From an uncultured Gammaproteobacteria bacterium (GTDB taxonomy: Bacteria; Patescibacteriota; Patescibacteriia; UBA9934), in NCBI GenBank assembly GCA_964569575.1, contig CAZMTL010000005.1, positions 9,053-73,052 on the forward strand: a DNA stretch of 64,000 nucleotides. The letters run 5' to 3'. Positions within the stretch are counted from its first letter, which is position 1; the number at the start of each line of letters is the position of its first letter. This document shows positions 1-64,000 of this stretch, one piece after another. The notes under the pieces were generated by a model. It had not been told where the DNA came from. It saw only the letters and a list, made by a program, of their open reading frames with translations, and made no database searches. The position numbers were made by a program, and so were the translations under genes.

Positions 1-7
1 GAATAAA

Positions 8-38
8 AAGATCCGGCAACTTGCCGGATCTTTTTTTG
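8..38. terminator. Bidirectional rho-independent terminator: GATCCGGCAA/TTGCCGGATC stem flanked by an A-run and a T-run
   Basis: Perfect 10-bp inverted repeat with A5 upstream and T7 downstream, read directly from the sequence. Confidence 0.6.
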
Positions 39-112
39 TTCGATTGTTTCCACAGCTTGTCGATTTTAAATTGAGTAACTGTGATAAAATAGATGCATCA
101 CTAACCGTCATC

Positions 113-1915
113 ATGCTTGGACGACGTTTGTTTTATCGGATCGGATGCGCACTTACATTCATTGCTGCGGTAGCAATGGTCTTTTTTGTTCCCGATGTTT
201 TTGCGCAGACCGGAATTGAAGAAGTTGGGAATGCTGCGGGCATTAATACAGGTCGAGATTTATTTTCGATTATTGGGACGGTGATCAATGTCTTCTTTAG
301 CATTCTTGGAATCATCTTTTTGTTACTTGTGTTGTACGCGGGATTCCTTTGGATGACGGCTGCAGGTAATCCAGATTCGGTCGACAAGGCGAAGCGTGTG
401 TTGATTCAGGCGGTTGTTGGGCTGGTTATTACATTGAGTGCATTCGCGATTACGACGTTTATTTTAGGAGTGCTGAACCGAGCTGGATTGATTGGAGGAG
501 ATGGCAACGGTTTGAATAATGGCATTGAGTCGCTTTCTGGTTCGCTTGGTGCTGGCGCGATTCGTGATCACTATCCTCCTCGGTTTGGAATCGATATTCC
601 TCGTAACACGAAGATATTTGTTACGTTTAAGGAAGCGATGGATATTGCTTCCTTTATAGAAGGGTACAGTACAGCCGGTACGCCATTGGATGTTTCGGAC
701 GATTCTTTGGAAACAGCGTTGAATGTAGATAATATTCTTATTTATGTTACAGCGGATGGGGAGGGTGAGGCGCTCGAAACTAGTGAAGTGACAGTTGCAT
801 TTACCGAAGATTTGAAAACATTTGTCTTTGATCCTCCTGTGCTTGGTTCGCCGAATCAGGATGTGAATTATACGGTCTACTTGTCAGATTCGATTCGAAC
901 AGCGAATGGTGACGCTCCGATTAACTTGGGTGGCTATCAATGGACGTTTACGGTTGGAACTGAATTGGATGTGACTCCACCTGTCGTGACATCAGTGACG
1001 CCGTTTCCTGCTGGAACGTATGATCGTAACATTGTCGTTCAAGTTGATTTTTCGGAAGCGATTGATCCGACAGCTTCAACCGGAACGACGGCGCAAGGAT
1101 TTGAAAATATTCAAGCCCTTTCGCAGGGCACCCCTGTTGCTGGAAGTTACTTGATTAGTAATGGGTATCGAACGATTACATTCCAGAGTTCCTCGGTCTG
1201 CGGAACAAATTCGTGCGGTGAAACATTGTACTGCTTGCCGGGTAATGCGGATATCGAAACGATTGTGTATGCAGCTACTCCGGGAACCGAACCTCCTCAG
1301 GCCGTTTCGTTCCCGTATGACGGTATTGTTGATGTGGTTGGAAATTCGCTTGATGGAGACGGTGACTGGGGACAGGAGGGTGGAGAAGTTGGGGATGATT
1401 ACGCGTGGCAATTTTCGACCACAAATGACATTAATTTGTCTGCGCCCGAGATTGAAACTGTTTTACCAAGCGTACTGCAGGAAGATATTGCGCTCGATGC
1501 CCCTGTGGAAGCGATTTTTGGATGTAGCGAGAGTTCGAATCCAAATACCTGTGACTCTGTTTTGATGAGTTCGACTGTTTCTTCTGAATTTATCTCGCTG
1601 AGTTCCGGTTCGGATCACGAGCTGTGGTACAGGGTTACGCGCGAAAATTTGGATGCAGATGGCGTGCCGGTGAATTCGACAACGATTCCTTCGAAAACGC
1701 GCGTGGTTGTTCCGCATGGAATTTTCCTTGAATCGGTTGATGACGACAATCAGCTTTATCAGCTTACGATGACTGAACAGCTAAAAAATCAATACCAAAA
1801 TTGTTTTGCGCCGGCAGAAGGACCGAATGCTGTTGGTGGTCGGTGTGGTACGACCGAAAGTCAACCATATTGCTGCAATGGTATTGCTAGCGCTAATGAA
1901 TGTGCTCAGATCTAA
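113..1915 (+). CDS. Surface protein with N-terminal VirB2/TrbC-like two-TM pilin hairpin (LYAGFLWMTAAGNPDSVDKAKR) fused to SbsA-type Ig-like (Big_5) domains and a Cys-rich C-terminus
   Basis: ORF track 44..1915 trimmed to the first ATG (113) preceding a signal/TM segment; hydrophobic-loop-hydrophobic hairpin matching the T4SS pilin-like family abundant in CPR genomes; repeated 'P..g.t.v..n..i.v.Fse.id' motifs. Confidence 0.75.
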   Translation: MLGRRLFYRIGCALTFIAAVAMVFFVPDVFAQTGIEEVGNAAGINTGRDLFSIIGTVINVFFSILGIIFLLLVLYAGFLWMTAAGNPDSVDKAKRVLIQAVVGLVITLSAFAITTFILGVLNRAGLIGGDGNGLNNGIESLSGSLGAGAIRDHYPPRFGIDIPRNTKIFVTFKEAMDIASFIEGYSTAGTPLDVSDDSLETALNVDNILIYVTADGEGEALETSEVTVAFTEDLKTFVFDPPVLGSPNQDVNYTVYLSDSIRTANGDAPINLGGYQWTFTVGTELDVTPPVVTSVTPFPAGTYDRNIVVQVDFSEAIDPTASTGTTAQGFENIQALSQGTPVAGSYLISNGYRTITFQSSSVCGTNSCGETLYCLPGNADIETIVYAATPGTEPPQAVSFPYDGIVDVVGNSLDGDGDWGQEGGEVGDDYAWQFSTTNDINLSAPEIETVLPSVLQEDIALDAPVEAIFGCSESSNPNTCDSVLMSSTVSSEFISLSSGSDHELWYRVTRENLDADGVPVNSTTIPSKTRVVVPHGIFLESVDDDNQLYQLTMTEQLKNQYQNCFAPAEGPNAVGGRCGTTESQPYCCNGIASANECAQI

Positions 1916-1916
1916 C

Positions 1917-4900
1917 ATGTCTTCTTTCTTCCGCTCAATTTTTACCCTCTTATTTTCCGCCATCTTGTTTGGTGGATTTTGGGTTTTACCGGTGAATGCG
2001 CAGGTCGCTGATCAGGTGAATGATAGTTTGACGGTGGTGGGTGAGGGTTCGGGGCTTTCGAATCAGGATTTGCCTACAACGATTGCGAAGATTATTAATG
2101 TTGTTATTTCGTTGTCCGGAATTATTTTACTAGTGCTAGTGATTTATGCTGGCTTTTTGTGGATGACGGCGGCGGGTAATTCGGAGCAGGTCGATAAAGC
2201 GAAGCGCATTTTGGTGCAGGCGGTGATTGGATTGATTATTGTGTTTGCTTCGTTTGCTATTACTCAATTCGTGATTAGTTCGCTTTCGAACGCGACTGGA
2301 TTGCAGGACGGTGGTTCAGGTGGCGATGATGACGATGACGGAGGTGGACTTGGAGGAAGTGGTTCTACTTCGTTCACTGTTGCCGGTGTTGTGCCTCAGG
2401 GCGAAGTGTTGATTCGCAATATTGTCGTTCAAGCAACGTTTTCGCGAGTTGTGGATGAGTCGAGCGTGAATAACAACTCATTCCAAGTTGTGCGTGTTTC
2501 GGATCAGGAGGAAGTAGATGGAGATCTTATAGTGCTTGGAAATCGTATCAGTTTTACTCCAGATCAAACATGTCCAGATCCAAACGGTGACCGATTCTGT
2601 TTTGATGAAAATACCGCTTACGAAATTCGATTAACGGGTGATCTTGAGAGTACGAATGGACGTAATTTAACGACGTGTGCGAATGGGTGTTCGTATTTGT
2701 TTACCTCGGGTTCAGTTGTAGATGTAGAAAATCCGACGGTTCGATTTACCGTCCCAGCTGCGAATGAACGTGTTTCGGTGAACGAAGTTGTTCCGGTTCA
2801 AGTCTTTGCGACAGATGATTACGCGGTTGCTGGTTCGGATTTTGCCGTTGATCAAGCATTTTTTGATTCGGTAGGTGTTCCTGGAGTGCAGACGGAGGTG
2901 GCGATCGACAGTGCTTGGGATACAACGACTCCGGTCGCGACGGTCGAGAATACTTCTTATACCTTGCTTTCGCAGGTGCGTGATTTGGCTGGGAACACGG
3001 CTACGGCGCAGCGATCTGTTCGTGCAACGCCTGCGCATTGTTTTAATGGTGTTGTGGATAGTGGAGCAACTCCGCCGGAAGAGGGTCTGGATTGTGGTGG
3101 TGTTTGTGGGGCGTGTAATGGTGGGGCGTGTACCGAGAACGATCAGTGTAGTAGTGGGGCTTGTTTGAATGGAACGTGTCAGTCTATTCCGGTTATTTCG
3201 GATGTTTCGCCTCGTGATGGTGCGCCTGGTACGTATGTGACGGTGACTGGAAGTGGTTTTGAATCTGTTGCCGGAATTGTCTATTTTTCAGATGGATCCG
3301 GCGGGTTGGTTCCTTCTGCGGTTACAGCGTGTGGAGAAGGATGGTCTGCGACCGAGATTATTGTGGCAGTTCCTGAAGGAGCGGTTGATGGGCCACTTAC
3401 ATTGCAGACAAATAGTGGACTGGAAGATACGACGAATAATGATACAGGAGCGTTTATTGAAGATTTCGACGTGAATACGCTTGAACGACCGAGCATTTGT
3501 CGTCTTGCTCCAAATTCTTCCCCTTCTGGTTCTTTTGTTGATGTGATTGGTGTGAACTTTGGCACAACAGAAGCAGCTGTTCTTTTTGAAGGTGCGCAGA
3601 CTGTGGAGGCTCGAACATATGCTTCTTGGAGTGATTCCGAAATTGAGCTAACTGTTCCGTCTGTTCGTGTTGGCTTGCATGATGTGTTTGTGCGCGTAGG
3701 AGGAATTGAATCGAATAAGGTGCAGTTTAATGCGAGTGAGATTCTTTCTAATGCGCCTGTTCTTGCAACTGTTGCCCCTGCTTCTGGTGGAGCGGGTCAG
3801 TATGTGACGTTTTCTGGTTCAAATTTTGGAACGGCGACAGGATTGGTTTATTTTGAAAATGTTCTTACGGGAGTAAAGACAATTGCGGATACAAATTTTC
3901 CGGCTGTGTGCGCGGAAGGATTTTGGCGCGCAGATGAAGTGGTTGTGAAGGTGCCGGATGTGGACGAAGGTGCGTATTTCGTGTCTGTTGAGCGTGGAAC
4001 GGATGGGGCGGATTCGAATACCCTTGATTTCTTGGTAACGAATGCCGCGCCAACGCCAGGTATCTGTTCTGTTTCGCCCGCGAGGGGATTGGAGGGTGCG
4101 GACGTGGTTATTTCTGGTGAAAATTTTGGAAGTCAGCAAGGACGAGCCTTGTTTTATAATGAAGTTTCGGCCATCAATCCTGTTTGGGGTACAAGTCAAA
4201 TTAGTGTGACGGTTCCAGACGGAACATCTACTGGTCCACTGGTGATCGAGAATGCTGCTGGAGTTCAAGGAAATTCGGTATTGTTTGAACTTGGTGAGAC
4301 GGATGGAGATGTTGATGATGCTGGGGCTGTTGCGCAGTATTCTTGGACGTTTTCGACAGGACAGATTCCAATTGCGCCTTCGGTTGTGCAGGCATGTAAT
4401 GAAAATACCATTAGTGCCGTGCCGAATGCGGTGTTTTCTCAAAATGTGTGCGTGAACGCGTTGGTGGTTGCCGAATTTGATACATTAATGCGTCATCAAA
4501 CGATTACAAATCAAACGATTTTACTCGAACGTTGTGATAGCGCCTCTTGTGCAAGCGCATCTGCTGTTGGTGCGACCGTTTCTGCTTCTTCTTCGGCGGA
4601 TCGTACGGCTTTTTCTTTGCAGATTAATCAAGGAAATGGTCGGCTTTCGCCTTCTACCACGTATCGTGTCACGGTGAGTGATTTAGTACAGTCTCTTGAC
4701 GGCACGCCGATGAATCAACCTTTCTCTTGGACCTTTACCACATCTACTTCTTCAGAAGATTGTGATGTTGAAGAAGTTCGAGTTTCGCCTACACGTCAAA
4801 CTTTGTCAGTGCTCGATCAGCAGGCGGAGTACCGTGCATTGCCAGTTTTTGGTGATTGTCAGGTGTTGGTTGCGGAAGATTATTCGTGGCAGTGGTCAGT

Positions 4901-7900
4901 AGATGAATCAGTTGCGAGCATTGATGATACGTGTGACGAGATTTTGGACGGATCGTGCGCGACAGTATCTGCGTTAGCGGAAGGAGAGGCGGTTGTGACG
5001 GCAAGTTCGATTGATTCTGGCATTTCTGGAACGGGTGATTTGGTTGTTCAGTTTACGGATCCGTTTGTTCAAAGTTTTTGGCCAGCGTGTTCTCTTGCCT
5101 GTGTAAACGCGCAGGTTGGGGCTTCGTTTAACATTCCTGTACTCGCGGCGACAGTTGAGCGAAGTGGAGCGGTGGCGCTGTATGAATGTTCAAACGAATT
5201 TTGTACGGACTTAACGCTTGTCAGCGAAAATGCGGATTGTGTAGATGGAAGTGATGGTTGTGAAGGGTTTACTGTTCGAGTTAATCAGCTTCTGCGTACG
5301 TCTACGTATTACCGTGTCGTTGTTTCGGGAGATGTGCAGTCGCAAAGCGGTGTTCCGCTTACGCGATTGAATTACGGAGAAGATTATTCTTGGACATTTT
5401 TGACGCGCGCGGATGCGCAAGAATGTGCCGTTGCTCGAGTTGATCTTTCACCGGGTAATGCACAGGTGGAGGTTGTTGGAGCGACTCAGCGATTTACTGC
5501 TACGCCATTTGGTGAAGCGGATGCTTGTTCTGTTGCGGGACAGCGTTTAAATGCGTACGGATACAGTTGGGACTGGACCAATCCGATTGATTCCAGCTCT
5601 CAGTCTGACGACAATATCGCTTCGTGGGTAACGCTTGGTGGTGAATTGTTTGATGCAAATCCTTCTTCTATTCCTGCCGGTTGCAGTAGCGCTTGTACGG
5701 CAGTTGGAAGCTTCCCATTGTTTGCTATTTGTGGAAATAACGTTGTTGAAACGGGTGAGGATTGTGATGACGGAAACACGACTGGAGGCGATGGATGTTC
5801 TTCGATGTGTTTAAACGAGGGTGTTGTTGGTGGTGTTTGCGGAAATACCGTTTTGGATGCAGGTGAAGAATGTGATGATGGAAATTCAACGAATGGTGAC
5901 GGATGTTCGGATATGTGTTTGCGTGAAGGGTCGCAGGCAAGTGGTTTAACGTGTGGTGATGGAATTGTTTCGCGAGATACGCGTTATGGAGGAGAGGATT
6001 GTGATGATGGAAACAAGAAGGGTGGAGACGGCTGTTCGGCTGTTTGTTTGAACGAAGGATCGCAGAGCATTTCGACCGTTGCAGCTGCTTGTGGGAATGG
6101 TGTTGTGGAGACTCCGTACGAAACTTGCGATGACGGAAACGGTGTAAGCGGTGACGGCTGTTCGAATCGTTGTTTGCGTGAAGGTATTTCGGCGACCGTT
6201 GCGACTGGATTTATTTGTGGGAATGGTGTGACTGAACGATTGCCAAGCGGCGGAGGAGAGGATTGTGATGGTGGCGAAGGATGTTCGGTGACGTGTCGAT
6301 TTGAAGGTTCGAGTACCGACTACTCTACTCCTTCAGTGTGTGGAGATGGAATTGCTGGAATCGGTGAGTTGGCAATGTGTGAAGCTGGATATTCTGGTGA
6401 TGGATTTGATGACCCTGTTCAGCTTGCGGTGATTGACGGTGATGCGGCTCAGTTTGTGGACGAAAGCGGTTTAGCTACGCAGTCTATCGAGGTAACTCTT
6501 GCGCCTGTTACGGCAACGGCGAATTTGCAGCTTTCTTGTTCGGCGAATAGTGATGCGGATTGTCCTGTTGGATTTGGAGCGGATCAAAATGGCTGCTGCA
6601 GCGAACGCCCGACTATTACCGCGTTCCCTAATGGAGCAAATGCTTGTTTAAACTCGGCTATTTACGTTACGTCGAATCGTGAAATGGATTTGGCTAGTTT
6701 TGATGACGCAGCGTATGTTGTGTACGAAGGGGCAAGTTGTCCTCAGAATCATACAACGCTAGCACTTTATCGCGCGGTGCATAAGAATTGGTTTGCTCGT
6801 GCTTGGATTTCAATTCAAACGTTCTTTGTTCGGGGGGCGAATGCTCAAGTTTCGGGTGATTGTGTTGTTCCGGTTGAGCGATTTGTGCAATCGAAGGTGA
6901 GTGATACCGAATATCGTATTTCGTTTATTACGAATACGCTTCTTGAAGCTGGTGCTCCGTACGCGATTGTGTTAGAGGCTGGAGCCGAAGGTGTGACTAC
7001 GTCCACAGGAGTAGCGCTTGCGAATGAAGTGCGTCAGAGTTTTTCTACAGGAAGTGAAATTTGTCGGTTGAGTCAGGTGGAGATTGTGGATGAAACGGGT
7101 GTTGTTCCTGGATTATTCCGCTCGCTTAGCGAAACGCACGACATGATTGCATTGCCTTATGCTGTATTGAATGGTGTGCGAAGCGAAATTCAGCCGGTTC
7201 AAGGTGTCTATTCTTGGAACTGGTTGCCATGGCAAGAAGATTCTGGCGCGACGCTATTCTCTGTGCAAAATCAAACGACTACTCCAGACCGAGCGAGTGT
7301 TTCGACGCTTGGAGAAAATGGAGAAGCGACTTTAGTGGCCCAGGCTCAGATTATTGAAAATTCGGCTCCGACGGGTGTTGTGGTTGATGACACGCTGCGA
7401 TTACGCGCGTTGCTTTGTGAAAATCCGTGGCCATCTGCTGATTTGTTCCCGTTCGAAGATTCGCAGGCTGGGTTTGATCGTGGCATTCCAAATCTTCTTC
7501 AAACACCGGACTGGATGAACTTTGAAACGTATTACTGTCGAGATACGTCGACAGAAGGTGCGTTATTGCCTTCGTTGAACATTGTTTCTTCGACAGACAC
7601 GACAAGCGCAGGTGTGATTAAAGAATACTTCTTTGCTGTTGGAGCTTCGCGTGATGTGATTGGTATTCGTGTGGTAGCGAATCCTCAATATTTGAGCCCG
7701 TCTGATTGGTACACAGCGCAAGGATTTACTGGAACGGCTTCTGAAGAGCAGGTGGATGGATTTGAAGCGGTTCGAAGCGGTCGAACTATTTATGTGGCTG
7801 CACCGAATGTGTCGAATGTAGGGACGGCGATGTATTCAAATATTTACGCTATTTCGTACAACGAAGATGCTTCTGCTCAAACACAACAAATTTTTGAGCA

Positions 7901-10900
7901 ATTACTCGACAACTGGAATTTCGCTATTGCGCTCGAAGATGTTCGATTGTGTCAGGAGGGTGGAGTGTATACTTCTACCGTGTGTTCTGCTGATGTTGAG
8001 TGTTCAGCGACTGCTGGAGCCGTTTGTGGTTCGGAGAAGGCAAAAATTACTCGTGATACGAAGCGGTTGGCAGATATTACAACGATTAGTCGTCAGTTGA
8101 GTGCTTATGCGGTGCAGAATCGGTTCTGTTCTCAGACGACCGGTTTGAGTTGTCTTTCGAATGCGGATTGTCCTGGAACGGAATTGTGTGTTGATACCTA
8201 CCCACAGTTAGACGCGGGAACATTTGTGCGTTCGATTGATTCGAGTGCTTGGCCAAGTTGGAACGAAGTTTTGGGAACGCAAATTGGAGCCATTCCTTCC
8301 GATCCGTTAAATCGCTACAACGCTTGTGGTGAAGGAACTGCGTACGGTGATCACGATGCGGCCACTTGTGTAAATCAAACAACCGGCGTGTATTTGTGTC
8401 CAGAGAATTCGTATGCATACCATTACCGATCTGTTGGCGCGAATGCATTCGAGCTTAGCGCGGAACTTGAGTATGTAGGTACAGGTGCCCAGGCTTGGGT
8501 GAATGCGATTGATCCGGTAGCAGGTGATCAGCGTACGATTCGTGTTGGAAACGCGAATCCGAATTCGGGAGCAGGATTTTCTTCTGCTCAAGCGTTTTGT
8601 TCGAATGCGAGCTACGGTGGGTCGGATATTTGTGGTGATGGAATTGTTGGTCCGAATGAAGTGTGTGAAGTTGGCCAGGCTGGAGCGATGAATACGTGTG
8701 ATTTGAACGGGGATGGCGCTGCTGATTCGGTGCGTCCTACGGTCTGTAATGCAAGTTGTACTGGATTTGTGGAAACGGCCGGAGCAGATGCGGACGTATG
8801 TGCGTCATTTGCTTGTGGTAATGGAGTTATTGAACAGGGTGAAGCATGTGACGATGGCGCGTTGAATGGTCAGTATGGTTACTGTAGTTCGACGTGTTCA
8901 GGTGCTGGATTTTTCTGTGGAGATGGTCGAATTGCTGGCGGTGAATCGTGCGATTGCGGTCTTGATGGAAGTGGGGTGAGTGCGAGTGGTGGCGCGTGCA
9001 GCTCGCCAAATGGTGTGTACGGTTCAAATTTGAATAATACGTGTGCATGGGATTGTGGTGGTTCTGCGGCATTCTGCGGAGATTCGATTATTCAGGCAGG
9101 CGAACAATGTGATGGAAATGTTGAAACATGGGCAGGTGCTGTGTGTCGAACAGGTGCGAATATGGGTGATGCGTGTACAACGGATGCGGATTGTGGTGGC
9201 GGAGTTTGTGGAGGGTCGCGTCCAACGAATGCGTGTCCGACAAGTCGCGTGTGTTTAGATGGTCCGCAAGAAGGGTATGGATGTACGGCAGATGTCCAGT
9301 GTCCAGGAAGTACGTGCTCTGTGTTTACTGTTCAGACGGCGCGAACCAAGACTTGTGCTGATAACGGATTGGCAGGTGATAGCTGTTCGTGGGTTGGCGG
9401 AGATACGTTTATTGGTAAGGATTGTCGTGCGGCGGTTTCGTGCGGAAATGGCGTGGTTGATGCAGGAGAACAGTGTGATGATGGAAATGATGTAAATACA
9501 GATGCGTGTACAAATAGTTGTATCGCAAACGTGTGTGGAGATGGAATCGTTCAGGCTGGTGTTGAGCAGTGTGATTTGGGTACTCAAAACGGTCAGCAGT
9601 GTTCTTCGGCTTATCAGTCTTCGTGTAACTATTGTTCACCGACTTGTACATTATTGGCTTCTTCTGGGGCATTTTGTGGCGACGGTGTGCGCAACGGTGG
9701 TGAATTCTGTGATGCAGGAGATTTGCAGTATTACTGGTATTCCGCGTCTACGCGTACCGTTCGAAATGATGTCGCGACGTGTTTGGCGACTCAGGTTGGT
9801 CAAACGGTTACTGTTGCCGGTGTTCAATACGCGTGTACAAATATTGGAGCGTGTAATGGTGGAGTGAATAATGCGGATTTGTGTTCTTCGAATGCTCAGT
9901 GTGGTGGTGGAGGTTCGTGTGTGTTCCCGCAATGTGATTTGTCTTGTGGAAGTTCGTGTCCGTTAACGCTTACACCCGCTTCAGTGCAGTTCCTCGATAA
10001 TCAAGTTGGCGCAGTTCGTTCAGGTACGGTTGATTTGTTGAGCGCTTCTGAAACTTTGGATGCGGTTCTTCTGGGCGATCCAAATGCAGCAACGGCATAT
10101 ATTCCGGCTTGTCGAGTGGCAGATGATTTCATTATCGATATTTCTGGAACGAATCGAAGTTATCCGGATGTGGAGGTGATGTTCGTGCTGGATGAATCTC
10201 GCTCTATGACTTCGTCGCTTGGCGGTCAGCCTCGATTACAAGTCTTAAATGATGCGGTGAACGATGCAATCGATGCGTTATTCGACGGTTACTTGGGCCG
10301 TTCAGCGACGATGAGTATTGGTCTTTCTAGCTTTGGAGGAAGTCACTTTGTTCCAAATACAAATCGTACAGAGGTTCGGGATATGTTGGTTCTTTCTACG
10401 CGCGATGCCGCTTCTCGTAATCGTGCAGAGGTGAAGGCTGCGGCAAATCTTGTCTTAACCCAGGCGATTATGAATCCCGAAGGAACTCCTCTTTACGAAG
10501 CTATTCGTGATGCTCGAGACGGATTCACCGATGATCCGGACAGTCACAAAATTATCGTCATCTTCAGTGACGGGAATGTATATAACCCACAGGCTGAATA
10601 TGCATCGTTCCAGTCACATCTTGCAACTCCGTATGATCAGGGTGGTACGATGGACGCGCCAAAATATATGGCAGAGGTCTCGGATTTGATTGATCTGTAT
10701 AAGAGCCCAGCGGGTGGTGATATTGAAGTCTTTACCGCTATTTTGTCGAGTGGAGCTTGTAATGCTCAGCAAATGCAGCGTTGGTCTAGCATGACTTGTA
10801 CGGCTCAGCCTCGAGGATGTGCGCCTATTTCTGCGGAAGGAAATCATTCCTGCGTTGTTCCTCCAAATGGTGTGAATTATGCCTACCAAGCTTCTACCGC

Positions 10901-11150
10901 GGAAGAGTTGCGTGACATGTATGAATCGATTGTGAATTCAATCTTGAATATCACTGTTTCACTTACACATCAGGGAGAAACGATGTCAGTGACTCTGCCT
11001 GCGGGGTCGAATACACAGTTGGCGATTCCGGGAGCGTTTGCGTGTAATGGATTAACTGAACAGTCGATGACAATTAAAGCGTCCTTTGTTGATACGGGTG
11101 AAGGAACGGTTCAGTTGAGTGGTGGAGAAATTGATATGTGTCGTCCTTAA
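1917..11150 (+). CDS. Giant (about 3077 aa) pilin-domain fusion adhesin. Domain order: signal/TM, VirB2/TrbC-like hairpin (VIYAGFLWMTAAGNSEQVDKAKR), Gly/Asp linker, Big_5 Ig-like domains, IPT/TIG repeats (about nt 3190-4300), a Cys-rich repeat array (5731-6300), a second Cys-rich region (8620-9980), and a C-terminal von Willebrand factor A domain with MIDAS DESRS (about 10160-10760)
   Basis: ORF track 1806..11150; ATG at 1917 directly precedes the signal peptide MSSFFRSIFTLLFSAILFGGFWVLPVNAQ, 1 nt after the upstream stop; motifs read from the translation (GxYVTVTGSGF repeats, CGNGVVExGEDCDDGNxxxGDGCSxxC repeats, DESRSM...IIVIFSDGN). Confidence 0.85.
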   Translation: MSSFFRSIFTLLFSAILFGGFWVLPVNAQVADQVNDSLTVVGEGSGLSNQDLPTTIAKIINVVISLSGIILLVLVIYAGFLWMTAAGNSEQVDKAKRILVQAVIGLIIVFASFAITQFVISSLSNATGLQDGGSGGDDDDDGGGLGGSGSTSFTVAGVVPQGEVLIRNIVVQATFSRVVDESSVNNNSFQVVRVSDQEEVDGDLIVLGNRISFTPDQTCPDPNGDRFCFDENTAYEIRLTGDLESTNGRNLTTCANGCSYLFTSGSVVDVENPTVRFTVPAANERVSVNEVVPVQVFATDDYAVAGSDFAVDQAFFDSVGVPGVQTEVAIDSAWDTTTPVATVENTSYTLLSQVRDLAGNTATAQRSVRATPAHCFNGVVDSGATPPEEGLDCGGVCGACNGGACTENDQCSSGACLNGTCQSIPVISDVSPRDGAPGTYVTVTGSGFESVAGIVYFSDGSGGLVPSAVTACGEGWSATEIIVAVPEGAVDGPLTLQTNSGLEDTTNNDTGAFIEDFDVNTLERPSICRLAPNSSPSGSFVDVIGVNFGTTEAAVLFEGAQTVEARTYASWSDSEIELTVPSVRVGLHDVFVRVGGIESNKVQFNASEILSNAPVLATVAPASGGAGQYVTFSGSNFGTATGLVYFENVLTGVKTIADTNFPAVCAEGFWRADEVVVKVPDVDEGAYFVSVERGTDGADSNTLDFLVTNAAPTPGICSVSPARGLEGADVVISGENFGSQQGRALFYNEVSAINPVWGTSQISVTVPDGTSTGPLVIENAAGVQGNSVLFELGETDGDVDDAGAVAQYSWTFSTGQIPIAPSVVQACNENTISAVPNAVFSQNVCVNALVVAEFDTLMRHQTITNQTILLERCDSASCASASAVGATVSASSSADRTAFSLQINQGNGRLSPSTTYRVTVSDLVQSLDGTPMNQPFSWTFTTSTSSEDCDVEEVRVSPTRQTLSVLDQQAEYRALPVFGDCQVLVAEDYSWQWSVDESVASIDDTCDEILDGSCATVSALAEGEAVVTASSIDSGISGTGDLVVQFTDPFVQSFWPACSLACVNAQVGASFNIPVLAATVERSGAVALYECSNEFCTDLTLVSENADCVDGSDGCEGFTVRVNQLLRTSTYYRVVVSGDVQSQSGVPLTRLNYGEDYSWTFLTRADAQECAVARVDLSPGNAQVEVVGATQRFTATPFGEADACSVAGQRLNAYGYSWDWTNPIDSSSQSDDNIASWVTLGGELFDANPSSIPAGCSSACTAVGSFPLFAICGNNVVETGEDCDDGNTTGGDGCSSMCLNEGVVGGVCGNTVLDAGEECDDGNSTNGDGCSDMCLREGSQASGLTCGDGIVSRDTRYGGEDCDDGNKKGGDGCSAVCLNEGSQSISTVAAACGNGVVETPYETCDDGNGVSGDGCSNRCLREGISATVATGFICGNGVTERLPSGGGEDCDGGEGCSVTCRFEGSSTDYSTPSVCGDGIAGIGELAMCEAGYSGDGFDDPVQLAVIDGDAAQFVDESGLATQSIEVTLAPVTATANLQLSCSANSDADCPVGFGADQNGCCSERPTITAFPNGANACLNSAIYVTSNREMDLASFDDAAYVVYEGASCPQNHTTLALYRAVHKNWFARAWISIQTFFVRGANAQVSGDCVVPVERFVQSKVSDTEYRISFITNTLLEAGAPYAIVLEAGAEGVTTSTGVALANEVRQSFSTGSEICRLSQVEIVDETGVVPGLFRSLSETHDMIALPYAVLNGVRSEIQPVQGVYSWNWLPWQEDSGATLFSVQNQTTTPDRASVSTLGENGEATLVAQAQIIENSAPTGVVVDDTLRLRALLCENPWPSADLFPFEDSQAGFDRGIPNLLQTPDWMNFETYYCRDTSTEGALLPSLNIVSSTDTTSAGVIKEYFFAVGASRDVIGIRVVANPQYLSPSDWYTAQGFTGTASEEQVDGFEAVRSGRTIYVAAPNVSNVGTAMYSNIYAISYNEDASAQTQQIFEQLLDNWNFAIALEDVRLCQEGGVYTSTVCSADVECSATAGAVCGSEKAKITRDTKRLADITTISRQLSAYAVQNRFCSQTTGLSCLSNADCPGTELCVDTYPQLDAGTFVRSIDSSAWPSWNEVLGTQIGAIPSDPLNRYNACGEGTAYGDHDAATCVNQTTGVYLCPENSYAYHYRSVGANAFELSAELEYVGTGAQAWVNAIDPVAGDQRTIRVGNANPNSGAGFSSAQAFCSNASYGGSDICGDGIVGPNEVCEVGQAGAMNTCDLNGDGAADSVRPTVCNASCTGFVETAGADADVCASFACGNGVIEQGEACDDGALNGQYGYCSSTCSGAGFFCGDGRIAGGESCDCGLDGSGVSASGGACSSPNGVYGSNLNNTCAWDCGGSAAFCGDSIIQAGEQCDGNVETWAGAVCRTGANMGDACTTDADCGGGVCGGSRPTNACPTSRVCLDGPQEGYGCTADVQCPGSTCSVFTVQTARTKTCADNGLAGDSCSWVGGDTFIGKDCRAAVSCGNGVVDAGEQCDDGNDVNTDACTNSCIANVCGDGIVQAGVEQCDLGTQNGQQCSSAYQSSCNYCSPTCTLLASSGAFCGDGVRNGGEFCDAGDLQYYWYSASTRTVRNDVATCLATQVGQTVTVAGVQYACTNIGACNGGVNNADLCSSNAQCGGGGSCVFPQCDLSCGSSCPLTLTPASVQFLDNQVGAVRSGTVDLLSASETLDAVLLGDPNAATAYIPACRVADDFIIDISGTNRSYPDVEVMFVLDESRSMTSSLGGQPRLQVLNDAVNDAIDALFDGYLGRSATMSIGLSSFGGSHFVPNTNRTEVRDMLVLSTRDAASRNRAEVKAAANLVLTQAIMNPEGTPLYEAIRDARDGFTDDPDSHKIIVIFSDGNVYNPQAEYASFQSHLATPYDQGGTMDAPKYMAEVSDLIDLYKSPAGGDIEVFTAILSSGACNAQQMQRWSSMTCTAQPRGCAPISAEGNHSCVVPPNGVNYAYQASTAEELRDMYESIVNSILNITVSLTHQGETMSVTLPAGSNTQLAIPGAFACNGLTEQSMTIKASFVDTGEGTVQLSGGEIDMCRP
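5731..6300 (+). repeat. In-frame tandem DNA repeats (about 96-108 nt period, 5-6 copies) encoding myxo-type cysteine-rich repeats (C-G-N/D-G-x-V-E-x-G-E-x-C-D-D-G-N-x3-G-D-G-C-S-x2-C)
   Basis: Recurring 'gaggattgtgatgatggaaa...ggtgacggctgttcg...tgtttg' units visible at nucleotide level. Confidence 0.8.
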
Positions 11151-11151
11151 T

Positions 11152-12036
11152 ATGCAAGATTCGCAAGAACAACTACAGCCGGTGGAGTGGGTTGAGGTAA
11201 ATCCAAATCCTCAACCCAAGCCCAAGGCTCCAAAAGAACTTTCACCTGCGCTCCGTATTGTTATTTTTGTTGTTGGATTGATTGTGTGTTTGGGATTGGT
11301 TGCGCTATTGGTTGTTTCGATCGTGCGAACGGTTTTTGAAACAGATAATCGACAAACACAAGAGCAGATGCGCCAAGATGTTGCCGAGGCGGTGTTGATT
11401 TGTGATGACGCAGAAGATCGTGAGGGATGCGTGGAGCAGGTGAGTGTGCAGCTTGCGCAAGAACGAGGAGACGTTTCGTATTGTTTTTTGCTCGACCAGG
11501 GATTGCGAGACGACTGTGTTTTGAATGCTGCTATCTCGCTGAATGATCGCGGGATGTGTTCGCAGATGCAGGATGAAGCTCGTCGAGAACGGTGTGAAGA
11601 CGGATTATTTGTAAGTGCATTCGGATCGGATGCGCCGATCGAGATGTGTGATCGCTATCATGCTTCTGAACTGCGCGATAGTTGTATTGCTGTTCGAGTT
11701 CAGAATGCATTGCTTGCGGGCGAGTGTCCGGAACAAGCGACCGAAAGTGATTGCGCTGACTACGAGGTGATTCGCCGTGCGATTGCTGCTCGAGATGAAT
11801 CGATGTGTTTTGCGTTAGTGACGGATTCGTCGGAAGAAATGTGTCTTGGTCTTGTGAGTGAAGCTGTGTATCAATTTGAATTATCTGCCGAAGAAGGGAC
11901 TGTGGATACGGATGGGGATGGATTAACTGACGCCGAAGAGCGTTTACTTGGAACGAATCCGGCGTTGGTTGATACTGATGGTGATGGATTTAGTGATGGC
12001 GAAGAAGTTCGGAATGGCTTCGATCCTCTAAATTAG
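11152..12036 (+). CDS. Single-pass membrane protein with paired-Cys repeats and C-terminal thrombospondin type-3-like Ca-binding repeats (DTDGDGLTDAEE...DTDGDGFSDGEE)
   Basis: ORF track 11119..12036 trimmed to the ATG at 11152 (1 nt after the giant gene's stop); TM helix ALRIVIFVVGLIVCLGLVALLVVSIV; D-x-D-x-D-G-x-x-D-x-x-E motifs. Confidence 0.75.
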   Translation: MQDSQEQLQPVEWVEVNPNPQPKPKAPKELSPALRIVIFVVGLIVCLGLVALLVVSIVRTVFETDNRQTQEQMRQDVAEAVLICDDAEDREGCVEQVSVQLAQERGDVSYCFLLDQGLRDDCVLNAAISLNDRGMCSQMQDEARRERCEDGLFVSAFGSDAPIEMCDRYHASELRDSCIAVRVQNALLAGECPEQATESDCADYEVIRRAIAARDESMCFALVTDSSEEMCLGLVSEAVYQFELSAEEGTVDTDGDGLTDAEERLLGTNPALVDTDGDGFSDGEEVRNGFDPLN

Positions 12037-12080
12037 GTATCATATGAATAAATAGGATAGCTTCAATTACTTACGTTTCT

Positions 12081-12839
12081 ATGTTTGACGATCAACAATC
12101 ACAACCAACTCCAAAACCCCCAACGCCTCAGCAGCCTGTCGAGGATATGTTTGCTTCAACGGATGCTGTTGCTTCGGCTCCGGCGATGACCGCTTCGGTA
12201 GAGCAGGGCGGTGCCCCGATGAATTTACCAACCGCTCCTCCGGTAGAAGAACGTCAGATGCCTGTTCAGGCTCCAGTTACGCCTATGGCTCCTATGCCTG
12301 CGCCGGTTATGCCTTCGGACCGCATGAAGCCTCAGCCGACGATGGCGCCACCTTCGGCTGCTCGAACTCGACCTCCGGGTTCACGCGGGGGCGCGTTTAA
12401 AGTGATTTTTATTATTCTTGTTTCGCTCATTATTATTGCTATTGCTCTTTTCCTTGCCTACGCATTGGTGGTGGCGCCGAAGAGCGGTGACGTTGTGGAT
12501 TCGCTCGAGGATGATTCGTTGGTTGAAGATGATGTTGTCGTCGAGGACGAACCTGAGGTTCCGGTTATTGAAGAGGACCCAGTTGTAGTAGCGCCAATCG
12601 ATACAGACGGAGATGGATTAACAGATGCGGAAGAAGCTGCGGCGGGCACGTCGCCGTTGCGAGCGGATACGGATAGTGATGGATTGGGTGATCGAGAAGA
12701 AGTGAAAGTGTACGGAACAGACCCACTTGACGCAGATACGGATAAGGATGGGTATACGGATGGTGAAGAGGTGAGTTCGGGATATAACCCAAATGGACCA
12801 GGAAAGCTATTTGAAGTTCCGCAGGATATTAAAGAATAG
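12081..12839 (+). CDS. Pro-rich single-pass membrane protein with C-terminal TSP3-like Ca-binding repeats (paralog of the previous gene)
   Basis: TM helix FKVIFIILVSLIIIAIALFLAYALVVA; DTDGDGLTDAEE / DTDSDGLGDREE / DTDKDGYTDGEE. Confidence 0.75.
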   Translation: MFDDQQSQPTPKPPTPQQPVEDMFASTDAVASAPAMTASVEQGGAPMNLPTAPPVEERQMPVQAPVTPMAPMPAPVMPSDRMKPQPTMAPPSAARTRPPGSRGGAFKVIFIILVSLIIIAIALFLAYALVVAPKSGDVVDSLEDDSLVEDDVVVEDEPEVPVIEEDPVVVAPIDTDGDGLTDAEEAAAGTSPLRADTDSDGLGDREEVKVYGTDPLDADTDKDGYTDGEEVSSGYNPNGPGKLFEVPQDIKE

Positions 12840-12844
12840 TTGGT

Positions 12845-13813
12845 ATGGCACGTCGGAAGGAGGAGCGAAATTCGGCAAAGGTAACACAAAAGGAGTCAGA
12901 TTCTTTTGATTCTGTTGTATTTAAAGTGATGCCGAAGGAATTTTTAGGTGAAGGCGTTGAGCGTGTAGCGCCAGTTGAGGCGAAGTCTGTCCCGAAGCCT
13001 GTTCCTGCGCCTGTTGTTGTACCGCCCGCGCCAGTGCAGCCGACGATCACGAAGCCGGTTGCTATAAAGAAAAACAAGCGACGAGGTCCTGTTTTGTTAA
13101 TTGTATTCGGGCTACTCTTTCTGCTTGGACTTTCTGCGGCAGCGGTAGTATTACTTACTATTCTTTCGGAAGAAGATCCTGAGCCAATTGTGCCGGTTGT
13201 AGAAGACCCTGTTGTTATTCCTCCTGTGATTGAAGATCCTGTCGAGGAAGAGCCTTCGATTACGCAGGGAATCGATACGGATAGTGATGGTTTAACGGAT
13301 AGGGAAGAGGCATTGTACGGTACGGATGCACGCAATCCTGATACGGATGGTGATACATTTTTGGATGGAAATGAAGTGTTTCATCGGTATGATCCGCTTG
13401 GGTTTGCTCCATCTACGTTGCTTGATACGGGAAGTGTGGTTGAATATCGATCGGAAGTTGGCGGATACGCGCTTACCTATCCTCGCCAATGGAGCCTGAC
13501 GAGCACGGAAGGTGCTGGTATTACTTTGCGGGCGCAGACGGGTGCTACGATTGGGGTGATTGATTATGGTAAATCAGCCGAACAAGCGTTTTCTGCCTGG
13601 CTGGGTGAGGTCTATCCACAGATAGTATCGACGGACTTAAAGCAGGGGCTGACAAAGGCGGGATATGTTAGTTACACTACTGACGACCAGCGAACGGCTT
13701 TTCTGGTATTTGATTCGCGTGTTGTTGTGTTTACGTATACGCTTGGGAATAGTTTGGTGATAGACTATCTACAGACGTTCCAGATGATGGTGAATAGCTT
13801 CTTTTTAGAATAA
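12845..13813 (+). CDS. Single-pass membrane protein with central TSP3-like Ca-binding repeats and a C-terminal globular domain (third paralog)
   Basis: TM helix VLLIVFGLLFLLGLSAAAVVLLTIL; DTDSDGLTDREE...DTDGDTFLDGNE. Confidence 0.75.
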   Translation: MARRKEERNSAKVTQKESDSFDSVVFKVMPKEFLGEGVERVAPVEAKSVPKPVPAPVVVPPAPVQPTITKPVAIKKNKRRGPVLLIVFGLLFLLGLSAAAVVLLTILSEEDPEPIVPVVEDPVVIPPVIEDPVEEEPSITQGIDTDSDGLTDREEALYGTDARNPDTDGDTFLDGNEVFHRYDPLGFAPSTLLDTGSVVEYRSEVGGYALTYPRQWSLTSTEGAGITLRAQTGATIGVIDYGKSAEQAFSAWLGEVYPQIVSTDLKQGLTKAGYVSYTTDDQRTAFLVFDSRVVVFTYTLGNSLVIDYLQTFQMMVNSFFLE

Positions 13814-13817
13814 GTGC

Positions 13818-14243
13818 ATGATTACCCTCGATGTTGATCAATCCGGACTCCCTGCAGACTCTGTTCTTTCAGATACGCTTTTGGCGTTGGTGGCAAAAGA
13901 ACTAAACGCTCGTATTCCTTCAGTGCCAGAGGGGTTGGTTGCGGTTGGGTTTATTTCGGATACGGAAATGCAGGAGCTCAACTTAAAGTATCGCAATAAG
14001 GATAAGACGACGGATGTGTTGTCGTTTTCGTATATGGACGATGAGCGGTCGGAGACATTGGGCGATGTGGTGATTTCGTTTGAGCAGGTAAAGAGACAGC
14101 AGGAAGATGGAGTTGAACAGGAGATTGTGATGTTGATTATTCACGGGGTGCTTCATGTGATTGGGTACGATCACGAAGAAGACGCTGATGCAAAGGAAAT
14201 GTTTCCACTGCAAGACGGAATTTATGACGCTGTATATGAATAG
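13818..14243 (+). CDS. ybeY: Endoribonuclease YbeY (rRNA maturation factor)
   Basis: Conserved HGVLHVIGYDHEED zinc-binding motif (H-x3-H-x-x-G-x-D-H); size 141 aa. Confidence 0.9.
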   Translation: MITLDVDQSGLPADSVLSDTLLALVAKELNARIPSVPEGLVAVGFISDTEMQELNLKYRNKDKTTDVLSFSYMDDERSETLGDVVISFEQVKRQQEDGVEQEIVMLIIHGVLHVIGYDHEEDADAKEMFPLQDGIYDAVYE

Positions 14244-14622
14244 ACATCAATCGTTTTTTTCTAGTTTTAAACATGCGTTTCGTGGGTTGAAGTTAGTCGC
14301 AGTGCACGAGCGTAACTTTCGTATTCAGCTGTTTGTTGGTGCAGTAATTTTTGTGTTCATGACTATTTTGCCCTTGGCGCACTGGGAACGAATTTTGTTA
14401 GTGTTGTTGATTTCTGCGGTATTAGTGCTCGAGATTTTGAACACGTCCATTGAGCGGATTTCGGATTTACTTAAGCCTCGGTTGCATTCGGTGGTGAAGG
14501 ACGTAAAGGATATGACCGCAGGGGCAGTGTTGATTATGGCGATCACCTCAGTGGTTGTTGCTGTGATGATTTTTCGGACGTATGTGGTGGATTTATTCAC
14601 TTCAAATTTTCCAGGACTCTAA
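14224..14622 (+). CDS. dgkA: Diacylglycerol / undecaprenol kinase family protein (DgkA)
   Basis: Three TM helices and the E-I-L-N-T-S-I-E motif; start ambiguous (ATG at 14224 or 14236, both overlap the ybeY end); typical ybeY-dgkA synteny. Confidence 0.75.
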   Translation: MTLYMNRHQSFFSSFKHAFRGLKLVAVHERNFRIQLFVGAVIFVFMTILPLAHWERILLVLLISAVLVLEILNTSIERISDLLKPRLHSVVKDVKDMTAGAVLIMAITSVVVAVMIFRTYVVDLFTSNFPGL

Positions 14623-14625
14623 TCT

Positions 14626-14631
14626 TTCGGT
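14626..14631 (+). promoter_or_regulatory. Candidate -10 hexamer TATAAT 16 nt upstream of the ftsA start (TTTCCA -35 at 17-nt spacing)
   Basis: Sequence 'tttccaggactctaatctttcggtataatagg' immediately upstream of ftsA. Confidence 0.35.
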
Positions 14632-14646
14632 ATAATAGGATTACGT

Positions 14647-15900
14647 ATGGCAGAAGAAATAATCACAGGTCTGGATGTTGGTTCCTCGCATGTGCGGGTT
14701 GTCGTCGGTCAGGCAATGCCTTCCGAAGACGGGAAGCCAAAATTGCATGTTATCGGTGCTGTCGAGTCGCCTTCAGAAGGCATCCACAAGGGTGCTATTT
14801 CGAGCATGGATGATGCTGTTTCTTCGATTTCAAAAGCACTCGAAAAGGCGGAGCGCATGACAGGCGTTGCCGTAAATGCAGCCTGGGCTTCGATTGCTGG
14901 TCAAAATATTTTGGTTCAAGAAAGTAGGGGGGTAGTTGGAGCAAGTAAGCCGGACGGTGAGATTACGGAAGATGATGTTAATCGTGCGATTGAAGCGGCG
15001 CGTACGGTTGCTACTCCTTCAAATTACGAAGTTCTCCATGTATTGCCGAAAAGTTTTACGGTAGATGGTCAAAAAGGAATCAAGGATCCTGTTGGAATGA
15101 ATGGGATTCGTTTGGAAGTGGATGCCGTGATCATTCAAACGCTTTCTTCGCAGGTGAAGAATTTAACCAAAAGTATTTATCGTACAGGGCTTGATATAGA
15201 AGATTTGGTTTTTTCTCCTCTTGCAACGGCGGAAGCGGTGCTGACTCAACGTCAGAAAGAGTTGGGTGTGTGCGTGATTGATATTGGCGCGACCACGACA
15301 ACGATGGCTGTGTTTGAAGAAGGGGATATTTTGCACGTTGCTGTACTGCCAATTGGTGGGGATCATGTAACGAGCGATGTCGCGATTGCGCTTCGGACTT
15401 CCCTCGAAGTGGCGGAACAGGTGAAGTTACTTGTGGGTAATGCCGTCCCTGATCAGATTGATCGCAAGAATCCTTATTCGTTAAAAGAGTTTGGAGGCAG
15501 TGAGGATGAGCCTGTGAAGCCAAAGTTTATTGCCGAAGTGATCGAAGCTCGGGCCGAAGAGTTGTTCGAAACGATCGATGACGAGCTGCGCAAAATTGAT
15601 CGCTCGGGTATGTTGCCGGTTGGTGTTGTGTTGACCGGTGGAGGAGTGAAGTTACCGGGAATGTTGGAGGTAGCGAAGCGAGTGCTTCGATTGCCTGCAA
15701 CCATTGGTTCAGCCGAAACAGTAAGTAGTGTAGTGGACGAAGCGCGTGATCCTTCTTTTGCTACGGCTGTTGGATTAGCACTATGGGGGTTTACCGTGAG
15801 TGCGAATGTGCAGAAAAAATTCAGTTTCAATATTAAGTTTAAAGGGGTCGATCAGATTACGGATCAGCTAAGGAAGTTTATCAAGTCGATCATTCCGTAA
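14647..15900 (+). CDS. ftsA: Cell division protein FtsA (actin-like ATPase)
   Basis: Actin-fold motifs (ITGLDVGSSHVRVVVGQ; VIDIGATTTTMAVF); directly upstream of ftsZ. Confidence 0.9.
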   Translation: MAEEIITGLDVGSSHVRVVVGQAMPSEDGKPKLHVIGAVESPSEGIHKGAISSMDDAVSSISKALEKAERMTGVAVNAAWASIAGQNILVQESRGVVGASKPDGEITEDDVNRAIEAARTVATPSNYEVLHVLPKSFTVDGQKGIKDPVGMNGIRLEVDAVIIQTLSSQVKNLTKSIYRTGLDIEDLVFSPLATAEAVLTQRQKELGVCVIDIGATTTTMAVFEEGDILHVAVLPIGGDHVTSDVAIALRTSLEVAEQVKLLVGNAVPDQIDRKNPYSLKEFGGSEDEPVKPKFIAEVIEARAEELFETIDDELRKIDRSGMLPVGVVLTGGGVKLPGMLEVAKRVLRLPATIGSAETVSSVVDEARDPSFATAVGLALWGFTVSANVQKKFSFNIKFKGVDQITDQLRKFIKSIIP

Positions 15901-15914
15901 GTCGATAAAATAGT

Positions 15915-15950
15915 TCTAAAAAAACCGTTCGCCAAGGCTAGCGGTTTTTT
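15915..15950. terminator. Bidirectional terminator after ftsA (A7 - AACCG...CGGTT stem - T7)
   Basis: aaaaaaaccgttcgccaaggctagcggttttttc. Confidence 0.5.
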
Positions 15951-16032
15951 CTTTTTATACACAAGCGTTTTTTGACTTACCACCTCCGTGTGATAAGTTA
16001 TGAACAGAATTTTTGTTTAATATTAGCGAAAT

Positions 16033-16051
16033 TGAACAACAAAGTTGTTCA
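16033..16051. promoter_or_regulatory. Perfect 8-bp inverted repeat TGAACAAC-AAA-GTTGTTCA about 40 nt upstream of ftsZ; candidate operator
   Basis: Read directly from the sequence; shares a GAACA...TGTTC core with the palindrome upstream of lexA. Confidence 0.4.
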
Positions 16052-16089
16052 TGACTGAGTGCTAATCCTAAAATCCGTGTTCACGTTGT

Positions 16090-17385
16090 ATGGCTCAAAT
16101 CAAACCCGAAATCGAAACGTTTGCGAAGATCAAAGTATTGGGAGTTGGAGGAGGTGGTGGCTCTGCTCTTATTCGCATGATCAACGAAAAATTGCGGGGT
16201 ATTGATTTTGTGGCGGTAAATACCGATGTGCAGGCATTGCATCAGAACTTGGCCGAACACAAGATTTCGATCGGGAAGACGGTTACTCGAGGATTGGGTG
16301 CTGGAATGAATCCAGAACTTGGTCGCCGGGCGGCGGAAGAAAGTGCGAACGATATTCGTAACGCGATTGCCGGTGCGGACATGGTTTTTTTGACAGGTGG
16401 ATTAGGTGGAGGAACTGGAAGCGGAGCCTTGCCTGAAATTGCGAAAATCGCTCGCGAATCTGGTTGTTTAACAGTTGCGGTCGTAACAAAACCATTTTCT
16501 TTCGAAGGCGCACAGCGAAAGCGTATTGCAGAAGAAGCATTCGCGGAACTTTCGAGTCATGTGGATACTATTATCACAATTCCAAACGACCGAGTTCTTC
16601 AGATTATTGATAAAAAAACATCACTTCTCGATGCGTTTCAGATTGTGGATGACGTACTTCGGCAGGGTGTTCAGGGAATTTCAGAAATTATTACTTTGCC
16701 AGGGTTGATCAACGTTGACTTTGCCGACGTAAAAGCGATTATGCAGAACGCGGGTTCGGCGTTGATGGGAATTGGTTCTGCTTCGGGCGAAAATCGTGCG
16801 GTAGATGCGGCTAAGATGGCGATCGCGAGTCCATTGTTGGAGCTTGCGATTGATGGCGCGAAAGGAATTTTGTTTACTGTAACTGGAAGTGCGGATTTAG
16901 CGATGTATGAAGTGGCGGAAGCTGCGAAGGTGATTACTGGTTCGGCGGATGACGACGCGAAAGTGATCTTTGGTGCAAATATTGATGAAAATTTGAGCGA
17001 TGAGGTGCGTATTACGGTGGTTGCTACTGGATTTGAAGGGCGCGAACGTCGTTCTGCTCCGGGATTGGCTGGAGATATGGAAATTAATTCTTCTGGAAGT
17101 TGGAGTCGGCCTGTGCGAAAAGAGCAGCCAGGATTTTCGGCAAATCCAATGCGGTCTGAACGCATGGATTCGCGACCGGAACGGATGGACTCGCGAGAAG
17201 AATCACCTTTCGAGCAGCGACGCGTGAGCGCAATGGATTCGTATCGCGATCGCGAAGATCGTCACCAGTCTGCGCCACAGGCTCCACAAGCGCCTCAGCA
17301 GCCGCCGCAGGTGCAAAAGCCGTCTAAGCAGGATGATGACGACGATCTAGGTATTCCTGCCTTTATTCGACGAAAAATGATGTAA
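16090..17385 (+). CDS. ftsZ: Cell division GTPase FtsZ with a long disordered C-terminal linker (SERMDSRPERMDSRE repeats) and a conserved C-terminal peptide DDDLGIPAFIRRKMM
   Basis: Tubulin signature GGGTGSG; VGGGGG Walker-like N-terminus. Confidence 0.95.
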   Translation: MAQIKPEIETFAKIKVLGVGGGGGSALIRMINEKLRGIDFVAVNTDVQALHQNLAEHKISIGKTVTRGLGAGMNPELGRRAAEESANDIRNAIAGADMVFLTGGLGGGTGSGALPEIAKIARESGCLTVAVVTKPFSFEGAQRKRIAEEAFAELSSHVDTIITIPNDRVLQIIDKKTSLLDAFQIVDDVLRQGVQGISEIITLPGLINVDFADVKAIMQNAGSALMGIGSASGENRAVDAAKMAIASPLLELAIDGAKGILFTVTGSADLAMYEVAEAAKVITGSADDDAKVIFGANIDENLSDEVRITVVATGFEGRERRSAPGLAGDMEINSSGSWSRPVRKEQPGFSANPMRSERMDSRPERMDSREESPFEQRRVSAMDSYRDREDRHQSAPQAPQAPQQPPQVQKPSKQDDDDDLGIPAFIRRKMM

Positions 17386-17416
17386 AAAAGTGCGCTCGTT
17401 GGAGCGCGCTTTTTTC
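17386..17416 (+). terminator. Rho-independent terminator after ftsZ (GCGCTC-GTTG-GAGCGCGC followed by T6)
   Basis: aaaaaagtgcgctcgttggagcgcgctttttt. Confidence 0.6.
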
Positions 17417-17440
17417 GATAAATCCCTGTATACTAGTTGT

Positions 17441-17914
17441 ATGAGATGCCCAATTTGTAACAATAAATCTACGCGCGTGGTTGATTCGCGCCTTGCTCAG
17501 GATGGGGCAAGTGTTCGGCGGCGACGTGAATGTGAAAAAACGCGTTGCGCGTATCGATTTTCGACGGCCGAAGAAGTGGAATTGCTCGATGTTTCGATTG
17601 TGAAACGCGACGGGAAACGTGAGCCGTATCGACGCGATAAGCTGGTTGCTGGATTGAAGCGCGCGCTCGAAAAACGTCCGTATACCGATGATCAATTTCG
17701 TTCACTTGTACAAAAAATTGAACGCGATGTTCAAAAAAGACGAAGTGGCGAAGTTACAAGCGATGTCATGGGCGATATTGTGATGAAAAAATTGAAGCAA
17801 TTCGACAAGGTGGCGTACATTCGTTTTGCATCTGTGTATTATTCATTTGAAGATTTGGAGAAATTTGAAGAAGAACTTCAGAAGTTGGGTCGGTTGAAAA
17901 AGAAGCGCGTGTAA
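17441..17914 (+). CDS. nrdR: Transcriptional repressor NrdR (zinc ribbon plus ATP cone)
   Basis: MRCPICNNKSTRVVDSR...C-x-x-C zinc ribbon; ORF track 17390..17914 trimmed to the conserved start. Confidence 0.9.
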   Translation: MRCPICNNKSTRVVDSRLAQDGASVRRRRECEKTRCAYRFSTAEEVELLDVSIVKRDGKREPYRRDKLVAGLKRALEKRPYTDDQFRSLVQKIERDVQKRRSGEVTSDVMGDIVMKKLKQFDKVAYIRFASVYYSFEDLEKFEEELQKLGRLKKKRV

Positions 17915-17917
17915 CTG

Positions 17918-17926
17918 TGTTATAAT
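17918..17926 (+). promoter_or_regulatory. Extended -10 promoter TGtTATAAT ending 9 nt before the pyk ATG (probable leaderless mRNA)
   Basis: 'ctgtgttataattttgctatATGgag': no room for a 5' UTR or SD. Confidence 0.5.
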
Positions 17927-17934
17927 TTTGCTAT

Positions 17935-19353
17935 ATGGAGGCGAAGCGAACGAAAATTGTTTGCACTATTGGTCCGGCATCCAGCTCTGTTTCGATGCTT
18001 ACTCGAATGATCCGTCATGGGATGAATGTCGCTCGTTTGAATTTTTCGCACGGAACGCATGCCGAACATCAGCAGCTTTTGCGTCACATTCGCAAAGCGG
18101 CGAAGGATGTTGGGACTCATGTTGCTATTTTGCAAGATCTGCAAGGTCCGAAGATTCGTGTCGGTGTTCTTCCGGCCGAAGGAGTTGTGTTGCGAAAATC
18201 ACAGAAGATTCAGTTTACGACCGCTACGGACGTGTTTCATCCGGGGAAGCCGCTTCCAGTTACGTATAAGCAACTTCATCTTGATGTAAAAAAAGATCAT
18301 CGTATTTTGCTCGATGATGGGCGAATGGAGGTTGTGGTTCAGTCTGTTCGAGGGAAGGTGGTGACGGGGAAGGTGGTGTTTGGTGGAGTGTTGACGTCGC
18401 ATAAAGGCATGAACTTGCCCGATTCTACGGTTTCTGCCGCCGCGTTTACGGCAAAGGATCGCGAAGATGCATTGTTTGGATTGTCGCAAGAAGTTGATTG
18501 GGTAGCTCTTTCGTTCGTGACGAGCGCGAAGGTGGTGCGAGAAGTGCGACGGTTTTTGCAGGAACATGCTCGTATTGCGGGTGTTGCTGTTCCGAAAATT
18601 ATTGTCAAAATTGAGCGAAAGGAAGGTGTTCAGGATTTTGTAGATATTTTGAGTGAGGCGGATGGGATTATGATTGCGCGTGGTGATTTAGGTGTCGAAA
18701 TTCCGCTGGAAGAAGTGCCTGTGTTACAGAAGGAATTTGTCGAGATCTGTCGACAGGCAGGGAAGCCGGTGATTGTGGCGACGCAGATGTTGGATTCGAT
18801 GTCGCACAGTCCTCGACCAACGCGCGCCGAGGCTTCGGATGTCGCGAATGCGGTGATGGATCATGCGGATGCTCTAATGTTGTCACAGGAAACTGCTACG
18901 GGTGAATTCCCGGACGAAGCGGTTGAGGTGATGACTGCGATTATTTGCGAAGCAGAGAAATCGAGAATGGATGATATCGGGTTTTATCAAATTCATTCGA
19001 TGGAAGATGCTCCTACGGCAATTGCGCATACGGTTCATATATTGGCCGAAAATGATCAAATTGATGCGATTGTGACTTCGGCCGAATATGGACGTGCGGC
19101 TTTTTTGTTGAATGTCTTTCGACCAAATGTGCCTATTTTTATGGCGTGTCGTGATGATGTTTCGTTGCGTCAAAGTATTTTGCGAGCAGGTATTGAGCCA
19201 TTTGTTGAAAAATCTGATGCAGGTTCGTTTATTCAACGTAGTCGGAATGCATTGATTCGCAAAAAGAAAATCCGATCGACTGATCGGATCGCTTTTGTGG
19301 TTGTTGGAACGAATGCTTCACTATCCCTCACCATCGTGCCGTACGCTAGCTAG
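17935..19353 (+). CDS. pyk: Pyruvate kinase
   Basis: N-terminus MEAKRTKIVCTIGPAS and conserved PK motifs (MIARGDLGVEIP). Confidence 0.95.
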   Translation: MEAKRTKIVCTIGPASSSVSMLTRMIRHGMNVARLNFSHGTHAEHQQLLRHIRKAAKDVGTHVAILQDLQGPKIRVGVLPAEGVVLRKSQKIQFTTATDVFHPGKPLPVTYKQLHLDVKKDHRILLDDGRMEVVVQSVRGKVVTGKVVFGGVLTSHKGMNLPDSTVSAAAFTAKDREDALFGLSQEVDWVALSFVTSAKVVREVRRFLQEHARIAGVAVPKIIVKIERKEGVQDFVDILSEADGIMIARGDLGVEIPLEEVPVLQKEFVEICRQAGKPVIVATQMLDSMSHSPRPTRAEASDVANAVMDHADALMLSQETATGEFPDEAVEVMTAIICEAEKSRMDDIGFYQIHSMEDAPTAIAHTVHILAENDQIDAIVTSAEYGRAAFLLNVFRPNVPIFMACRDDVSLRQSILRAGIEPFVEKSDAGSFIQRSRNALIRKKKIRSTDRIAFVVVGTNASLSLTIVPYAS

Positions 19354-19664
19354 AATTGAAATCGTTCGGTCACAATTCTTGAGACGCTTTTTTCTAGTTG
19401 TGTAACTAGCCAGTTTTGAAATCCTTCAGAGCGTATAAATGCTTGCCCTGCGTAAAGTAGTACGGCTGTAATGACAAGTGTTCCGATTACGACGCCAACT
19501 GCGTTTAAAAGACCGCTCATGATCCCATTAGTAATTCGGTTTTTTCGATGTTTTCGTTGAGTGCGATCGATTAAATCATATAAATCTTCGACTTGCGTAT
19601 TGAGCGATTTTAGTTCGTCCAAAATTTCAGATGTTTTAGTTGTTGGTTTTGCTTGTGGAGGCAT
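19350..19664 (-). CDS. Hypothetical small membrane protein (coiled coil plus one TM helix)
   Basis: ORF only; TM segment GLLNAVGVVIGTLVITAVLLYAG; 4-nt overlap with the convergent pyk stop. Confidence 0.4.
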   Translation of the reverse strand: MPPQAKPTTKTSEILDELKSLNTQVEDLYDLIDRTQRKHRKNRITNGIMSGLLNAVGVVIGTLVITAVLLYAGQAFIRSEGFQNWLVTQLEKSVSRIVTERFQF

Positions 19665-20388
19665 ATTTTCGGAGTTGTTTACGTTTTTCTTTAAAGAGTG
19701 CTTTTGTCGTTTTTTCCCATTTTTCTGTTGCGGCTGTGAAGGCGATGGGCGAAAGTTGGTCTAGGTGTTGTTGAATGAACGCGCCTGTTTCTTTCGGGTA
19801 GAGATTGCCGCATTCTCGCAGTGTCCAGCCGACGGCTTTTTGTACGTATACGTCGGGGTCGTTGAGAAGATTTTGTACGAGTGGGAGAATTTTTCTTGAT
19901 TTTGTTGGAGATGTTTTTCTGCTATTACTGTAATACAGCAGGCTAGTAAGAGAGAGTCTACGAAGCCAGGGATTTTTTGAGCGGTTCCAGAGGTGAAGGG
20001 TTGGTTCTATTTTTTCTGGATGATGTTCGTGAAGATGTGCGTAAATTCCACTCAATCCGTCTGAATGTGCCCAGTTGTCGATTTTCGCTGACCATTTCTT
20101 TAGCATCGGCCAGTCCTGAATACGTACGCGTTTTTGTTTTGGTTCAAAATAGAGAATTGCGATTGTGAGTACTTCGTGATTTGTTGATTCGTGCCACAGT
20201 GCGTCGACTCGCTTTTTTATGTTTTGCTGTTCTTGCTGATAAAACTCGTTTGCGATTTTTCGTACCGATGGAATGGAGCAGCCCAAGCTTTTGAAGTGCG
20301 ATTTAATATAGCCTTCATCGTGCTTCGCGCGATCTTTGTTTGCGTGTTGTTTTAGTTGTTTGAGCAGCGTTCGTTCGTCGGTGTTCAT
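19636..20388 (-). CDS. DNA alkylation repair enzyme family protein (AlkD-like HEAT-repeat glycosylase fold)
   Basis: ORF 19636..20718 trimmed to MNTDERTLL at 20388 (ATGA overlap with the upstream gene's stop); W/K-rich HEAT-like repeats, WLRRLSLTSLL, VQKAVGWTLRE. Confidence 0.65.
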   Translation of the reverse strand: MNTDERTLLKQLKQHANKDRAKHDEGYIKSHFKSLGCSIPSVRKIANEFYQQEQQNIKKRVDALWHESTNHEVLTIAILYFEPKQKRVRIQDWPMLKKWSAKIDNWAHSDGLSGIYAHLHEHHPEKIEPTLHLWNRSKNPWLRRLSLTSLLYYSNSRKTSPTKSRKILPLVQNLLNDPDVYVQKAVGWTLRECGNLYPKETGAFIQQHLDQLSPIAFTAATEKWEKTTKALFKEKRKQLRKYASTSKTNN

Positions 20389-20825
20389 AGGTTTGCGAAA
20401 TACTGGCTGATCAGTACAAGTGCTGCCCACCATCCGATCAGTGAAATGATAAAGCTTACGAACGTTGCCCGTTGCAGTGATTGCGGAAGAAGTTGTGTTT
20501 GCTTGCCTGCGCGTTCGCGTTGTAGAAGAATGGGGCTGACGTAGAATGTGAGAAATGAGCCGTTCGCGATAAGGATGATTGCTGTGACTGCGAGTGTGAG
20601 CTGGAGGGTTGGTTGGGAGTTTTGAAATGTGATGATGCCACCTGCGATAGCAAGAAATGTCCCAAGCCAAATAAGGGGTTTGGTGATTTTGTGTGATCGC
20701 GTTGTCGCTTCGGTCCAATATCCAGACGTGCGACCTAGAAATGCGTGAACATCAATAACGGTGACAGCCCCGTGTCCGATCACGAATCCTGCAAGTAGAA
20801 GAAAAATGCCGATAAAGTCAGTCAT
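20385..20825 (-). CDS. Hypothetical 4-TM membrane protein
   Basis: Four hydrophobic helices; start/stop coupling with the downstream AlkD-like gene. Confidence 0.6.
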   Translation of the reverse strand: MTDFIGIFLLLAGFVIGHGAVTVIDVHAFLGRTSGYWTEATTRSHKITKPLIWLGTFLAIAGGIITFQNSQPTLQLTLAVTAIILIANGSFLTFYVSPILLQRERAGKQTQLLPQSLQRATFVSFIISLIGWWAALVLISQYFANL

Positions 20826-20861
20826 GCTAGTAGTATAGCATTTCTTCGCATTAAACGATTG

Positions 20862-20888
20862 CGCCCCGGACCTTGTGGGTCCGGGGCG
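20862..20888 (-). terminator. GC-rich hairpin (11-bp stem CGCCCCGGACC/GGTCCGGGGCG) downstream of the high-GC gene 20894..21181
   Basis: Perfect inverted repeat read from the sequence. Confidence 0.5.
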
Positions 20889-20893
20889 AGAGG

Positions 20894-21181
20894 CTACTTG
20901 ATGATCAGGTCGATCTGGGTAGCTGGGATGTAGACTTCGATGGTCTCTTCCTTGCAGTGCACGGTGAGGTGATCAGGGTTGTGGCGATGGATGGTGACGA
21001 TGGCTTGTTCTCCTTTGCAGGGCTGGAACTCAGCCTTGTCGATGCTCTCCATGTAGTTGACTACTCCGGGCGTATTTCGAATCTGCTCGATGCGATCCGA
21101 TTCACTTTGTCCGCAGCGCCAGAGGGCGGCACAGCAGAGTGTCAGTACGAGGCTTCCGTTGATCAGGGCGCGACGCTTCAA
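20894..21181 (-). CDS. Small secreted Cys-containing hypothetical protein in a high-GC island (TTG start, GGAG SD)
   Basis: Signal-peptide-like N-terminus; GC3 about 75% by hand count, against about 40% for flanking genes; GGAG 7 nt upstream of the TTG. Confidence 0.55.
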   Translation of the reverse strand: MKRRALINGSLVLTLCCAALWRCGQSESDRIEQIRNTPGVVNYMESIDKAEFQPCKGEQAIVTIHRHNPDHLTVHCKEETIEVYIPATQIDLIIK

Positions 21182-21319
21182 GCTTGCTCCGGTCCTTCGC
21201 GTGCTCGCAAAGAGACATTTGATTTAACCACTTTGTTGGCTAAAAGTCAATTATTCTGCGGTTTTGTTGACGGTTGTAGATAAAGTAGGGGAAGATGAAT
21301 GGGTACAAAGGAGGTTCGG

Positions 21320-21781
21320 ATGTCTGTTCGTGTGATTAAGGCGCTTGTTCCATCGGTTCGCTTCATTGATCGTCCCGAGGTGCGGTTATTGCTTGAACGG
21401 GTGTTCATGGCTCGGCGGTTTGTTTGGGACGGCGTTTCCATGCGGCTCGACGCACGTGGCGAGCTGTATACTGTCGACGTTGACGAGGTTGATGTTCATG
21501 CGAAGGCTTGGAACACTGTCGAGATTCCAGGAACGCATGTGTATCGACCTGAGAAGGTGTACGACCATGTTACGTTTCATTTGATTCCCCGGGGTGGTCG
21601 ACGGGATTATTGCAAGGTCACGTACGTTGAAGTTGTCGCTCAGCTTCCGTCTAGCGTGCTGCGTTCGCATCCGGATTATCGATTGGTTTGCGAAGTTACG
21701 CCCGAAGACAACGTGCTGATCTCGTGTGGCGGTCGATTGTTTCATCGCGCGATTACGACGGTATTTCGTGCGACGATCTAG
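21320..21781 (+). CDS. Hypothetical protein (154 aa) in a high-GC island
   Basis: ORF track 21299..21781 trimmed to the ATG at 21320, which has a strong AAGGAGG SD 5 nt upstream. Confidence 0.55.
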   Translation: MSVRVIKALVPSVRFIDRPEVRLLLERVFMARRFVWDGVSMRLDARGELYTVDVDEVDVHAKAWNTVEIPGTHVYRPEKVYDHVTFHLIPRGGRRDYCKVTYVEVVAQLPSSVLRSHPDYRLVCEVTPEDNVLISCGGRLFHRAITTVFRATI

Positions 21782-21796
21782 GCCGCAGAACGCATA

Positions 21797-21821
21797 CGCC
21801 CCGCGAGTTGATCGCGGGGCG
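21797..21821 (+). terminator. GC-rich hairpin (10-bp stem CGCCCCGCGA/TCGCGGGGCG, 5-nt loop) then CTTCTATT
   Basis: Perfect inverted repeat 16 nt after the stop of 21320..21781. Confidence 0.55.
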
Positions 21822-21827
21822 CTTCTA

Positions 21828-22370
21828 TTAGAACGTAAAGTTGAATTGTGCGAGCGGGTCGATGAATGTCACGTTTGTTGGTGCTTCGAACATCGAATCG
21901 TTTACATTTTCTCGAGAGCAATTTACATCAACGTCAGGTTGGTAGTTTGTACCGCTTCCGTTGTTTGATGAATCTGTTGTTGTTCCTTCGCTTTCATAGT
22001 CTTGCAAGGCGTCACTCAATCCGCAGAGTTTCATTCCTTCACTTCCGCCTTCTTCCCATGTGTAGGTACATTCTCCGTCCGAGATCACTCGGCCAGTTCT
22101 TCCATCAACATCCGCTTCAATAGCGAATTTGTCGTTTTTGATGTAGCTGGTACCTGTTCCGTATTCCCCGGACCAGGTGCATTTGAGTGATTCGCCACGT
22201 TGTAGGGCGGCTGCGAAAGAACCGGTGAATGTAGAATCGTTGTTTGATTCTACCGATGTTTTGGTGTCGGTTGTTTCCATTCCGTTGTTATTGACGGTGT
22301 TATTGGTTGCACAACCAGCTCCTAGAAGGAGAATGACGGCCAAGGCGGTGAAGGTGAGTGATGTTTTCAT
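21828..22370 (-). CDS. Putative lipoprotein (signal peptide with LLGAGC lipobox-like cysteine), Asn/Thr/Gly-rich
   Basis: MKTSLTFTALAVILLLGAGCATNN...; normal (low) GC. Confidence 0.65.
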   Translation of the reverse strand: MKTSLTFTALAVILLLGAGCATNNTVNNNGMETTDTKTSVESNNDSTFTGSFAAALQRGESLKCTWSGEYGTGTSYIKNDKFAIEADVDGRTGRVISDGECTYTWEEGGSEGMKLCGLSDALQDYESEGTTTDSSNNGSGTNYQPDVDVNCSRENVNDSMFEAPTNVTFIDPLAQFNFTF

Positions 22371-22381
22371 AGGGTCAATTT

Positions 22382-24370
22382 CTATTTTTCAAACTTGTTA
22401 AACAGGGTTGGGTCGATGTCCATTACTTTTGTGGCCCAGTCATTTCCGAAGCGTTGTCGAGCAACTTCTTCGGATGGAATATATTCTAACGCTTCACGCA
22501 CGTTTCCGGCAATAACTAGATACGTTTCTGGTTTGCTTTGAATTTTTACGAGCGTTCCTGCTTTTGGTAGCACGGGCATTCCGAGCGGGATCGTTGGAAG
22601 TGTTGCGTCGGTAACGATTTTGATATTGTCGAAGTTTGCGAATCGAGTGAAGTAAATGGCTTCGTTCATGAATGGCCGACGCGTTCCGTTTTCGATTAGG
22701 TAGACGGTGTCGTAGTTTTGGCCTCGAATCAACTGTGCGCCCGTGATGTCGGTGATTAGCTCGATGTTTCCTGTGAACGGTGATGGTCCTGTTGTAGGTG
22801 ATTCGGTTGATTCCTCTTCGTCCACTTCTTCTTCGATCACTTCGTTTTCACATTCAAACGACAGTTGTTCGCTTGCACTTGTTGAGGTGATTGATCCGCT
22901 TGTGTTTCGCAGGGCGAGGTAGACCGTTGTAGTGGATTGTTTGATCTGAAAATTCCACGACTTTGTGATACTTTCTGCCGTTAATTCTTGCCATGTCGCA
23001 TTTGAAAAATCTGCATTGTTCGAAAGAATGTATTCAGTTGCCCCGGCTGATTGAATGTTTACTTCACCTGTCAGGCTTCCAGAATCGCACGAATAGGCGA
23101 GGGAGTGGATTGAGAGAGAGGCTGTCGTGATCGGTGTTGCACTTGTTTCGGAAGACGAACTTCGTTTTACCGAGAAATTCCAGGTGGTTTCGTTGTTGAT
23201 TCCTGGGAATATTCCACCGCCGTCAACAGCGAATGCTCCGCTGTCGATTTGAATGTAGACATCTTCGCCGTTTGGTAATTGGCCTGGCTCGATGGTGATG
23301 GTTTCGGTTCCTGATCCGCTTACGCGATTGCTTTCAACATCGATTGTTGAAAAAAGTACGTCGTTGTTTGTGCGGTAGATGTAGATGTTTCCGGTTCCTG
23401 TGATGACGTCCTGGTCGAAGGTGATTTCTAGATCTGCACTTCGTAGTACGTCAACTTCGTTATCTGTTGGAGAGAGAGTTACGATTTCTGGTGCTTCGAA
23501 TGCGGTGAGGGAGAATTCTGCTCCAGCAGTTTCGGGCATATCTCCGTCTGCTCCGAACTCGACGACGTATCCAGGAAGCATACTTGTAGCACAGCCGAGG
23601 TCATTCCATTCGCCGCTTTGTAATCCACCCGAGAGGAACTGCGCGCAGTCTTCGCTGCTACTGCTGTCGTTTGGTTCGTTTTCGTTCCAGTTTTCGTATT
23701 CCCCAGGCACAACAGCTCCAAATTGATCACCTACCCAGAATAGGTCACCTGTTTCTGGTCCGGTCACCCAGCGCCATTCGTCTTCCACGGCGGCGTCGCT
23801 TGCACCCATCCATCCAGCTCCGCCAAGTCGAGCGGCGACGAAGTCATTTTCTTCCTGTGAAGTGATGGTGGTGAGATATCCTGTGGCTCCATAGCGTTCA
23901 AGTCCTGCCGCGGCGATCTGAGCATTGTTCCAGTTGATGTTTCCTGGCACGGAAATATATTCGTACAAATGTCCATTTCCGGAAAAGAATACTTCGCCTT
24001 CTTCTACGAGCGATACTTCTAATGTGTCGGCGCCGGTTGAGTCGGCTGTGTAGAGAAGTGTTGCGAGTGCTGCGTTTACATCTTCGACATCGCCTGAAAA
24101 GTAGAGTTCTGCTCCAGTTTCTGGACCGGTAAACGTGAGTCCGGTTGTTGTTGTCATTTCGAGCGTTCCGTTGCTTACGAGTAATTTTACCGGAATGACT
24201 CCTACGGCATTAAGAACTTCGATGCCTGTTAAAAGGATAGGTAGGTCGACTGTTGCTGTTTGGTTGTCGTCGCCGATGACTTCTAATTCACCGTCAGCAT
24301 AAGTTGGCTGAATGTGCAGCAGGGAAGTTGCAAGCACGCTGATTAATAACGCGCCAAGAATCTTTTTCAT
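22382..24370 (-). CDS. Secreted C-type lectin domain protein (CTLD with EPN and WND motifs) plus a C-terminal domain shared with the 1679-aa protein
   Basis: ORF 22382..24397 trimmed to MKKILGALLISVLATSLLHIQPTYA (signal peptide); CTLD motifs WNNAQ...C, ITSQEENDFV, GWMGASD...EDEWRWV, WNENEPN, EDCAQF, GEWNDLGC. Confidence 0.85.
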   Translation of the reverse strand: MKKILGALLISVLATSLLHIQPTYADGELEVIGDDNQTATVDLPILLTGIEVLNAVGVIPVKLLVSNGTLEMTTTTGLTFTGPETGAELYFSGDVEDVNAALATLLYTADSTGADTLEVSLVEEGEVFFSGNGHLYEYISVPGNINWNNAQIAAAGLERYGATGYLTTITSQEENDFVAARLGGAGWMGASDAAVEDEWRWVTGPETGDLFWVGDQFGAVVPGEYENWNENEPNDSSSSEDCAQFLSGGLQSGEWNDLGCATSMLPGYVVEFGADGDMPETAGAEFSLTAFEAPEIVTLSPTDNEVDVLRSADLEITFDQDVITGTGNIYIYRTNNDVLFSTIDVESNRVSGSGTETITIEPGQLPNGEDVYIQIDSGAFAVDGGGIFPGINNETTWNFSVKRSSSSETSATPITTASLSIHSLAYSCDSGSLTGEVNIQSAGATEYILSNNADFSNATWQELTAESITKSWNFQIKQSTTTVYLALRNTSGSITSTSASEQLSFECENEVIEEEVDEEESTESPTTGPSPFTGNIELITDITGAQLIRGQNYDTVYLIENGTRRPFMNEAIYFTRFANFDNIKIVTDATLPTIPLGMPVLPKAGTLVKIQSKPETYLVIAGNVREALEYIPSEEVARQRFGNDWATKVMDIDPTLFNKFEK

Positions 24371-24480
24371 ACGAAAAATAAAGTAATATTGGCTCAATTA
24401 TAACACGGACGCACGGATTATTTTTTGTTTGGAAGTGTGGGTGTTGATAGGTTTTGTGGGGAGGGTTGAAAATGAAAAAA

Positions 24481-24505
24481 CCACAGCCGAAGCTGTGATT
24501 TTTTC
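24481..24505. terminator. Bidirectional terminator CACAGC-CGAA-GCTGTG flanked by A/T runs, just 3' of tRNA-Asp
   Basis: aaaaaaccacagccgaagctgtgattttttc. Confidence 0.6.
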
Positions 24506-24581
24506 TGGCGGGCTGGACGGGACTCGAACCCGCAACTTCCGCCGTGACAGGGCGGTGCTCTAACCATTGAACTACCAGCCC
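24506..24581 (-). tRNA. tRNA-Asp (anticodon GUC), CCA encoded
   Basis: Minus-strand read GGGCUGG-UA-GUUC-AAUGGUUA-GAGC-A-CCGCC-CU-GUC-AC-GGCGG-AAGUU-GCGGG-UUCGAGU-CCCGU-CCAGCCC-G-CCA folds as a cloverleaf. Confidence 0.9.
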
Positions 24582-24668
24582 ATTTGTGTGACACAGACGC
24601 GTGTCAGTAAATGGTGGCGAAATGGTATCAAATCATCTTTTTTTTGGCAAGAAACGGTTATAAACAAG

Positions 24669-24703
24669 AGAGCCCCCTTTCAGCGAGTGCTGTAGGGGGC
24701 TCG
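24669..24703 (-). terminator. GC-rich hairpin (9-bp stem GAGCCCCCT/AGGGGGCTC) 3' of the island gene 24729..25964
   Basis: Perfect inverted repeat with a 16-nt loop. Confidence 0.5.
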
Positions 24704-24728
24704 AGAGAACTGGCGCAGTGGCGCTGGT

Positions 24729-25964
24729 TCAGAAGGTGGTGAACGTCGGGCAGTTGGCGCCGGACGGGAAGCAGGCCTTGGTGAGAGCGATGTTGTCGCT
24801 TCCGTTCACCCAGGTGCAGCTTCCGTCATCGTTGCGGTTGAACGTGCCGTGGAGCTGGTAGACCGTGCCGGTCTTCAGTGCCGTTTCGTTTGGAACCGTG
24901 ATGGTGAGCGAGTCGTGCACAATGATTGCGGACAGGTCCTCGACGGTGCACTTGACCGGTTCGCTGTTCGCTGTCGCCGTATCTGACTGCGGCATCGTTC
25001 CCGTTTGCGTCATTGCGATGGTTGTCGGTTGACTGGTTGTTGCGACCGTCGGTTCCTGCGGTGGCATGGTGACAGTGCGCTTGGGCATGATTCCTTCAAT
25101 AGGAAGCTCTGCCCGGACTACGCGTTGCGCAGTTGGCCGGATTTCGCTTTCGCCCACGTTCCAGTTCGAGATCATCACCACCGTCATGGTGAGAGCCAGA
25201 ATTCCGCTCATCGTGAAGAGTGCCGCGAGTACGCTTGCGATTCCGATCGTTGGGATGAACCAGCCGCGCAGTTGCGTTCGCTCGGTTTCTTCTTCGTCCT
25301 CTTCCGTTTCCTGAGAGGCCCTGAAGAACTCGTCCTCGAAGTCCTTGGTCGTCAGTGGCTCTCCTCGTGCGTCGGTCGGTGCCGTGTTTGTAGTAGCGCC
25401 TTCCTTGGCTTTTTCGAACCACGGAGTTTCGGTGACTTCGTTGAACGGGTCGCCGGTGTCTTCGGCGGGCTTCTTCTTGAAGAGGGTTGTCGCAGGCACG
25501 CCCTCTTCTACCACCAGCCCTGCGAGAGGGTCTCCCTCGTCGAAGCTGTCGAGATCGCCTGGAGGGAGATCGGGCAGGCCTTCATCGTTGAAGGTAGTGG
25601 CAGCGTGGTCGCGAAGACGCATGATGCCAGTATCCCCTTCTTTGAACGTGAGGTAGCCGTCCTCGGGAACGATGGTGTCGGCGCTGTCCCTCGTGCGTCC
25701 ATTGCCGGAGCTGAGTACACGGGTGGCTGCACCTGGGTGGGTAGAGAGCTCCGCAGCCGCTTCTTTGGCCGGAGCCGTTGTTGCCGCTTCCGCTGCCTTG
25801 GCTTCCCCCGCTGTCTTTGCCGCTGCGCGCTCTTTCATGTTCTTGAGGTGTTCTTCTGCGGTCGGTCGCTCTCCTTCGATTTCTTTGCAGGCCGCGACGA
25901 GATTCTTGAAGTCCTCGCAGGACTGGTCGATGCGGGCCGAGCTGTCTGGCGTGTCCTTACCCAT
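24729..25964 (-). CDS. Hypothetical single-pass membrane protein (acidic, Ala/Glu-rich cytoplasmic N-domain; extracytoplasmic Cys-containing C-domain) in a high-GC island
   Basis: ORF 24729..26267 trimmed to the ATG at 25964 with a GGAG SD; GC3 about 85% over the first 13 codons; TM helix GWFIPTIGIASVLAALFTMSGILALTMTVV. Confidence 0.6.
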   Translation of the reverse strand: MGKDTPDSSARIDQSCEDFKNLVAACKEIEGERPTAEEHLKNMKERAAAKTAGEAKAAEAATTAPAKEAAAELSTHPGAATRVLSSGNGRTRDSADTIVPEDGYLTFKEGDTGIMRLRDHAATTFNDEGLPDLPPGDLDSFDEGDPLAGLVVEEGVPATTLFKKKPAEDTGDPFNEVTETPWFEKAKEGATTNTAPTDARGEPLTTKDFEDEFFRASQETEEDEEETERTQLRGWFIPTIGIASVLAALFTMSGILALTMTVVMISNWNVGESEIRPTAQRVVRAELPIEGIMPKRTVTMPPQEPTVATTSQPTTIAMTQTGTMPQSDTATANSEPVKCTVEDLSAIIVHDSLTITVPNETALKTGTVYQLHGTFNRNDDGSCTWVNGSDNIALTKACFPSGANCPTFTTF

Positions 25965-26124
25965 GCTGTCTCCAGATGCTGATTGGTGAAAGATCGAGGT
26001 TGAATATTTCAAACATAGATGTCTGAACTGACGGATAGTACAGGAAATACCAAGAATGTCAATAAATACAAAGCGATCCCCAGCGCCGAAGCGGTGGGGA
26101 TCTCGATTTCGCCTGGCGCTGCGC

Positions 26125-26718
26125 TTATCGCGCGGCCAGGCAGGTGTTGGGCATGTCGCCCGTCTCGCCCGGGGTGGGCTGACGAGCGACATTGCACCAA
26201 CGCGCGGGGCACTGGTCGGTGGCCCCGAAGATGCGCGTGAAGCCCTCGTGGGCCAGCGCACCTTCACCGATGGTCTTGAGGTCGAGGCAGTTGGCCTCGA
26301 CCGCCTTCTTGATCGTGGATGGCTTGCCGTCCACGGTGGGGGTGAAGTGCATCTCGCCGTTGGCGGAGCACTCCACGTCGCGGAGGCTCCAAGCCTGTCC
26401 GCTCCAGGTGAAGGCCACGACGCCGTTGACGGGCATCGTGGCGGGGGCGAGGCAGCTGATGAGCTGCTCGTTCTCGTTCGGCGTCACCGTCTCCCCGACC
26501 ACCTGGGTGGTGGTCGGGGAGACGGCAGGGGGCCACATCATCCACGCAGCGCTCGTGAGAGCGAGGAGGATGAGGCCGATGCCCAGCAGGCTGAGGAGGC
26601 TGATGCCCCCGCACCCGATGGTCGTCGGCCACCACGAGCGCGTCGCGCGTCGCGGGGGCGGCGTGGGGCGACCCGGGAAGGGGGCGTCCGTGGGGTCCTG
26701 GTTGGGTTCGATCGCCAT
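26125..26718 (-). CDS. Hypothetical single-pass membrane protein (Pro-rich cytoplasmic N-terminus, TM helix, Cys-containing ectodomain) in a high-GC island
   Basis: ATG at 26718 with a GGAG SD; high GC3; a perfect TTGACA -35 at 26812-26817 on the minus strand. Confidence 0.6.
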   Translation of the reverse strand: MAIEPNQDPTDAPFPGRPTPPPRRATRSWWPTTIGCGGISLLSLLGIGLILLALTSAAWMMWPPAVSPTTTQVVGETVTPNENEQLISCLAPATMPVNGVVAFTWSGQAWSLRDVECSANGEMHFTPTVDGKPSTIKKAVEANCLDLKTIGEGALAHEGFTRIFGATDQCPARWCNVARQPTPGETGDMPNTCLAAR

Positions 26719-26852
26719 GGATTACTCCGTGCCAGCTCTTGCTGGCGGGTGTGAGGTAAGGGGGCCGACTTACTGAAGTCGACTGATTAAACTATCACAA
26801 AATAGTCTTTTTGTCAAGGAATATATAGTTATTTCTCCTAAAACCAAAAACC

Positions 26853-26878
26853 AGCCGGATTGGCTGGTTTTTGTGAAA
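26853..26878. terminator. Bidirectional terminator CCAGCC-GGAT-TGGCTGG with A/T flanks, 3' of rplT
   Basis: aaaaaccagccggattggctggtttttgtg. Confidence 0.65.
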
Positions 26879-26882
26879 TAAG

Positions 26883-27230
26883 CTATTTCTTTGCTGTTTC
26901 TACGATCTTTTTGAAGACGTTTGGATAGTGTTCTGCAATTTGAGCTAGAACTTTTCGGTCTAGTTCGATTCCTGCGATCTTTAATCCGTTGATCAACTGT
27001 GAGTAGGTTGTTCCGTTTGCACGGGCTCCTGCGTTGATCTTTACGCTCCAAAGACGTCGGAAGACGCGCTTTTTTGCTCGGCGATCTCGGAAGGCGTTTA
27101 CTCCAGCTTTTAGGAAGGCTGGACGTGCCAATCGAATTTTATTTTTTCGGCCCCATCGGTACCCTTTTACTTTCGCAAATAGGCTGTTTCGTCGTTTTAC
27201 GTGTTGGACCCCTCGTTTTACTCGTGCCAT
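26883..27230 (-). CDS. rplT: 50S ribosomal protein L20
   Basis: MARVKRGVQHVKRRNSLFAKVKGYRWGRKN... Confidence 0.95.
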   Translation of the reverse strand: MARVKRGVQHVKRRNSLFAKVKGYRWGRKNKIRLARPAFLKAGVNAFRDRRAKKRVFRRLWSVKINAGARANGTTYSQLINGLKIAGIELDRKVLAQIAEHYPNVFKKIVETAKK

Positions 27231-27231
27231 A

Positions 27232-27429
27232 TTATGAGTTGTAAGGCATTAGTGTTTGCAAGGCTGTTTTCTTCGTGCTCGGCACCTTTACGTCAGAACG
27301 CTTGTTTCGGCGTGTGTTTCCGTTTTCACGAGAGTTAAAATGACCTTGACCAGCTTTTCGTTTAATCACTTTGCCGGTTTTTGTGATCTTCATGCGCTTC
27401 GAAAGCGCTTTGTGCGTTTTTTGCTTCAT
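27232..27429 (-). CDS. rpmI: 50S ribosomal protein L35
   Basis: MKQKTHKALSKRMKITKTGKVIKRKAGQGHFN...; no infC upstream. Confidence 0.9.
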   Translation of the reverse strand: MKQKTHKALSKRMKITKTGKVIKRKAGQGHFNSRENGNTRRNKRSDVKVPSTKKTALQTLMPYNS

Positions 27430-27690
27430 ATCACTTTTATTGACGCTTGTTGTGGCCGATCTTAATTGATCGTTGAAGCCAAATACAATGCGAGAATGAA
27501 CGGTGGGAGTATACGGGAAGAAGCGGATTTCGTCAAGATTTTGATCATTTCGTCCTAACCTTGACCAAAAACGGATTTTTCTTTATACTTCCGGCCATAA
27601 ATCAACTAATTTTCAGACCTGAAAACCCTTTTTGATCATCCTCCCGATTCGCTCGGGCGATCGAAAAGCAGGTCGACGTACAAGGAATTT

Positions 27691-28533
27691 ATGAAAACTA
27701 TTCCAACATTGGAAGAATTGCTAAAAGCCGGAGTTCACTTCGGACATCGTACATCTCGATGGCACCCTAAGATGGGACCGTATATTTTTGGCGTTCGAAG
27801 TGGTATTCACATTATCGATATCGCTCAGACACAAAAGTATCTTCAAGAAGCTGGTGAGTATATCAAAACAGTTGTTGGCCGAGGCGGTACTATTTTGTTC
27901 GTTGGAACAAAGAACCAAATTACCGATGCGGTAGAAAAATCAGCAAAAGCGTGTTCAATGCCTTACATCAATAACCGATGGCTTGGTGGAACATTTACGA
28001 ATTTCACAGAAATTCAAAAGTTGATTCGAGAATATCTTGATTTGCAAGATAAGCGTTCGAAGGGTGATTTGAAGAAGTACACAAAACTTGAACAGTTGCA
28101 GTTCGATCGCAAGATTGACGAATTGGATGAAAAGATTGGTGGTATTTCTACATTGACTCGTCTTCCAGATGCGATTTTTGTCTTCGATGTACGAACAGAA
28201 AAGACAGCGATTGCGGAAGCTCGAAAGCGTGGAGTAAAGGTGATTGCGATTTGCGATACAAACGTAAATCCAACTGACATTGATTACGTTATTCCAGCAA
28301 ACGATGATTCTATCCGAGGAACTGAATTGATCGGAAAGGTGATTGCGGAAATGGTGAACGAAGGAAAGAAGTTGGTTGGAAAATCAGCGGATCAATCTAA
28401 AGCTCCTGCAAAGAAAGTACAGAAAGAAGAAGAGGTTGATGTAACAAGTGCTTCAAAAGAAACGGTTGAAGACTTGGATGATGAAATCAAAGAGAAGCTC
28501 GCGAAAGAACGAGAAGAAACTCTTAAAAAATAG
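27691..28533 (+). CDS. rpsB: 30S ribosomal protein S2
   Basis: LLKAGVHFGHRTSRWHPKM...; AAGGAA SD. Confidence 0.95.
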   Translation: MKTIPTLEELLKAGVHFGHRTSRWHPKMGPYIFGVRSGIHIIDIAQTQKYLQEAGEYIKTVVGRGGTILFVGTKNQITDAVEKSAKACSMPYINNRWLGGTFTNFTEIQKLIREYLDLQDKRSKGDLKKYTKLEQLQFDRKIDELDEKIGGISTLTRLPDAIFVFDVRTEKTAIAEARKRGVKVIAICDTNVNPTDIDYVIPANDDSIRGTELIGKVIAEMVNEGKKLVGKSADQSKAPAKKVQKEEEVDVTSASKETVEDLDDEIKEKLAKEREETLKK

Positions 28534-28559
28534 TCGGTAATAAAATTAAAGCAACGTGT

Positions 28560-29153
28560 ATGGACATTAAAGCAAGTGATGTCGCGAAGTTGCGTTCAAT
28601 GACCAATGTCGGAATGATGGAGGCAAAGAGCGCATTGACAGAAGCGGCTGGGGATTTTGATCAGGCGGTAGAAATTCTTCGAAAGAAAGGTTCTGCAAAG
28701 GCTGCGAAGAAAGCTGATCGTGAAACATCGGAAGGACGAGCGCATTGCTACATGCATTCGAACGGAAAGATTGGTGTGGTGGTAGAAGTGTTGTGCGAAA
28801 CAGACTTTGTGGCGCGCAACGAGGCATTTGTGGAATTGTGTAACGATATCGCGCTTCACATTACGGCGATGCTTCCACTTTACACTTCACGCGCAGATGT
28901 TCCTGAAGAAATGGTTGCAAAGGAAAAGGAATTGATGAAAGAGCAGTTGGCGGCAGAAGGGAAACCTGCAGATATGCTTGATAAGATTGTTGAAGGAAAG
29001 ATGAATAAGTTTTATGAAGATATGGTGCTTCTAGAGCAGAAATTTATCAAAGACGAAGATTTGACGATTCAACAGTTGTTGGATGCAAAAATTCAATCAC
29101 TTGGAGAAAATATCCAAATTAAACGATTTGCTCGATTGGCGATCGGAGAATAG
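28560..29153 (+). CDS. tsf: Elongation factor Ts (short form)
   Basis: VAKLRSMTNVGMMEAKSALTEAAGDFDQAVEILRKKG. Confidence 0.9.
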   Translation: MDIKASDVAKLRSMTNVGMMEAKSALTEAAGDFDQAVEILRKKGSAKAAKKADRETSEGRAHCYMHSNGKIGVVVEVLCETDFVARNEAFVELCNDIALHITAMLPLYTSRADVPEEMVAKEKELMKEQLAAEGKPADMLDKIVEGKMNKFYEDMVLLEQKFIKDEDLTIQQLLDAKIQSLGENIQIKRFARLAIGE

Positions 29154-29158
29154 TGAAA

Positions 29159-29190
29159 AAACAGACTTCTTTACGAGGTCTGTTTTTTTA
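29159..29190 (+). terminator. Rho-independent terminator after tsf (ACAGAC...GTCTGT then T8)
   Basis: aaaaaacagacttctttacgaggtctgtttttttatttt. Confidence 0.65.
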
Positions 29191-29249
29191 TTTTCGTTTT
29201 GGATTCGTGCTATACTGTAAATAGTTGTTCTATTTTTTTGAATTTTTTT

Positions 29250-30260
29250 ATGTCACGAATTGCAATCAATGGGTTTGGTCGAATTGGACGTTGTACCTTG
29301 CGTGCAGCATGGGGTAAGGCGGGGTTTTCGGTGGTAGCAATTAACGATTTAACCGACCCGGCGACATTGGCACACCTTCTTAAGTACGACACTAATTATG
29401 GTGTTTGGTCGGAAGAGGTGAAGGCAGGGAAGGATTATCTTCAGATTGGGAAGGAGAAGATTCCTGTATACGGCATGCGAAATCCAGAGGAGCTTCCGTG
29501 GAAAGATTTGCAGGTGGATGTGGTGATTGAATCGACAGGAGTCTTTTTGACAAAAGAATTGGCTGAAAAACACATTACAGCCGGTGCACGACATGTGGTT
29601 ATTTCGGCTCCGGCAAAGGGAGGAGATGTTCCTACGTACGTACTTGGTGCGAATGAAAAAGGGGCTTCGACTGAAAAATCGAAAGTGATTAACAATGCTT
29701 CTTGTACGACCAATTGCACGGCGCCGGTTGTGGCTATTTTGGATGCGGCGTTTGGTGTGAAGAAGGCGATGTTGACTACGGTTCATGGTTATACAGCGGA
29801 TCAAAGTTTGGTAGATGGTCCGCACAAGGATTTGCGACGTGCACGTGCGGCGGCGATGAATATTATTCCTACATCAACCGGTGCCGCTCAAGCGACGGCG
29901 GAAACACTTCCTTCACTTAAGAATAAGTTTGACGGGCTGGCTATTCGTGTTCCGGTTTCGACGGTTTCGTTGTCAGATATTACTTTTGTTTTGAAGAAGA
30001 AGGTGACGGTTGAGCAGGTGAATGAGGCATTGAAAAAAGCAGCGAAGTCGCCACGTTGGAAGGGCATTGTTGGCTTTGAAACAGCGCCCCTTGTTTCGAG
30101 TGATTTTAAAGGATCGCCCTATTCTTCTATTGTCGACGCGGGTTTGACGCGTGTTGTTGATGGTGATTTGGTGAAGGTGGTGGCTTGGTATGATAATGAA
30201 TGGGGGTATGCGAACCGGTTAGCGGAGATGGCGGTCTTCTTTGGAAAACGTAAAAAGTAA
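29250..30260 (+). CDS. gap: Glyceraldehyde-3-phosphate dehydrogenase
   Basis: ORF 29199..30260 trimmed to MSRIAINGFGRIGR; active-site SCTTNC. Confidence 0.95.
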   Translation: MSRIAINGFGRIGRCTLRAAWGKAGFSVVAINDLTDPATLAHLLKYDTNYGVWSEEVKAGKDYLQIGKEKIPVYGMRNPEELPWKDLQVDVVIESTGVFLTKELAEKHITAGARHVVISAPAKGGDVPTYVLGANEKGASTEKSKVINNASCTTNCTAPVVAILDAAFGVKKAMLTTVHGYTADQSLVDGPHKDLRRARAAAMNIIPTSTGAAQATAETLPSLKNKFDGLAIRVPVSTVSLSDITFVLKKKVTVEQVNEALKKAAKSPRWKGIVGFETAPLVSSDFKGSPYSSIVDAGLTRVVDGDLVKVVAWYDNEWGYANRLAEMAVFFGKRKK

Positions 30261-30261
30261 T

Positions 30262-30756
30262 ATGCGTAGCGTTACTTCTTTTCAGCGATTTGAGCAAGAG
30301 GTGCACAAGCCTTCGTTTGCGGTTTTATTTGTTGTTTTGCGAGTTTTGATTGGGTTGCAATTTTTGCTCGCCGGGATAGCTAAACTAGGAGATTGGTCGG
30401 CAGAAGGGTATTTGCTTGCAGCAACTGGTCCGTTTGCGAATGTGTTTCATTCGATGGCGGGAAATGGTTTTGTTGATGTGTTGAATGTTGCTGGTCAAAT
30501 TGCCGTTGGCGCGGCGCTTATACTAGGACTGTGCGTTCGACCAGCGTCGTTTTTTGGTGCGATCATGATTCTGCTGTATTACTTTGCTCATTTTGAACAA
30601 AACACAGTGAATGGCTTGGTTGAATATCATCTTATCTATTTTGTGCTATTTTGCCTGTTCCTTGCAGGAGGTGCTGGTCGGTTGTTTGGTCTTGATGGTA
30701 TTGCTGCAAGACTGTTTAAGCGGCGAAAAAACGTCGTGGCGATCTTGTTTGGATAA
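30262..30756 (+). CDS. DoxX-family membrane protein
   Basis: 4 TM helices; LRVLIGLQFLLAGIAKL motif; start ATG 2 nt after the gap stop. Confidence 0.55.
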   Translation: MRSVTSFQRFEQEVHKPSFAVLFVVLRVLIGLQFLLAGIAKLGDWSAEGYLLAATGPFANVFHSMAGNGFVDVLNVAGQIAVGAALILGLCVRPASFFGAIMILLYYFAHFEQNTVNGLVEYHLIYFVLFCLFLAGGAGRLFGLDGIAARLFKRRKNVVAILFG

Positions 30757-30758
30757 CT

Positions 30759-32051
30759 ATGGCATACGCTGAGCGAATCGTTATCGTGGGTGCAGGATTT
30801 GGCGGCTTGGCAACAGCGTTATTCCTTGCTCGAATGGCTCCTGAAAAGGAAGTTGTTTTGATTGATCGTTCAGAATTTCATTTTTATACTCCTTGGTTAT
30901 ACGAAGTTGCGTCGGCTTTTTTAGGTCACTCGTCTTTAGAGTTGCGTTTACGAACATTGTCTACTATTCCGTTGAAGAAGATTGTTCAGTTGGCTCGTTT
31001 GAGTAATCTTCGATTCAAGCATCAAGAAGTTGGTTCTATTGATTTTTCGCAGAAAACGATTTCATTTTTGAATGAGCAAACGATTGTATACGATCGTCTA
31101 GTTCTGTCGCTTGGGCTTGAAACATTTTATGGTGGTGTAGAGGGAGCGGATCAGTACGCCTATTCTTTTTATTTACTTAATGACGTGATGGAGCTGCGTA
31201 AACGCATGAAAGATTTGCTTACGCGAAAGGAAGCGTTTTCGCTTTCAGTTATTGGCGGAGGTGCGGTGGGTGTTGAATATATTTGTGAACTTGCCTGCGC
31301 GTTCCGGAAAGCTGGTTTGCAGGAGAGGGTTTCGCTTCGGTTGATTGATCTTTTCCCTGAAGTGCTTTTTCGTTTCCCGACTCGCATGAGGCGTCGCGCT
31401 ACTGCTCGACTGCGTTCGCTTGGAGTTGAGTTGTGTATGGATACAGCGGTTCATAAGGTTTCGAGAGAAGCGATTGTTCTTGGTCCTCGTCCACGACAGC
31501 CTGACGAGCTCACGCTTACTAGTCCGTTTAAGGAGGATGTCGAGCTTTCTTCTTCGCTGGTTGTTTGGGCCGCCGGTGCGCGTCCGAATTCGCTTTTGAG
31601 TGCCATGAATCTTCCACTTGACGACAAGGGTCGTCTGAAGGTGTTGCCTCAGTTGCAGGTAGAGGGTCACCCGGATGTGTTTGCATTAGGAGACAGTATT
31701 TCAATTTTGTCTGAAGCGCGTCCTCGTGTTCATCAAGCGAGTGCGTGGATTGCTTTGCGTCAGGCTCGTTATTTGGCTCGCTATTTATCTGGAAAACGTT
31801 CTGGTGTTTTTCTCTCTGCAAAATCCGCTCCAGCCATTGTTACGTTGGGTGCTATGCATGGAACTTCCACATTTTTTGGTCGTTCGTTTTCGGGATTTGG
31901 TATATTTATCTTGAGGCGTTTTGTTGACTTAAATTATCTTCGAAAAATCCTTCCGTTTTTTGAAGCGTTCAAATTGTGGGTTGAGGCAGTGAGGTTATTT
32001 TCTAAAAACGATTTTTATGGAATTAAAGCAACTACAACTAAAGAGCGTTAA
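30759..32051 (+). CDS. FAD/NAD(P)-binding pyridine nucleotide-disulfide oxidoreductase (type-II NADH dehydrogenase / SQR-like)
   Basis: Two Rossmann motifs (IVIVGAGFGG; VIGGGAVGVE); 3' end overlaps the pgk start by 35 nt. Confidence 0.7.
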   Translation: MAYAERIVIVGAGFGGLATALFLARMAPEKEVVLIDRSEFHFYTPWLYEVASAFLGHSSLELRLRTLSTIPLKKIVQLARLSNLRFKHQEVGSIDFSQKTISFLNEQTIVYDRLVLSLGLETFYGGVEGADQYAYSFYLLNDVMELRKRMKDLLTRKEAFSLSVIGGGAVGVEYICELACAFRKAGLQERVSLRLIDLFPEVLFRFPTRMRRRATARLRSLGVELCMDTAVHKVSREAIVLGPRPRQPDELTLTSPFKEDVELSSSLVVWAAGARPNSLLSAMNLPLDDKGRLKVLPQLQVEGHPDVFALGDSISILSEARPRVHQASAWIALRQARYLARYLSGKRSGVFLSAKSAPAIVTLGAMHGTSTFFGRSFSGFGIFILRRFVDLNYLRKILPFFEAFKLWVEAVRLFSKNDFYGIKATTTKER

Positions 32052-33192
32052 AAAGGGGATGCGTGTATTGATGCGTATCGATGCGAATGTTCCGTTGAAA
32101 AACGGTAAAGTTGATACGGCGCAGGATTTTCGTTTGCGAGCCGTTGTCGATGATATTGAGCGTCTTTGTAAGAAAGGTGCTGTGGTTATTTTGATGACGC
32201 ATTTGGGTCGACCAAGTTCTAAACGAGAGGCTGAATATTCTACTCAACCTGTGGCTAAGCGTTTAAGCGTCTTGCTTTCGAGAAAGGTGCGTTTTGTGCC
32301 AAGTGTTGTTGGTTCGAATGTGGCCGAACTTGTTGTTCGTGCGAAGGGTGGTGACGTGTTTATGCTCGAAAATTTGCGGTTTGAGCTGGGGGAGGAGGAG
32401 AATTCTGTTGAATTTGCACGTCAACTTTCTGCGCTAGGGGAATTATATGTGAATAATGCTTTTGGTGTTTCGCATCGTGCTCACGCTTCCGTTCATGCGA
32501 TTACGCAGTTCCTGCCTTCGTTCGCGGGTTCATTATTGTGTAACGAGGTTTCTTCGCTGTCCGGATCCTTCTCTCGTCCGGCAGCGGTTATTTTGGGAGG
32601 TTTGAAGTTGGAAACAAAGATTCCGTTGATCGATCGTATGGCAGATAGAACAGATGCTTTTTTTATTGGCGGAGGTTCGGGAGTTGCATGTGTATCTGCG
32701 CAGAAGGGCAAGCGATTACGCTTAGCGCATGCGCTTATTTCGAAGGAAGAGATTGATCTCGCTCATGATTTATTGAAGCGGCATGGATCCAAATTGTATT
32801 TTCCTGTTGATTTTATTGTGAAGCACAAAGGTTCGGTTAAGCCCTCTGTTTGCTTAGCTGATGATTTAAAGGTAAGTGATCGCATTTATGATATTGGTCC
32901 AGGTACTTGTGTGCTTTTTGAGCGTTTAATGAAGGGAGTGAAATCTGTTTTTTGGAACGGGCCAATGGGTGCGGTTGAGCAAGTGTTTGCTCAGAAGGGA
33001 ACTCTATCTCTTGTTCGATCACTCGATTCTCTTCCTCGTGCTCGTAAGATTTTGGGAGGCGGTGATACGGTTGGATTTTTGGAGAAAAAGAAGATGCTGG
33101 ATTCTTTTTCGTTTGTTTCTACGGGCGGTGGTGCCATGATGGCTCTGCTTTCCGGGGAATCTTTACCAGGTTTAGAGGTATTACAAAAATAA
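32017..33192 (+). CDS. pgk: Phosphoglycerate kinase
   Basis: MRVLMRIDANVPL, NGPMGAVE, GGGDT, STGGGAMM. Confidence 0.95.
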   Translation: MELKQLQLKSVKKGMRVLMRIDANVPLKNGKVDTAQDFRLRAVVDDIERLCKKGAVVILMTHLGRPSSKREAEYSTQPVAKRLSVLLSRKVRFVPSVVGSNVAELVVRAKGGDVFMLENLRFELGEEENSVEFARQLSALGELYVNNAFGVSHRAHASVHAITQFLPSFAGSLLCNEVSSLSGSFSRPAAVILGGLKLETKIPLIDRMADRTDAFFIGGGSGVACVSAQKGKRLRLAHALISKEEIDLAHDLLKRHGSKLYFPVDFIVKHKGSVKPSVCLADDLKVSDRIYDIGPGTCVLFERLMKGVKSVFWNGPMGAVEQVFAQKGTLSLVRSLDSLPRARKILGGGDTVGFLEKKKMLDSFSFVSTGGGAMMALLSGESLPGLEVLQK

Positions 33193-33202
33193 TTTTCGTT
33201 TT

Positions 33203-34471
33203 ATGAAGGAGAAGATTGATGTTATTCATGCGCACGAAATTCTTGATTCGCGCGGCAACCCTACGCTTAACGTAACGGTGATGTTGAAGAATGGTGTTCG
33301 GGGTTCGGCTTCGGTGCCTTCCGGTGCATCTACGGGAATTCACGAGGTATTAGAGTTGCGTGATGGTGATAAGAGTCGTTATCGCGGTATGGGTGTTTTG
33401 AAGGCGGTAAAGAATGTGAATCAAATTATTGCCAAACAAATGCGAGGGCATGATGTGTATGATTTGATTGGATTAGATAATGGAATGAGAATTTTGGATG
33501 GAACGGTCAATAAGCATAAGTTAGGAGCAAATGCGATTTTAGGTGTTTCGATGGCGGCTGCTCATGCAGGGGCGCGTGCAAGTAGGAGGCATTTGTACGA
33601 GTATTTGCGTGAATTGTATTCTGTTCCTGAAACGAAATTTCGTTTACCTGTGCCGCTTATGAATGTGTTTAATGGCGGTTCGCATGCGGATACGAATTTA
33701 GATATGCAGGAATTCATTGTTGTTCCGCATGCGTTTAAAACCTTTTCTCGAAAGTTGCAGGCAGGAAGTGAAATTTTTCATGCGCTTGGAGATATTTTAA
33801 AAGCTGATGGACTTGATACCGACGTTGGGAACGAAGGCGGTTATGCACCCGATGTTGGAAAGACTGAACAGGCATTGGAGTATTTAATGAAGGCGATTAA
33901 GAAGGCGAAGTATAAGCCTGGCAAACAGGTTGGTTTAGGTATTGATGTGGCTGCGAGTGAATTTTTTGATGCAAAGACGGGAAAATATTTACTTAAGACG
34001 GATCGCCGGAAGCTTTCGGCAAAGGACATGACTGATTTGATTTATGGCTGGTCGAAGAAATATCCGTTTGTTTCGATTGAAGATCCTTTGGATCAGGATG
34101 CTTGGGAGGATTGGGTGTTGTTTACCGAGCGTTTGGGTAAGAAGTTGTTAGTTATTGGAGATGATTTTTACGTCACTAATCCCGAGCGTATTCAGAAGGG
34201 AATTGATATGAAGGCGGCGAATGCTATCTTGATCAAGATGAATCAAATAGGAACAATGTCCGAAACGATGGAAGCGATATTACTCGGAAAGAAATATAAG
34301 CAGAAGATTGTGATTTCTCATCGGTCTGGAGAGACTTCGGATACAACGATTGCGGATTTGGCAGTTGCGGTGAACGCCGAATATATCAAGACGGGTGCTC
34401 CTTCGCGTTCTGAACGTTTGGTGAAATATAATCGCTTACTCGAAATCGAAGAGGAATTATTGAGAAGTTAG
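33203..34471 (+). CDS. eno: Enolase
   Basis: IHAHEILDSRGNPTLNV...SHRSGETSDTTIADLAVA. Confidence 0.95.
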   Translation: MKEKIDVIHAHEILDSRGNPTLNVTVMLKNGVRGSASVPSGASTGIHEVLELRDGDKSRYRGMGVLKAVKNVNQIIAKQMRGHDVYDLIGLDNGMRILDGTVNKHKLGANAILGVSMAAAHAGARASRRHLYEYLRELYSVPETKFRLPVPLMNVFNGGSHADTNLDMQEFIVVPHAFKTFSRKLQAGSEIFHALGDILKADGLDTDVGNEGGYAPDVGKTEQALEYLMKAIKKAKYKPGKQVGLGIDVAASEFFDAKTGKYLLKTDRRKLSAKDMTDLIYGWSKKYPFVSIEDPLDQDAWEDWVLFTERLGKKLLVIGDDFYVTNPERIQKGIDMKAANAILIKMNQIGTMSETMEAILLGKKYKQKIVISHRSGETSDTTIADLAVAVNAEYIKTGAPSRSERLVKYNRLLEIEEELLRS

Positions 34472-34493
34472 ATGATCGAGCGTTTCTAAGATT

Positions 34494-35765
34494 TTATAGC
34501 TCGTGATCGTAATGCCAGCCGCTTGTGCGCATTTTGAAATGTGTTCCAAGCGTTGCTGCGCGTTGCCAGATTCCTGCTCCGTGCTTTGCCTGTAGTGTGT
34601 CGAGTGCTTGTAGAGTTTCGCGCACTTTTCTAGGTTTTACGAACAGGGATTCGGGTGATGGTATTTTTTGTAAATCAGAAGTACTGATACCGAGTAGTCT
34701 AATTCCATTCATTTCATTCACCTGATCTTTTAGAAGAGACCATGCGATTTGAAATATTTCTAAGCCGTCTTCTGTTGAATGAGGGAGGACTTTTTGCATT
34801 CCGAAGCCGCCGAAATTGTTATATCGGGCATAGACTGATATTTGTTTTGCGGTGAAGGATTTTTTTCTTAGCCTTGAAGCTACTTTGTCGCAGAGTGCGA
34901 GAAGATTTTTTTTGATTTCTTGTTCCGAGAATAGTTCGTAGGGGAAGGTGTACGAGTGACTGATAGATTTTTGTTCTTCTTCGAGGGAAGAAACTTCATC
35001 ACTTCCTATGCCGTTTGCGGCGAGATGCAGAAAGTGTCCGTAGCTTTTGAATTCACTTACAAGTACAGAAAGTGGAGTTTTCTGAAGGCTTTCGATCGAT
35101 GTGATTCCGATTTTGTGTAGGTGTTCTTCTGTTTGTTTTCCGATCCCGCAAATTGCCTGTAGTTCGTGATTACGCATGAACGAAGCGAGCTCGTGTGGCT
35201 GTACGACGGTGAGCCCATTTGGCTTGATCGATTCACCTGCGAGTTTTGCGATTAATTTATTCGGTCCTATGCCGATTGATGCTGTGCAAGCGATGCCGAT
35301 CTCTTTTTTGATGTCGTGACGAATTTTTTCGGCGAGAAATACGGCGGAAAAATAATCACCTGCTGCAATTGTCACGTCTGCGAATGCTTCGTCTGTACTG
35401 AATTGTTCTACGCTGTCGCTGTAACGTTTTAGAATTTCTAAAAAATGAGCTGTTACTTTACTGTATTTTTGAGGATCGCCTGGAATGATAATGAGTTCGG
35501 GACAAAGGCGCTTTGCCTGTGTCGAGCTCATGGCGGTTTTGACGCCTCGGGCTTTTGCTTCTTTTGATGCTGTTGTTATGACTGTTCTGTGGTGCTTTAA
35601 TGAGCTTAAAGAAACACTAGAGGTAGATCTGTTTGCGTAGAGGTCAATTGATTGTTTTCCTTTGCCTGCTACGGCGATGGCTTTTCCTCGTAGGAAGGGA
35701 TTAGCTTGTTGTTCGACAGAGGCAAAAAACGAATTGAAATCAAGGTGAAGGATGATTTTGTTCAT
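34494..35765 (-). CDS. dinB: DNA polymerase IV (Y-family)
   Basis: ILHLDFNSFFASVE...; Y-family palm/finger motifs. Confidence 0.9.
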   Translation of the reverse strand: MNKIILHLDFNSFFASVEQQANPFLRGKAIAVAGKGKQSIDLYANRSTSSVSLSSLKHHRTVITTASKEAKARGVKTAMSSTQAKRLCPELIIIPGDPQKYSKVTAHFLEILKRYSDSVEQFSTDEAFADVTIAAGDYFSAVFLAEKIRHDIKKEIGIACTASIGIGPNKLIAKLAGESIKPNGLTVVQPHELASFMRNHELQAICGIGKQTEEHLHKIGITSIESLQKTPLSVLVSEFKSYGHFLHLAANGIGSDEVSSLEEEQKSISHSYTFPYELFSEQEIKKNLLALCDKVASRLRKKSFTAKQISVYARYNNFGGFGMQKVLPHSTEDGLEIFQIAWSLLKDQVNEMNGIRLLGISTSDLQKIPSPESLFVKPRKVRETLQALDTLQAKHGAGIWQRAATLGTHFKMRTSGWHYDHEL

Positions 35766-35803
35766 AAGAGCAGCGTATTGAATATTGGATAAATATTGGT
35801 AAG

Positions 35804-36496
35804 ATGATAGATATGGCAGTTTTGAAACACATCGCTTTTATTCCTGATGGAAACAGACGTTGGGCGAAGGAACGCCATGTCTCTGCGCTGGAAGGGCATA
35901 GACGGGGTTTTCGTGTTATGAAAGATGTGGTGAAGTGGTCTTTTGAAGCGGGTGTGCAGGAAGTGACTTTTTGGGGTTTTTCGACGGAGAATTGGAAGCG
36001 CTCGGAGGAAGAAGTGAGTTATTTGCTTGAACTCTTTTCTTTTTTCTTAAAAAAGGAGATTGCTTCGTTGAAGAAGGATGGAATTCGTTTTTGTTTTATT
36101 GGTTCGTTTGAAGGGTTGAGTGATGCTTTGCGAGATTTGGTTCAACGAGCTGAGGCTGAAACTGAAGCTGGTACGAGAGGGGTGGTAAATATGTGCTTTA
36201 ACTACGGAGGTAAAGAGGAGATTGTAGATGTTGTTCGTAAAGCGATTGAAAAAGGGTATTCAGCTGATCAGATTGATGCTTCGTTGGTGGATTCGCTTAT
36301 TCGTTCTGCTCGAATGACGGATATTGATCTTATCGTTCGTACTTCTGGAGAACAGCGGCTTTCGGGTTTTCAGCCTTGGAAAGGGGCTTATAGCGAGCTG
36401 GTGTTTGCGAGCGAGCACTGGCCAAGTTTTGATAAAGATGTTTTTGATCGTGTTGTTGAAGAGTTTTCTAGACGACAGAGGCGTTTTGGTGGCTAG
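35804..36496 (+). CDS. uppS: Isoprenyl transferase (undecaprenyl-diphosphate synthase)
   Basis: HIAFIPDGNRRWA, FSTENWKR, RTSGEQRLSGF; start may be the second ATG at 35813. Confidence 0.9.
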   Translation: MIDMAVLKHIAFIPDGNRRWAKERHVSALEGHRRGFRVMKDVVKWSFEAGVQEVTFWGFSTENWKRSEEEVSYLLELFSFFLKKEIASLKKDGIRFCFIGSFEGLSDALRDLVQRAEAETEAGTRGVVNMCFNYGGKEEIVDVVRKAIEKGYSADQIDASLVDSLIRSARMTDIDLIVRTSGEQRLSGFQPWKGAYSELVFASEHWPSFDKDVFDRVVEEFSRRQRRFGG

Positions 36497-36498
36497 GG

Positions 36499-36747
36499 CT
36501 AGTCTGTATAGTATTCGACAAGGAACCATTGAAGGGATTCTGTATCGAATTTTAATTTCATGAAAATTTCCTTGTTCGATACTGAGAAGTAGATAGATCG
36601 TTTTACTCCTACTTTTTCGGTATGAATAAAATTAACTGTTTCTATTTTGTAATTTGTGTTTTTCCACTGAACTTGTTGCGGCTTTGGGGCTGTATTTTTT
36701 GGAAAGTGTACAGTGACGTGTACGGGTTCGTAGACAAGCTCGTGCAT
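36499..36747 (-). CDS. Hypothetical 82-aa protein
   Basis: ORF only. An unlisted 54-aa basic ORF (36751..36915, minus) abuts it. Confidence 0.3.
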   Translation of the reverse strand: MHELVYEPVHVTVHFPKNTAPKPQQVQWKNTNYKIETVNFIHTEKVGVKRSIYFSVSNKEIFMKLKFDTESLQWFLVEYYTD

Positions 36748-36954
36748 AGGTTAATTGGTTTGAAGTTTTGAGAGTGCTGTTCTGATTCCTTGTTTGAATT
36801 TTCGGCGGCTGAGCTGTAGCTTGAAACGTTTTTTCATTTCTTTAATTTTTCGGTGACGTTCAGTGGTGCTGTAGGCGAGTGTTGTGTTGTAGTGGCGGAT
36901 GGTAGTGATTGACATAGGTTTTTTTGTTGATCGTTTTAAAATTTTGAGAGTTTT

Positions 36955-37000
36955 AAAACAGCACCGATCCAGGAGGAGGGGTTCGATGCTGTTTTTTAAA
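36955..37000. terminator. Imperfect hairpin AACAGCAcCGA...TCGATGCTGTT with A/T flanks, 3' of lexA
   Basis: ttaaaacagcaccgatccaggaggaggggttcgatgctgttttttaaatt. Confidence 0.45.
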
Positions 37001-37120
37001 TTGTAGGAACATTTTGTTCCGAAACGATTGTATCGTTTTGTTTCTGAGAAAGGGTCGGATCCCTTCGACTCTTTCTCAGAGTAAGCACTGGGATCTGTTT
37101 GTGCGTGCTCTGAGAAAGAG

Positions 37121-37750
37121 TTATGCGTGCGTAAATTTTCGAATAACTGCTTTTACGATTCCTTGGATATTGATGTCTCCTCGAATGATGATAGGGCTCA
37201 TGGTGCTATTCGCTGGCTGTAGTCTGATGTGGTCGCTTTCTCGGTAGAATCGTTTAAGTGTCGCGTAGGCATTGTCGAGTAGAGCTACGACTATGTCCCC
37301 ATTTCTTGGAGAGTGGTTTCGTTCGATGACGACGTAGTCACCGTCGAAAATGCCGTCTTCGATCATTGAGCGTCCTTTTACTTTTAGTACGTATGAGTTT
37401 TCTGGGTCTAGGACGAAGTCAGAAGGCACCGCGAACGCGTCCTGGTCTTCGATGGCTTCTATCGGCTCACCGGCGGTGATCACACCTACGAGAGGGAGGG
37501 CGATGCTCATTGGGGAAAGGTTTTCCGTTTCGATCAGTTCTATCGATCGCGCACTTCCGTCCTCGGCCGTGTTGATGACTCCTTTTTCACAGAGCGCTTG
37601 AATGTGCTGGTGAACCGTTGAAGGGGAGGCGTAGCCTAGTTTTTCTGCGATTTCACGGTATGAGGGCGTGTAGCCGTTTGCTTGAATGAAGGATTCGATG
37701 CAATCGAGTACTTGCTTTTGTTTCTTTGTAAGTGGGGGGAGTTGGTTCAT
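37121..37750 (-). CDS. lexA: LexA repressor (S24 peptidase)
   Basis: ORF 37121..37855 trimmed to MNQLPPLTKKQKQVLDCI; wHTH N-domain; Ser (KGRSM) and Lys (ATLKRF) catalytic dyad. Confidence 0.9.
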   Translation of the reverse strand: MNQLPPLTKKQKQVLDCIESFIQANGYTPSYREIAEKLGYASPSTVHQHIQALCEKGVINTAEDGSARSIELIETENLSPMSIALPLVGVITAGEPIEAIEDQDAFAVPSDFVLDPENSYVLKVKGRSMIEDGIFDGDYVVIERNHSPRNGDIVVALLDNAYATLKRFYRESDHIRLQPANSTMSPIIIRGDINIQGIVKAVIRKFTHA

Positions 37751-37785
37751 AGATTCTTGTTCGCTTTCTGTTCTTATTTTAATAC

Positions 37786-37812
37786 GAACAAAAAACGAAC
37801 ACAATTTTGTTC
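37786..37812. promoter_or_regulatory. Candidate SOS operator(s) in the lexA promoter: direct repeat GAAC-N7-GAAC (37786-37800) overlapping the imperfect palindrome GAACAcAATTTTGTTC (37797-37812)
   Basis: Read directly from the sequence, 36-62 nt upstream of the lexA start codon; GAAC/GTTC half-sites are shared by several described LexA box classes. Confidence 0.4.
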
Positions 37813-37873
37813 TGTGGATAACTTCGACTTTGCCTGTAAATACAAGAGAAAACATCCCGAAGGATGTTTTTCT

Positions 37874-40800
37874 TTAAAGGAGTTTTCGAAGAGACTGGAT
37901 TACGAGCGTTGCTGCGCCTGTGCTTGCTGTTTCTTGAATTGTTTCGATCGCTGCTCGTGTGAATTCTTTCAATCGATTGAAGAATTCGCTTGTGATTCCT
38001 CTATCTTCTTCGCTCGAAGACCGTTCGTTGAGTAGTTCTCGTTTTCGCGCTTCCGAAAACTCTATTCCGTCATTGAGAATGTCTTCTTCCGACATGTATG
38101 GAGCTTCGAAAACGAATTGATTTGTCAGCGTTGGGTTTAGGTCCAGTACATAGTCCGCCCAATTTTCACCTGCGATAAATGTTGCCAGCTCTTCTGTTTG
38201 CACCCAGCGTAGCTTTCCTGTCGTTGGATCGTTTGGATCTTGATGGAAGTAGTACACTTCATCCCGACTTTGGAATTTTACAAATGCTACGTGTTCACGT
38301 GGAAGCATTGGTTCTTGTATTGAGAATTCGCGTAATGTTTCGTCTGAAACCCATTTCACGTTTTCGAATGACCGTGCATGTGTAAAATAGCTGGTTTCGT
38401 CTACGAATGGTCGACGCGAAAGATCGCGGTCGATGCAGTAGACGGTTTCGAAGTTTTTGGAACGAATGTAGTCGCCTGGGAAGATTTTATCAACCGGTAC
38501 CAAGTCGCCCGACGTTGGCGAAACTCCGAGTTGGTAGCGAGCGCGATCGGCGGATGAAAGAGGAGTCATGAAGATGCTTTCGCATCCGAGAACAGGCTCT
38601 GTCTCAGGTTCGGAATTGTCACATTGTGTTGCTTCGTCAATATTGATATCGAAGACGAATGTTCCTGTTTGTTGCGCTCCGTTTCGGAATCGGATATAGA
38701 GCGTGTGTAGCCCGTCGTTGTTTGTTCCTACGAATGACGTTGTCATCGTTTGAGTGGTGAGCGCTTCTGTTCCTTGGTCTGGAATGTAGGATTGCCAAAG
38801 CGCACCAGCGAAGTCGATATTTTCTGCAATGATGTAGTCACTAATTTGAGATCCGCTCAATTGCAGAAGGATGGTGTTTGTTGGCGAGCATACCGGAAGG
38901 CTGACAGAGATATTTGTAGGAGGGACTGGTTCTGGACCACCGCTTCCGCCACCACCGCCACCTCCTCCTGAGTCGTTGTCGATGTTTACAATGGCGACGT
39001 CCTCGCCGTCTACAGAGTCGTAGATTGGGGCAGTTGTTTCTGCAACGTCAATGACTACTTGTGCGAGATAGGCAATGTTTCCGTCGACGATTGCGTCGTC
39101 TTGACCGGTTACAGTAACCGTTTGAGGAATGTCCCAGTTTTCTGAGTCGAACCAAAGTTCGCTACCACTCGTGATGGTTCCTTCAGTTAAGTCACTCGAA
39201 CTAATATCGAAATGGACCTCCGTTCCAATAGCTGGTCGAGCGGTGATTTCTACGGTAAATGTTCCTGTTACTCCTGCTTCGGTTGTGTTGTTCGAAATTG
39301 TCGATACGATTATTCCAGAAACGTCGTCGTCAATGTTAGTGACTGCTACTTGCTCGCTTGCGATCACATCGTATTCGTCTGCAAGTGTAAGATCTTGATC
39401 GATGGTGACATCTATATTGTAATCAATGTCTCCGTCATCGAAGTCGTCATCTTGTCCAGTAATGGTTACTGTTTGCGGGATGGCCCAGTCTTCTGTTGTG
39501 AATGTGAGTATGGAACCAGTTGTTACAATTCCTTCGTCTGTATTGTCGGACGCTGTATTGATGATGACTGTGTTTGTCGGTTCGGTTAAGAGGACAACGG
39601 TAAACGTAGCTGTTATGCCAGCTTCGGTCGTATCATTTGATATTTCTGAAACAAGAATTCCGGGTTCATTATCAGTTTCTGCGTTGAAGAGAAGGCTATC
39701 TACTTGGGGATTTTCGTGTGTGTCGTTTGAGAAGAAGGTTGCTGAACTATAAACGTCATCCACGTTGGTATCCCATCCGTTTACAGCGGTTAAATCTGCT
39801 TCGTCGAGTAGTTCGAGGGCGGTGCCGGTCATTCGGTTGTTCGGCCCGTCTGCAATGGATTCCGAAATGGCGGTTGCTGCTTCGCTTACGCTTGCGACTG
39901 CCCATGTTCCGCCGTTTTCTCGGTAATACCAGGTTCCGTCAACGTTTCCGTGAACGAGCGTATCGTTTGAGGCGATGGGTCGTAGGTCTGCGTTGATTCG
40001 ATACGTAGCTCCTTCATCGAACGAAAGGGCGTAGTAGATGGACTGGTTATTGAGGGTTTCTGCTACATCGATGTCACTGAGCGTGAGAAGGGCGCTTGTG
40101 TCGGCTGCTGCTGTTAGTTCGGTGACAATGGTGTAGTACGTGTTTTCTTCTACGCCGTAAACTACTTCGTGTAGGAAGTTTTCAGATCCTTCTTCGAATA
40201 TTTCTTCTGCATCGAGTGACCACAGGTCTCCTTGGCTGTCGATGGCCGCTGCGTTTATTGAACTACTTTCTGTTGCGATGTCTTCGAGGAAGTTGTCGCT
40301 TTCTAAGTCGTATCTGGACCAATTAGCTATTCCTAGGTAGAGAATATTTCTTGTGGGTTCGATAACCATGTCCTGAACTTGTCCGGTTGGTTTGTAGAAC
40401 TCTACGGCGAGTGTCGCGCTATCGATGGCGATCAGGAAATTATTTGCAATCAGGATGCGTTCATTCAGGTTGTCGTAGAGCATGGTTGTAGGTGTTCCTT
40501 GCGATAGACTTGGTGTGGAGTGCAATTGTACGCTGCTGTTTTCGAAGGTACCGTTGTAGTACGCGCCTGTTGCGGCGTTTATTTTTACTGCAAGATCTTT
40601 TACTGAGGTGGTGATGACCGCCCAGATTGCATCTTCGTTTGAATCATAAGCAAGATCAAGTATTTGGTCATTTTCTTCCAAAATACTGCCGTTGATCGTG
40701 TAGGAGCTGTTAGCAATGTTGCCGTTCGCAAATGCGCCCGTGACTGCGTTTATTTTTACAATGTTTGGAATGCCTTGGTCGTCTTCGTCCGCGACCCAAA

Positions 40801-42913
40801 TAATATCGTTGCTTGCGTCTACGTCATTTCGATTATCGAATACGATAGCAGAGGGTGCATCTGCGAAATCGGTTGCTCCATTGAGGGTGACTTCAATAAA
40901 AACTGTACCGTTGTCGTTTAAGGCGGTGATGCTCGGTCCTCCGTTATTGTTCGATTCTGTGACCCACAGCCGATTGCGAGTTGGTTCTTCGTCGAGCACC
41001 ATGTCGTATGCTTGTCCGTCGAGTACTATGAATTCGTTTAGGATGGTTGTGTCAATTTCGTATTCAATAACAGATCCGTTCGCGTTAAAATACCAAAGAC
41101 TATTATTTATTTCATCATAAACAAGAGGGGAGGTAGAGGGTTCGTACTCCGCTCCCTCGTCAGTTAGATTTCGTTCCGTATTTAGGTAATAGAACTCTTC
41201 GAGGCTACCGATCGAATTTTCTATTTGCGTTCGGGTCGTGTCTTCTTCTTGATACTGATCCGGATCCTCGAAATCGGTAAGGGCAACGGGCTGATCGTTA
41301 TCCAGGTTTGTTCCTGTAATCACCGAACCTGCAAGGCCGTTGAAAAGCGGGTCTGTTGAACTTGATGACCCGATCGTGATTGTGTAATCGATGGACCCGT
41401 CATTTAGTCCGTCGTCTTGGCCGGTCACTGTGATTGTTTGCACGTCTTCCCAGTTAGCGTTTGTGAATGTAAGACTGGCTGATGAGACAGTTCCTTCGGA
41501 TGTGTCCGAACTCTCCACCGGGATGGTGACGTCGTTTGTTGGTTGTTGATTTAGAGCGACTTCGATGGTGAATGTATCGCCGCTTTCACTCGTAATGCGG
41601 TCACTGGTTTCAAAAATAAGTATTCGTTCGTTAAAGTCGATATTTGTGTTATTTCCTGCGTTGATACATTGGTCATAGCATGCGGCTTCGGTTCCGACCC
41701 AGGTAATGTCTTGAATTTCAAGCGAATCTAGCTGTGCGAATGTTCCGTCGAAATCTATGGTAGCCGCGTTGCCCGGTGAAGAGCTTTGCAGGAGCCCGCC
41801 GCTTACGTAGAATGATTCGTTTATTGTGATCGTTTCGCTAGCTTCGAGTACCAGAGTGCTCGCGCGTAGGATGTTGAATGTGGGTGATCCGATGATGCTT
41901 TGTTCGCCTGGGAAATTTACAAAGCGCACGCTTCCATTTCCTGCATTGAATATTCCGTTTGTTTCGGAGAAAAATTCACCCGTGAATAATATTGCCGTTG
42001 CATCACCGTCGAGTAATCCTTCGTCTAGAAATACACTTCCTCCAAAGAAGAATTGATCAGTTAGCATGTTTCCTGGCAGGATTACTTCTGCACCAGCATT
42101 GCTGATTCGAAGTCCAGGAAACCATCCGCCGTCGAACGCGTTTACGGTGATCGCTGATTGAATATCAATTTCGCCGTTTCCAAGTTGTGAAGAAGATGAA
42201 CATGTTCCCGTATGGGTCATCGTTCCTTGTACTTCGATTGTTCCTTCGTTGAAGGTGCAGCCCGCACCAAGATTGAATTCTCCCTCCACTGCAATCACTT
42301 CCCCTGGCGTCATGTTGAGCGTTCGTATGTCGCTTGCAAAATTGAGTGTAAAATCGAAGAAGGTGATACCTGTGTCTACTGCGGCTGTTATATTACGACC
42401 CTCGAGTGCCACTTCTCCGTTGTTGTGGCTGAATGTAGCTGCGGCATTATAAGTAAAGTTGTGATCCACGAAATCGTTTTCAAAACTCATTTTCCCCGAT
42501 GTTGCAGTAAAGGTTCCTCCGGTTAATTCGAAATCGCCGTTTATTATGATCGCTTGCGATCCCCCGGCGAATGTTCCTCCCGCCATTGTGAAGTCGTTTA
42601 CGGTAATGCTGCCGGCTTGTGTGATCGTTCCTGCGTAATCGTTTTGAATTTCGATAGCGACGACCGAAATGGCTACGTTTACAATCGCGCTGTCGTTCGA
42701 AATAGCTCCGTCGAATACCGCGATGTCGGTTACGGTTGGGCAGATGTTTGTTGACCAGTTATCGCAATCGTTCCAGTTATCGCTTATCCCGCCACCATCC
42801 CAGGTGTAGGTGGCACTTTGTGTTGAAAGGATGTGCCAAATGGCGATAAAACCTGTTGCAACAAAAAGGCTAACGAGCAAAATCGTTAATCGTTTCAGGG
42901 AAAGAATTTTCAT
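37874..42913 (-). CDS. Giant secreted protein (1679 aa): signal peptide, parallel beta-helix-like GG(T/A)F repeats, beta-propeller-like region, three Calx-beta/cadherin-like repeats, (Gly)12 linker, conserved about 120-aa domain shared with the CTLD protein, and an acidic coiled-coil tail
   Basis: ORF track; signal peptide MKILSLKRLTILLVSLFVATGFIAIWHILS; repeats 'SSDTSEGTV..LTFT..NW..PQTVTVTGQDD...DG.I.Y' x3; DSGGGGGGGGSGGPEP. Confidence 0.85.
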   Translation of the reverse strand: MKILSLKRLTILLVSLFVATGFIAIWHILSTQSATYTWDGGGISDNWNDCDNWSTNICPTVTDIAVFDGAISNDSAIVNVAISVVAIEIQNDYAGTITQAGSITVNDFTMAGGTFAGGSQAIIINGDFELTGGTFTATSGKMSFENDFVDHNFTYNAAATFSHNNGEVALEGRNITAAVDTGITFFDFTLNFASDIRTLNMTPGEVIAVEGEFNLGAGCTFNEGTIEVQGTMTHTGTCSSSSQLGNGEIDIQSAITVNAFDGGWFPGLRISNAGAEVILPGNMLTDQFFFGGSVFLDEGLLDGDATAILFTGEFFSETNGIFNAGNGSVRFVNFPGEQSIIGSPTFNILRASTLVLEASETITINESFYVSGGLLQSSSPGNAATIDFDGTFAQLDSLEIQDITWVGTEAACYDQCINAGNNTNIDFNERILIFETSDRITSESGDTFTIEVALNQQPTNDVTIPVESSDTSEGTVSSASLTFTNANWEDVQTITVTGQDDGLNDGSIDYTITIGSSSSTDPLFNGLAGSVITGTNLDNDQPVALTDFEDPDQYQEEDTTRTQIENSIGSLEEFYYLNTERNLTDEGAEYEPSTSPLVYDEINNSLWYFNANGSVIEYEIDTTILNEFIVLDGQAYDMVLDEEPTRNRLWVTESNNNGGPSITALNDNGTVFIEVTLNGATDFADAPSAIVFDNRNDVDASNDIIWVADEDDQGIPNIVKINAVTGAFANGNIANSSYTINGSILEENDQILDLAYDSNEDAIWAVITTSVKDLAVKINAATGAYYNGTFENSSVQLHSTPSLSQGTPTTMLYDNLNERILIANNFLIAIDSATLAVEFYKPTGQVQDMVIEPTRNILYLGIANWSRYDLESDNFLEDIATESSSINAAAIDSQGDLWSLDAEEIFEEGSENFLHEVVYGVEENTYYTIVTELTAAADTSALLTLSDIDVAETLNNQSIYYALSFDEGATYRINADLRPIASNDTLVHGNVDGTWYYRENGGTWAVASVSEAATAISESIADGPNNRMTGTALELLDEADLTAVNGWDTNVDDVYSSATFFSNDTHENPQVDSLLFNAETDNEPGILVSEISNDTTEAGITATFTVVLLTEPTNTVIINTASDNTDEGIVTTGSILTFTTEDWAIPQTVTITGQDDDFDDGDIDYNIDVTIDQDLTLADEYDVIASEQVAVTNIDDDVSGIIVSTISNNTTEAGVTGTFTVEITARPAIGTEVHFDISSSDLTEGTITSGSELWFDSENWDIPQTVTVTGQDDAIVDGNIAYLAQVVIDVAETTAPIYDSVDGEDVAIVNIDNDSGGGGGGGGSGGPEPVPPTNISVSLPVCSPTNTILLQLSGSQISDYIIAENIDFAGALWQSYIPDQGTEALTTQTMTTSFVGTNNDGLHTLYIRFRNGAQQTGTFVFDINIDEATQCDNSEPETEPVLGCESIFMTPLSSADRARYQLGVSPTSGDLVPVDKIFPGDYIRSKNFETVYCIDRDLSRRPFVDETSYFTHARSFENVKWVSDETLREFSIQEPMLPREHVAFVKFQSRDEVYYFHQDPNDPTTGKLRWVQTEELATFIAGENWADYVLDLNPTLTNQFVFEAPYMSEEDILNDGIEFSEARKRELLNERSSSEEDRGITSEFFNRLKEFTRAAIETIQETASTGAATLVIQSLRKLL

Positions 42914-42930
42914 AATTCATGACAAGCGAG

Positions 42931-42945
42931 TATACTTTTAGTATA
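42931..42945. promoter_or_regulatory. Perfect palindrome TATACT-TTT-AGTATA in the 51-bp divergent intergenic region: two back-to-back overlapping -10 hexamers, one per strand
   Basis: Read directly from the sequence. Confidence 0.4.
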
Positions 42946-42964
42946 TCAAATTTTTATCCTATTT

Positions 42965-44017
42965 GTGCGGAATTTTGCATTAGTTATCCTCATTTTTATT
43001 GTGTTAGGTGCAGGTTGTGCTGATGCCGATGTTGTGGTTGAAAATTTGTCTGACGATGAGGCGTTGACTGAGTCTGTGATCGAAGGTGGTGTTGATCTTG
43101 TTTTGCCTGTTGATGGGTATGCCGAGCGTTTGCGCGTGAAGGCGTTTGGAGAGTTTATTCAGGATCGATTTAGCGGATTTCATGTAGGCGATGATATTGA
43201 GTTTACGGATGTTGAGGGCGAGGTACTGGTGTATGCGATTGCGGATGGAGTTGTGAAAAGAGCTGAATTTGTGAGCGGATACGGTGGTTTGGTGATTGTA
43301 GAGCATGTTGTTGGCGAGCAGGTGTATACAGCGTTGTATGGTCATTTGGATCCAGCTGATTTGCCGCCGGTAGAACGTGTGGTTGAGATGGGGCAGATAT
43401 TGGGGCGTTTGGGAGAAGGGGAGTCGATTGAGACGGATTGGGAGCGAAAGCATCTTCATTTTGGTTTGTATCTGGGCGCAGGCAGTCGATTGCAGGGTTA
43501 CGAGGCCACTGAGGCTGGGTTGGGGCAGTGGGTGAATCCATCTTCATTCTTTATCGATCGTGGAGCGCTGTATCGCGATGAGTCTCGTGTATTTAGTGAT
43601 GAATTGGGCTCGGAGGTATTTGCTATTGATTTCGAGGTGCCGGTTGGGTTGGAAGTGGAGTATATTCCTTCTATTCAATCATTGAATTTATTCAGCCTAA
43701 ACGGTGAGGGTTCGGCGCGTGATCGTTCGCAGGTGTTGATTCGGTATTTTGATGCGGCTGATTTTTTGACGCTTTCTACAGTTCAGATTTATTCGACGGA
43801 AGAAGATGTTGTTGGAGATGGATATGAAGCGCGTCGGTATAATATTGAAAAACGGGATGGGATTGCTGATTTTACCGACCAGCCCTCTTGGAGGAACGAA
43901 CGTCATATTGTGACAGATTTTCGTAAACAGGATGGATTTGGGCGCTATTATGTAGTGGCGAAGAATCCTGAGTTGAGTGAAGAGGTGTATCAGCAATTAC
44001 TTGATAGCATTCGTTAG
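42965..44017 (+). CDS. M23-family metallopeptidase lipoprotein (GTG start) with a C-terminal accessory domain
   Basis: LGAGC lipobox; HVGDD...ALYGHL...HLHFGL M23 motifs. Confidence 0.8.
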   Translation: MRNFALVILIFIVLGAGCADADVVVENLSDDEALTESVIEGGVDLVLPVDGYAERLRVKAFGEFIQDRFSGFHVGDDIEFTDVEGEVLVYAIADGVVKRAEFVSGYGGLVIVEHVVGEQVYTALYGHLDPADLPPVERVVEMGQILGRLGEGESIETDWERKHLHFGLYLGAGSRLQGYEATEAGLGQWVNPSSFFIDRGALYRDESRVFSDELGSEVFAIDFEVPVGLEVEYIPSIQSLNLFSLNGEGSARDRSQVLIRYFDAADFLTLSTVQIYSTEEDVVGDGYEARRYNIEKRDGIADFTDQPSWRNERHIVTDFRKQDGFGRYYVVAKNPELSEEVYQQLLDSIR

Positions 44018-44023
44018 TGTTGG

Positions 44024-44060
44024 CGAGATAAAAAAAAACCACGCCTTTGCAGGCGTGGTT
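44024..44060. terminator. Bidirectional terminator CCACGCC-TTTGCA-GGCGTGG with A9/T6 flanks
   Basis: aaaaaaaaaccacgcctttgcaggcgtggttttttatttt. Confidence 0.75.
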
Positions 44061-44062
44061 TT

Positions 44063-45073
44063 TTATTTTACTTCGGTTTTTGCTCCTGGTTTGTTGTCGT
44101 ACTGTTTTGACTTGTAGAACATGTAGAGTGCTACAAGTGCGATGGCGATTAAGGCGATCCACCAGGCTTTTATAAGTACTACAGCGGTGAAGATGACGAT
44201 CCAGAGAGGTACTGCGATGATGAAGGCCGCGATTGCTGTAAGCAATCCTGTTCCTCGGCTAAGAAGTGGCCCGATGATTGGGATGAGGTTGAAGTGTCCA
44301 CCAAGCCATCGAATTGGACCTAGGATCAGGAGGATTCCAACAAACAACATGACGAAGGTGACGACCCATAATGTTGTACGCGCTGCTGTGTCACGTGCTT
44401 TTAGTTTTTCGAGCGTTGTTGATTGATCGTATTGTGAAACGACGAATGTTTTTTCACCCGATGTGATTGTTGTGCCAGTTGATGTTCCTGCAACCGTTAA
44501 CATTTCCGGAAGTGGGAAGTAGTTGTAGACACTTCGGGATTCATTTCCGTTTGTGGCGTATCCTGTTTCAACTGTGGCGTCTTCTAGATCGAGGTACAGA
44601 GTGCTTTGGGTTGGTTTTACGGTGTATTGACCAACGTTTACATCGTAGATCGAGTAGAGCACGTTTTGTTCCTCCCAAGCTGATTTTTCTACGTCGTAAC
44701 ATGGTTCGCAGTTGCCTTCGCTGTCACATTCGGTTCCGTTTTGTCGGATCACTTTATATTGCGAACTGTTTTCGATGTACGACCCACACATTAGATCGGT
44801 TTTGATGACGAATTCTTGCTGGCTTTCTTTTTGGTAGATGCACGGCCCTTCAATGCAGTCCTCGCCTCCATTTACTGCCGAGAATTGAGGTGTTCCGGTT
44901 GTTTTTATGTAGCCAGTTGCTTGATCTGTGGATTCAGTAACTTCGGCACTCTTGAAGTCTTTTGCTGAATGTTGGCTTTGTGCAGACCACATTGCGAGCG
45001 GTGATCCGATGACGAGTAGAATACCGATCCCGATTCCAAGTAGGCTGCCCCCTAGATTTGATGTTCTTAACAT
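44063..45073 (-). CDS. Hypothetical membrane protein: N-terminal TM, Cys-containing extracytoplasmic domain, C-terminal 3-4 TM bundle
   Basis: Hydropathy pattern read from the translation. Confidence 0.6.
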   Translation of the reverse strand: MLRTSNLGGSLLGIGIGILLVIGSPLAMWSAQSQHSAKDFKSAEVTESTDQATGYIKTTGTPQFSAVNGGEDCIEGPCIYQKESQQEFVIKTDLMCGSYIENSSQYKVIRQNGTECDSEGNCEPCYDVEKSAWEEQNVLYSIYDVNVGQYTVKPTQSTLYLDLEDATVETGYATNGNESRSVYNYFPLPEMLTVAGTSTGTTITSGEKTFVVSQYDQSTTLEKLKARDTAARTTLWVVTFVMLFVGILLILGPIRWLGGHFNLIPIIGPLLSRGTGLLTAIAAFIIAVPLWIVIFTAVVLIKAWWIALIAIALVALYMFYKSKQYDNKPGAKTEVK

Positions 45074-45170
45074 AGATATTGATAAATTTGTTTTAGTATA
45101 GCAGATGTTGAGCGGAATGCGTTATATTATGCCGATAAAAAAACAGCCGAGCGTATGCCCGGGTGTTTTT

Positions 45171-45572
45171 TTATTCTGTTTCTTGCAAGCCTTCTTGAAG
45201 GGCTGCGCGTTGTTCTTCCATGAATTGAACTTGATATTCGTTCAATGATCCCGAGCTGATTTGTTCAGCAAGGAAGTTGAGATATTCTTCCATGGATTCG
45301 ATGGTGACTGATGCTTCCTGGTGTCCTTGGTTGGCAAGGATGTGTACTTTTCCTGCATCGTTTACCGAAACCGAACCTTGTCGAATAACGAATTTTTCTT
45401 CTGTCGCACCGCTTCGGATGAATACTTTTGAATAGAGTATTGTTCCGACGATTGTGGTGTGATTCGGAAGAATTTCCATGCGTCCCAAGTCTGTTTTTAG
45501 CCGCACAACTTCCGCTTCTCCAGAAAACAGGACTTCGGTTGGCGTACGCAGTGTGACGTTTAAGACGTTCAT
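45171..45572 (-). CDS. atpC: ATP synthase F1 epsilon subunit
   Basis: Operon position after atpD; 133 aa. Confidence 0.85.
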   Translation of the reverse strand: MNVLNVTLRTPTEVLFSGEAEVVRLKTDLGRMEILPNHTTIVGTILYSKVFIRSGATEEKFVIRQGSVSVNDAGKVHILANQGHQEASVTIESMEEYLNFLAEQISSGSLNEYQVQFMEEQRAALQEGLQETE

Positions 45573-45573
45573 A

Positions 45574-47872
<2,299 letters not shown>

Positions 47873-47873
47873 G

Positions 47874-49385
47874 TTATGCGTTCTTTACAGCTAAAGCGAT
47901 GACTTCGTTCATTTGTTGATCGATTGTTTCGGTCAATTTCTTTTCCGCTTCGATAGCTTTGATTAGATCGGTGTGCTGCGTTTCGATGGTTCGAAGAATG
48001 TGTTGAAGCGTTGCTTTTACATTCTTTGTTTCCGTTGTGTCGAGGAATCCACCTGTTGCTGCGCGCAAGATGATAACTTCTTGCCATAGCTTCCATGGGA
48101 ATCCGTTCTTTTGCTTCATTGCTTCTACCACACGTTCACCTCGAGTAAGCTGTTTCTTTGTAGCTTCATCTAATTCGCTTGCGAATTGTGTGAAGGCGGC
48201 GAGTTCATAAAACTGTGCCAAGTCGAGCTTTGCGCTTCCGGCTACTTTTTTCATGATTCCTGTTTGAGCAGCTCCTCCTACACGCGAAACCGAAATACCA
48301 ATGTTGATCGCTGGTCGGATTCCGCTGTAGAACAAGTCTGATTCGAGGAAGATTTGTCCGTCAGTGATTGAAATTACGTTTGTTGGAATGTAGGCAGACA
48401 CGTCGTTTGCTTGTGTTTCAACAATTGGAAGGGCGGTAATACTTCCTCCGCCGTGTTCTTTGTTCAATCGTGCGGCTCGTTCGAGTAGACGAGAGTGGAG
48501 GTAGAATACGTCTCCAGGGTACGCTTCGCGTCCTGGTGGTCGGCGAAGAAGAAGTGAAAGTTCACGGTATGCTACGGCATGTTTAGAGAGATCGTCGTAA
48601 ATAACGAGTACGTCTTTTCCGTGACTCATGAAGTATTCAGCGATCGCTGCTCCTGTGTAAGGGGCGAGGTACTGCATAACGGCAGGGCTCGCTGCGCCTG
48701 CACTCACTACTACGGTGTATTTCATTGCACCGTTTTCTTCGAGGGTTCGTACGACGTTAGCTGTATTTGATTCACGCTGTCCGCAGGCAACGTAGACACA
48801 GATCATGTTTTGATCTTTTTGGTTGATAATTGTGTCGATCGCAACGGTTGTTTTTCCTGTTTGACGATCACCGATGATTAATTCGCGCTGACCACGCCCA
48901 ACTGGAATCATCGAATCGATCGCAAGAATTCCTGTTTGAAGAGGTTCCGAAACTGGTTCGCGTGTCATCACGCCTGGCGCAACGCGTTCGAGTGGCATGA
49001 ATGTTCCTTCTGCAATATCGCCTCGTTCATCGATTGCTTTTCCTAGAGAGTCAACGACGCGTCCTAAAATTGCATCGCTTACGTTCGTTCCAAGGAAGCG
49101 TCCTGTTGTTACAACGCTTTGTCCTTCGGCAACGTCTAGACTGCTTTGTAGCTGAACTGCATAGGCGTTTCGGCCTTCGAGCTGCATTACGAGTGCGTCG
49201 ATGTTGCTTTCTTCAACATGAATCACTTCTCCCATTCGTAGTCCGAGAAGTCCGTATACGTGAATAACTCCGTCTTTTGCTGAACGGACAATTCCTGCTG
49301 ATTGTTCTTCGGTTGTTTCTTTTTGCACGGACTGAAGCGCTGTGTCGAAAGAAGAGAAGAATTGTTGTAGAGATTTTTTACTCAT
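47874..49385 (-). CDS. atpA: ATP synthase F1 alpha subunit
   Basis: GDRQTGKT P-loop. Confidence 0.95.
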   Translation of the reverse strand: MSKKSLQQFFSSFDTALQSVQKETTEEQSAGIVRSAKDGVIHVYGLLGLRMGEVIHVEESNIDALVMQLEGRNAYAVQLQSSLDVAEGQSVVTTGRFLGTNVSDAILGRVVDSLGKAIDERGDIAEGTFMPLERVAPGVMTREPVSEPLQTGILAIDSMIPVGRGQRELIIGDRQTGKTTVAIDTIINQKDQNMICVYVACGQRESNTANVVRTLEENGAMKYTVVVSAGAASPAVMQYLAPYTGAAIAEYFMSHGKDVLVIYDDLSKHAVAYRELSLLLRRPPGREAYPGDVFYLHSRLLERAARLNKEHGGGSITALPIVETQANDVSAYIPTNVISITDGQIFLESDLFYSGIRPAINIGISVSRVGGAAQTGIMKKVAGSAKLDLAQFYELAAFTQFASELDEATKKQLTRGERVVEAMKQKNGFPWKLWQEVIILRAATGGFLDTTETKNVKATLQHILRTIETQHTDLIKAIEAEKKLTETIDQQMNEVIALAVKNA

Positions 49386-49388
49386 AAC

Positions 49389-49997
49389 TTATTTGATCGT
49401 TGCTTGTAGAACCTGTATTAATCGTGCTTTCCAACTGTGATCTTTTACTTTTCCGTTGTAGAAAAGGCGACTTCCTCCAAGGAGACTTTTTTGAACGGTG
49501 ATCGACGGAATGCCTTGAAGTGAACTGGTGTCGATTGGTGCATCCGTTGCCAGTTGAATGATTGGTGAATCTTGGTCAACGGCTACAAGAAGAAGTGTTT
49601 GCAGTTCTCGTTCCAGCGTTCGTTGTGTCGTTTTGTCTGCTGCCTGGATTCGATGCATGGTGATTCCTAGCTTTGTCGTTCGAGCCTTGTAGACAAGGAT
49701 TTCGCGCAATGAAGAAAGGATTGTTTTAAGAAAGAGGTTTTTTTCGCGTACAAGTCGTTTTGATTCTGGAATCGCTGACTGTCCACCGCTTAAAAATGGA
49801 AGAAGTGAAGTGAAGTCTTGTTCAAACGTCGCTTCTTTTACTGATGCGATGTAATCCTGAAGTAATTCTGGGTATTTTTCGTCGAGCGTTTTTTGTACCA
49901 GCTTCTTTCGTTCTGTTGTAGGCGTACTGAAAAAATCTTCTTGTCGCGTTACGCAAAGAGCGTCATAGGCAATGGCTCGAATAATTTCGGTAACCAT
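49389..49997 (-). CDS. atpH: ATP synthase F1 delta (OSCP) subunit
   Basis: Operon position; start uncertain (49997 or 50033). Confidence 0.7.
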   Translation of the reverse strand: MVTEIIRAIAYDALCVTRQEDFFSTPTTERKKLVQKTLDEKYPELLQDYIASVKEATFEQDFTSLLPFLSGGQSAIPESKRLVREKNLFLKTILSSLREILVYKARTTKLGITMHRIQAADKTTQRTLERELQTLLLVAVDQDSPIIQLATDAPIDTSSLQGIPSITVQKSLLGGSRLFYNGKVKDHSWKARLIQVLQATIK

Positions 49998-49999
49998 AG

Positions 50000-50509
50000 T
50001 TATGACGCTTTTGATTTCGAGATTGTTTTCCAACTGTCCTGAACACTTTTTCGAACAGTTGTTTCAGATACGGTGTCTTGTAATACATGCATAGCAACCG
50101 CTTGAATGCGCTGTAGAATTTCGTTTTCTGCCCCAGCGATTGTTTTTTCGATTGTTTGATTCGCTGTTTCGGTTGCTTGCGCAAGAATTGAATCACGCTG
50201 CGTTCCCGCGTCCGCAAGAAGGCGTTTTGCTTCTTCGCGCGCTATTTTTTTCGCATCTTTTACGCGATCATCTAGATCGTTTAGGCGATCTTGGCGTTCT
50301 TTTGCTTCTTTTGCGCGTTCTTGAATAAGCTGTTCGCGCATCAAGTTTGCTTGTTCAACGTCTTCTCTGATTCGATTGCGACGTTCGTCCAAAAACTTAA
50401 CCAACGGCTTGTAGACAAACCGTTGCATTAAAATGAGGAGAACTCCGAAGTTGATCAAGTAGAGCAGGATACCCCATCCATCAATTCCTAATTTTGCGAG
50501 GGCGTCCAT
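50000..50509 (-). CDS. atpF: ATP synthase Fo b subunit
   Basis: N-terminal TM then a long charged helix. Confidence 0.85.
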   Translation of the reverse strand: MDALAKLGIDGWGILLYLINFGVLLILMQRFVYKPLVKFLDERRNRIREDVEQANLMREQLIQERAKEAKERQDRLNDLDDRVKDAKKIAREEAKRLLADAGTQRDSILAQATETANQTIEKTIAGAENEILQRIQAVAMHVLQDTVSETTVRKSVQDSWKTISKSKAS

Positions 50510-50515
50510 AGAATA

Positions 50516-50746
50516 TTAAACAACGAACAAGATGATCAAAGAGATAACAAGCGAGTAGATACCAGTTGATTCAGTGATCGCCATTGCTACTACCATGTTT
50601 GGAATAAGTTTTCCTGCGATTGACGGATTTCGTCCAATTGCTTCCATTGTTTTTCCTCCGATGTATCCTTCACCAAGCGCTGCTCCGATTGAACCGATTC
50701 CCATACAAAGACCTGCTGCGATAAGACGTGCTGCTTCCAATTCCAT
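50516..50746 (-). CDS. atpE: ATP synthase Fo c subunit
   Basis: Two-helix hairpin with carboxylate in AMAITESTGIYSLVI. Confidence 0.9.
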   Translation of the reverse strand: MELEAARLIAAGLCMGIGSIGAALGEGYIGGKTMEAIGRNPSIAGKLIPNMVVAMAITESTGIYSLVISLIILFVV

Positions 50747-50821
50747 AAACGTAAGATAAATATTATTTAATTCGCCAAGATGATACTTGACTGTGGAAAA
50801 AAATTCAAGATCACTTTTCCA

Positions 50822-51613
50822 CTATGTGGTCACTTCAGCTTCTTTTGGTGCTGGTTGTGCTCCTTGAATGGTAAGTGCGGTAAATTGAATTCCAAGAATC
50901 ATGAATACAAAGGCCTGCACAAATCCTGAAAAGACCGACAGAATAAGGAACGGGATTGGGATGAGGAACTGTGTAAACGCTGCAAGACTCATGATGACGG
51001 CTACCATTACGTTTCCGGCGAAAATGTTTCCGAATAATCGGCACGAAAGCGAGATTACTTTTGCGATTTCACCGATGATGTTTAACACACCGATGAATAC
51101 CTCGATCAAGCCATTGAATACGGCTCCTGGCGTTCTAGCCATCAGTAACGGCTTAATATTAATGAAGTTTGAAAGATGTTTGATTGGGGAAATTTTTAAC
51201 GCAAGAATATTTGCTATTCCAAAGATCATGATTGCGAGCGCGAGTGGCTGCGATAGGTCGGATGTTGATTGTCGGAATACATCTTTTCCTTCGTAGGTGA
51301 TCTCGAAGATAAATGGCATCAATGCGATTTGATTTGCAGCTGCGACGAATAAAACAAGTGTGACGAAAAACGGAAGAAATGATTCTGCCTGTTTTCTGCT
51401 TCCGAAGGCGTTTTCGAGCTGGTCTAGAATGTATTCAATGATTATTTCCATGAGCAACTGAATTCGTGTGGGGATTAGGCGAAATTTACGCGTTGCTAAG
51501 AAGAAAAAGGTTAAAATACCAACAGTTACAATTACAGCGCCTAAGAATGCATCGGTTATTGGAACTGGCCCTATGGAAAAGAGCACGTGTGCTGGAAGTG
51601 AGATTTCTGTCAT
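50822..51613 (-). CDS. atpB: ATP synthase Fo a subunit
   Basis: Conserved Arg in LSCRLFGNIFAGN. Confidence 0.9.
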   Translation of the reverse strand: MTEISLPAHVLFSIGPVPITDAFLGAVIVTVGILTFFFLATRKFRLIPTRIQLLMEIIIEYILDQLENAFGSRKQAESFLPFFVTLVLFVAAANQIALMPFIFEITYEGKDVFRQSTSDLSQPLALAIMIFGIANILALKISPIKHLSNFINIKPLLMARTPGAVFNGLIEVFIGVLNIIGEIAKVISLSCRLFGNIFAGNVMVAVIMSLAAFTQFLIPIPFLILSVFSGFVQAFVFMILGIQFTALTIQGAQPAPKEAEVTT

Positions 51614-51614
51614 A

Positions 51615-51836
51615 TTATTCTTGATTATCCTTTGATTCGGTTCCGTAGAGTTTTTGAATACTTTTTACTACCGCGAATTGTGTAAATGGGTACGAAAGCA
51701 GTGCGCCGACAACGATCCCGATTTTCCAATTTCCTGTTGCTCGTCCAATGAAATATCCCATTCCGCAGAAGAGGAGAATGGGTCCAAGTGTTGCGAGTAG
51801 AACGACGATTCGCTGTTTCCAGGTAAAAATTTTCAT
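51615..51836 (-). CDS. Small 2-TM protein upstream of atpB (AtpZ/AtpI-like)
   Basis: ORF 51615..51983 trimmed to MKIFTWKQRIVVLLATLGPILLFCGMGYFIGR; position typical of atpI/atpZ. Confidence 0.5.
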   Translation of the reverse strand: MKIFTWKQRIVVLLATLGPILLFCGMGYFIGRATGNWKIGIVVGALLSYPFTQFAVVKSIQKLYGTESKDNQE

Positions 51837-52250
51837 AAAATCGCTGAAATTATGGACGAGAAGGGGGCTTTTGTCAATGTAAGATGTGGGTAGGTTTTTG
51901 GGTTTTTGATGAAAAATTGGTTTTTTGTTGACGAATTGAGCTTTGTTGATCGAAATAATTGCTTTTTTGGCTTTTTCTCGCAATTTTTCTTGAACGATTA
52001 TGTATTCGGTTAATGAGAAAAAGCCGTAAGAGTGACGATCGTTACTCTTGCTGGCTTTTTGTGATCGAATTACTGCTCTTTCTCTATGTTCTCATTTTTG
52101 TACTGCATCGTCATTTAATTGACAAAGATCAAAAAATGCGCTAGTATTCCGACGTAATTTATCCTCTAGTATTCGTTACTGGGGTGACTCGAACCTCTTC
52201 GCGTAAAACAATGATGCGACCTGAAGGAATCGGGTCGTATCATTTATTTT

Positions 52251-53921
52251 ATGACAAAGACAGATATGTTGCCGGAAGAGCGTCCTTTTTCGGCTTTCGG
52301 ACTTTCAAAGGCCTTGTTGGGACAATTGGAAAAGTTAGGTTTTACTCAAGCGACTCCTATTCAGTGGCGAGCTATTCCGCTTGCACTTGAAAAGAAAGAC
52401 GTGATCGGAATCGCGCAAACAGGAACAGGGAAGACATTAGCATTCTCACTTCCTGCTATTCAGCATTTGGCTGACGGCGCTGGAATCGGTTTGGTGTTGC
52501 TTCCAACTCGCGAATTGGCGTTGCAGGTAGAAGAAGAAATGGCCAAGATTGGTCGATATTTCGGTATGAAAACTGCGGTGTTGATCGGCGGAGCAAGCAT
52601 GTATACACAGGAAAAAATGCTTCGACGTGATCCAAGTGTGATCATTGCGACTCCTGGTCGTTTGATCGATCATTTGCAGCGTGGAACAGTGAAGCTTCAT
52701 GATGTGCAGGTGTTGATTTTGGACGAAGCGGATCGCATGCTCGACATGGGATTTGAACCTCAGATTCGTACTATTTTGAACGAAGTTCCAAAAGAACGTC
52801 ACACGATGTTGTTCTCGGCAACAATGCCGGCAACCATTCGTGAAATGGTGAAGAAGTACATGAATAATCCTTTGCAAATTGAAGTGGCTCCTCAGGGAAC
52901 AACGGCTTCACGTATTGAGCAAGAAGGATTGATCGTTCAGAAAAATGACAAATTGAAAACGCTTTATTCGTTGTTGCAAGATGTGACTGGTCCGACAATC
53001 GTATTTAGTCGTACAAAGCACGGAGCAAAGAAGATTACGGAAGATTTGCGAGATATTGGTGTTGGAGCTGCAGAAATTCACTCGAATCGTTCGTTGAATC
53101 AACGAAAAGAAGCGCTTGCTGGATTTAAATCTGGAAAGTACAAGGTGTTGATTGCGACCGACATTGCGGCGCGTGGAATTGACGTGAACGATATTGAATT
53201 GGTTGTAAACTTCGATTTGCACGATGCGAGCGAAGATTATGTTCACCGAATTGGTCGAACAGGTCGAGCTGGAAAAGGCGGACGAGCGGTTTCGTTTGTT
53301 GAGCCTCGACAGCGACGTGACTGGAAGCATATCGAACGATTGGTTCGAAAGACGGTTCCTTTGCGAAATCCTGGAAACCTTGTTGAACTTCCTGAACGTG
53401 GGTCTGTGACTCCGTTCCGCGAAGAGCGTGGTGGTGGAAGTCGATTTGGTGGCGGTGGTGGAGGAGGTCGTGGACGATTCGGACGATCTTCGGGTGGTGA
53501 TCGTCGTTCTGGTGGATTTAGCGGTGGACGTGGCGGCTTTGGCCGAAAGCGTGATGACCGTTCTGAACGACCTCGCCCTGCGGCACGAAAAGATGATTTT
53601 GGATTTTTTGAAGATGGTGGGCAAGAACGAAAGCCTGCATTTAACCGAGGTGGACGAAGTGCCTTTGGAGATCGATCTGAACGCCGACCTGCGTTTGGTC
53701 AGCGACGAAGTGCTGGTTCGCGTTTTGAAGGTGAAGAACGATCGGCTGGAGATGAACGACCAAAGCGACGATTTGGCGCGCCTCGAGCAGGAGCGCACAA
53801 ACCTCGAGCTCGACGTTCGAAGGGTGGTGGCGGTGGCGGATTCTTCGGAGGACGCACAGCTGGACGTGGAGAAGCTGGTGGTGCTGGCGGACGCAAGAAG
53901 CGATTTGCTCGTGAACGATAG
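52251..53921 (+). CDS. DEAD-box ATP-dependent RNA helicase with an Arg/Gly-rich C-terminal tail
   Basis: AQTGTGKT, DEAD, SAT, HRIGRTGRAG motifs. Confidence 0.95.
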   Translation: MTKTDMLPEERPFSAFGLSKALLGQLEKLGFTQATPIQWRAIPLALEKKDVIGIAQTGTGKTLAFSLPAIQHLADGAGIGLVLLPTRELALQVEEEMAKIGRYFGMKTAVLIGGASMYTQEKMLRRDPSVIIATPGRLIDHLQRGTVKLHDVQVLILDEADRMLDMGFEPQIRTILNEVPKERHTMLFSATMPATIREMVKKYMNNPLQIEVAPQGTTASRIEQEGLIVQKNDKLKTLYSLLQDVTGPTIVFSRTKHGAKKITEDLRDIGVGAAEIHSNRSLNQRKEALAGFKSGKYKVLIATDIAARGIDVNDIELVVNFDLHDASEDYVHRIGRTGRAGKGGRAVSFVEPRQRRDWKHIERLVRKTVPLRNPGNLVELPERGSVTPFREERGGGSRFGGGGGGGRGRFGRSSGGDRRSGGFSGGRGGFGRKRDDRSERPRPAARKDDFGFFEDGGQERKPAFNRGGRSAFGDRSERRPAFGQRRSAGSRFEGEERSAGDERPKRRFGAPRAGAHKPRARRSKGGGGGGFFGGRTAGRGEAGGAGGRKKRFARER

Positions 53922-53926
53922 ATTAT

Positions 53927-53962
53927 TTAAAGCAAAGAAGGGCCGTAAGGCTCTTTTTTGTT
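53927..53962 (+). terminator. Terminator after the helicase (AGGGCC-GTAA-GGCTCT then T6)
   Basis: aaagaagggccgtaaggctcttttttgtttg. Confidence 0.5.
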
Positions 53963-54023
53963 TGTTTAGCGGAGGTTGTCGTTCGTTTACAGAACTTCTT
54001 TTTTCGATTATGATGCACGTATT

Positions 54024-55070
54024 ATGGCGACTGTTTTTGCTCACATTCTTACCTGGAACGATCATCGTTACTTGCCCGATCTTTTCGAATCAATCGAAGC
54101 TCAAACCTACAAAGGCTTGAATGTCCGTATTTTAGATAATGGCAGTACCGATAAGACGGTTGATTATTTGCAGGAACATTATCCTCACTATATTGTTGGA
54201 CGAAATGCTCGCAACAATGGATTTGCCGGAGGACATAACCAGCTGTTTCGGTTTACGGTGGATCATTTGAATGGAGAAGATCCTGATCGTACGTTTATTT
54301 TAGTTGCAAATTCGGACATGATTTGGAAGCCAGATGTGGTGGATCGTCTTGTGCGCGCGCTTGAAGCAAATGATCAGCTCGCGGCTGTTCAGCCAAAGAT
54401 TTATCGCGCATTTGCTGATCATCATCCCGATGATACGCTTACTGAAGTGGTCCTTTCCGATATTTTGGATACGACTGGGTTGAGCGTGAAAAAAGGCTGG
54501 CGCATGAGCGATCGCGGAGCTGGAGAATTGGATGAAGGGCAGTACGATGAAATGAATTTGATATTTTGCGCTACGGGTACGATGTCGTTGTTTCGACTTT
54601 CGGCGCTGCAGTCTGTGTTAACCGAAGGAGAATTATTTGATCCAGATTTTTTTGCTTATCGTGAAGATTGCGATTTGGCGTGGCGATTGGCTCGTGCGGG
54701 ATGGAAGAGTGAATTTGTTCCACTTGCGGTCGCTCATCACTATCGTGGAATGTTTGGCGCTGAAAAGCAGTCGCTTTGGCAGAGGTTCAAAAATCGTCGT
54801 GGACAACGTCCGTTTTTTGCGGCGCTTTCGACGCGAAATCAGTTGTTGTTGTTGATTAAAAATCTTTCGTTTATTGATGCGCTTTTGTCTGCGCCTTGGA
54901 TTTTGGTAGGAGAAAGTATTCGTGTTGCGTATGGATTTTTCTTCGAACCAATGACGCGCAAGCGATTGCTTGAAATTCCTCGTTTACTTCCTTCGATGTT
55001 ACGAAGACGAAAAGAGATTTTTTCTCGTGAACAAATTGATGGATCTATTTTAAGAGCGTATGTCGAGTAA
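54024..55070 (+). CDS. Glycosyltransferase family 2
   Basis: ORF 53976..55070 trimmed to MATVFAHILTWND; ILDNGSTD motif. Confidence 0.8.
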   Translation: MATVFAHILTWNDHRYLPDLFESIEAQTYKGLNVRILDNGSTDKTVDYLQEHYPHYIVGRNARNNGFAGGHNQLFRFTVDHLNGEDPDRTFILVANSDMIWKPDVVDRLVRALEANDQLAAVQPKIYRAFADHHPDDTLTEVVLSDILDTTGLSVKKGWRMSDRGAGELDEGQYDEMNLIFCATGTMSLFRLSALQSVLTEGELFDPDFFAYREDCDLAWRLARAGWKSEFVPLAVAHHYRGMFGAEKQSLWQRFKNRRGQRPFFAALSTRNQLLLLIKNLSFIDALLSAPWILVGESIRVAYGFFFEPMTRKRLLEIPRLLPSMLRRRKEIFSREQIDGSILRAYVE

Positions 55071-55920
55071 AAAAGTAACAAAACAACCGGATGTTTCGAT
55101 TATTATTGTACATACGTTTGAAAAAGAAATGATTCGACAAACCTTGCGAAGCATTCGGCGTGCAGCGCCCAAGGTTTCGTATGAAATTTTGTTGGTAGAC
55201 AATAATCCACGTGCGGGAATGAAAGATGTGTTAGATGTTGAGTTTTCTGAAGTTCGGTATTTCAAAAATCAAAAAAATCTTGGATTTGGTTCTGCGATGA
55301 ATGTTGGGGCGCGCGAAGCGAAGGGTCGATATATTTTCATTTTCAATCCAGATATCGTGGTGCCGGAAGGTTCGATTGAAGGTTTGGTGACATACATGGA
55401 TACGCATAAGGACGTTGGCATGTGTGGGCCGCGTTTGATTAATCCAGACGGTGGTTTGCAGTTTTCTTCGTATCGACTGCCGAATTTGTGGATTCCTGTG
55501 TATCGTCGTACGCCGCTTGGTCGTTTTCCGTTTGCGAAGAAAGCGGTAGCGAATTATTTAATGTACGATTTTGATCATGCACACGAACAGCCTGTGGATG
55601 CATTGATTGGTGCGGCCATGTTTTGTCGAGCAGAGATGTTGCGCGATGTAGGATTGTTCGACGAAGACTTTTTCTTGTATTATGAAGACAATGATTTGTG
55701 TCGTCGTTTTTGGGAGAAGGGGTACAGAGTGATGTATTTCCCTGGAGTAAGCATGACACATTATCATCGTCGCGCTACGGCGGATGGTGGTTTGTTGAAG
55801 CAGTTGATGAATCGTATGACTTGGATTCAAATTCATAGCGCGCTTAAGTACGCCAAAAAATATCGAGGAAAATCAAATCCCCGAGAAGATTATTTTGCCA
55901 CACATGCAGATTCAAAATGA
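55060..55920 (+). CDS. Glycosyltransferase family 2
   Basis: SIIIVHTFEKE...LVDNNPRAG...NLGFGSAMNVG; 11-nt overlap with the upstream GT2. Confidence 0.8.
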   Translation: MSSKKVTKQPDVSIIIVHTFEKEMIRQTLRSIRRAAPKVSYEILLVDNNPRAGMKDVLDVEFSEVRYFKNQKNLGFGSAMNVGAREAKGRYIFIFNPDIVVPEGSIEGLVTYMDTHKDVGMCGPRLINPDGGLQFSSYRLPNLWIPVYRRTPLGRFPFAKKAVANYLMYDFDHAHEQPVDALIGAAMFCRAEMLRDVGLFDEDFFLYYEDNDLCRRFWEKGYRVMYFPGVSMTHYHRRATADGGLLKQLMNRMTWIQIHSALKYAKKYRGKSNPREDYFATHADSK

Positions 55921-55969
55921 ATTTACACAGGATGATCCGCGCGAGACCGAAGTGATTACGTATCCTCGC

Positions 55970-57925
55970 ATGACATTTCGAAAAAGGAGGAGGAAGATGA
56001 TTCCGCTACTTTTTTTGGCGGTTCTTTTTTTTGCGGTAATTGTGGTGGAAGTTGTGGCGGCGACGCGAGTGTATAATGCAGTGAAGCGTGTTGAGAGCGA
56101 GTTGCGTTTGGCCGAGGCGCGTGTTGTTGATTTTGAATTTACACAAGCGTTGCAGCATGTTGATGTGGCGCAGGTGCAGATTAGTAAGGCGCGTGGAGGA
56201 TTGGTGTTTTTTGCTTGGGCAAAGCCGTTGCCATGGGCGGGGGATCAGGTGAAGGCGGCGACAGCGGTGTTGAATGCGGGCGAGGAATCGTTGCTTGCGC
56301 TCGAGAGTGCCGTGTTGATCGCCGAAGATGTGTACGGTGCGCTTGCTGAGGCGGAGGAATTGCTCGACGCGCACCAGGTTCCGGAAGAAGCGCGTAATTT
56401 TCGAGATTTGCCCGACGATGTACGTGTAAGTTTGTTGCGTTCGCTGCATCGGAGTGGGGCTCGGATGGAATCAGCAAAGGTAAATTTGGAATTGGCGCAG
56501 GATGATTTGGAGGCGCTTGATCAGCTAGCTGTGCTGCCGGCTGTTACGGACGCGATCGCACCGTTTCGCGAAACGATTCCTCAGTTGATTTCTGGGTTAG
56601 AGGTATTAATTCCGGTCGCGGCTTCGATTGAAGAGATTGCTGGTGTTGGAGTCGACAAGCAATGGTTACTGTTGTTTATGAACGACATGGAGATGCGTCC
56701 AGCTGGAGGGTTTTTGGGCGTGTATGGATTGGCTGTTGTGCGTGATGGGGAATTGGTGAATGTCGAGATTGCGGATACCTATTCGGTTGATGTGAAGGTT
56801 CAGGGAGATGATTCGTATCAAATTCCGCCGCCTGCTGCTTTGCAAGAATTTGTTGGTGTCACAAAATGGTATTTCCGCGATGCTAATTGGTCGCCAGATT
56901 TTCCAACGGCAGCACGTGATGCAACTCAATTGTTGCGACAAGAAATTGGTCATGTAGGAGAACCGGTTCCCGAAATTCATGGCGTATTTGGATTTACACC
57001 AACGTTTGGTTCGCGTTTACTCGAGATTACTGGTCCGATTACGGTTCAGGGTGAAACGTTTACGGCGGAGAATTTGGCAATGAAGTTGGAGTTTGAAGTG
57101 GAGTACGGATATGTCGAGGAAGGTATTGATTTTACAGAACGAAAAGCGATCGTCGGGGAGTTGGTAGATGCGTTAGTTGATCGTTTGATGCACTTGCCCT
57201 TGAGCGAGTACGCTGTTTTATTTAGTGCGTTCGAAGAGGGGTTTGAGCAGAAGGAATTGGCTTTGTATTCGATGGATGTTCAAACTCAAGCTGTTTTTGC
57301 GGATGCTGGGTGGGCTGCGAGTGTTGCGAATCCGCCGAAGGAAGATGTGTTGCTTGTGGTCGATGCGAACATGGCTGCACTTAAATCAGATCCGGCGGTT
57401 GATCGGTCGATTGCCTATTCTGTTGAAAAAATTAATGGAGAATACATTGCAACGACTGCAATTACGTATACACATAACGGAGTGTTTGATCAGTTTACGA
57501 CACGATACCGAACGTACACACGTGTGTACGCGCCACTCGGTAGTCGATTTATTTCGCTTGATGGATCGATGCAGAACGATCGGTTGAGTAATCCGTCGTT
57601 ACTTCCGGACGAAGTCACGATTGCGGATGATTTAGGAATGACTAGTTTTGGTGCGTTTATTTCTATCGAACCAGGTGCTCAAGGAACGCTTACGTTTAGT
57701 TATGCGTTGCCGGATTCGGTGGTGGAGTTGATCGAGTCTCGGGCTTATGTTTTGCGCGTGTTTAAGCAGCTTGGAGCTAAAAATCATACGTTGACATTGG
57801 ACCTAAATTTTGATAAAAATATTAGAACAGCGACACCTCCCGAAGACCGATCTCAGTTTGGGGATGATCGGTATGTGAAGACGATTGAACTTGATAGCGA
57901 CGAACGGGTGATCGTTTCCTTTTAA
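55970..57925 (+). CDS. DUF4012-like membrane-anchored protein
   Basis: N-terminal TM helix; MNDMEMRPAGGFLGVYG motif characteristic of DUF4012; start chosen at MTFRKRRRKMIPLL. Confidence 0.6.
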   Translation: MTFRKRRRKMIPLLFLAVLFFAVIVVEVVAATRVYNAVKRVESELRLAEARVVDFEFTQALQHVDVAQVQISKARGGLVFFAWAKPLPWAGDQVKAATAVLNAGEESLLALESAVLIAEDVYGALAEAEELLDAHQVPEEARNFRDLPDDVRVSLLRSLHRSGARMESAKVNLELAQDDLEALDQLAVLPAVTDAIAPFRETIPQLISGLEVLIPVAASIEEIAGVGVDKQWLLLFMNDMEMRPAGGFLGVYGLAVVRDGELVNVEIADTYSVDVKVQGDDSYQIPPPAALQEFVGVTKWYFRDANWSPDFPTAARDATQLLRQEIGHVGEPVPEIHGVFGFTPTFGSRLLEITGPITVQGETFTAENLAMKLEFEVEYGYVEEGIDFTERKAIVGELVDALVDRLMHLPLSEYAVLFSAFEEGFEQKELALYSMDVQTQAVFADAGWAASVANPPKEDVLLVVDANMAALKSDPAVDRSIAYSVEKINGEYIATTAITYTHNGVFDQFTTRYRTYTRVYAPLGSRFISLDGSMQNDRLSNPSLLPDEVTIADDLGMTSFGAFISIEPGAQGTLTFSYALPDSVVELIESRAYVLRVFKQLGAKNHTLTLDLNFDKNIRTATPPEDRSQFGDDRYVKTIELDSDERVIVSF

Positions 57926-57949
57926 CTGATTTGGTAGTAACGCGCGTGT

Positions 57950-58954
57950 ATGTTTTCAAAGAAGATCGGTATTGATCTTGGTACGACAACAGTTTTGGTG
58001 TATTTGCCGAAGCGAGGCATTGTGATTCACGAACCTTCGGTGGTGGCTATTTCGAAAATTGATAAAAAAGTATTGGCGGTTGGAAAAGAAGCGAAGGACA
58101 TGCTTGGTCGAACGCCAGATACTATTATTGCGCAGCGTCCATTGAAGGATGGGGTGATTGCCGACTATAAAACAACCGAAGCGATGCTTCGTTATTTTAT
58201 TAACAAAGCACTTGGAGGGATGCGTCTTTTTCGTCCAGAAGTGATGGTGGCGGTTCCTGGTGGAATTACTTCTACAGAACGACGCGCGGTTATCGATGCG
58301 ACGCTTTCGGCGGGTGCAAAGGCAGCATACATCGTGAAGCAGCCCTTAGTTGCGGCGATTGGGGCGAATATTCCGATTGGAAGTCCTTCGGGGCACATGA
58401 TTGTGGAGATTGGCGGAGGAACGACCGAAATGGCTGTTATTTCGCTTGGAGGAATCGTGGCGAGTGATTCTGTTCGAATCGGTGGCGTAAAGTTTGACGC
58501 AGCGATTATGGAGCACATTCGTCGTACCTATAACCTGGCGATTGGTGAGCGAACTGCAGAAGAAATCAAGATTCAGGTGGGAAGCGCGATGTATTTGGAA
58601 GATAAGTTGAGTATGGAAGTGAAGGGTCGCGACATGATTACTGGGTTGCCGAAAATTATTGAGGTGACGTCGGACGATGTGACTGAGGCAATTCATTCGT
58701 TGCTCGAAGGAATGATTGCGACATTGAAAGAAGTTTTGTACAAGACGCCGCCTGAACTTTCGGCGGATGTTATGGATAAGGGAATTGTGATTTCTGGTGG
58801 AAGCAGTCAGTTGCGTAATTTGGATCGGTTGATTTCGGAAGCGACGGGAGTGCCAACGTATTTGGCAGAAGAACCGCAAATGGCCGTTGCGCGTGGAACA
58901 GGGTTGGCGCTCGAAAATTTGGAGGCTTACAAGCGAAGTGTGTTTACAAAATAA
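57950..58954 (+). CDS. mreB: Rod-shape-determining protein MreB
   Basis: KKIGIDLGTTTVLVY...; actin-fold phosphate motifs. Confidence 0.95.
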   Translation: MFSKKIGIDLGTTTVLVYLPKRGIVIHEPSVVAISKIDKKVLAVGKEAKDMLGRTPDTIIAQRPLKDGVIADYKTTEAMLRYFINKALGGMRLFRPEVMVAVPGGITSTERRAVIDATLSAGAKAAYIVKQPLVAAIGANIPIGSPSGHMIVEIGGGTTEMAVISLGGIVASDSVRIGGVKFDAAIMEHIRRTYNLAIGERTAEEIKIQVGSAMYLEDKLSMEVKGRDMITGLPKIIEVTSDDVTEAIHSLLEGMIATLKEVLYKTPPELSADVMDKGIVISGGSSQLRNLDRLISEATGVPTYLAEEPQMAVARGTGLALENLEAYKRSVFTK

Positions 58955-58955
58955 T

Positions 58956-60065
58956 ATGCGCGTGTACGGAATTGATGCGAATGCGCTTACACTTCCACGC
59001 TGGACCGGAACAGAGCGTTATGTTTTTGAGTTGTTAAAAGAGTTGATGAAGTTGCCACTTGCGGTTGATGAACGTATTCGATTGTATGCGGCGCGTGAAT
59101 TACCTGAATTAGGAGTGTTGCCTTCGGGATGGGAATTGAAGGTGGTGCAATGGCCGCTTGGAAAGGGATGGACACATGGCGGGTTGAGTGCGGAATTAGT
59201 TTTGCATCCGCCTGATGTGTTTTTTTCGCCTGCGCACGAAATTCCTGTCCTTCAGCGTGCGGGGCGTATTGTCGCGACTGTTCACGATGTAGCATTTCGC
59301 CGTTTGGCTGAGGTGTACGACCAGGGAAATGTGCGTCGACAAGAATGGGCGATCGGTCGTGTTGCGCGTGTAGCGGATGCCGTCATTGCCGTGTCGCAGA
59401 TGACGGCAGATGATTTGCAGGAGTTGTATTTGATTGATTCGGTGCGTATCTCGGTAGTGCATCATGGTGTGCATCCGGTTTCTGAGCTTGTTGATTTGTC
59501 ATCGGTTTTGAGTGAATTCGGACTTCAGCCTAGGAATTATTTTTTGTTTATTGGACGATTAGAGAAGAAGAAAAACGTGGCTACGTTGGTGCGTGCATTT
59601 GATGCGTGGAAGCAGGCAAGTGGTGCGGATACGAAATTAGTTTTATGTGGTGCGTTTGGATTTGGTGAAGAAGAAATTCGTAGCGCGATTGATCAGTCAG
59701 CATTTGCTTCTGATGTGTTGTTGCCTGGATTTATTTCTGAAGAGCAAAAATATGCATTGCTCTCGCAGGCGCTTGCGTATACGTTGCCGAGTTATTATGA
59801 AGGTTTTGGTATGCCGGTGCTCGAGGCGATGGTTGTTGGTGCGCCAGTGATTGCTTCCGATATTCCTGTCATGCATGAAGTCTGTGATGATGCGGCCTTG
59901 TACGCGGATCCGAATTTGGTAGATGCATGGGTTCGGGCGTTTGATGTAGTGAAGAGTGATTTGGATGTGCGTGAGAAGTTGGTGCATGACGGATTTGCTC
60001 GGGCAAAACAATTTACGTGGAATTCTACGGCAAAGAAAACATTGGAAGTGTTAAGGCATGTGTAG
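58956..60065 (+). CDS. Glycosyltransferase family 4 (GT-B fold)
   Basis: ORF 58887..60065 trimmed to the ATG at 58956, 1 nt after the mreB stop; EGFGMPVLEAM E-x7-E motif. Confidence 0.8.
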   Translation: MRVYGIDANALTLPRWTGTERYVFELLKELMKLPLAVDERIRLYAARELPELGVLPSGWELKVVQWPLGKGWTHGGLSAELVLHPPDVFFSPAHEIPVLQRAGRIVATVHDVAFRRLAEVYDQGNVRRQEWAIGRVARVADAVIAVSQMTADDLQELYLIDSVRISVVHHGVHPVSELVDLSSVLSEFGLQPRNYFLFIGRLEKKKNVATLVRAFDAWKQASGADTKLVLCGAFGFGEEEIRSAIDQSAFASDVLLPGFISEEQKYALLSQALAYTLPSYYEGFGMPVLEAMVVGAPVIASDIPVMHEVCDDAALYADPNLVDAWVRAFDVVKSDLDVREKLVHDGFARAKQFTWNSTAKKTLEVLRHV

Positions 60066-60068
60066 TGT

Positions 60069-60848
60069 ATGGAGATTTTGAAGAAGGATTTGGTTAAAGT
60101 TGGATTCTCGGAAAATGAAGCAGAGGTGTATTTGGCGTTGCTCGAGCGTTCGGATGTGACGGCGGGAGAAGTTTCGCGTGTGGTGAGCTGTCCTCGCGCG
60201 ACGGTGTATACGGTGCTTGAACAGCTTGGGAAGAAAGGCGTTGTTTTGCGATTGCGACGAGGGGAGGAGCGGGTGTATCGAGCGGAACATCCTTCCTACA
60301 TTCACAACTTGCTCGAAGTGCAACGGTTGGATTTGGAAGGGAAGATGGATTTTGCTCAACGGTTGATTCCTCGCTTAACGCCATTCTTTAACGATCGTGG
60401 AGAAAAGCCGAGTGTGCGTTATTTTGAAGGGTTGAAAGGATTACGTGCGCTGCAACAAGAGCACGCGCAATTTACTGGCGATATTATTCAAATTGTTGCG
60501 TATGATTTGTTTTCGCTGCTTCATGATCCGCAAATGACAAAGGAGTATACACAGCATCTTGTTGAAGAGCGTCAGCAGATTCGTGCGATTATTTTGACGG
60601 AGAAAAAGTGTGACGAAGATTTTGTGAAGCAGTTTGGTCTCGGAATGCAGGCGGTTTGTCTTTCGAAGGATGTGTTGAATTTTGAAGGAGAGATGACGGT
60701 GGTGGGGGAAGATAAGTTGGTGTTGTTTTCGTATTCCACCAGCATCATGGCGGTGGAAATTACTTCAAAATCTGTTGCTGGAACCGCGCGCGCCGTTTTG
60801 GAGCTTGCTTGGCGCGAAGCGAATCGTTTAGCGGGGAAGGCGTTATAG
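60069..60848 (+). CDS. TrmB-family transcriptional regulator
   Basis: N-terminal wHTH GFSENEAEVYLALLERSDVTAGEVSRVVSCPRATVYTVLEQL. Confidence 0.75.
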   Translation: MEILKKDLVKVGFSENEAEVYLALLERSDVTAGEVSRVVSCPRATVYTVLEQLGKKGVVLRLRRGEERVYRAEHPSYIHNLLEVQRLDLEGKMDFAQRLIPRLTPFFNDRGEKPSVRYFEGLKGLRALQQEHAQFTGDIIQIVAYDLFSLLHDPQMTKEYTQHLVEERQQIRAIILTEKKCDEDFVKQFGLGMQAVCLSKDVLNFEGEMTVVGEDKLVLFSYSTSIMAVEITSKSVAGTARAVLELAWREANRLAGKAL

Positions 60849-60879
60849 GTTGGATAGGATTTATAACATTTCGCAAAGC

Positions 60880-60915
60880 AAAAACCGACCGTCGCCACGA
60901 TGTGACTTGGGTCGG
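60880..60915 (-). terminator. Hairpin CCGACC...GGTCGG followed on the minus strand by TTTTTGCTTT, 3' of the island gene 60954..61613
   Basis: Read from the sequence. Confidence 0.5.
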
Positions 60916-60953
60916 TTCGTCTCCGCGCGCAGTTGGCGTGCGAAGGTGTTGCG

Positions 60954-61613
60954 TTACGCTTCCGCGATCTCGGCTTTGCCGGGCGGGAGCTTGAGGTAGA
61001 AGCTGTTGTTGCTCAGATCGACTTCGTCGCCGAGCGTGAGCTTCTCGTTCTGCCCACGGTTGGTCTTCTTGGTCTCGATGACGCACTGCGACTTCGCTTC
61101 GCGCTTCACCCGCCACTCCTCTCGGAGTTCGTTCGTGAAGTGTCTTCCGAGGCCGACTCCGAAGTACCCGGTCCAGTACTCGAAGTATTCCAGTTCGGTG
61201 ATGAGCTCCTTGCGCTGCCTCGCCGTCTGGACCAGGAGGTGGTGGATCCGCGTCACGCTTTCGCGTACGGTCTCCACCTGACCGGATTGTGTGAAGGTGA
61301 GCGGGGCGCAATCGCCCTTGCTCGCCTTCCGCACGGCAGCGGCGGTGCGCTCGAGCAGGCAGTTGATGCCGCCGTGCTGGTCGAGCGCGGAGCGCTCGTA
61401 GCTGCAGAGCGACGCCTGAAGGAAAGCGATCTTGCGATCGGCCTCCTTCCAGTCTTGCTCGAAGAGCTCTTCGAGCTCGTTGAGCCAGCACTTCCCTTCG
61501 AGCGAGTTGAATCGGCTGAAGGTGTTTCGGGTGAGGTCGCGCACTCGCGCCAGCTCCTCGAAGTTGAGGTTGTAGTGGTGGCCGGCGATGCGGGCGTTCT
61601 GGTTCTGGGACAT
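60954..61613 (-). CDS. Hypothetical cytoplasmic protein (219 aa) in a high-GC island
   Basis: High GC3, strong GGAGG SD 5 nt upstream, diverse amino-acid composition; alternative overlapping frames judged to be GC artefacts. Confidence 0.55.
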   Translation of the reverse strand: MSQNQNARIAGHHYNLNFEELARVRDLTRNTFSRFNSLEGKCWLNELEELFEQDWKEADRKIAFLQASLCSYERSALDQHGGINCLLERTAAAVRKASKGDCAPLTFTQSGQVETVRESVTRIHHLLVQTARQRKELITELEYFEYWTGYFGVGLGRHFTNELREEWRVKREAKSQCVIETKKTNRGQNEKLTLGDEVDLSNNSFYLKLPPGKAEIAEA

Positions 61614-61656
61614 GCGTCCTCCTATGATGGGCAGATGTTACGTGATGCAACGAATC

Positions 61657-61705
61657 GGCCCTCATCTTGTTGCTTCATAGGGAATGAAGAAATGAGATGA
61701 GGGCC
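61657..61705. promoter_or_regulatory. Extended stem-loop (11-bp stem GGCCCTCATCT/AGATGAGGGCC with a nested CTTCAT/ATGAAG hairpin) in the 5' region of the island gene
   Basis: Read directly from the sequence; lies in the leader, not a 3' terminator for this gene. Confidence 0.4.
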
Positions 61706-62258
61706 GTTTACCATCTTGCTGGAGAAGCGCCCGTTCCGGGGACCGGTGAAGTAAGTGATGACCGAGGTCATGTAACTTCGTGATGTTCGGGTATGTGCAT
61801 CGAGTCAGGCGAACCCGAGTCATTGCACTTGAACATCGTGACTTCAAGAGTCAGTAAAATTCCTCCTCTTAAAAGCGCATTCTCTCCTCCAGAAAGATGG
61901 TGTCCATCGTTAAATGAACGTTGTACAATAGCAGATTTTTGGGGTTTTGTCAAGGCAAGATGCGATAAATTTGGCTAATTTTGGATGTGAATTTAGGGTT
62001 ATGTTTTTTGGGGTTTGGGTGGATTTTGAGATAGGAAGGCGGGAGGTTGAGCGCCTTTTTTCGTCATCCCGGACTTAATCTCCGGCGCTAAAGGCCGCGC
62101 AGGCTGGGATCCATCGACTCTCGCAAGCGCTCCCCCTCCTTTTCAAGGAGGAGTTAGGGGTGGTTACGCGTGTCACATCAAATAAAAAAAAACCGCGACT
62201 CCGTCCCTACACCCTCTCCTCCTACCCCCTAATCCCACTGTGCTATCATTCATTTTGT

Positions 62259-63224
62259 ATGCAGCAGTATTTTTCGCAGATTATTGGACACGAACGGCAG
62301 GTGGGGTATTTGAAGACGTTGCTTGAAAAGCAGTCGTTTTCGCATGCGTATGTGTTTAGTGGTATGGCTGGGTTGCAGAAGCGGGAAGTGGCGGTTGAGT
62401 TTTTGAAGGCGATTTTGGGAAATGATTCCGCACTTGAAGCGCAGGCGGAAGCGGTTGTGGTCGATTTTGAGTTGGATAAAAAAACAGGCGAGTTGAAACG
62501 ATCTGTTTCTGTTGAGCAGATTCGTTCGATGCGCGAACGATTGCAGTTGAGTTCTTTTTCGGACGGTTTTCGAGTGGCGTTTATTCCGCATGCGGATCGT
62601 ATGACGACTACGGCGCAAAATGCGTTGTTGAAAACGTTGGAAGAGCCTCGTAAGAAAACGGTGATCGTACTGGTGGTGGAAGATGTGAATCGATTGTTGC
62701 CGACGATTTTGTCGCGTTCGGTGTTGGTTCGGTTTGATCGTGTGTCGCGTGCGCAGACCGAGGCGTATTTAAAAAAGCAGGGTGTGAGTGATGTTGATGC
62801 GCGGTTTTTCGCTGTGTGCGCTGAAGGGGCGCCGAAGTTGGCGTTGCAGTATGCTCAAAATTCTTCGCTTCGATTGGAGTTGGAAGATGCTGATCGATTT
62901 TTTACTCAACACTCGTTCGCTCAAGTTATGCAGGAGGTGGAGCGGGTGGCGAAGTCTGTTTCGCGCGACGAAGCGTTGCGGTATCTTTCGCTTTTGCGAA
63001 GAGCGGCGCATGATTTGTTCCTGCGGTCTGTTGGATGTGGGGATTTAGCTGCGGCTGATTCTGCTTCTACTCAACGTTCTCCGGAAAGCTATACACAAGT
63101 ACTCGAAGCGATAGAAGAATCTTTTTCTCATTTGCAGTATAATGGTTCACAAAGCCTCGCGCTTGAACATATTGCTTTTGCATCACATTCGTATGAAAAA
63201 ACATCTTCTACTTCTTTCACTTAG
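62259..63224 (+). CDS. holB: DNA polymerase III delta-prime subunit
   Basis: ORF 62160..63224 trimmed to MQQYFSQIIGHERQVGYLKTLLEKQSFSHAYVFSG (AAA+ clamp-loader fold with degenerate Walker A). Confidence 0.8.
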   Translation: MQQYFSQIIGHERQVGYLKTLLEKQSFSHAYVFSGMAGLQKREVAVEFLKAILGNDSALEAQAEAVVVDFELDKKTGELKRSVSVEQIRSMRERLQLSSFSDGFRVAFIPHADRMTTTAQNALLKTLEEPRKKTVIVLVVEDVNRLLPTILSRSVLVRFDRVSRAQTEAYLKKQGVSDVDARFFAVCAEGAPKLALQYAQNSSLRLELEDADRFFTQHSFAQVMQEVERVAKSVSRDEALRYLSLLRRAAHDLFLRSVGCGDLAAADSASTQRSPESYTQVLEAIEESFSHLQYNGSQSLALEHIAFASHSYEKTSSTSFT

Positions 63225-64000
63225 TGCCTTGGTTTTGGTTGGGCAAGGTTGTCTGCCTTTTCAAAATTCGAGTACAGCTTCAAACGATGGTGGTTTGTGG
63301 CAAACAACAAATGATGGCCGTGATTGGGCTCAACTTTCTACATTTCCCCAAGCAAGCGGTGTTGGTTCGATTGGGGGCGTGAGTGTAAATGACATCGAAA
63401 TCGATCCTCGTGATGCGAGCGTGTATTATCTTGCGACGGCGCAGAACGGATTGTTCTATACCTACGACAATGGTTCTACATGGCAGCGACCGAAGGCCGA
63501 GAATGTACGTTCTGGGGCGATTTTGGAAGTAGAGGTTGATCCGCGAAATGTGTGTATGGTGTATGCGCTTACACCAAAGACGGTGTTGAAGTCGGTTGAT
63601 TGTGCGCGTTCGTTTGAACAGGTGTTTGTGGAGGCGCGTGAAGATCAAATTTTGACGACGTTTGTTATTGATTGGTTTAATCCGGATATTTTCTGGATGG
63701 GAACTTCGGGCGGTGAAGTGTTGCGTTCGCAGGATGGAGCCCGGAACTGGACGATGATGCATGATGCGAAAAATCCAATTATCGATTTGGCGCTTGGAAA
63801 TTCGGATAGCCGTTTAGTATTGGTTGGAACAAGAACAAAAGGATTGTTGCGACGAAATCCCGAAACAGGCGAATTTGTTTCGTATGAACGCATTTTGAGT
63901 GATTATTCACAATCTCGAAACGTGCGAGGATTTGCTCAGACGGCAAATGGTTCGACTATTTTGATGAATACGGATTACGGCATTTTTTCTTCGGCAGACA
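63193..64000 (+). CDS. Lipoprotein / secreted BNR (Asp-box) repeat protein, 5' partial (runs off the window end)
   Basis: Open frame from the ATG at 63193 to the end of the window, absent from the supplied ORF track; MKKHLLLLSLSALVLVGQGC signal; Asp-box motifs TYDNGSTW, SQDGARNW, NDGRDW; overlaps holB by 32 nt. Confidence 0.65.
   Translation, partial: MKKHLLLLSLSALVLVGQGCLPFQNSSTASNDGGLWQTTNDGRDWAQLSTFPQASGVGSIGGVSVNDIEIDPRDASVYYLATAQNGLFYTYDNGSTWQRPKAENVRSGAILEVEVDPRNVCMVYALTPKTVLKSVDCARSFEQVFVEAREDQILTTFVIDWFNPDIFWMGTSGGEVLRSQDGARNWTMMHDAKNPIIDLALGNSDSRLVLVGTRTKGLLRRNPETGEFVSYERILSDYSQSRNVRGFAQTANGSTILMNTDYGIFSSAD

What the first reader, a model, noticed from the sequence alone, without database searches (positions are those of the whole stretch)
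113..11150. Tandem genes fusing a VirB2/TrbC-like pilin hairpin to large adhesin-type ectodomains (about 600 aa and about 3077 aa)
Both genes open with a signal/TM segment followed by a hydrophobic-loop-hydrophobic hairpin carrying the near-identical motif LYAGFLWMTAAGN(P/S)(D/E)xVDKAKR. This is the signature of the small T4SS-pilin-like proteins common in CPR genomes. Normally those proteins are about 100 aa. Here the hairpin is followed by hundreds to thousands of residues of extracellular-type domains: Big_5 Ig-like, IPT/TIG, myxo-type Cys repeats, VWA. A pilin-like membrane anchor fused to an adhesin stalk, in tandem duplicate, is to my knowledge not a described architecture. It could be a pilus-tip or cell-surface attachment organelle of an episymbiont. 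The second gene starts 1 nt after the first stops, which suggests co-translation.
Basis: partly seen in the sequence, partly recalled or inferred. Interest (0 to 1): 0.85.

Follow-up and report, generated by a model that had tools for sequence, protein, structure and literature searches.

The report
Pilin-hairpin proteins carrying giant adhesin stalks
Two back-to-back genes of an uncultured Candidatus Uhrbacteria bacterium each join a small membrane hairpin, of the kind that builds type IV secretion pili, to a large outward-facing stalk of adhesion-type domains, and this pair is conserved across the lineage but, as far as I could find, undescribed in papers.

Summary
Gene 1 (113-1915, 600 aa) and gene 2 (1917-11150, 3077 aa) each start with a cleavable signal peptide. 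A two-helix hairpin follows, and it scores above Pfam's cut-off for PF18895 (T4SS_pilin, the VirB2-like pilins of Patescibacteria). After a Gly-rich linker come only extracellular-type domains: Ig-like, TIG, Cys-rich repeats and a terminal VWA domain with a conserved metal-binding (MIDAS) site.

This is not an artefact or a one-off. At least 631 homologues of gene 1 and about 90 giant homologues of gene 2 exist. In 77 of 79 related loci scored, mostly titled Candidatus Uhrbacteria, the next hairpin-bearing gene starts within -4 to +21 nt of the first gene's stop. The chromosomal site is fixed: yqeY upstream; membrane proteins, most with TSP3 repeats, then ybeY, dgkA, ftsA and ftsZ downstream. 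The 64-kb window holds no T4SS machinery.

Best reading: these are "modular" VirB2-like pilins. The hairpin is the membrane anchor or carrier and the ectodomain is an adhesive fibre. Whether they stay in the membrane or enter a pilus is unresolved.

The sequences are already public, named "pilin" or "Ig-like domain-containing protein". I found no paper describing the architecture. The closest concept is the modular type IV pilin (PilB). I rate it a new variant of a known kind, of moderate to high interest.

The parts
6..40 (.). Terminator-like perfect palindrome followed by a T run (AAAAAGATCCGGCAAcTTGCCGGATCTTTTTTT). It marks the end of the upstream unit, so the module starts fresh after it.
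   Evidence: Read directly from the sequence. The scan tool did not list it because the loop is shorter than 3 nt.
113..1915 (+). Gene 1 (p1): 600-aa modular pilin-like protein.
   Evidence: ORF and translation. Pfam PF18895 plus Big_5. At least 631 homologues of about 600 aa with the same two domains. AF2 model with mean pLDDT 86.9.
113..205 (+). p1 signal peptide (aa 1-31), with predicted SPase I cleavage at VFA|Q32.
   Evidence: Hydrophobic segment 12-30. A31 is invariant in 69 homologues. AF2 helix 2-24. The cleavage site is a prediction.
260..463 (+). p1 VirB2-like pilin hairpin (aa 50-117): TM1, loop AAGNPDSVDKAKR, TM2.
   Evidence: PF18895 at 35.6 bits against a cut-off of 26.6. AF2 helices 50-82 and 87-123. 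NF045849 (Mycoplasma ICE pilin-like protein) at 35.7 bits, below its cut-off of 40.
470..532 (+). p1 flexible Gly-rich linker, about aa 120-140 (the AF2 helix 2 runs to residue 123, so the first residues overlap it).
   Evidence: pLDDT below 50 at residues 120-135. Sequence GLIGGDGNGLNNG.
545..1912 (+). p1 ectodomain (aa 145-600): array of Ig-like beta domains ending in a small Cys-rich C-terminal knob.
   Evidence: AF2 pLDDT mostly above 90. Foldseek matches the Ig-like arrays of LdtMt2, the S-layer proteins SbsC, SbsB and EA1, and titin. Cysteines C564, C578, C587, C588 and C597 are invariant.
1917..11150 (+). Gene 2 (p2): 3077-aa giant modular pilin-like protein.
   Evidence: ORF and translation. 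Pfam. About 90 giant homologues carrying PF18895. Collinear conservation across 39 giant proteins, the window's own included.
1917..2000 (+). p2 signal peptide (aa 1-28), with predicted cleavage at VNA|Q29.
   Evidence: Hydrophobic segment 8-26. The cleavage site is a prediction.
2067..2273 (+). p2 VirB2-like pilin hairpin (aa 51-119).
   Evidence: PF18895 at 39-40.7 bits. PF04956 TrbC at E=2e-4, below its cut-off. hhalign against annotated VirB2/TrbC gives probability 38.5% over 68 columns, against at most 2.5% in 21 controls.
2289..2396 (+). p2 Gly/Asp-rich flexible linker (aa about 125-160).
   Evidence: Sequence GLQDGGSGGDDDDDGGGLGGSGS.
2418..4742 (+). p2 proximal stalk: Big_5, Big_7, a Cys-rich insert, four TIG domains, then Big_5 (aa about 168-942).
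   Evidence: Pfam.
5725..6416 (+). p2 first block of Cys-rich acidic repeats (DUF4215 / TIGR02232, aa about 1270-1500).
   Evidence: Pfam DUF4215 at 70.9 bits on the segment. TIGR02232 at 106.7 bits.
6324..8816 (+). p2 central region with no Pfam match (aa 1470-2300): further Ig-like domains plus a PsbP/Mog1/LpqN-like alpha/beta domain. No enzyme fold was found.
8817..10016 (+). p2 second Cys-rich repeat region (aa about 2300-2700).
   Evidence: DUF4215 and TIGR02232 hits. 119 of 136 cysteines are conserved at 90% or more.
10176..10574 (+). p2 distal VWA domain with a complete MIDAS motif (D2759-x-S2761-x-S2763, T2857, D2885).
   Evidence: VWA_2 at 36.4 bits. The MIDAS residues are conserved in 33-39 of 39 giant proteins, although this is the least conserved region overall.
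11152..13813 (+). Three tightly packed genes for single-pass membrane proteins with extracellular TSP3-type Ca-binding repeats (11152-12036, 12081-12839, 12845-13813). Likely the same transcription unit.
   Evidence: Pfam TSP3_bac. Translations show a disordered N-terminus, one transmembrane helix and DxDxDG repeats. Three genes of similar size hold the same position in the closer relatives, and some of them hit TSP3_bac.

Best explanation
Genes 1 and 2 encode 'modular' VirB2-like pilins of a Candidatus Uhrbacteria bacterium (Patescibacteria, class ABY1). In each, a pilin-type membrane hairpin carries an adhesive ectodomain.

Proposed steps, each marked as shown or inferred:
1. The two genes, probably with the three TSP3 genes, ybeY and dgkA, are transcribed together. 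They are translationally coupled: the spacing is 1 nt here and -4 to +21 nt in 77 of 79 relatives. Spacing is shown; coupling is inferred.
2. Each precursor is exported by Sec and cut by signal peptidase I after VFA or VNA (predicted).
3. The hairpin sits in the cytoplasmic membrane with its basic loop (VDKAKR) facing the cytoplasm and both ends outside. This is the topology of VirB2 and TraA propilins. It is inferred from the positive-inside rule and family membership.
4. A flexible Gly-rich linker leads to the ectodomain. In p1 this is a short array of Ig-like domains. In p2 it is a disulfide-rich stalk of some 25-30 domains that would reach roughly 100 nm if extended. It ends in a VWA head whose MIDAS site is conserved while the rest of the head varies. 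Domain content is shown; the length is an estimate.
5. The VWA head binds a ligand on another cell or surface through its metal ion. This is inferred by analogy with integrin I domains, RrgA and PilB.
6. The hairpin is as conserved as in free-standing short pilins, so it probably contacts the same partners: other hairpins, starting with p1 and p2 themselves, or the pilin-handling machinery. This is inferred.

My leaning is that the pair forms a membrane-rooted surface fibre complex rather than the shaft of a pilus.
For: - Family membership of the hairpin: PF18895 above the cut-off in both proteins and in 53 of 53 aligned hairpins. The profile comparison with annotated VirB2/TrbC spans the whole mature pilin and exceeds all 21 controls. 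There is also a sub-threshold hit to the Mycoplasma ICE pilin-like family NF045849.
- Topology elements: a signal peptide plus two transmembrane segments and none further downstream; an AF2 helical hairpin followed by a disordered linker.
- A real and old module: at least 631 p1 homologues and about 90 p2 homologues; adjacency in all loci long enough to show it, and conserved synteny.
- Hairpin under pilin-like constraint: the consensus is nearly the same in short, 600-aa and giant classes. The hairpin is no less conserved than the ectodomain.
- Against shaft-forming pilins and for an anchor: no VirB4, VirB6 or VirD4 in 64 kb, and a core chromosomal location beside ftsA and ftsZ.
Against: - No experiment or expression data exist for any member.
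- Nothing here shows where the proteins sit or what they bind.
- A plain N-terminal signal-anchor would suffice to tether an ectodomain. The retention of a full, highly conserved pilin hairpin, and of a short pilin gene between the two genes in divergent lineages (L005, L061, L068, L070, L071), points towards pilus-type assembly rather than a passive anchor.
- The link to canonical VirB2 is modest. PF04956 hits lie below the cut-off and are about as frequent as hits to unrelated membrane families. hhalign probability is 38.5%.
- The ectodomains are more conserved (about 40-50% identity, collinear) than is typical of host-specific adhesins.
Confidence: 0.55

Rival explanations
1. The two proteins are true pilus subunits. 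Their hairpins are extracted from the membrane by a T4SS encoded elsewhere in the genome and co-polymerise with short PF18895 pilins. The ectodomains are then displayed at the tip, if incorporated first, or sparsely along the shaft. This would be the T4SS counterpart of modular type IV pilins.
For: - The hairpin consensus cannot be told apart from that of short pilins.
- A short pilin gene lies between p1 and p2 in divergent lineages.
- Pilin arrays elsewhere include members of 424 and 496 aa.
- Class ABY1, including some Uhrbacteria, carries VirB4.
- In solved VirB2- and TraA-type pili both termini face outward (my own knowledge), so a C-terminal passenger is compatible with the lattice.
- Flexible linkers follow the hairpin.
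- Modular type IV pilins set a precedent.
Against: - No T4SS gene lies within 64 kb. The related short-pilin arrays examined also lack an identifiable VirB4 within 10 kb, although one is followed by an unannotated 803-aa product that could not be read.
- No pilus made of PF18895 proteins has yet been shown in any Patescibacterium; the reviews only raise the possibility.
- A 3000-aa passenger on a subunit of about 70 aa excludes dense packing.
- Some Uhrbacteria assemblies are listed without VirB4, although incompleteness may explain that.
Confidence: 0.27
2. They are structural components of the cell envelope, such as an S-layer-like or wall-spanning scaffold or spacer, possibly linked to division-site architecture. 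They would not be adhesins for another cell.
For: - The locus sits at a fixed core position next to ybeY, dgkA, ftsA and ftsZ in all relatives examined.
- The whole 3000 aa is collinear and fairly well conserved.
- The best structural matches include the S-layer proteins SbsC, SbsB, EA1 and Sap.
- The co-located TSP3 proteins bind Ca, as many envelope lattices do.
Against: - The S-layer matches are generic Ig-like domain similarities with TM-scores of 0.1-0.25.
- A distal VWA with conserved MIDAS on an otherwise variable head is a ligand-binding signature.
- Gene order is widely conserved in these small genomes, so adjacency to ftsA and ftsZ is weak evidence.
Confidence: 0.13
3. The N-terminal hairpin is merely a generic hydrophobic signal-anchor that resembles pilins by composition, or the long ORFs are assembly or gene-calling artefacts.
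For: Hairpin sequences also give weak hits to unrelated membrane families such as Cyt_bd_oxida_II and DctQ.
Against: - PF18895 exceeds its curated cut-off in every hairpin tested.
- The specific motif YAGFLWMTAxG...KAK is shared with thousands of short pilins. There are 36,247 representatives at E<=1e-3.
- Reversed and shuffled controls fail.
- The same gene pair occurs in the 80 independent related loci fetched, wherever the contig is long enough to show it.
Confidence: 0.03

Closest known systems
VirB2-like pilins of Patescibacteria (Pfam PF18895 T4SS_pilin). This includes the pilin arrays essential in Southlakia epibionticum (PMC10633639; PMC12102498; PMC12857230).
   Same: - The same hairpin domain, scoring above the Pfam cut-off.
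- A signal peptide, two helices and a basic loop.
- Occurrence as adjacent paralogous genes.
- The same phylum.
   Different: - The described pilins are small, about 100-170 aa, and often sit next to virB4.
- Here the hairpin is followed by 480 and 2950 residues of ectodomain.
- The pair lies in a core chromosomal site with no T4SS gene within 64 kb.
- The survey paper reports no adhesins in its Patescibacteria set.
Modular type IV pilins, e.g. PilB of Streptococcus sanguinis: a pilin module plus a vWA module with MIDAS (PMC8179133).
   Same: - The design principle: an N-terminal pilin 'carrier' joined by a linker to an 'effector' module.
- A VWA domain with a functional-looking MIDAS as the adhesive end.
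- A monoderm host.
   Different: - The carrier is unrelated. Type IV pilins have a class III signal peptide and a single alpha-1 helix, and are assembled by T4P machinery. Here the signal is SPase-I type and the carrier is a VirB2-like two-helix hairpin.
- The passengers here are far larger. The largest modular type IV pilin cited there is 860 aa.
Canonical conjugative pilins VirB2, TrbC and TraA (Pfam PF04956).
   Same: - A signal peptide ending in AxA|Q.
- Two hydrophobic helices and a WM-containing end of helix 1.
- The profile alignment covers the whole mature pilin.
   Different: - Only remote similarity: below the PF04956 cut-off, with hhalign probability 38.5%.
- Those pilins are about 70-120 aa, sometimes cyclised or acetylated, never carry large C-terminal domains (my own knowledge), and are encoded within T4SS operons.
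Giant fibre adhesins with a distal ligand-binding region (LapA, MpIBP and SiiE type RTX adhesins) and the VWA-bearing tip adhesins of sortase pili (RrgA).
   Same: - A long stalk of Ig-like repeats that projects a ligand-binding end containing VWA and MIDAS away from the cell.
- Ca-binding or disulfide stabilisation.
   Different: - No RTX repeats and no type 1 secretion signal: neither Pfam nor NCBIfam reported any RTX-type family in the whole proteins or in overlapping segments.
- No LPXTG sortase signal.
- Anchoring is through an N-terminal pilin hairpin in the cytoplasmic membrane.

Membership tests
PF18895 T4SS_pilin (Patescibacteria VirB2-like pilins) | Match to the family HMM above the curated gathering score. 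| tested here: met
   p1 scores 32.3-35.6 bits and p2 34.0-40.7 bits against a cut-off of 26.6. All 53 aligned hairpins from relatives match.
PF18895 T4SS_pilin (Patescibacteria VirB2-like pilins) | A Sec signal peptide followed by two transmembrane helices joined by a short basic loop. | tested here: met
   Three hydrophobic segments and none after residue 160. AF2 helices 50-82 and 87-123. Loop sequence AAGNxxxVDKAKR.
PF18895 T4SS_pilin (Patescibacteria VirB2-like pilins) | Small protein of about 100-170 aa consisting of little more than the hairpin. | tested here: not met
   The proteins are 600 and 3077 aa. The nearest hairpin relatives found with the N-terminus alone are 100-240 aa.
PF18895 T4SS_pilin (Patescibacteria VirB2-like pilins) | Encoded in or near a T4SS cluster (virB4, virB6, virB3). 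| tested here: not met
   None of the window's larger ORFs scanned against Pfam hits a T4SS family. Even for short pilins the literature finds adjacency to virB4 in only 1,135 of 1,948 assemblies.
PF18895 T4SS_pilin (Patescibacteria VirB2-like pilins) | Polymerises into an extracellular pilus. | not testable with these tools
   No multimer modelling or experiment was available. This has not been shown for any family member either.
PF04956 TrbC/VirB2 conjugative pilins | Sequence homology to canonical VirB2/TrbC. | tested here: inconclusive
   PF04956 gives E=2e-4 and 21.9 bits against a cut-off of 27.9. It is hit by 11 of 53 hairpins, about as often as unrelated transmembrane families. hhalign against six annotated VirB2/TrbC proteins gives probability 38.5% over 68 columns, and controls reach at most 2.5%. 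No PDB pilin was found by sequence.
Modular type IV pilins (PilB type) | A class III signal peptide and a type IV pilin alpha-1 helix (IPR012902). | tested here: not met
   Pfam reports no type IV pilin family for the N-terminus. The sequence shows an AxA-type signal peptide and a two-helix hairpin.
Modular type IV pilins (PilB type) | A pilin module, a linker, then a non-pilin effector module such as vWA with MIDAS. | tested here: met
   The order is hairpin, Gly-rich linker, ectodomain. The VWA MIDAS is conserved. This is an analogy of design, not homology.
VWA (von Willebrand A) adhesive domains | A complete MIDAS motif: DxSxS, T and D. | tested here: met
   D2759 is conserved in 39 of 39 giant proteins, S2761 in 38, S2763 in 33 (plus 4 Thr), T2857 in 34 and D2885 in 37.
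Sortase-anchored Gram-positive adhesins and pilins | A C-terminal LPXTG sorting signal with a hydrophobic tail. | tested here: not met
   No LPxT[GAS] motif and no C-terminal hydrophobic segment in either protein.
RTX-type giant adhesins (LapA, MpIBP) | RTX nonapeptide repeats and a C-terminal type 1 secretion signal. | tested here: not met
   Pfam and NCBIfam scans of the whole proteins and overlapping segments report no RTX-type family. Both proteins carry N-terminal Sec signals.

The most novel reading that the evidence does not exclude
The VirB2-like hairpin of Patescibacteria is a general carrier module. On this reading p1 and p2 are extracted by a T4SS encoded elsewhere and co-assemble with short pilins into a conjugative-type pilus on a monoderm cell. 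The pilus would be tipped or decorated by a roughly 100-nm fibre with a MIDAS head. These would be the first 'modular T4SS pilins' and a new kind of attachment organelle. The concatenated multi-hairpin polyproteins would then be covalent pilus segments.
Probability: 0.25. Interest if true: 0.85.

Novelty: new variant of a known kind. Interest (0 to 1): 0.6.

Why it matters
VirB2-like pilin arrays are essential for the epibiotic growth of the one genetically tractable Patescibacterium. Their role is an open question, and reviews only speculate about a pilus. The main survey of Patescibacteria T4SS found no adhesins.

A lineage-wide, conserved pair in which the same pilin hairpin is covalently joined to Ig-like stalks and a MIDAS-VWA head yields a concrete, testable idea: the hairpin is a carrier or anchor for surface-displayed functions.

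It also gives well-defined targets for proteomics, cryo-ET and binding assays in Uhrbacteria, namely the VWA head and the hairpin pair. And it extends the 'modular pilin' principle from type IV pili to a structurally unrelated pilin class.

Tried and rejected
- Artefact or chance was rejected. The pair recurs in the 80 related loci fetched, and the hairpins match at E about 1e-27.
- A true start downstream of the hairpin was rejected. Every homologue keeps the hairpin at residue about 40.
- Searching the window for T4SS machinery found nothing in four further Pfam batches covering the rest of the window, or among the genes next to the module.
- A sequence search of the PDB with a hairpin profile returned only spurious repeat hits to designed 'Pizza' propellers and no pilin.
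- A PDB sequence search with the p2 central region returned nothing.
- An exact look-up of the window's own p1 for upstream context found it not on record. Context came from relatives instead.
It was repeated with 25 sequences.
- Literature searches for the fused architecture found no description.
- Promoter and terminator scans were at or below shuffle expectation and are not used as evidence.
Full report
**Observation.** The two ORFs are as described. Gene 1 runs from the ATG at 113 to the TAA at 1913-1915 (600 aa). Gene 2 runs from the ATG at 1917 to 11150 (3077 aa), one base after the stop of gene 1. A perfect palindrome followed by a T run at 6-40 closes the upstream unit.

Each protein opens with three hydrophobic segments and has none further downstream. 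The first ends in VFA|Q (p1) or VNA|Q (p2), a typical signal-peptidase I site. The other two flank the loop AAGN(P/S)(D/E)xVDKAKR.

The N-termini are 47-55% identical (E about 1e-27), and no third copy occurs in the window. Beyond the hairpin the two proteins show no detectable similarity, so 'tandem duplicate' applies to the hairpin module only.

**Domain content.**
- Pfam places both hairpins in PF18895 (T4SS_pilin) above the curated cut-off: 32-41 bits against 26.6.
- Pfam also finds Big_5 in p1, and Big_5, Big_7, four TIG stretches, DUF4215 repeats and VWA_2 in p2.
- NCBIfam adds TIGR02232 (myxo-type Cys repeat, 106.7 bits). It also gives a sub-threshold match of both hairpins to NF045849, the pilin-like conjugal transfer protein of Mycoplasma ICEs.
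- That last hit fits the published view that the Patescibacteria T4SS derives from monoderm conjugation systems.

**Link to canonical VirB2.** This link is weaker.
- PF04956 is hit below its cut-off, by 11 of 53 hairpins. That is about as often as unrelated membrane families are hit.
- I checked a VirB2 sequence against annotated plasmid genes and built a six-member VirB2/TrbC alignment.
- hhalign against 53 hairpins gave 38.5% probability over 68 columns spanning the whole mature pilin, including the shared W-M end of helix 1.
- A reversed control and 20 column-shuffled controls reached at most 2.5% and 28 columns.
- A PDB sequence search found no pilin.

**Structure.**
- AF2 on p1 with 69 homologues (mean pLDDT 86.9) gives a signal-peptide helix, a hairpin (helices 50-82 and 87-123) and a disordered linker (120-135). 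A confident array of beta domains follows.
- That array matches the Ig-like arrays of LdtMt2, the S-layer proteins SbsC, SbsB and EA1, and titin.

**Conservation along p2.**
- An alignment of 39 giant proteins (38 homologues plus the window's own) is collinear over the full length.
- 119 of 136 cysteines are conserved.
- The least conserved stretch is the distal VWA domain, yet its MIDAS residues are kept in 33-39 of 39 sequences.
- A variable head with an invariant metal site is the expected pattern for a ligand-binding tip.

**Distribution.**
- The full p1 query returned at least 631 homologues. The 120 listed are 566-650 aa, and 116 of them carry both PF13205 and PF18895.
- The p2 query returned about 90 giant proteins of 1.7-5.3 kaa with PF18895 plus Big_5, TIG, DUF4215 and VWA.
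- Source names are 'Ig-like domain-containing protein', 'IPT/TIG domain-containing protein', 'cysteine-rich repeat protein' or simply 'pilin', mostly from Candidatus Uhrbacteria.
- A scan of one genome per species found 150 stretches encoding a relative.
- In the 80 loci fetched, every one long enough shows the 600-aa gene followed directly by a hairpin-bearing gene, usually a giant one.
- In 77 of 79 loci that next gene starts -4 to +21 nt from the p1 stop.
- In five divergent lineages a short pilin of 129-189 aa sits between the two genes.

**Genomic setting.**
- Synteny is fixed in the four relatives examined. Upstream lie lepB and hisS (three of the four), a small S21-like gene (called in two) and yqeY. 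The order is then p1, p2 and two to three small membrane proteins, most with TSP3 repeats, then ybeY, dgkA, ftsA, ftsZ (not called in the most divergent), nrdR and pyk.
- The rest of the window is ordinary core chromosome: ATP synthase, glycolysis, ribosomal proteins and mreB.
- No T4SS component is present in the window.
- Class ABY1, which includes some Uhrbacteria, does carry VirB4 elsewhere in the genome.

**The wider hairpin family.**
- An exhaustive search with the p2 hairpin found 36,247 cluster representatives at E<=1e-3.
- Of the 150 best, 67 carry a single hairpin. Among these, 34 are under 200 aa, 9 are 200-399 aa, 12 are 400-999 aa and 12 are 1000 aa or more.
- The other 83 carry 2-14 tandem hairpins in one polypeptide.
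- C-terminal extension of this hairpin is therefore a common theme, at least among relatives close to the query. The window's pair is the Uhrbacteria-wide instance.

**Interpretation.** The hairpin consensus is almost the same in the short, 600-aa and giant classes. It is no less conserved than the ectodomains. It is therefore under pilin-type constraint, not just selection for hydrophobicity.

With the basic loop inside, both ends face outward, as in VirB2 and TraA propilins (established knowledge). A C-terminal passenger is then extracellular.

I conclude that the two proteins are modular VirB2-like pilins: a hairpin carrier or anchor, a flexible linker and an adhesive ectodomain. p2 would form a fibre of roughly 100 nm tipped by a MIDAS-VWA head. 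p1 would be a shorter Ig-like partner made in step with it.

Whether the hairpins remain in the membrane or are built into a pilus by a distant T4SS cannot be settled here. I lean towards the membrane. The reasons are the absence of local T4SS genes, the core chromosomal location and the steric bulk of the passengers. The intercalated short pilin genes and the intact pilin motif keep the pilus model alive at about one chance in four.

**Comparison with the literature.**
- Small VirB2-like pilins and their arrays in Patescibacteria are described, and they are essential in Southlakia.
- The survey of 3,035 genomes states that no adhesins were detected.
- Five literature searches found no account of pilin-hairpin fusions to large ectodomains.
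- The nearest concept is the modular type IV pilin. PilB of S. sanguinis joins a pilin module to a vWA module with a MIDAS, and more than 1,200 such proteins are known. That carrier module is unrelated.

**Verdict.** This is a new variant of a known kind. The sequences are already public, but the architecture and its lineage-wide conservation appear undescribed.

Noticed in passing
Not in the window: proteins P0364 (1147 aa), P0355 (1775 aa), P0372, P0343 and others: Among the 150 best relatives of the hairpin, 83 carry 2-14 tandem PF18895-like hairpins in a single polypeptide. P0364 has one signal peptide, 11 hairpins with a period of about 93 aa, short Cys-containing outer linkers and a small C-terminal beta domain. 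These look like covalently concatenated pilin arrays. I found no description of them.
   Followed up: partly
window 11152-13813 (+): Three tightly packed genes encode single-pass membrane proteins with disordered, Pro-rich cytoplasmic N-termini and extracellular TSP3-type Ca-binding repeats. Three genes of similar size hold the same position after the giant gene in the closer relatives (some hit TSP3_bac), so they may belong to the same surface module.
   Followed up: partly
L005 9607-9996; also L061, L068, L070 and L071: In divergent lineages (p1 36-42% identical to the window's) a short pilin gene of 129-189 aa is inserted between the 600-aa gene and the giant gene. The window has no such gene.
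   Followed up: partly
window 1878-1917: The public gene call for the giant protein (P0241, 3090 aa) starts at the ATG at 1878, inside gene 1. Comparison with relatives favours the ATG at 1917 (3077 aa).
   Followed up: yes
window 37874-42913 (-): A 1679-aa ORF has no Pfam hit at all. It lies between lexA and an M23 peptidase gene.
   Followed up: no
window 22382-26267 (-): A 671-aa protein combines a C-type lectin domain with Big_5. Next to it is a 512-aa ORF without Pfam hits, in the most GC-rich part of the window (55% against about 47%). This may be another surface-protein locus.
   Followed up: no
L092 3041-5364; L093/L094 7402-15205: The closest short relatives of the hairpin sit in arrays of 5-12 consecutive pilin genes that include double-hairpin proteins (239 aa) and members of 424-496 aa. 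No VirB4 was identified within 10 kb of these arrays; in the contig seen without DNA the array is followed by an 803-aa product with no Pfam hit.
   Followed up: partly
loci L008-L084: Many species-representative records that carry this Uhrbacteria-type locus are titled 'uncultured Gammaproteobacteria bacterium'. This is evidently a placeholder or a mislabel in those third-party assemblies.
   Followed up: no
window 1-64000: GC skew is positive in every 2-kb window (0.05-0.32). It is lowest where genes lie on the minus strand (38-51 kb), and the cumulative skew rises steadily with no turning point in the window.
   Followed up: no

Follow-up and report, generated by a model that had tools for sequence, protein, structure and literature searches.

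Three consecutive predicted single-pass membrane proteins with thrombospondin type 3-like repeats encoded downstream of a giant pilin-anchored surface protein in an Uhrbacteria-like bacterium

Tandem thrombospondin type 3 (TSP3) repeats are found in OmpA-like envelope proteins of Bacteroidota, as stated in the preliminary description of the present locus and borne out by many combined OmpA and TSP3 matches in our homologue search. For Patescibacteria, a life in attachment to host cells is assumed, but outside the Saccharibacteria almost nothing is known about the anchoring and arrangement of their large surface proteins in the cell envelope. In Myxococcus, the COMP/TSP3-type calcium-binding domain of CglD works together with VWA adhesins, with a calcium-dependent function having been shown for CglD (bioRxiv 10.1101/2023.10.19.562135). 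Short cytoplasmic tails of bitopic proteins have been found to bind the IA-IC cleft of FtsA or PilM (PMC7613929) and, in Patescibacteria, machine-associated VirB2-like pilins cluster near virB4 (PMC12102498). In the literature on TSP3 repeats in Patescibacteria, on PF18884 and on giant or pilin genes of Uhrbacteria, no description of the module presented here was found.

The window, that is, the whole stretch of 64,000 nucleotides that was analysed, from an uncultured, ultra-small bacterium, contains three same-strand genes for TSP3-type repeat proteins, P1, P2 and P3, that directly follow a giant surface protein gene (Table 1), with open reading frames and spacing as initially described. The giant protein is composed of a signal peptide, a T4SS_pilin anchor, Cys-rich Big_5/TIG/DUF4215 repeats and a C-terminal VWA region carrying a DxSxS MIDAS motif ('LDESRSM'). 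With 34.0 bits for the giant and 32.2 bits for the 623-aa protein encoded upstream of it, both anchors pass the gathering score of PF18895 (T4SS_pilin), 26.6 bits. The genes are densely packed, with 1 nt between the stop codon of the 623-aa gene (1913-1915) and the giant gene, again 1 nt between the giant gene and P1, 44 nt between P1 and P2, 5 nt between P2 and P3 and 4 nt between P3 and ybeY. A scan of the window gave no terminator-like site in the giant/P1/P2/P3 junctions, and the best sigma-70-like site of the region in the promoter scan is located at 14608-14636, just 5' of ftsA. Because of the common strand, the gaps of 1-44 nt and the terminator-free junctions, the trio and the pilin-fusion genes are probably co-transcribed, tight spacing by itself being weak evidence since CPR genomes are compact. 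Elsewhere in the window, a GC-rich patch at 24-27 kb was considered as an rRNA operon and dismissed, Rfam finding only the tRNA there.

Table 1. Coordinates of the gene trio, its predicted protein features and the neighbouring genes in the window
Feature	Residues	Position (nt)	Strand	Evidence and remarks
Upstream surface protein, 623 aa		44-1915	+	VirB2-like T4SS_pilin membrane anchor and Big_5 Ig-like; Pfam PF18895 E 1.1e-7, PF13205 E 1.1e-8
Giant surface protein, ~3077 aa		1917-11150	+	ATG at 1917 (ORF opens at 1806); Pfam matches
P1, bitopic protein, 294 aa		11152-12036	+	Pfam, hydropathy, motif scan, conservation, model
P1 predicted TM helix	~36-58	11257-11325		
P1 predicted Cys-stapled alpha-helical repeat domain	84-231	11401-11844		
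P1 TSP3 repeats	252 and 274	11905 and 11971		
P2, bitopic protein, 252 aa		12081-12839	+	Pfam, hydropathy, motif scan, conservation
P2 conserved N-terminal motifs, predicted cytoplasmic		12081-12089 (MFD); 12135-12155 (PVEDMFA)		Followed by Pro-rich region
P2 predicted TM helix	~106-130	12396-12470		Acidic linker after TM
P2 TSP3 repeats (three)		12600, 12666, 12735		C-terminal GYNPNGPGKL
P3, bitopic protein, 322 aa		12845-13813	+	Pfam, hydropathy, conservation, model, fold search
P3 motif FKVMPKEF (family form IHVMPKEF), predicted cytoplasmic		12920-12943		Followed by Pro-rich and basic stretch
P3 predicted TM helix	83-106	13091-13162		Acidic linker after TM
P3 TSP3 repeats (two)		13274 and 13340		
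P3 predicted PsbP/Mog1-like C-terminal domain	~190-322	13412-13810		
ybeY (endoribonuclease)		13818-14243	+	Pfam PF02130 E 3e-32
dgkA (prokaryotic diacylglycerol kinase)		14224-14622	+	Pfam PF01219 E 5e-29; probable ATG 14224 or 14236; overlaps ybeY end
ftsA		14647-15900	+	Pfam; conserved downstream neighbour
ftsZ		16090-17385	+	Pfam; conserved downstream neighbour

The strict motif D.D.DG..[DN]..E has six copies in all six frames of the window and every one of them is situated inside the trio, two in P1, three in P2 and one in P3, which has in addition a degenerate second copy (DTDGDTFLDGNEV). The reported two to three D-x-D-x-D-G-x-x-D-x-x-E repeats per protein are thus present, the second one of P3 in degenerate form. 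Searched with Pfam TSP3_bac (PF18884), a calcium-binding repeat of 22 residues with a gathering cut-off of 25 bits, P1 reaches 60.1 bits (E 1.8e-16, two stretches) and P2 67.7 bits (E 7.5e-19, three stretches), while P3 alone stays under the cut-off (20.2 bits, E 5e-4), so that the first two proteins pass it. The first P3 repeat nevertheless contains the full DxDxDGxxDxxE signature, with D144, D146, D148, G149, E154 and E155 invariant in 21 orthologues. As far as can be judged from sequence, the repeats of all three proteins would bind Ca2+.

Each protein has one strongly hydrophobic segment, which is preceded by basic and followed by acidic residues and is rendered by AlphaFold as a long helix. 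Based on hydropathy, charge distribution and the modelled helices, P1, P2 and P3 are predicted to be N-in/C-out (type II) single-pass membrane proteins with the repeats outside, which supports the original proposal of a cytoplasmic N-terminal region and one TM helix per protein; the 12 conserved Cys of the P1 C-terminal part fit an extracytoplasmic location. Of the suggested paralogy of the triad, the window itself shows similarity confined to the TSP3 block (BLASTP E 4e-13 and 1e-13), but deep relatives whose protein in the P2 position also possesses the PsbP-like domain (E 4e-23 over 229 aa) speak for a common origin of P2 and P3. The trio is best explained as a group of paralogues of ancient origin with a common core of TM helix, acidic/Pro linker, TSP3 pair and G-Y-N/D-P-x-G.

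Outside this core, the three proteins have their own additions. The six paired-Cys repeats noted earlier in P1 were confirmed (residues 84/93, 111/122, 136/148, 166/178, 192/201 and 219/231), with a period of 25-30 aa (~27 aa) and not of about 20 aa, and all 12 Cys are at least 70%, most of them at least 90%, conserved among 65 orthologues. The P1 ectodomain gave no significant fold match in the PDB (best E 0.68) and P1 no Sel1 match in Pfam. P1 diverges fast (median identity 28%) and is absent or replaced in some lineages (L083, L090, L099 and L119); its homologue search was dominated by generic TSP3 proteins, with P0130, P0133 and P0137 as the only true orthologues visible. The P2 family evolves about as slowly as YbeY and its N-terminal motif MFD...EDxF is also found in low-GC lineages; together with the P3 cytoplasmic motif, which occurs a single time in the window, it is conserved across lineages with GC contents of 29-64%.

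The C-terminal domain of P3 is modelled at pLDDT >90 and, compared by Foldseek, matches PsbP, CyanoP and Mog1 with E 2.6e-5 to 2e-3 at probability 1.0, with Tsi3 and, more weakly than PsbP, SciW/Eag-type chaperones (E 0.03-0.09) as further matches. The domain is accordingly predicted to have the PsbP/Mog1 alpha/beta sandwich fold, PsbP itself being an extrinsic protein that docks onto a membrane complex from outside. At the sequence level, P3 is not assigned to the PsbP family (PF01789 / PF18933), with 13 bits versus 23.5 for PF01789; weak PsbP matches were obtained in 7 of 20 P3 family members (best E 0.0017), and the P3 profile searched against the PDB had CyanoP 2xb3 on top at E 0.44. The P3 family is large, with 630 homologue matches and presence in 186 species genomes, and it is constrained in length, most top representatives being single-stretch proteins of ~300-390 aa. 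The slow divergence of P3, with a median identity of 41% vs 44.6% for YbeY, argues for a constrained function. A profile search with the C-terminal domain alone matched one protein and had no reach to distant relatives.

Conservation of gene order extends well beyond the window. In 101 related loci, a large T4SS-pilin-anchored surface protein gene is followed by P1, where present, P2, P3 and then ybeY-dgkA-ftsA-ftsZ, with junctions of 1-6 nt or overlapping. Among 80 Uhrbacteria-like species loci, the order giant-P1-P2-P3 never varies and insertions are seen only further downstream (between FtsA and FtsZ and between NrdR and PK); synteny in the clade extends over all genes from the giant to pyk. 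All examined genomes with P3 have the set placed between the gene of a giant VirB2-like-anchored protein and the ybeY/ftsAZ genes. In related genomes, orthologues of the giant with a size of 2600-3100 aa are encoded immediately 5' of P1; a large surface-protein gene on the same strand precedes the trio in 72/72 loci with enough upstream sequence and is T4SS_pilin-positive wherever the N-terminus is visible. Median gaps are 3 nt for giant-P1, 6 nt for P2-P3 and -4 nt for P3/ybeY (81 loci), most relatives having a 4-nt ATGA overlap at the latter junction. The next gene is ybeY in 90 of 94 loci, and ftsA-ftsZ is located a short way downstream wherever the contig reaches far enough. The module also occurs in other lineages with GC contents from 29 to 64%. 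Among the matches listed by a metagenome scan with a generic TSP3 pattern, true members of the P3 family made up only about 20 of the 80 loci; loci L092, L128, L139 and L161 were inspected and rejected as TSP3-only matches.

Our tentatively preferred reading, held with a confidence slightly short of even, is that the trio constitutes a membrane-proximal, calcium-dependent scaffold or anchor whose genes are expressed together with that of the giant surface protein. In a monoderm, Uhrbacteria-like cell, the three proteins would display short arrays of Ca2+-binding TSP3 loops close to the outer side of the cytoplasmic membrane and would be expressed from a single transcription unit that may start at the two VirB2-like-pilin-anchored surface genes, one of them giant, and run into ybeY-dgkA. 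P1 would contribute a disulfide-stapled helical ectodomain, P2 the MFD...EDxF peptide and P3 the IHVMPKEF peptide together with a PsbP/Mog1-like docking ectodomain. The Ca2+-stiffened scaffold might then dock or organise the giant pilin-anchored protein at membrane and wall, while the cytoplasmic peptides of P2 and P3 might tie it to a cytoplasmic partner. The anchoring or assembly module for the adhesin suggested at the outset, and any contact between trio and giant, are thus put forward from synteny. CglD can count as a precedent, and the giant of the window ends in a MIDAS-bearing VWA. In relatives, however, a VWA region could be detected in just 36 loci, none of them from the low-GC lineages, which weakens contact of TSP3 repeats with the VWA-MIDAS as a universal mechanism, and its location at the C-terminal end, far from the N-terminal membrane anchor, counts against the scaffold reading.

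Synteny cannot separate the trio from ybeY-dgkA-ftsA-ftsZ. The main rival explanation, which is considered rather unlikely, holds that the three proteins are general envelope or cell-division accessories belonging with these genes, the giant genes being merely a conserved upstream neighbour; they would then act as calcium-dependent wall or membrane organisers or, through their cytoplasmic peptides, as FtsN/PilN-like partners of FtsA, with the tail binding by FtsA and PilM as a precedent (PMC7613929). It draws on the P3/ybeY junction, the tightest of all, on the near-constant presence of ybeY as the next gene and on the proximity of ftsA-ftsZ, ~7 kb downstream even in the L083 lineage, as well as on the retention of the P2 and P3 cytoplasmic motifs across distant lineages and the single occurrence of the motif in the window. 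At locus L150, the order S21-YqeY-TSP3 bitopic-YbeY-DgkA-FtsA-FtsZ includes a minimal TSP3 protein with no pilin or giant gene; furthermore, TSP3 modules are found fused or adjacent to sortases, which are wall-acting enzymes, and bitopic ones accompany sortases at L129 and L168. Since bitopic modules occur in such unrelated contexts, the TSP3 repeat may be a generic envelope module. In the lineage of L083, L084 and L088, however, the ybeY adjacency is lost, an opposite-strand clpP parting P3 from ybeY and five more genes preceding ftsA, while pilin-giant, P2 and P3 are kept. The envelope and division reading is equally opposed by the promoter-like site in front of ftsA, by the lack of sequence similarity of the trio to FtsN, FtsQ/DivIB or PilN, and by the nature of ybeY-dgkA, two housekeeping genes whose operons vary in composition among other bacteria. 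The linkage to pilin-fusion genes originally proposed is consequently supported by the 72 loci and the L083/L084/L088 lineage, but is not exclusive in view of L150.

Both affiliations would be joined if P2 and P3 were transmembrane couplers whose cytoplasmic peptides dock onto FtsA or another cytoplasmic machine, in the manner of FtsN with FtsA and PilN with PilM, while their calcium-loaded TSP3/PsbP-like ectodomains hold the giant. This elaboration is regarded as improbable; if true, it would link the division or cytoskeletal apparatus to the main host-contact structure, an inside-out connection of a kind not described before for episymbiotic Patescibacteria.

Quite improbable is an assembly platform for a VirB2-like pilus, performing PilN/PilO-type alignment, membrane extraction and polymerisation or display of pilin-domain proteins including the giant fusions, with the PsbP/Eag-like domain of P3 shielding the hydrophobic pilin hairpin. 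The trio always adjoins T4SS_pilin-domain genes where the N-terminus is visible, a minimal TSP3 bitopic gene at L109 directly follows only a small canonical 136-aa VirB2-like pilin, and the P3 Foldseek matches include SciW/Eag chaperones, which bind effector TM helices. Yet the P3 domain matches the fold of PsbP far better than that of Eag, no homology with PilN/PilO is seen, and VirB4, VirB6 or other T4SS machinery genes were found neither in the 64-kb window nor in the flanks of related loci, while machine-associated pilins sit near virB4 (PMC12102498). That three independent small envelope proteins without joint function have had their positions frozen by a streamlined CPR gene order, as the syntenic giant-to-pyk string and the fast-evolving, at times missing or replaced P1 would allow, is given equally little probability, as insertions and rearrangements have occurred nearby (FtsA|FtsZ, NrdR|PK, loss of the ybeY adjacency) and never inside giant-P1-P2-P3, as the P2 and P3 pair is kept across deep divergence and as proteins of paralogous origin with a common architecture are more likely to have related roles.

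Compared to described systems, three protein families can be defined, P3 with TSP3 repeats and a PsbP-like domain, P2 with TSP3 repeats and a cytoplasmic peptide, and P1 with TSP3 repeats and a Cys-stapled helical repeat. With the Helicobacter cysteine-rich (Sel1-like) proteins, P1 shares predicted alpha-helical repeats that each contain a conserved Cys pair, but its period of ~27 aa differs from the 36-aa alpha/alpha repeat and P1 falls outside this family. P3 has the predicted alpha/beta sandwich in common with PsbP, CyanoP and Mog1-fold proteins, DcrB-, Tsi3- and Eag-type proteins included, but here a TM helix and TSP3 repeats serve as a tether for the domain, and the organism is non-photosynthetic. 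The FtsN-FtsA and PilN-PilM pairs are resembled in architecture, in that a conserved N-terminal peptide predicted to be cytoplasmic precedes a single TM helix and a domain outside the membrane, and an ftsA gene lies two genes downstream; the I-H-V-M-P of P3 resembles the conserved N-terminal motif of PilN, which we take as a lead only. Pfam and NCBIfam gave no match of the trio to PilN or FtsN, the ectodomain folds differ and the cytoplasmic region is longer (80-100 aa). If the proteins belong with the division genes, they would point to lineage-specific divisome accessories.

The adhesion apparatus of Myxococcus with CglD and MtsD equally combines TSP3/COMP-type repeats with a MIDAS-VWA adhesin at the surface, and the trio has weak NCBIfam matches to CglD (NF033765) and MtsD (NF047639) with E 1e-6 to 6e-8, which are restricted to the repeat region and, at 12-31 bits against equivalog cut-offs of 400 and 800, place it outside both. 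CglD is a diderm outer-membrane lipoprotein with 12 repeats and its own VWA, whereas here repeats and VWA belong to different proteins and not all relatives have the VWA. With the OmpA-like TSP3 proteins of Bacteroidota (PF18884), finally, the same tandem D-x-D-x-D-G-x-x-D-x-x-E loop and the envelope location are shared. The trio differs in that an N-terminal signal-anchor helix would place it in the cytoplasmic membrane of a cell with no outer membrane, in having only two to three repeats and in the addition of PsbP-like or Cys-helical ectodomains and conserved cytoplasmic peptides; P1, P2 and P3 show no match at E <= 0.1 to the OmpA peptidoglycan-binding (PF00691) or beta-barrel (PF13505) domains, which the Bacteroidota matches do contain. 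Calcium-dependent anchoring or positioning of the giant, if true, would give a concrete way to test how the envelope is built and how hosts are contacted in an uncultured phylum, with thrombospondin-type repeats being used on anchors of the cytoplasmic membrane and not on outer-membrane proteins.

Three consecutive genes on the same strand encode the single-pass membrane proteins P1, P2 and P3, and their preliminary description as proteins with one transmembrane helix and thrombospondin type 3 (TSP3) repeats each is borne out by the open reading frames, by hydropathy and charge and by matches to the bacterial family TSP3_bac (PF18884). In a six-frame search of the 64 kb, the strict TSP3 motif turns up at six places, each of them in one of these genes. 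The Pfam search proposed as a check matches all three proteins (P1, E 1.8e-16; P2, E 7.5e-19; P3, E 5e-4), with P3 alone below the 25-bit cut-off at 20.2 bits; judged by sequence, the repeats belong to the bacterial TSP3 family, P1 and P2 above threshold and P3 as a borderline member. Two to three copies per protein had been counted, which holds, although the second repeat of P3 is degenerate. A single long hydrophobic helix with basic residues on its N side and acidic residues on its C side, seen in hydropathy, charge and AlphaFold models, fits predicted N-in/C-out signal anchors. Equally, the six cysteine pairs reported for P1 are present and conserved in 65 orthologues, which fits an oxidising location outside the membrane, but with a spacing of 25-30 aa their period is about 27 aa and not roughly 20 aa.

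Genes of the trio and large envelope-type reading frames in the window
Feature	Position	Strand	Description
P1, 294 aa	11152-12036	+	ORF
P2, 252 aa	12081-12839	+	ORF
P3, 322 aa	12845-13813	+	ORF
671-aa protein	22382-24397	-	large envelope-type; C-type lectin and Big_5 domains
512-aa ORF	24729-26267	-	large envelope-type; no Pfam match; local GC-rich patch (0.55)
1679-aa ORF	37874-42913	-	large envelope-type; no Pfam match; adjoins lexA

The tight packing noted previously, 1 nt behind the stop of the giant pilin-anchored surface protein and 5 nt between P2 and P3, agrees with the coordinates. The giant gene ends with TAA at 11150, followed by the P1 ATG at 11152, and the preceding 623-aa pilin-domain gene (stop 1915) meets the giant (ATG 1917) in the same way; both junctions (1913-1919 and 11148-11154) read TAA-N-ATG with a 1-nt spacer, which suggests translational coupling along the pilin-623, giant and P1 genes. 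Farther along, P1 and P2 are 44 nt apart, P2 and P3 5 nt, and P3 and ybeY 4 nt; ybeY overlaps with dgkA. A consensus scan found no terminator-like sites in the junctions, and its top promoter-like site sits just before ftsA, which is weak evidence since promoters of CPR bacteria are not characterised. This site (14608-14636, TTTCCA-17-TATAAT, 10/12), the best sigma-70-like one of the first 19.5 kb, lies in the 24-nt dgkA-ftsA spacer and may mark the end of a giant-to-dgkA unit. Overall there are 13 promoter-like sites, against 22 in shuffled sequence.

To judge from its genes, the window is part of the core chromosome of a Patescibacteria (CPR) bacterium, with ybeY, dgkA, ftsA, ftsZ, nrdR, pyk, rpsB, tsf, glycolysis genes, ATP synthase, mreB and lexA, besides several large surface-protein genes with the CPR-typical T4SS_pilin (VirB2-like) domain; the T4SS machinery genes VirB4 and VirB6 were not found within the 64 kb. 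In homologue searches, the nearest relatives of the studied proteins are all labelled Candidatus Uhrbacteria or 'Patescibacteria group'. Every 2-kb bin of 1-64000 has a positive GC skew, with a monotonically climbing cumulative curve, and together with purine-rich coding strands and a gene bias to the plus strand this is consistent with one replichore whose origin and terminus lie outside the window. The GC-rich patch around the 512-aa frame is not rRNA, as Rfam yields only a tRNA-Asp (24509-24581).

The P3 family, with 630 matches in a 90%-clustered database and a presence in 186 species-representative genomes, also makes up most of the best-ranked matches when 1.84 billion representatives are scanned in full with an HMM; these are single-stretch proteins of about 300-390 aa. 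A search of 5.8 billion sequences with a profile built from 20 C-terminal domains of P3 retrieved one protein only, compared with 630 for the full-length single sequence; the shortness and divergence of this domain seem to defeat the word-index prefilter. When reading frames were called in 80 species loci and annotated with the window's proteins, the order giant (2600-3100 aa), P1, P2, P3, YbeY, DgkA, FtsA, FtsZ, NrdR, PK was found in 80/80, with insertions only at FtsA|FtsZ and NrdR|PK and with median gaps of 3 nt (giant-P1), 23.5 nt (P1-P2), 6 nt (P2-P3) and -4 nt (P3-YbeY). Lineages of widely differing composition, with a GC content of 29-64%, were reached via P2-like matches and a metagenome scan; among the matches listed, all have, in this order, a large or pilin-domain protein, an optional P1, a P2 starting with MF and P3. 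Among 101 loci with a true P3, 72 have at least 3 kb of upstream sequence, 70 of which bear a same-strand frame of at least 700 aa within 1.8 kb, the remaining two having one slightly farther off; YbeY is the next gene in 90 of the 94 with downstream sequence. Median identities of 41% (P3), 44% (P2), 44.6% (YbeY) and 28% (P1) show that the divergence of P3 and P2 is about as slow as that of YbeY, and that P1 diverges faster.

In a 21-sequence alignment, P3 displays four conserved blocks: a cytoplasmic motif V-I-H-V-M-P-K-E-F-x-G, a proline-rich/basic stretch ahead of the helix, an acidic/proline linker into an invariant TSP3 pair (DTDSDGLTD.EE.LYGTD.RNPDTDGDTFLDGNEVFHRYDPLG) and a C-terminal domain ending in Y-L-Q-T-F-Q-M-M-x-N-S. 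This domain (residues 190-322, AlphaFold pLDDT above 90) is predicted to have the PsbP/Mog1 superfold, Foldseek retrieving PsbP/CyanoP (E 2.6e-5), Mog1, Tsi3, SciW/Eag and Apa from the PDB. P2 conserves an N-terminal MFD, a second cytoplasmic motif E-P-x-x-D-x-F (PVEDMFA in the window) and a C-terminal GYNPNGxGKL; its N-terminus (12081-12155; also L083:4423, L085:1782 and L086:572 in related loci) starts M-F-[DN] and has [ED]-D-[IM]-[FY]-A some 20-45 residues from the start, and many P3 proteins likewise begin MF[DEN]. P1 has no conserved cytoplasmic motif, and its ectodomain, a predicted all-alpha repeat, has no fold match in the PDB. The window's three proteins are alike only over the TSP3 block. 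P2 and P3 are nevertheless, by their sequences, true paralogues, because in the deep relatives L062 and L077 the protein in the P2 slot, with an MFD/EPEDIF N-terminus, also has a PsbP-like domain and aligns to P3 (E 4e-23). Deep-branch P3 proteins of 420-470 aa (L062:9398-10720, L068:3772-5175, L073:9422-10798, L076:10193-11590, L078:9299-10573) bear a fibronectin-III-like insert between helix and TSP3 and a Pro/Ser/Thr-rich C-terminal tail.

We infer that P1, P2 and P3 would make up a scaffold, stiffened by Ca and close to the membrane, that is co-expressed with the giant pilin-anchored surface protein, a reading that takes in the TSP3 Ca-loop motifs, the predicted signal-anchor topology, the conserved cysteines, the predicted PsbP-like docking fold and the conserved cytoplasmic peptides. 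The main rival is a role in envelope or division tied to ybeY-dgkA-ftsAZ, in one version with P2 and P3 tails that might bind FtsA in analogy to FtsN-FtsA or PilN-PilM (PMC7613929). The P3 motif [IV]-H-[VT]-[MI]-P-[KR]-[ED]-[FY] (residues 26-33, 12920-12943), which occurs once in the 64 kb, recalls the N-terminal tails of bitopic PilN/FtsN that bind PilM/FtsA; it lies at the same place in orthologues of loci L083-L119 (GC 29-64%) and is retained in all lineages examined as h-x-[VTN]-[MI]-P-x-x-[FY]. Two informative exceptions point in opposite ways. In the low-GC loci L083, L084 and L088, clpP, on the opposite strand, comes directly after P3, and secD, secF, a Wzy-like gene and pilD stand between it and ftsA-ftsZ, while the upstream pilin proteins are kept: pilin-901+, pilin-1963 and a 796-aa secreted protein with homology to the central part of the window's giant. 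On the other hand, L150 reads rpsU, yqeY, a 147-aa TSP3 bitopic protein, ybeY, dgkA, ftsA, ftsZ without a pilin gene, and in L109 a TSP3 bitopic protein of 313 aa and ybeY are preceded only by a canonical VirB2-like pilin of 136 aa.

In the low-GC lineage (L084:1183-9476, L083:1496-3898; L088) two separate proteins take the place of the giant: a T4SS_pilin protein of 1963 aa, and one of 796-804 aa that has its own signal peptide and is homologous to the mid-part of the window's giant; a 100-aa TM protein replaces P1, and a 62-aa frame lies between P2 and P3. Sortases, too, are found with TSP3 bitopic modules: an N-terminal membrane anchor with TSP3 is joined to a sortase-like catalytic domain (TLVTCWP motif) or encoded beside a sortase (L129:1071-2096, L168:8001-9738, P0126). 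Among CPR membrane proteins, TSP3 thus seems to serve generally as an extracytoplasmic module. The proposed linkage to pilin-fusion genes is thus supported for the P2+P3(+P1) module but is not exclusive, a simpler relative without pilin partner existing in L150. The window's giant has a MIDAS-VWA domain at its C-terminal end, but no more than 36 related loci show one that can be detected, which speaks against this domain as the general contact for TSP3.

For the scaffold, a precedent is Myxococcus CglD, whose COMP/TSP3-type Ca-binding domain cooperates with VWA adhesins (bioRxiv 10.1101/2023.10.19.562135). Comparison placed P1, P2 and P3 outside the OmpA-type TSP3 anchors, CglD/MtsD and PilN/FtsN, and P1 outside Sel1/Hcp; the P3 C-terminal domain has a predicted fold in common with PsbP/Mog1, its sequence likeness to PsbP staying below the Pfam family cut-off. 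The large protein upstream of the trio in locus L085 carries at its C-terminus (L085:2-1027) eukaryote-style TSP3 repeats with cysteines (DNCPNTFNPDQKDIDNDGIGNMCDDC), whereas the trio's own repeats are Cys-free. No published description of the module was found in the literature on Patescibacteria TSP3, PF18884 and Uhrbacteria giant or pilin genes, and a recent survey of Patescibacteria T4SS covers VirB2-like pilins, not neighbours of the trio type (PMC12102498). The three protein families appear undescribed, and conservation is strong; the function suggested for them derives from synteny and predicted folds. TSP3 Ca-binding envelope proteins are known, and here they come in a new architecture and in a gene context that is strikingly conserved.

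What the first reader, a model, noticed from the sequence alone, without database searches (positions are those of the whole stretch)
20840..21830. Second high-GC island: convergent pair of small hypothetical genes bracketed by perfect 10-11-bp GC hairpins
A small secreted Cys protein (20894..21181, TTG start, GC3 about 75%) and a 154-aa protein (21320..21781) sit between two nearly identical-style hairpins (CGCCCCGGACC/GGTCCGGGGCG and CGCCCCGCGA/TCGCGGGGCG). The second gene has an AAGGAGG SD. Composition and signals match the 24.7-26.7 kb island, which suggests a common foreign source or a cassette-like mobile unit.
Basis: partly seen in the sequence, partly recalled or inferred. Interest (0 to 1): 0.6.

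Follow-up and report, generated by a model that had tools for sequence, protein, structure and literature searches.

The report
Two orphan genes with terminator hairpins
Two small genes found in no other sequenced organism sit back to back, each ending in a strong GC-rich stem-loop that most likely ends its transcript; this is an ordinary piece of a variable chromosome region, and nothing marks it as a mobile cassette.

Summary
The hairpins, both ORFs and the AAGGAGG ribosome-binding site are real. The two genes are divergent (head to head), not convergent. Each hairpin lies 5-15 nt after a stop codon. Hairpin 2 also lies 6 nt after the stop of the convergent lipoprotein gene. The simplest reading is therefore transcript-end stem-loops, with hairpin 2 working in both directions.

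The "high-GC island" is weak: 53.4% GC against 46.3 +/- 2.5%, with a host-like dinucleotide signature. Only the 95-aa gene is clearly atypical (GC3 0.71, codon usage like the 24.7-26.7 kb and 61 kb GC3-rich genes). The 153-aa gene is within host range.

Both proteins are orphans: searches of 5.8 billion and 1.84 billion proteins found no credible relative beyond themselves, and Pfam, NCBIfam, PHROGs, PADLOC, PDB, plasmids and phages gave nothing significant.

No transposase, integrase, terminal repeat or target duplication is present. The hairpins of the other islands are unrelated.

Relatives keep ftsA-ftsZ-nrdR-pyk-g104 but carry different genes between there and rplT, so this is a variable zone.

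Public gene calls place a 136-aa ORF on the opposite strand of the small gene; I judge that a shadow ORF (about 75%).

The parts
20832..20840 (-). Context: extended -10 promoter element TGcTATACT of the downstream 146-aa membrane-protein gene (20385-20825, -). It ends 6 nt before that gene's ATG, with no Shine-Dalgarno, so the mRNA is probably leaderless.
   Evidence: Read from the sequence. TATACT is also the -10 of the rpmI and rpsB promoter-like sites. Function is inferred.
20862..20888 (-). Hairpin 1: perfect 11-bp stem CGCCCCGGACC/GGTCCGGGGCG with a 5-nt loop. It lies 5 nt after the stop of the 95-aa minus-strand gene and upstream of the membrane-gene promoter. The tail CAAUCGUU has only 3 U in 8.
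   Evidence: -26.8 kcal/mol; z -5.05; 0 of 200 shuffles fold as well. Not listed by the terminator scan because it lacks a T-run.
20894..21181 (-). 95-aa ORF (ProtA). TTG start with GGAG (21190-21187) 5 nt upstream. The N-terminus has a signal-peptide or membrane-anchor look (MKRRA + 16 hydrophobic residues). 5 Cys. GC3 0.71 with C3 0.51. No homologue found.
   Evidence: the only one of 232 ORFs of 60 aa or more that passes a strict signal-peptide filter; 3-base periodicity spans exactly 20897-21181.
20873..21283 (+). 136-aa ORF on the opposite strand (P0003), which is the public gene call. Probably a shadow ORF of the C3-rich minus gene. Its TTG start lies inside hairpin 1, it has no Shine-Dalgarno, and its last 34 codons run through the promoter-like spacer.
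   Evidence: no homologue; periodicity lost after 21181; worst fit to host synonymous codon usage: z -2.75, 0 of 4000 host blocks as poor.
21182..21319 (.). Divergent intergenic region in a local GC dip (45% GC in the 200-nt window 21201-21400). It carries both ribosome-binding sites (GGAG for the minus gene; AAGGAGG at 21308-21314 for the plus gene) and a weak promoter-like site for the minus gene: TTGACT (21250-21245), 17 nt, TTAAAT (21227-21222).
   Evidence: The consensus scan found no strong promoter here, so promoter assignment is inferred.
21320..21781 (+). 153-aa ORF (ProtB). ATG start, strong Shine-Dalgarno, no signal peptide, rich in Arg and Val. GC3 0.54; codon usage within host range. 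An orphan.
   Evidence: only itself among 5.8 billion proteins; only itself plus two repeat-inflated hits among 1.84 billion; weak similarity to a PKD-repeat protein.
21797..21821 (.). Hairpin 2: perfect 10-bp stem CGCCCCGCGA/TCGCGGGGCG with a 5-nt loop. It starts 15 nt after the ProtB stop (tail CTTCTATT) and lies 6 nt after the stop of the convergent lipoprotein gene 21828-22370(-). Likely a bidirectional terminator.
   Evidence: (top terminator-like site in 15-30 kb).

Best explanation
This is a pair of lineage-specific accessory genes, not a mobile unit. It lies in a variable stretch of the chromosome between the conserved ftsA-ftsZ-nrdR-pyk-g104 block and tRNA-Asp/rplT.

The two genes are transcribed away from each other out of a shared 138-bp spacer:
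- The minus-strand gene encodes a 95-aa exported or membrane-anchored Cys-containing protein.
- The plus-strand gene encodes a 153-aa cytoplasmic protein.

Each transcript ends in a very stable GC-rich stem-loop.
- Hairpin 1 ends or stabilises the small-gene transcript and separates it from the promoter of the next membrane-protein gene.
- Hairpin 2 serves both the 153-aa gene and the convergent lipoprotein gene as a bidirectional terminator.

The small gene belongs to the same C3-rich codon-usage class as the other GC-rich genes of the window, so it was probably acquired, or evolves under the same regime as they do. The 153-aa gene is compositionally native.

Shown: the structures, their positions, the composition and the absence of homologues. 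Inferred: termination, export, and which strand is coding at 20.9-21.2 kb.
For: Position of the hairpins:
- Perfect, exceptionally stable hairpins lie 5, 15 and 6 nt after three stop codons.
- Hairpin 2 on the + strand is the best terminator-like site in 15-30 kb.

Gene signals:
- AAGGAGG lies 5 nt before the ATG of the 153-aa gene. GGAG lies 5 nt before the TTG of the 95-aa gene.

Minus strand as the coding strand:
- The N-terminus is the only one of 232 ORFs to pass a strict signal-peptide filter.
- C at minus-frame codon position 3 is 0.57, 0.50 and 0.45 across 20897-21181, then falls to 0.29 beyond 21181.
- The + ORF fits host synonymous codon usage worse than the minus ORF (z -2.75 against -1.8).
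- C3-rich genes here carry 0-1 TTA/CTA/TCA codons and so leave open shadow frames.
- Island 3 shows the same real-gene/shadow-ORF pair. Its minus ORF has an AGGAGG site.

Variable zone:
- Relatives L018-L024 keep ftsA, ftsZ, nrdR, pyk and g104 but share none of the membrane-protein, ProtA, ProtB, lipoprotein or lectin genes.

Assembly:
- A separately assembled contig from run SRR15237806 spans both junctions and is identical.
Against: - Hairpin 1 has no U-tract (3 U in the first 8 nt) and the terminator scan does not list it.
- The title of PMC3993855 states that mycobacterial RNA polymerase requires a U-tract at intrinsic terminators. Termination at hairpin 1 is therefore unproven. It may only stabilise a 3' end, or pause the polymerase.
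- Two gene callers choose the + strand ORF.
- A host-trained codon score and an amino-acid score favour the + reading. The same scores also favour the evident shadow ORFs of islands 2 and 3.
- No strong promoter was detected in the spacer.
- With no homologues, no substitution-pattern test is possible.
- The two stems share their outer 7 bp. I estimate the chance of that at roughly 1-3% for GC-only stems. This hints at a link beyond being two independent terminators.
Confidence: 0.6

Rival explanations
1. The public annotation is right. The 136-aa + strand ORF (20873-21283) and the 153-aa gene form a co-directional two-gene operon ended by hairpin 2. The 95-aa minus ORF is then the shadow. In this reading the region is compositionally near-native (GC3 about 0.53 for both genes) and hairpin 1 is a 5' element of the operon.
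For: - It is the longer ORF, and it is called in the NCBI and Logan data.
- Its GC1/GC2/GC3 values (0.64/0.43/0.53) are almost identical to those of the 153-aa gene (0.64/0.40/0.55).
- Both are A3-poor and T3-rich.
- Host-trained codon and amino-acid scores favour it.
- An in-frame GTG is preceded by GAGGTGATC.
Against: - The TTG start lies inside a -27 kcal/mol hairpin and has no Shine-Dalgarno.
- The product is very acidic (17 Asp and 8 Glu against 2 Lys, by my count).
- Coding periodicity stops at 21181, 34 codons before its stop.
- It has the poorest fit to host synonymous codon usage of all local genes (z -2.75).
- It leaves hairpin 1 without a gene to terminate, and leaves the signal-peptide-like N-terminus and GGAG site of the minus ORF as coincidences.
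- It has no homologue.
Confidence: 0.2
2. The roughly 960-bp segment is a cassette-like mobile or horizontally transferred unit bounded by two related hairpins. It would share its foreign source with the 24.7-26.7 kb and 61 kb GC-rich islands.
For: - The two hairpins share CGCCCCG...CGGGGCG and a loosely similar 5' flank (AACGnnTn; 12 of 15).
- They are unlike host terminators.
- The small gene has island-type codon usage.
- The segment is absent from all relatives found.
Against: - No integrase, transposase or recombinase was detected in any of the roughly 25 ORFs scanned between 11 and 32 kb.
- There is no target duplication and no terminal inverted repeat longer than 7 bp.
- The 153-aa gene and the dinucleotide signature are host-like.
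- Hairpin 2 also abuts the stop of a host-type lipoprotein gene.
- The hairpins of islands 2 and 3 are unrelated, and island 3 uses a host-style T-tract terminator.
- There is no match in plasmids, phages or viral contigs.
- A GCCCCG...CGGGGC hairpin follows the core gene smpB in relative L021, so this style can be native.
Confidence: 0.08
3. The hairpins are not primarily terminators. They would be copies of a REP-like extragenic palindrome, or a palindromic protein-binding or recombination site such as the ends of an invertible segment.
For: - Both are extragenic, GC-rich and perfectly palindromic, and they share a stem base.
Against: - There are only two copies in 64 kb.
- The 7-mer CGCCCCG is not over-represented (6 found, 5.9 expected).
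- No RAYT-type transposase or recombinase is nearby.
- The segment holds two complete outward-facing genes rather than a promoter, which does not fit an invertible switch.
Confidence: 0.05

Closest known systems
Rho-independent (intrinsic) terminators, including bidirectional terminators between convergent genes
   Same: A GC-rich perfect stem-loop sits a few nucleotides after a stop codon. Hairpin 2 lies between two convergent genes and has a T-rich tail on the + strand. Bidirectional termination at convergent gene pairs is a described phenomenon (bioRxiv 10.1101/2022.10.23.513370, found).
   Different: Hairpin 1, and hairpin 2 read on the minus strand, lack a proper U-tract. The host's other terminators in the window have the A-tract/stem/T-tract form with less GC-rich stems.
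U-tract-less ('I-shaped') GC hairpins proposed as terminators in high-GC bacteria such as mycobacteria
   Same: A very stable GC stem with no U-run directly after a gene.
   Different: The title of PMC3993855 states that mycobacterial RNA polymerase requires a U-tract at intrinsic terminators, so the role of such hairpins is debated. This genome is only 47% GC and has canonical terminators elsewhere.
REP / BIME extragenic palindromes of proteobacteria
   Same: Short GC-rich extragenic palindromes in 3' untranslated regions. [quoted passage not shown]
   Different: REPs occur in very many copies per genome and are imperfect palindromes (my background knowledge). Here there are two perfect copies in 64 kb that share only 7 bp, and no family could be shown.
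Orphan genes in variable chromosomal zones, and shadow ORFs opposite GC3-rich genes
   Same: The genes have no homologues, are absent from relatives that keep the flanking core genes, have small exported products, and carry an open antisense frame that gene callers pick instead.
   Different: Nothing essential. This is the category it fits.
Integron gene cassettes with attC sites
   Same: Small genes of unknown function next to imperfectly related palindromic sites.
   Different: No integrase gene was found among the ORFs scanned. I saw no R''-L''/L'-R' attC architecture or GTTRRRY core on reading the sites. Both genes have their own start signals and point outwards. The hairpins are 25-27 nt perfect palindromes.

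Membership tests
Intrinsic (Rho-independent) terminator | Stable GC-rich stem-loop directly downstream of a coding region | tested here: met
   Stems of 11 and 10 bp, at -26.8 and -22.9 kcal/mol. They lie 5, 15 and 6 nt after stop codons.
Intrinsic (Rho-independent) terminator | U-rich tract of about 7-9 nt immediately after the stem | tested here: inconclusive
   Hairpin 2 on the + strand has the tail CTTCTATT (5 T in 8) and passes the scan. Hairpin 1 on the minus strand has CAAUCGUU (3 in 8), and hairpin 2 on the minus strand has UAUGCGUU (4 in 8). Neither of those passes.
Intrinsic (Rho-independent) terminator | Transcripts actually end there | not testable with these tools
   No transcript data are available. 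This needs 3'-end mapping or an in vitro termination assay.
Horizontally acquired genomic island | Base composition or codon usage significantly different from the host | tested here: inconclusive
   Region GC z 2.8. 95-aa gene GC3 z 4.4 (0 of 5000 host blocks reach it). 153-aa gene z 2.1 (4% of host blocks reach it). Dinucleotide signature is host-like. The result for the small gene depends on the strand call.
Horizontally acquired genomic island | Mobility genes, a flanking tRNA, or direct repeats at the borders | tested here: not met
   No integrase or transposase among the ORFs scanned between 11 and 32 kb. tRNA-Asp is 2.7 kb away. No border repeats.
Horizontally acquired genomic island | Absent from related genomes that keep the flanks | tested here: inconclusive
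   Absent from L018-L024. However, those relatives are distant (pyruvate kinase 49-65% identical), and everything between g104 (or the DNA-alkylation repair gene) and rplT differs.
Integron cassette / attC | attC architecture, a nearby intI gene, and promoterless co-oriented ORFs | tested here: not met
   No integrase domain was found among the ORFs scanned. The genes are divergent and have their own ribosome-binding sites. The sites are short perfect palindromes. attC architecture was judged by reading the sequence, with no dedicated model.
REP-like repeat family | Many related copies in extragenic positions across the genome | tested here: inconclusive
   Two copies in 64 kb. The 7-mer is at its chance frequency. 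One similar hairpin occurs in 51 related loci. The rest of the genome was not available.
Transposon / MITE | Terminal inverted repeats plus a target-site duplication | tested here: not met
   The ends share only 7 bp, and there is no duplication.
Sec signal peptide or lipoprotein (95-aa product) | Positive n-region, hydrophobic h-region, and a cleavage site or lipobox | tested here: inconclusive
   The n- and h-regions are clear (MKRRA + LINGSLVLTLCCAALW), and it is the only ORF to pass my filter. The lipobox is not canonical (LTLC). No dedicated predictor was available.
PKD / Ig-like domain (153-aa product) | Match to the Pfam PKD models above threshold | tested here: not met
   No Pfam hit at E <= 0.1. 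The only signal is 28% identity over 82 aa to a PKD-repeat protein, with a library E-value of 2.9e-4 that is inflated by three repeats.

The most novel reading that the evidence does not exclude
The two CGCCCCG-based palindromes could be the ends of a so far undescribed kind of small hairpin-bounded gene cassette. Such cassettes would deliver orphan surface-protein genes into a variable locus of this uncultured lineage. They might draw on the same higher-GC donor pool as the C3-rich genes at 24.7-26.7 kb and 61 kb.
Probability: 0.06. Interest if true: 0.55.

Novelty: new member of a known kind. Interest (0 to 1): 0.15.

Why it matters
As it stands, it matters little. It is a small example of orphan accessory genes with unusually GC-rich transcript-end hairpins in a variable chromosome zone.

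It has two modest practical values:
- It shows a probable strand mis-annotation, a shadow ORF called opposite a C3-rich gene. This is likely to recur wherever such genes sit in mid-GC genomes.
- It separates the three "GC islands" of the window. They are not one repeat-bounded family, and only part of this one shares their codon usage.

If the cassette reading were true, it would point to a new route of gene gain in a poorly known lineage.

Tried and rejected
**Homology**
- The 153-aa protein against 5.8 billion proteins found only itself.
- The same protein against 1.84 billion cluster representatives with full HMMER found itself plus two hits. One is a perfect tandem-repeat artefact. The other is a PKD-repeat protein whose score is inflated by its repeats.
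- The 95-aa protein found nothing. The + strand ORF found only itself.
- Pfam, NCBIfam, PHROGs and PADLOC gave nothing significant. The best was a 13-bit 2OG-oxygenase hit at E 0.009. I set it aside because Pfam shows nothing, and because the only HxD I could find (HPD, by reading the sequence) lies about 25 residues before the candidate distal His. From my background knowledge that spacing looks too short.
- PDB sequence search found nothing.
- tblastn against plasmids and phages found nothing below E 0.2. Viral contigs gave nothing.

**Structure**
- Single-sequence AlphaFold2 gave mean pLDDT 36 and 45. That is too poor for fold searches, so none were run.

**Synteny**
- The genome-collection scan found no close relative, and the genome itself is not among the species representatives.
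- The metagenome scan gave relatives with pyruvate kinase only 49-65% identical. An exact insertion-site comparison was therefore impossible.

**Repeat family**
- The hairpin patterns were searched in viral contigs. This gave 0 and 1 matches, which I judge to be chance level.

**Strand call**
- Host-trained codon, amino-acid and position models gave symmetric, uninformative answers. A G1-rich plus reading and a C3-rich minus reading are the same signal.

**Own error**
- My first coordinates for the island-2 gene (24732-25954) were out of frame. The right ones are 24729-25964. The calls affected were 36 and 43 (and 50, which reused the same query file). The PADLOC one search failed on the same coordinates. 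Redone.

**Other**
- A paper search for the run accession found nothing.
- The invertible-segment and operator-site readings were considered and dropped, because no recombinase is nearby and the sites sit at gene ends.
Full report
**What is in the sequence**

The window is 47.0% GC. At 20862-20888 there is a perfect 11-bp stem (CGCCCCGGACC / GGTCCGGGGCG) with a 5-nt loop. At 21797-21821 there is a perfect 10-bp stem (CGCCCCGCGA / TCGCGGGGCG) with a 5-nt loop.

In a scan of all 32-nt windows these are the second and third most stable folds of the 64 kb, at -26.8 and -22.9 kcal/mol. The only stronger one lies inside a coding region at 26.5 kb.

The pattern GCCCCG-N5-25-CGGGGC occurs only at these two places. 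The expectation is 0.04, and none of 100 shuffles reaches two. The 7-mer CGCCCCG itself is at chance frequency: 6 found, 5.9 expected, 4 of them in these hairpins.

Between the hairpins lie two ORFs:
- 20894-21181 on the minus strand: 95 aa, TTG start.
- 21320-21781 on the plus strand: 153 aa, ATG start, with AAGGAGG at 21308-21314, 5 nt upstream.

So the hairpins, ORFs and Shine-Dalgarno site are confirmed. The geometry was misread. The minus-strand gene is on the left and the plus-strand gene is on the right, so the pair is divergent. The two genes share a 138-bp spacer (21182-21319) that sits in a local GC dip.

**Composition**

The region 20840-21830 is 53.4% GC. Host windows of the same length, with the three GC-rich stretches left out, average 46.3 +/- 2.5%, with a maximum of 52.5%. 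That gives z = 2.8. In 200-nt steps GC is already about 50% from 20.4 kb, so the left edge is not sharp.

GC3 against contiguous host codon blocks of equal length:

| Gene | GC3 | z | Host blocks reaching it |
|---|---|---|---|
| 95-aa minus ORF | 0.713 | 4.4 | 0 of 5000 |
| 153-aa gene | 0.539 | 2.1 | 4% |
| + strand ORF (20873-21283) | 0.526 | 1.8 | 5% |

A synonymous-codon log-ratio, island 2 against host, gives:

| Gene | Log-ratio |
|---|---|
| 95-aa minus ORF | +0.55 |
| Island-2 genes | +0.49 and +0.99 |
| 61-kb gene | +0.87 |
| 153-aa gene | -0.58 |
| Host genes | mean -0.79, maximum -0.23 |

The 95-aa ORF therefore groups with the island genes. The 153-aa gene lies inside the host range.

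Fit to host synonymous usage is z -1.8 for the 95-aa ORF, -1.5 for the 153-aa gene and -2.75 for the + strand ORF.

The dinucleotide signature of the whole region is closer to the host (59) than an average host window is (86 +/- 26). It is closer to the host than to island 2 (94).

There is a small GC rise and one clearly atypical gene, but not a coherent foreign island like 24.7-26.7 kb (60-70% GC, GC3 0.70-0.91).

**Which strand codes at 20.9-21.2 kb**

The public data (NCBI contig of 83 kb; Logan assembly of SRR15237806) call a 136-aa ORF on the plus strand, 20873-21283, not the 95-aa minus ORF. Neither reading has any homologue.

Composition-based scores are symmetric, because G-rich first positions on one strand are C-rich third positions on the other. 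Host-trained models favour plus by about 34 bits. Models trained on the window's other C3-rich genes favour minus by 46-55 bits. The host-trained scores also prefer the shadow frames of islands 2 and 3, so they cannot be trusted here.

Five independent points favour the minus ORF:
- It has GGAG 5 nt before its start. Its N-terminus, MKRRA followed by 16 mostly hydrophobic residues, is the only one of 232 ORFs of 60 aa or more in the window to pass a strict signal-peptide filter. I wrote that filter after seeing the sequence.
- The 3-base periodicity covers exactly 20897-21181 (C at minus-frame position 3: 0.57, 0.50, 0.45) and collapses to 0.29 in 21182-21283. That last stretch is the final 34 codons of the plus ORF.
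- The plus ORF starts at a TTG inside the hairpin, with no ribosome-binding site.
- The plus ORF is the worst fit to host synonymous usage.
- Hairpin 1 then sits 5 nt after a stop codon instead of in front of a gene.

C3-rich genes here carry 0-1 TTA/CTA/TCA codons and therefore leave long open antisense frames. Island 3 shows the same pair of readings, and there the minus ORF has an AGGAGG site. I put about 75% on the minus ORF.

**The hairpins as transcript ends**

With that gene model every hairpin follows a stop codon:
- Hairpin 1 lies 5 nt after the 95-aa gene.
- Hairpin 2 starts 15 nt after the 153-aa gene.
- On the other strand, hairpin 2 lies 6 nt after the convergent lipoprotein gene 21828-22370.

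Hairpin 2 on the plus strand has the tail CTTCTATT and is the top terminator-like site in 15-30 kb. Hairpin 1 has no U-run (CAAUCGUU) and is not listed.

Just beyond hairpin 1 the next gene, a 146-aa membrane protein at 20385-20825 on the minus strand, has TGcTATACT ending 6 nt before its ATG and no Shine-Dalgarno. That suggests its own extended -10 promoter and a leaderless mRNA. TATACT is also the -10 of the rpmI and rpsB promoter-like sites.

The host's other clear terminators have the A-tract/stem/T-tract form, at 5-35, 17383-17414, 26843-26874, 44033-44064 and 53931-53962. The two hairpins are therefore stylistically different.

The title of PMC3993855 states that mycobacterial RNA polymerase requires a U-tract at intrinsic terminators. 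For hairpin 1, termination is therefore an inference. 3'-end stabilisation or pausing are alternatives.

A GCCCCG...CGGGGC palindrome also lies 63 nt downstream of the core gene smpB in relative L021. This style need not be foreign.

**Shared repeat family?**

The 3'-end hairpins of the other GC-rich genes are:
- GAGCCCCCU...AGGGGGCUC after the island-2 gene at 24671-24702.
- AACCGACC...GGUCGGUUUUU after the 61-kb gene.

Neither is related in sequence to the CGCCCCG pair, and the second is host-style.

The two hairpins of this finding share their outer 7 bp and a loose 5' flank (12 of 15). I estimate the chance of that at 1-3% for GC-only stems. It is a mild hint of common origin, not a family.

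There are no terminal inverted repeats beyond those 7 bp and no target duplication. No integrase, transposase or recombinase appeared in any of the roughly 25 ORFs scanned between 11 and 32 kb.

**The proteins**

Both are orphans.
- The 153-aa protein finds only itself among 5.8 billion clustered proteins.
- Among 1.84 billion representatives with full HMMER it finds itself plus two repeat-inflated hits.
- One of those, a PKD-repeat protein, aligns at 28% identity over 82 aa, including a GTHVY...Y..V motif. No Pfam PKD match exists. This remains a lead only.
- Pfam, NCBIfam, PHROGs, PADLOC, PDB, plasmids, phages and viral contigs gave nothing significant.
- Single-sequence AlphaFold2 models have pLDDT 36 and 45 and were not used.
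- No paralogue exists in the window.

The neighbours are a membrane protein, a lipoprotein and a 671-aa protein with C-type lectin and Big_5 domains. The small exported protein fits a cluster of envelope or surface genes.

**Context in relatives**

A separately assembled Logan contig is identical over 19062-22232 and spans both junctions. The segment is therefore unlikely to be an artefact of a single assembly.

The genome collection holds no close relative. A metagenome scan with pyruvate kinase found relatives at 49-65% identity. These keep ftsA-ftsZ-nrdR-pyk and the small membrane gene g104. One of them (L024) also keeps the DNA-alkylation repair gene.

None has the 146-aa membrane-protein gene, either gene of this finding, the lipoprotein gene or the lectin gene. 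Each carries different genes before tRNA-Asp.

The finding therefore lies in a variable zone between core blocks. That explains the lack of homologues without invoking a mobile unit. The relatives are too distant to define insertion breakpoints.

**The 24.7-26.7 kb island as a comparison**

Relative L021 has the same order: tRNA-Asp (minus strand), then several genes with GC3 0.59-0.75 against a host value of about 0.42, then rplT. The C-terminal Cys motif of its 369-aa protein matches the window's 411-aa protein (39% over 51 aa, pairwise E 0.002).

That island is thus a position-conserved GC-rich locus in two deeply diverged genomes, not clearly a recent import. This weakens the "common foreign source" argument.

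**Verdict**

This is a real but ordinary feature. It consists of two lineage-specific genes, divergently transcribed, each closed by a strong GC stem-loop, the second probably bidirectional. One gene shares the C3-rich codon style of the window's other GC-rich genes, and the other looks native. The cassette or mobile reading is not excluded, but nothing positive supports it beyond the 7-bp similarity of the stems.

The lineage was not identified. The nearest DNA-alkylation repair homologues (36-45% identity) are in Bdellovibrio-like, Bacteroidota, proteobacterial and Candidatus Uhrbacteria MAGs, and I make no taxonomic claim.

Noticed in passing
window 24506-26760; L021 14599-18716: The strongly GC-rich island (genes 24729-25964 and 26125-26718 on the minus strand, GC3 0.70 and 0.91) lies between tRNA-Asp and rplT. 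A distant relative (pyruvate kinase 58% identical) has GC3 0.59-0.75 genes at the same position, with the same membrane-anchored, Cys-rich C-terminal architecture and a weak motif match (E 0.002). A GC-rich locus kept in place across such divergence is unexplained.
   Followed up: partly
window 26487-26525: A perfect 17-bp hairpin (CCGTCTCCCCGACCACC / GGTGGTCGGGGAGACGG, -29.8 kcal/mol) lies inside the coding region of the 197-aa island-2 gene. It is the most stable local fold in the window.
   Followed up: no
window 60954-61613 (-): Third GC-rich stretch: a 219-aa ORF with GC3 0.87 and an AGGAGG ribosome-binding site, with no Pfam or PADLOC family match, followed by a host-style terminator (AACCGACC...GGTCGGTTTTT). 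It also carries long shadow ORFs on the other strand and in another frame.
   Followed up: partly
window 20873-21283 (+): The public gene calls (NCBI contig, Logan contig) annotate the 136-aa + strand ORF. This is probably a shadow ORF of the 95-aa C3-rich minus-strand gene.
   Followed up: yes
window 20823-20840 (-): The 146-aa membrane-protein gene has TGcTATACT ending 6 nt before its ATG and no Shine-Dalgarno. It is probably a leaderless mRNA from an extended -10 promoter.
   Followed up: no
window 22382-24397 (-): A 671-aa secreted protein matches the eukaryote-type C-type lectin domain (PF00059, E 5e-10) and a Big_5 Ig-like domain. None of the related loci has it.
   Followed up: no
window 1-64000: The + strand has G>C and mostly T>A across nearly the whole window, whatever the gene orientation. 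As a result, minus-strand host genes are C3/A3-rich and plus-strand genes are G3/T3-rich. This has to be allowed for in any codon-usage test here.
   Followed up: partly
window 19636-20388 (-): The closest homologues of the DNA-alkylation repair gene in the genome collection (36-45% identity) are in Bdellovibrio-like, Bacteroidota, proteobacterial and Uhrbacteria MAGs. One metagenomic relative (L024) keeps it in the same place after pyk-g104.
   Followed up: partly
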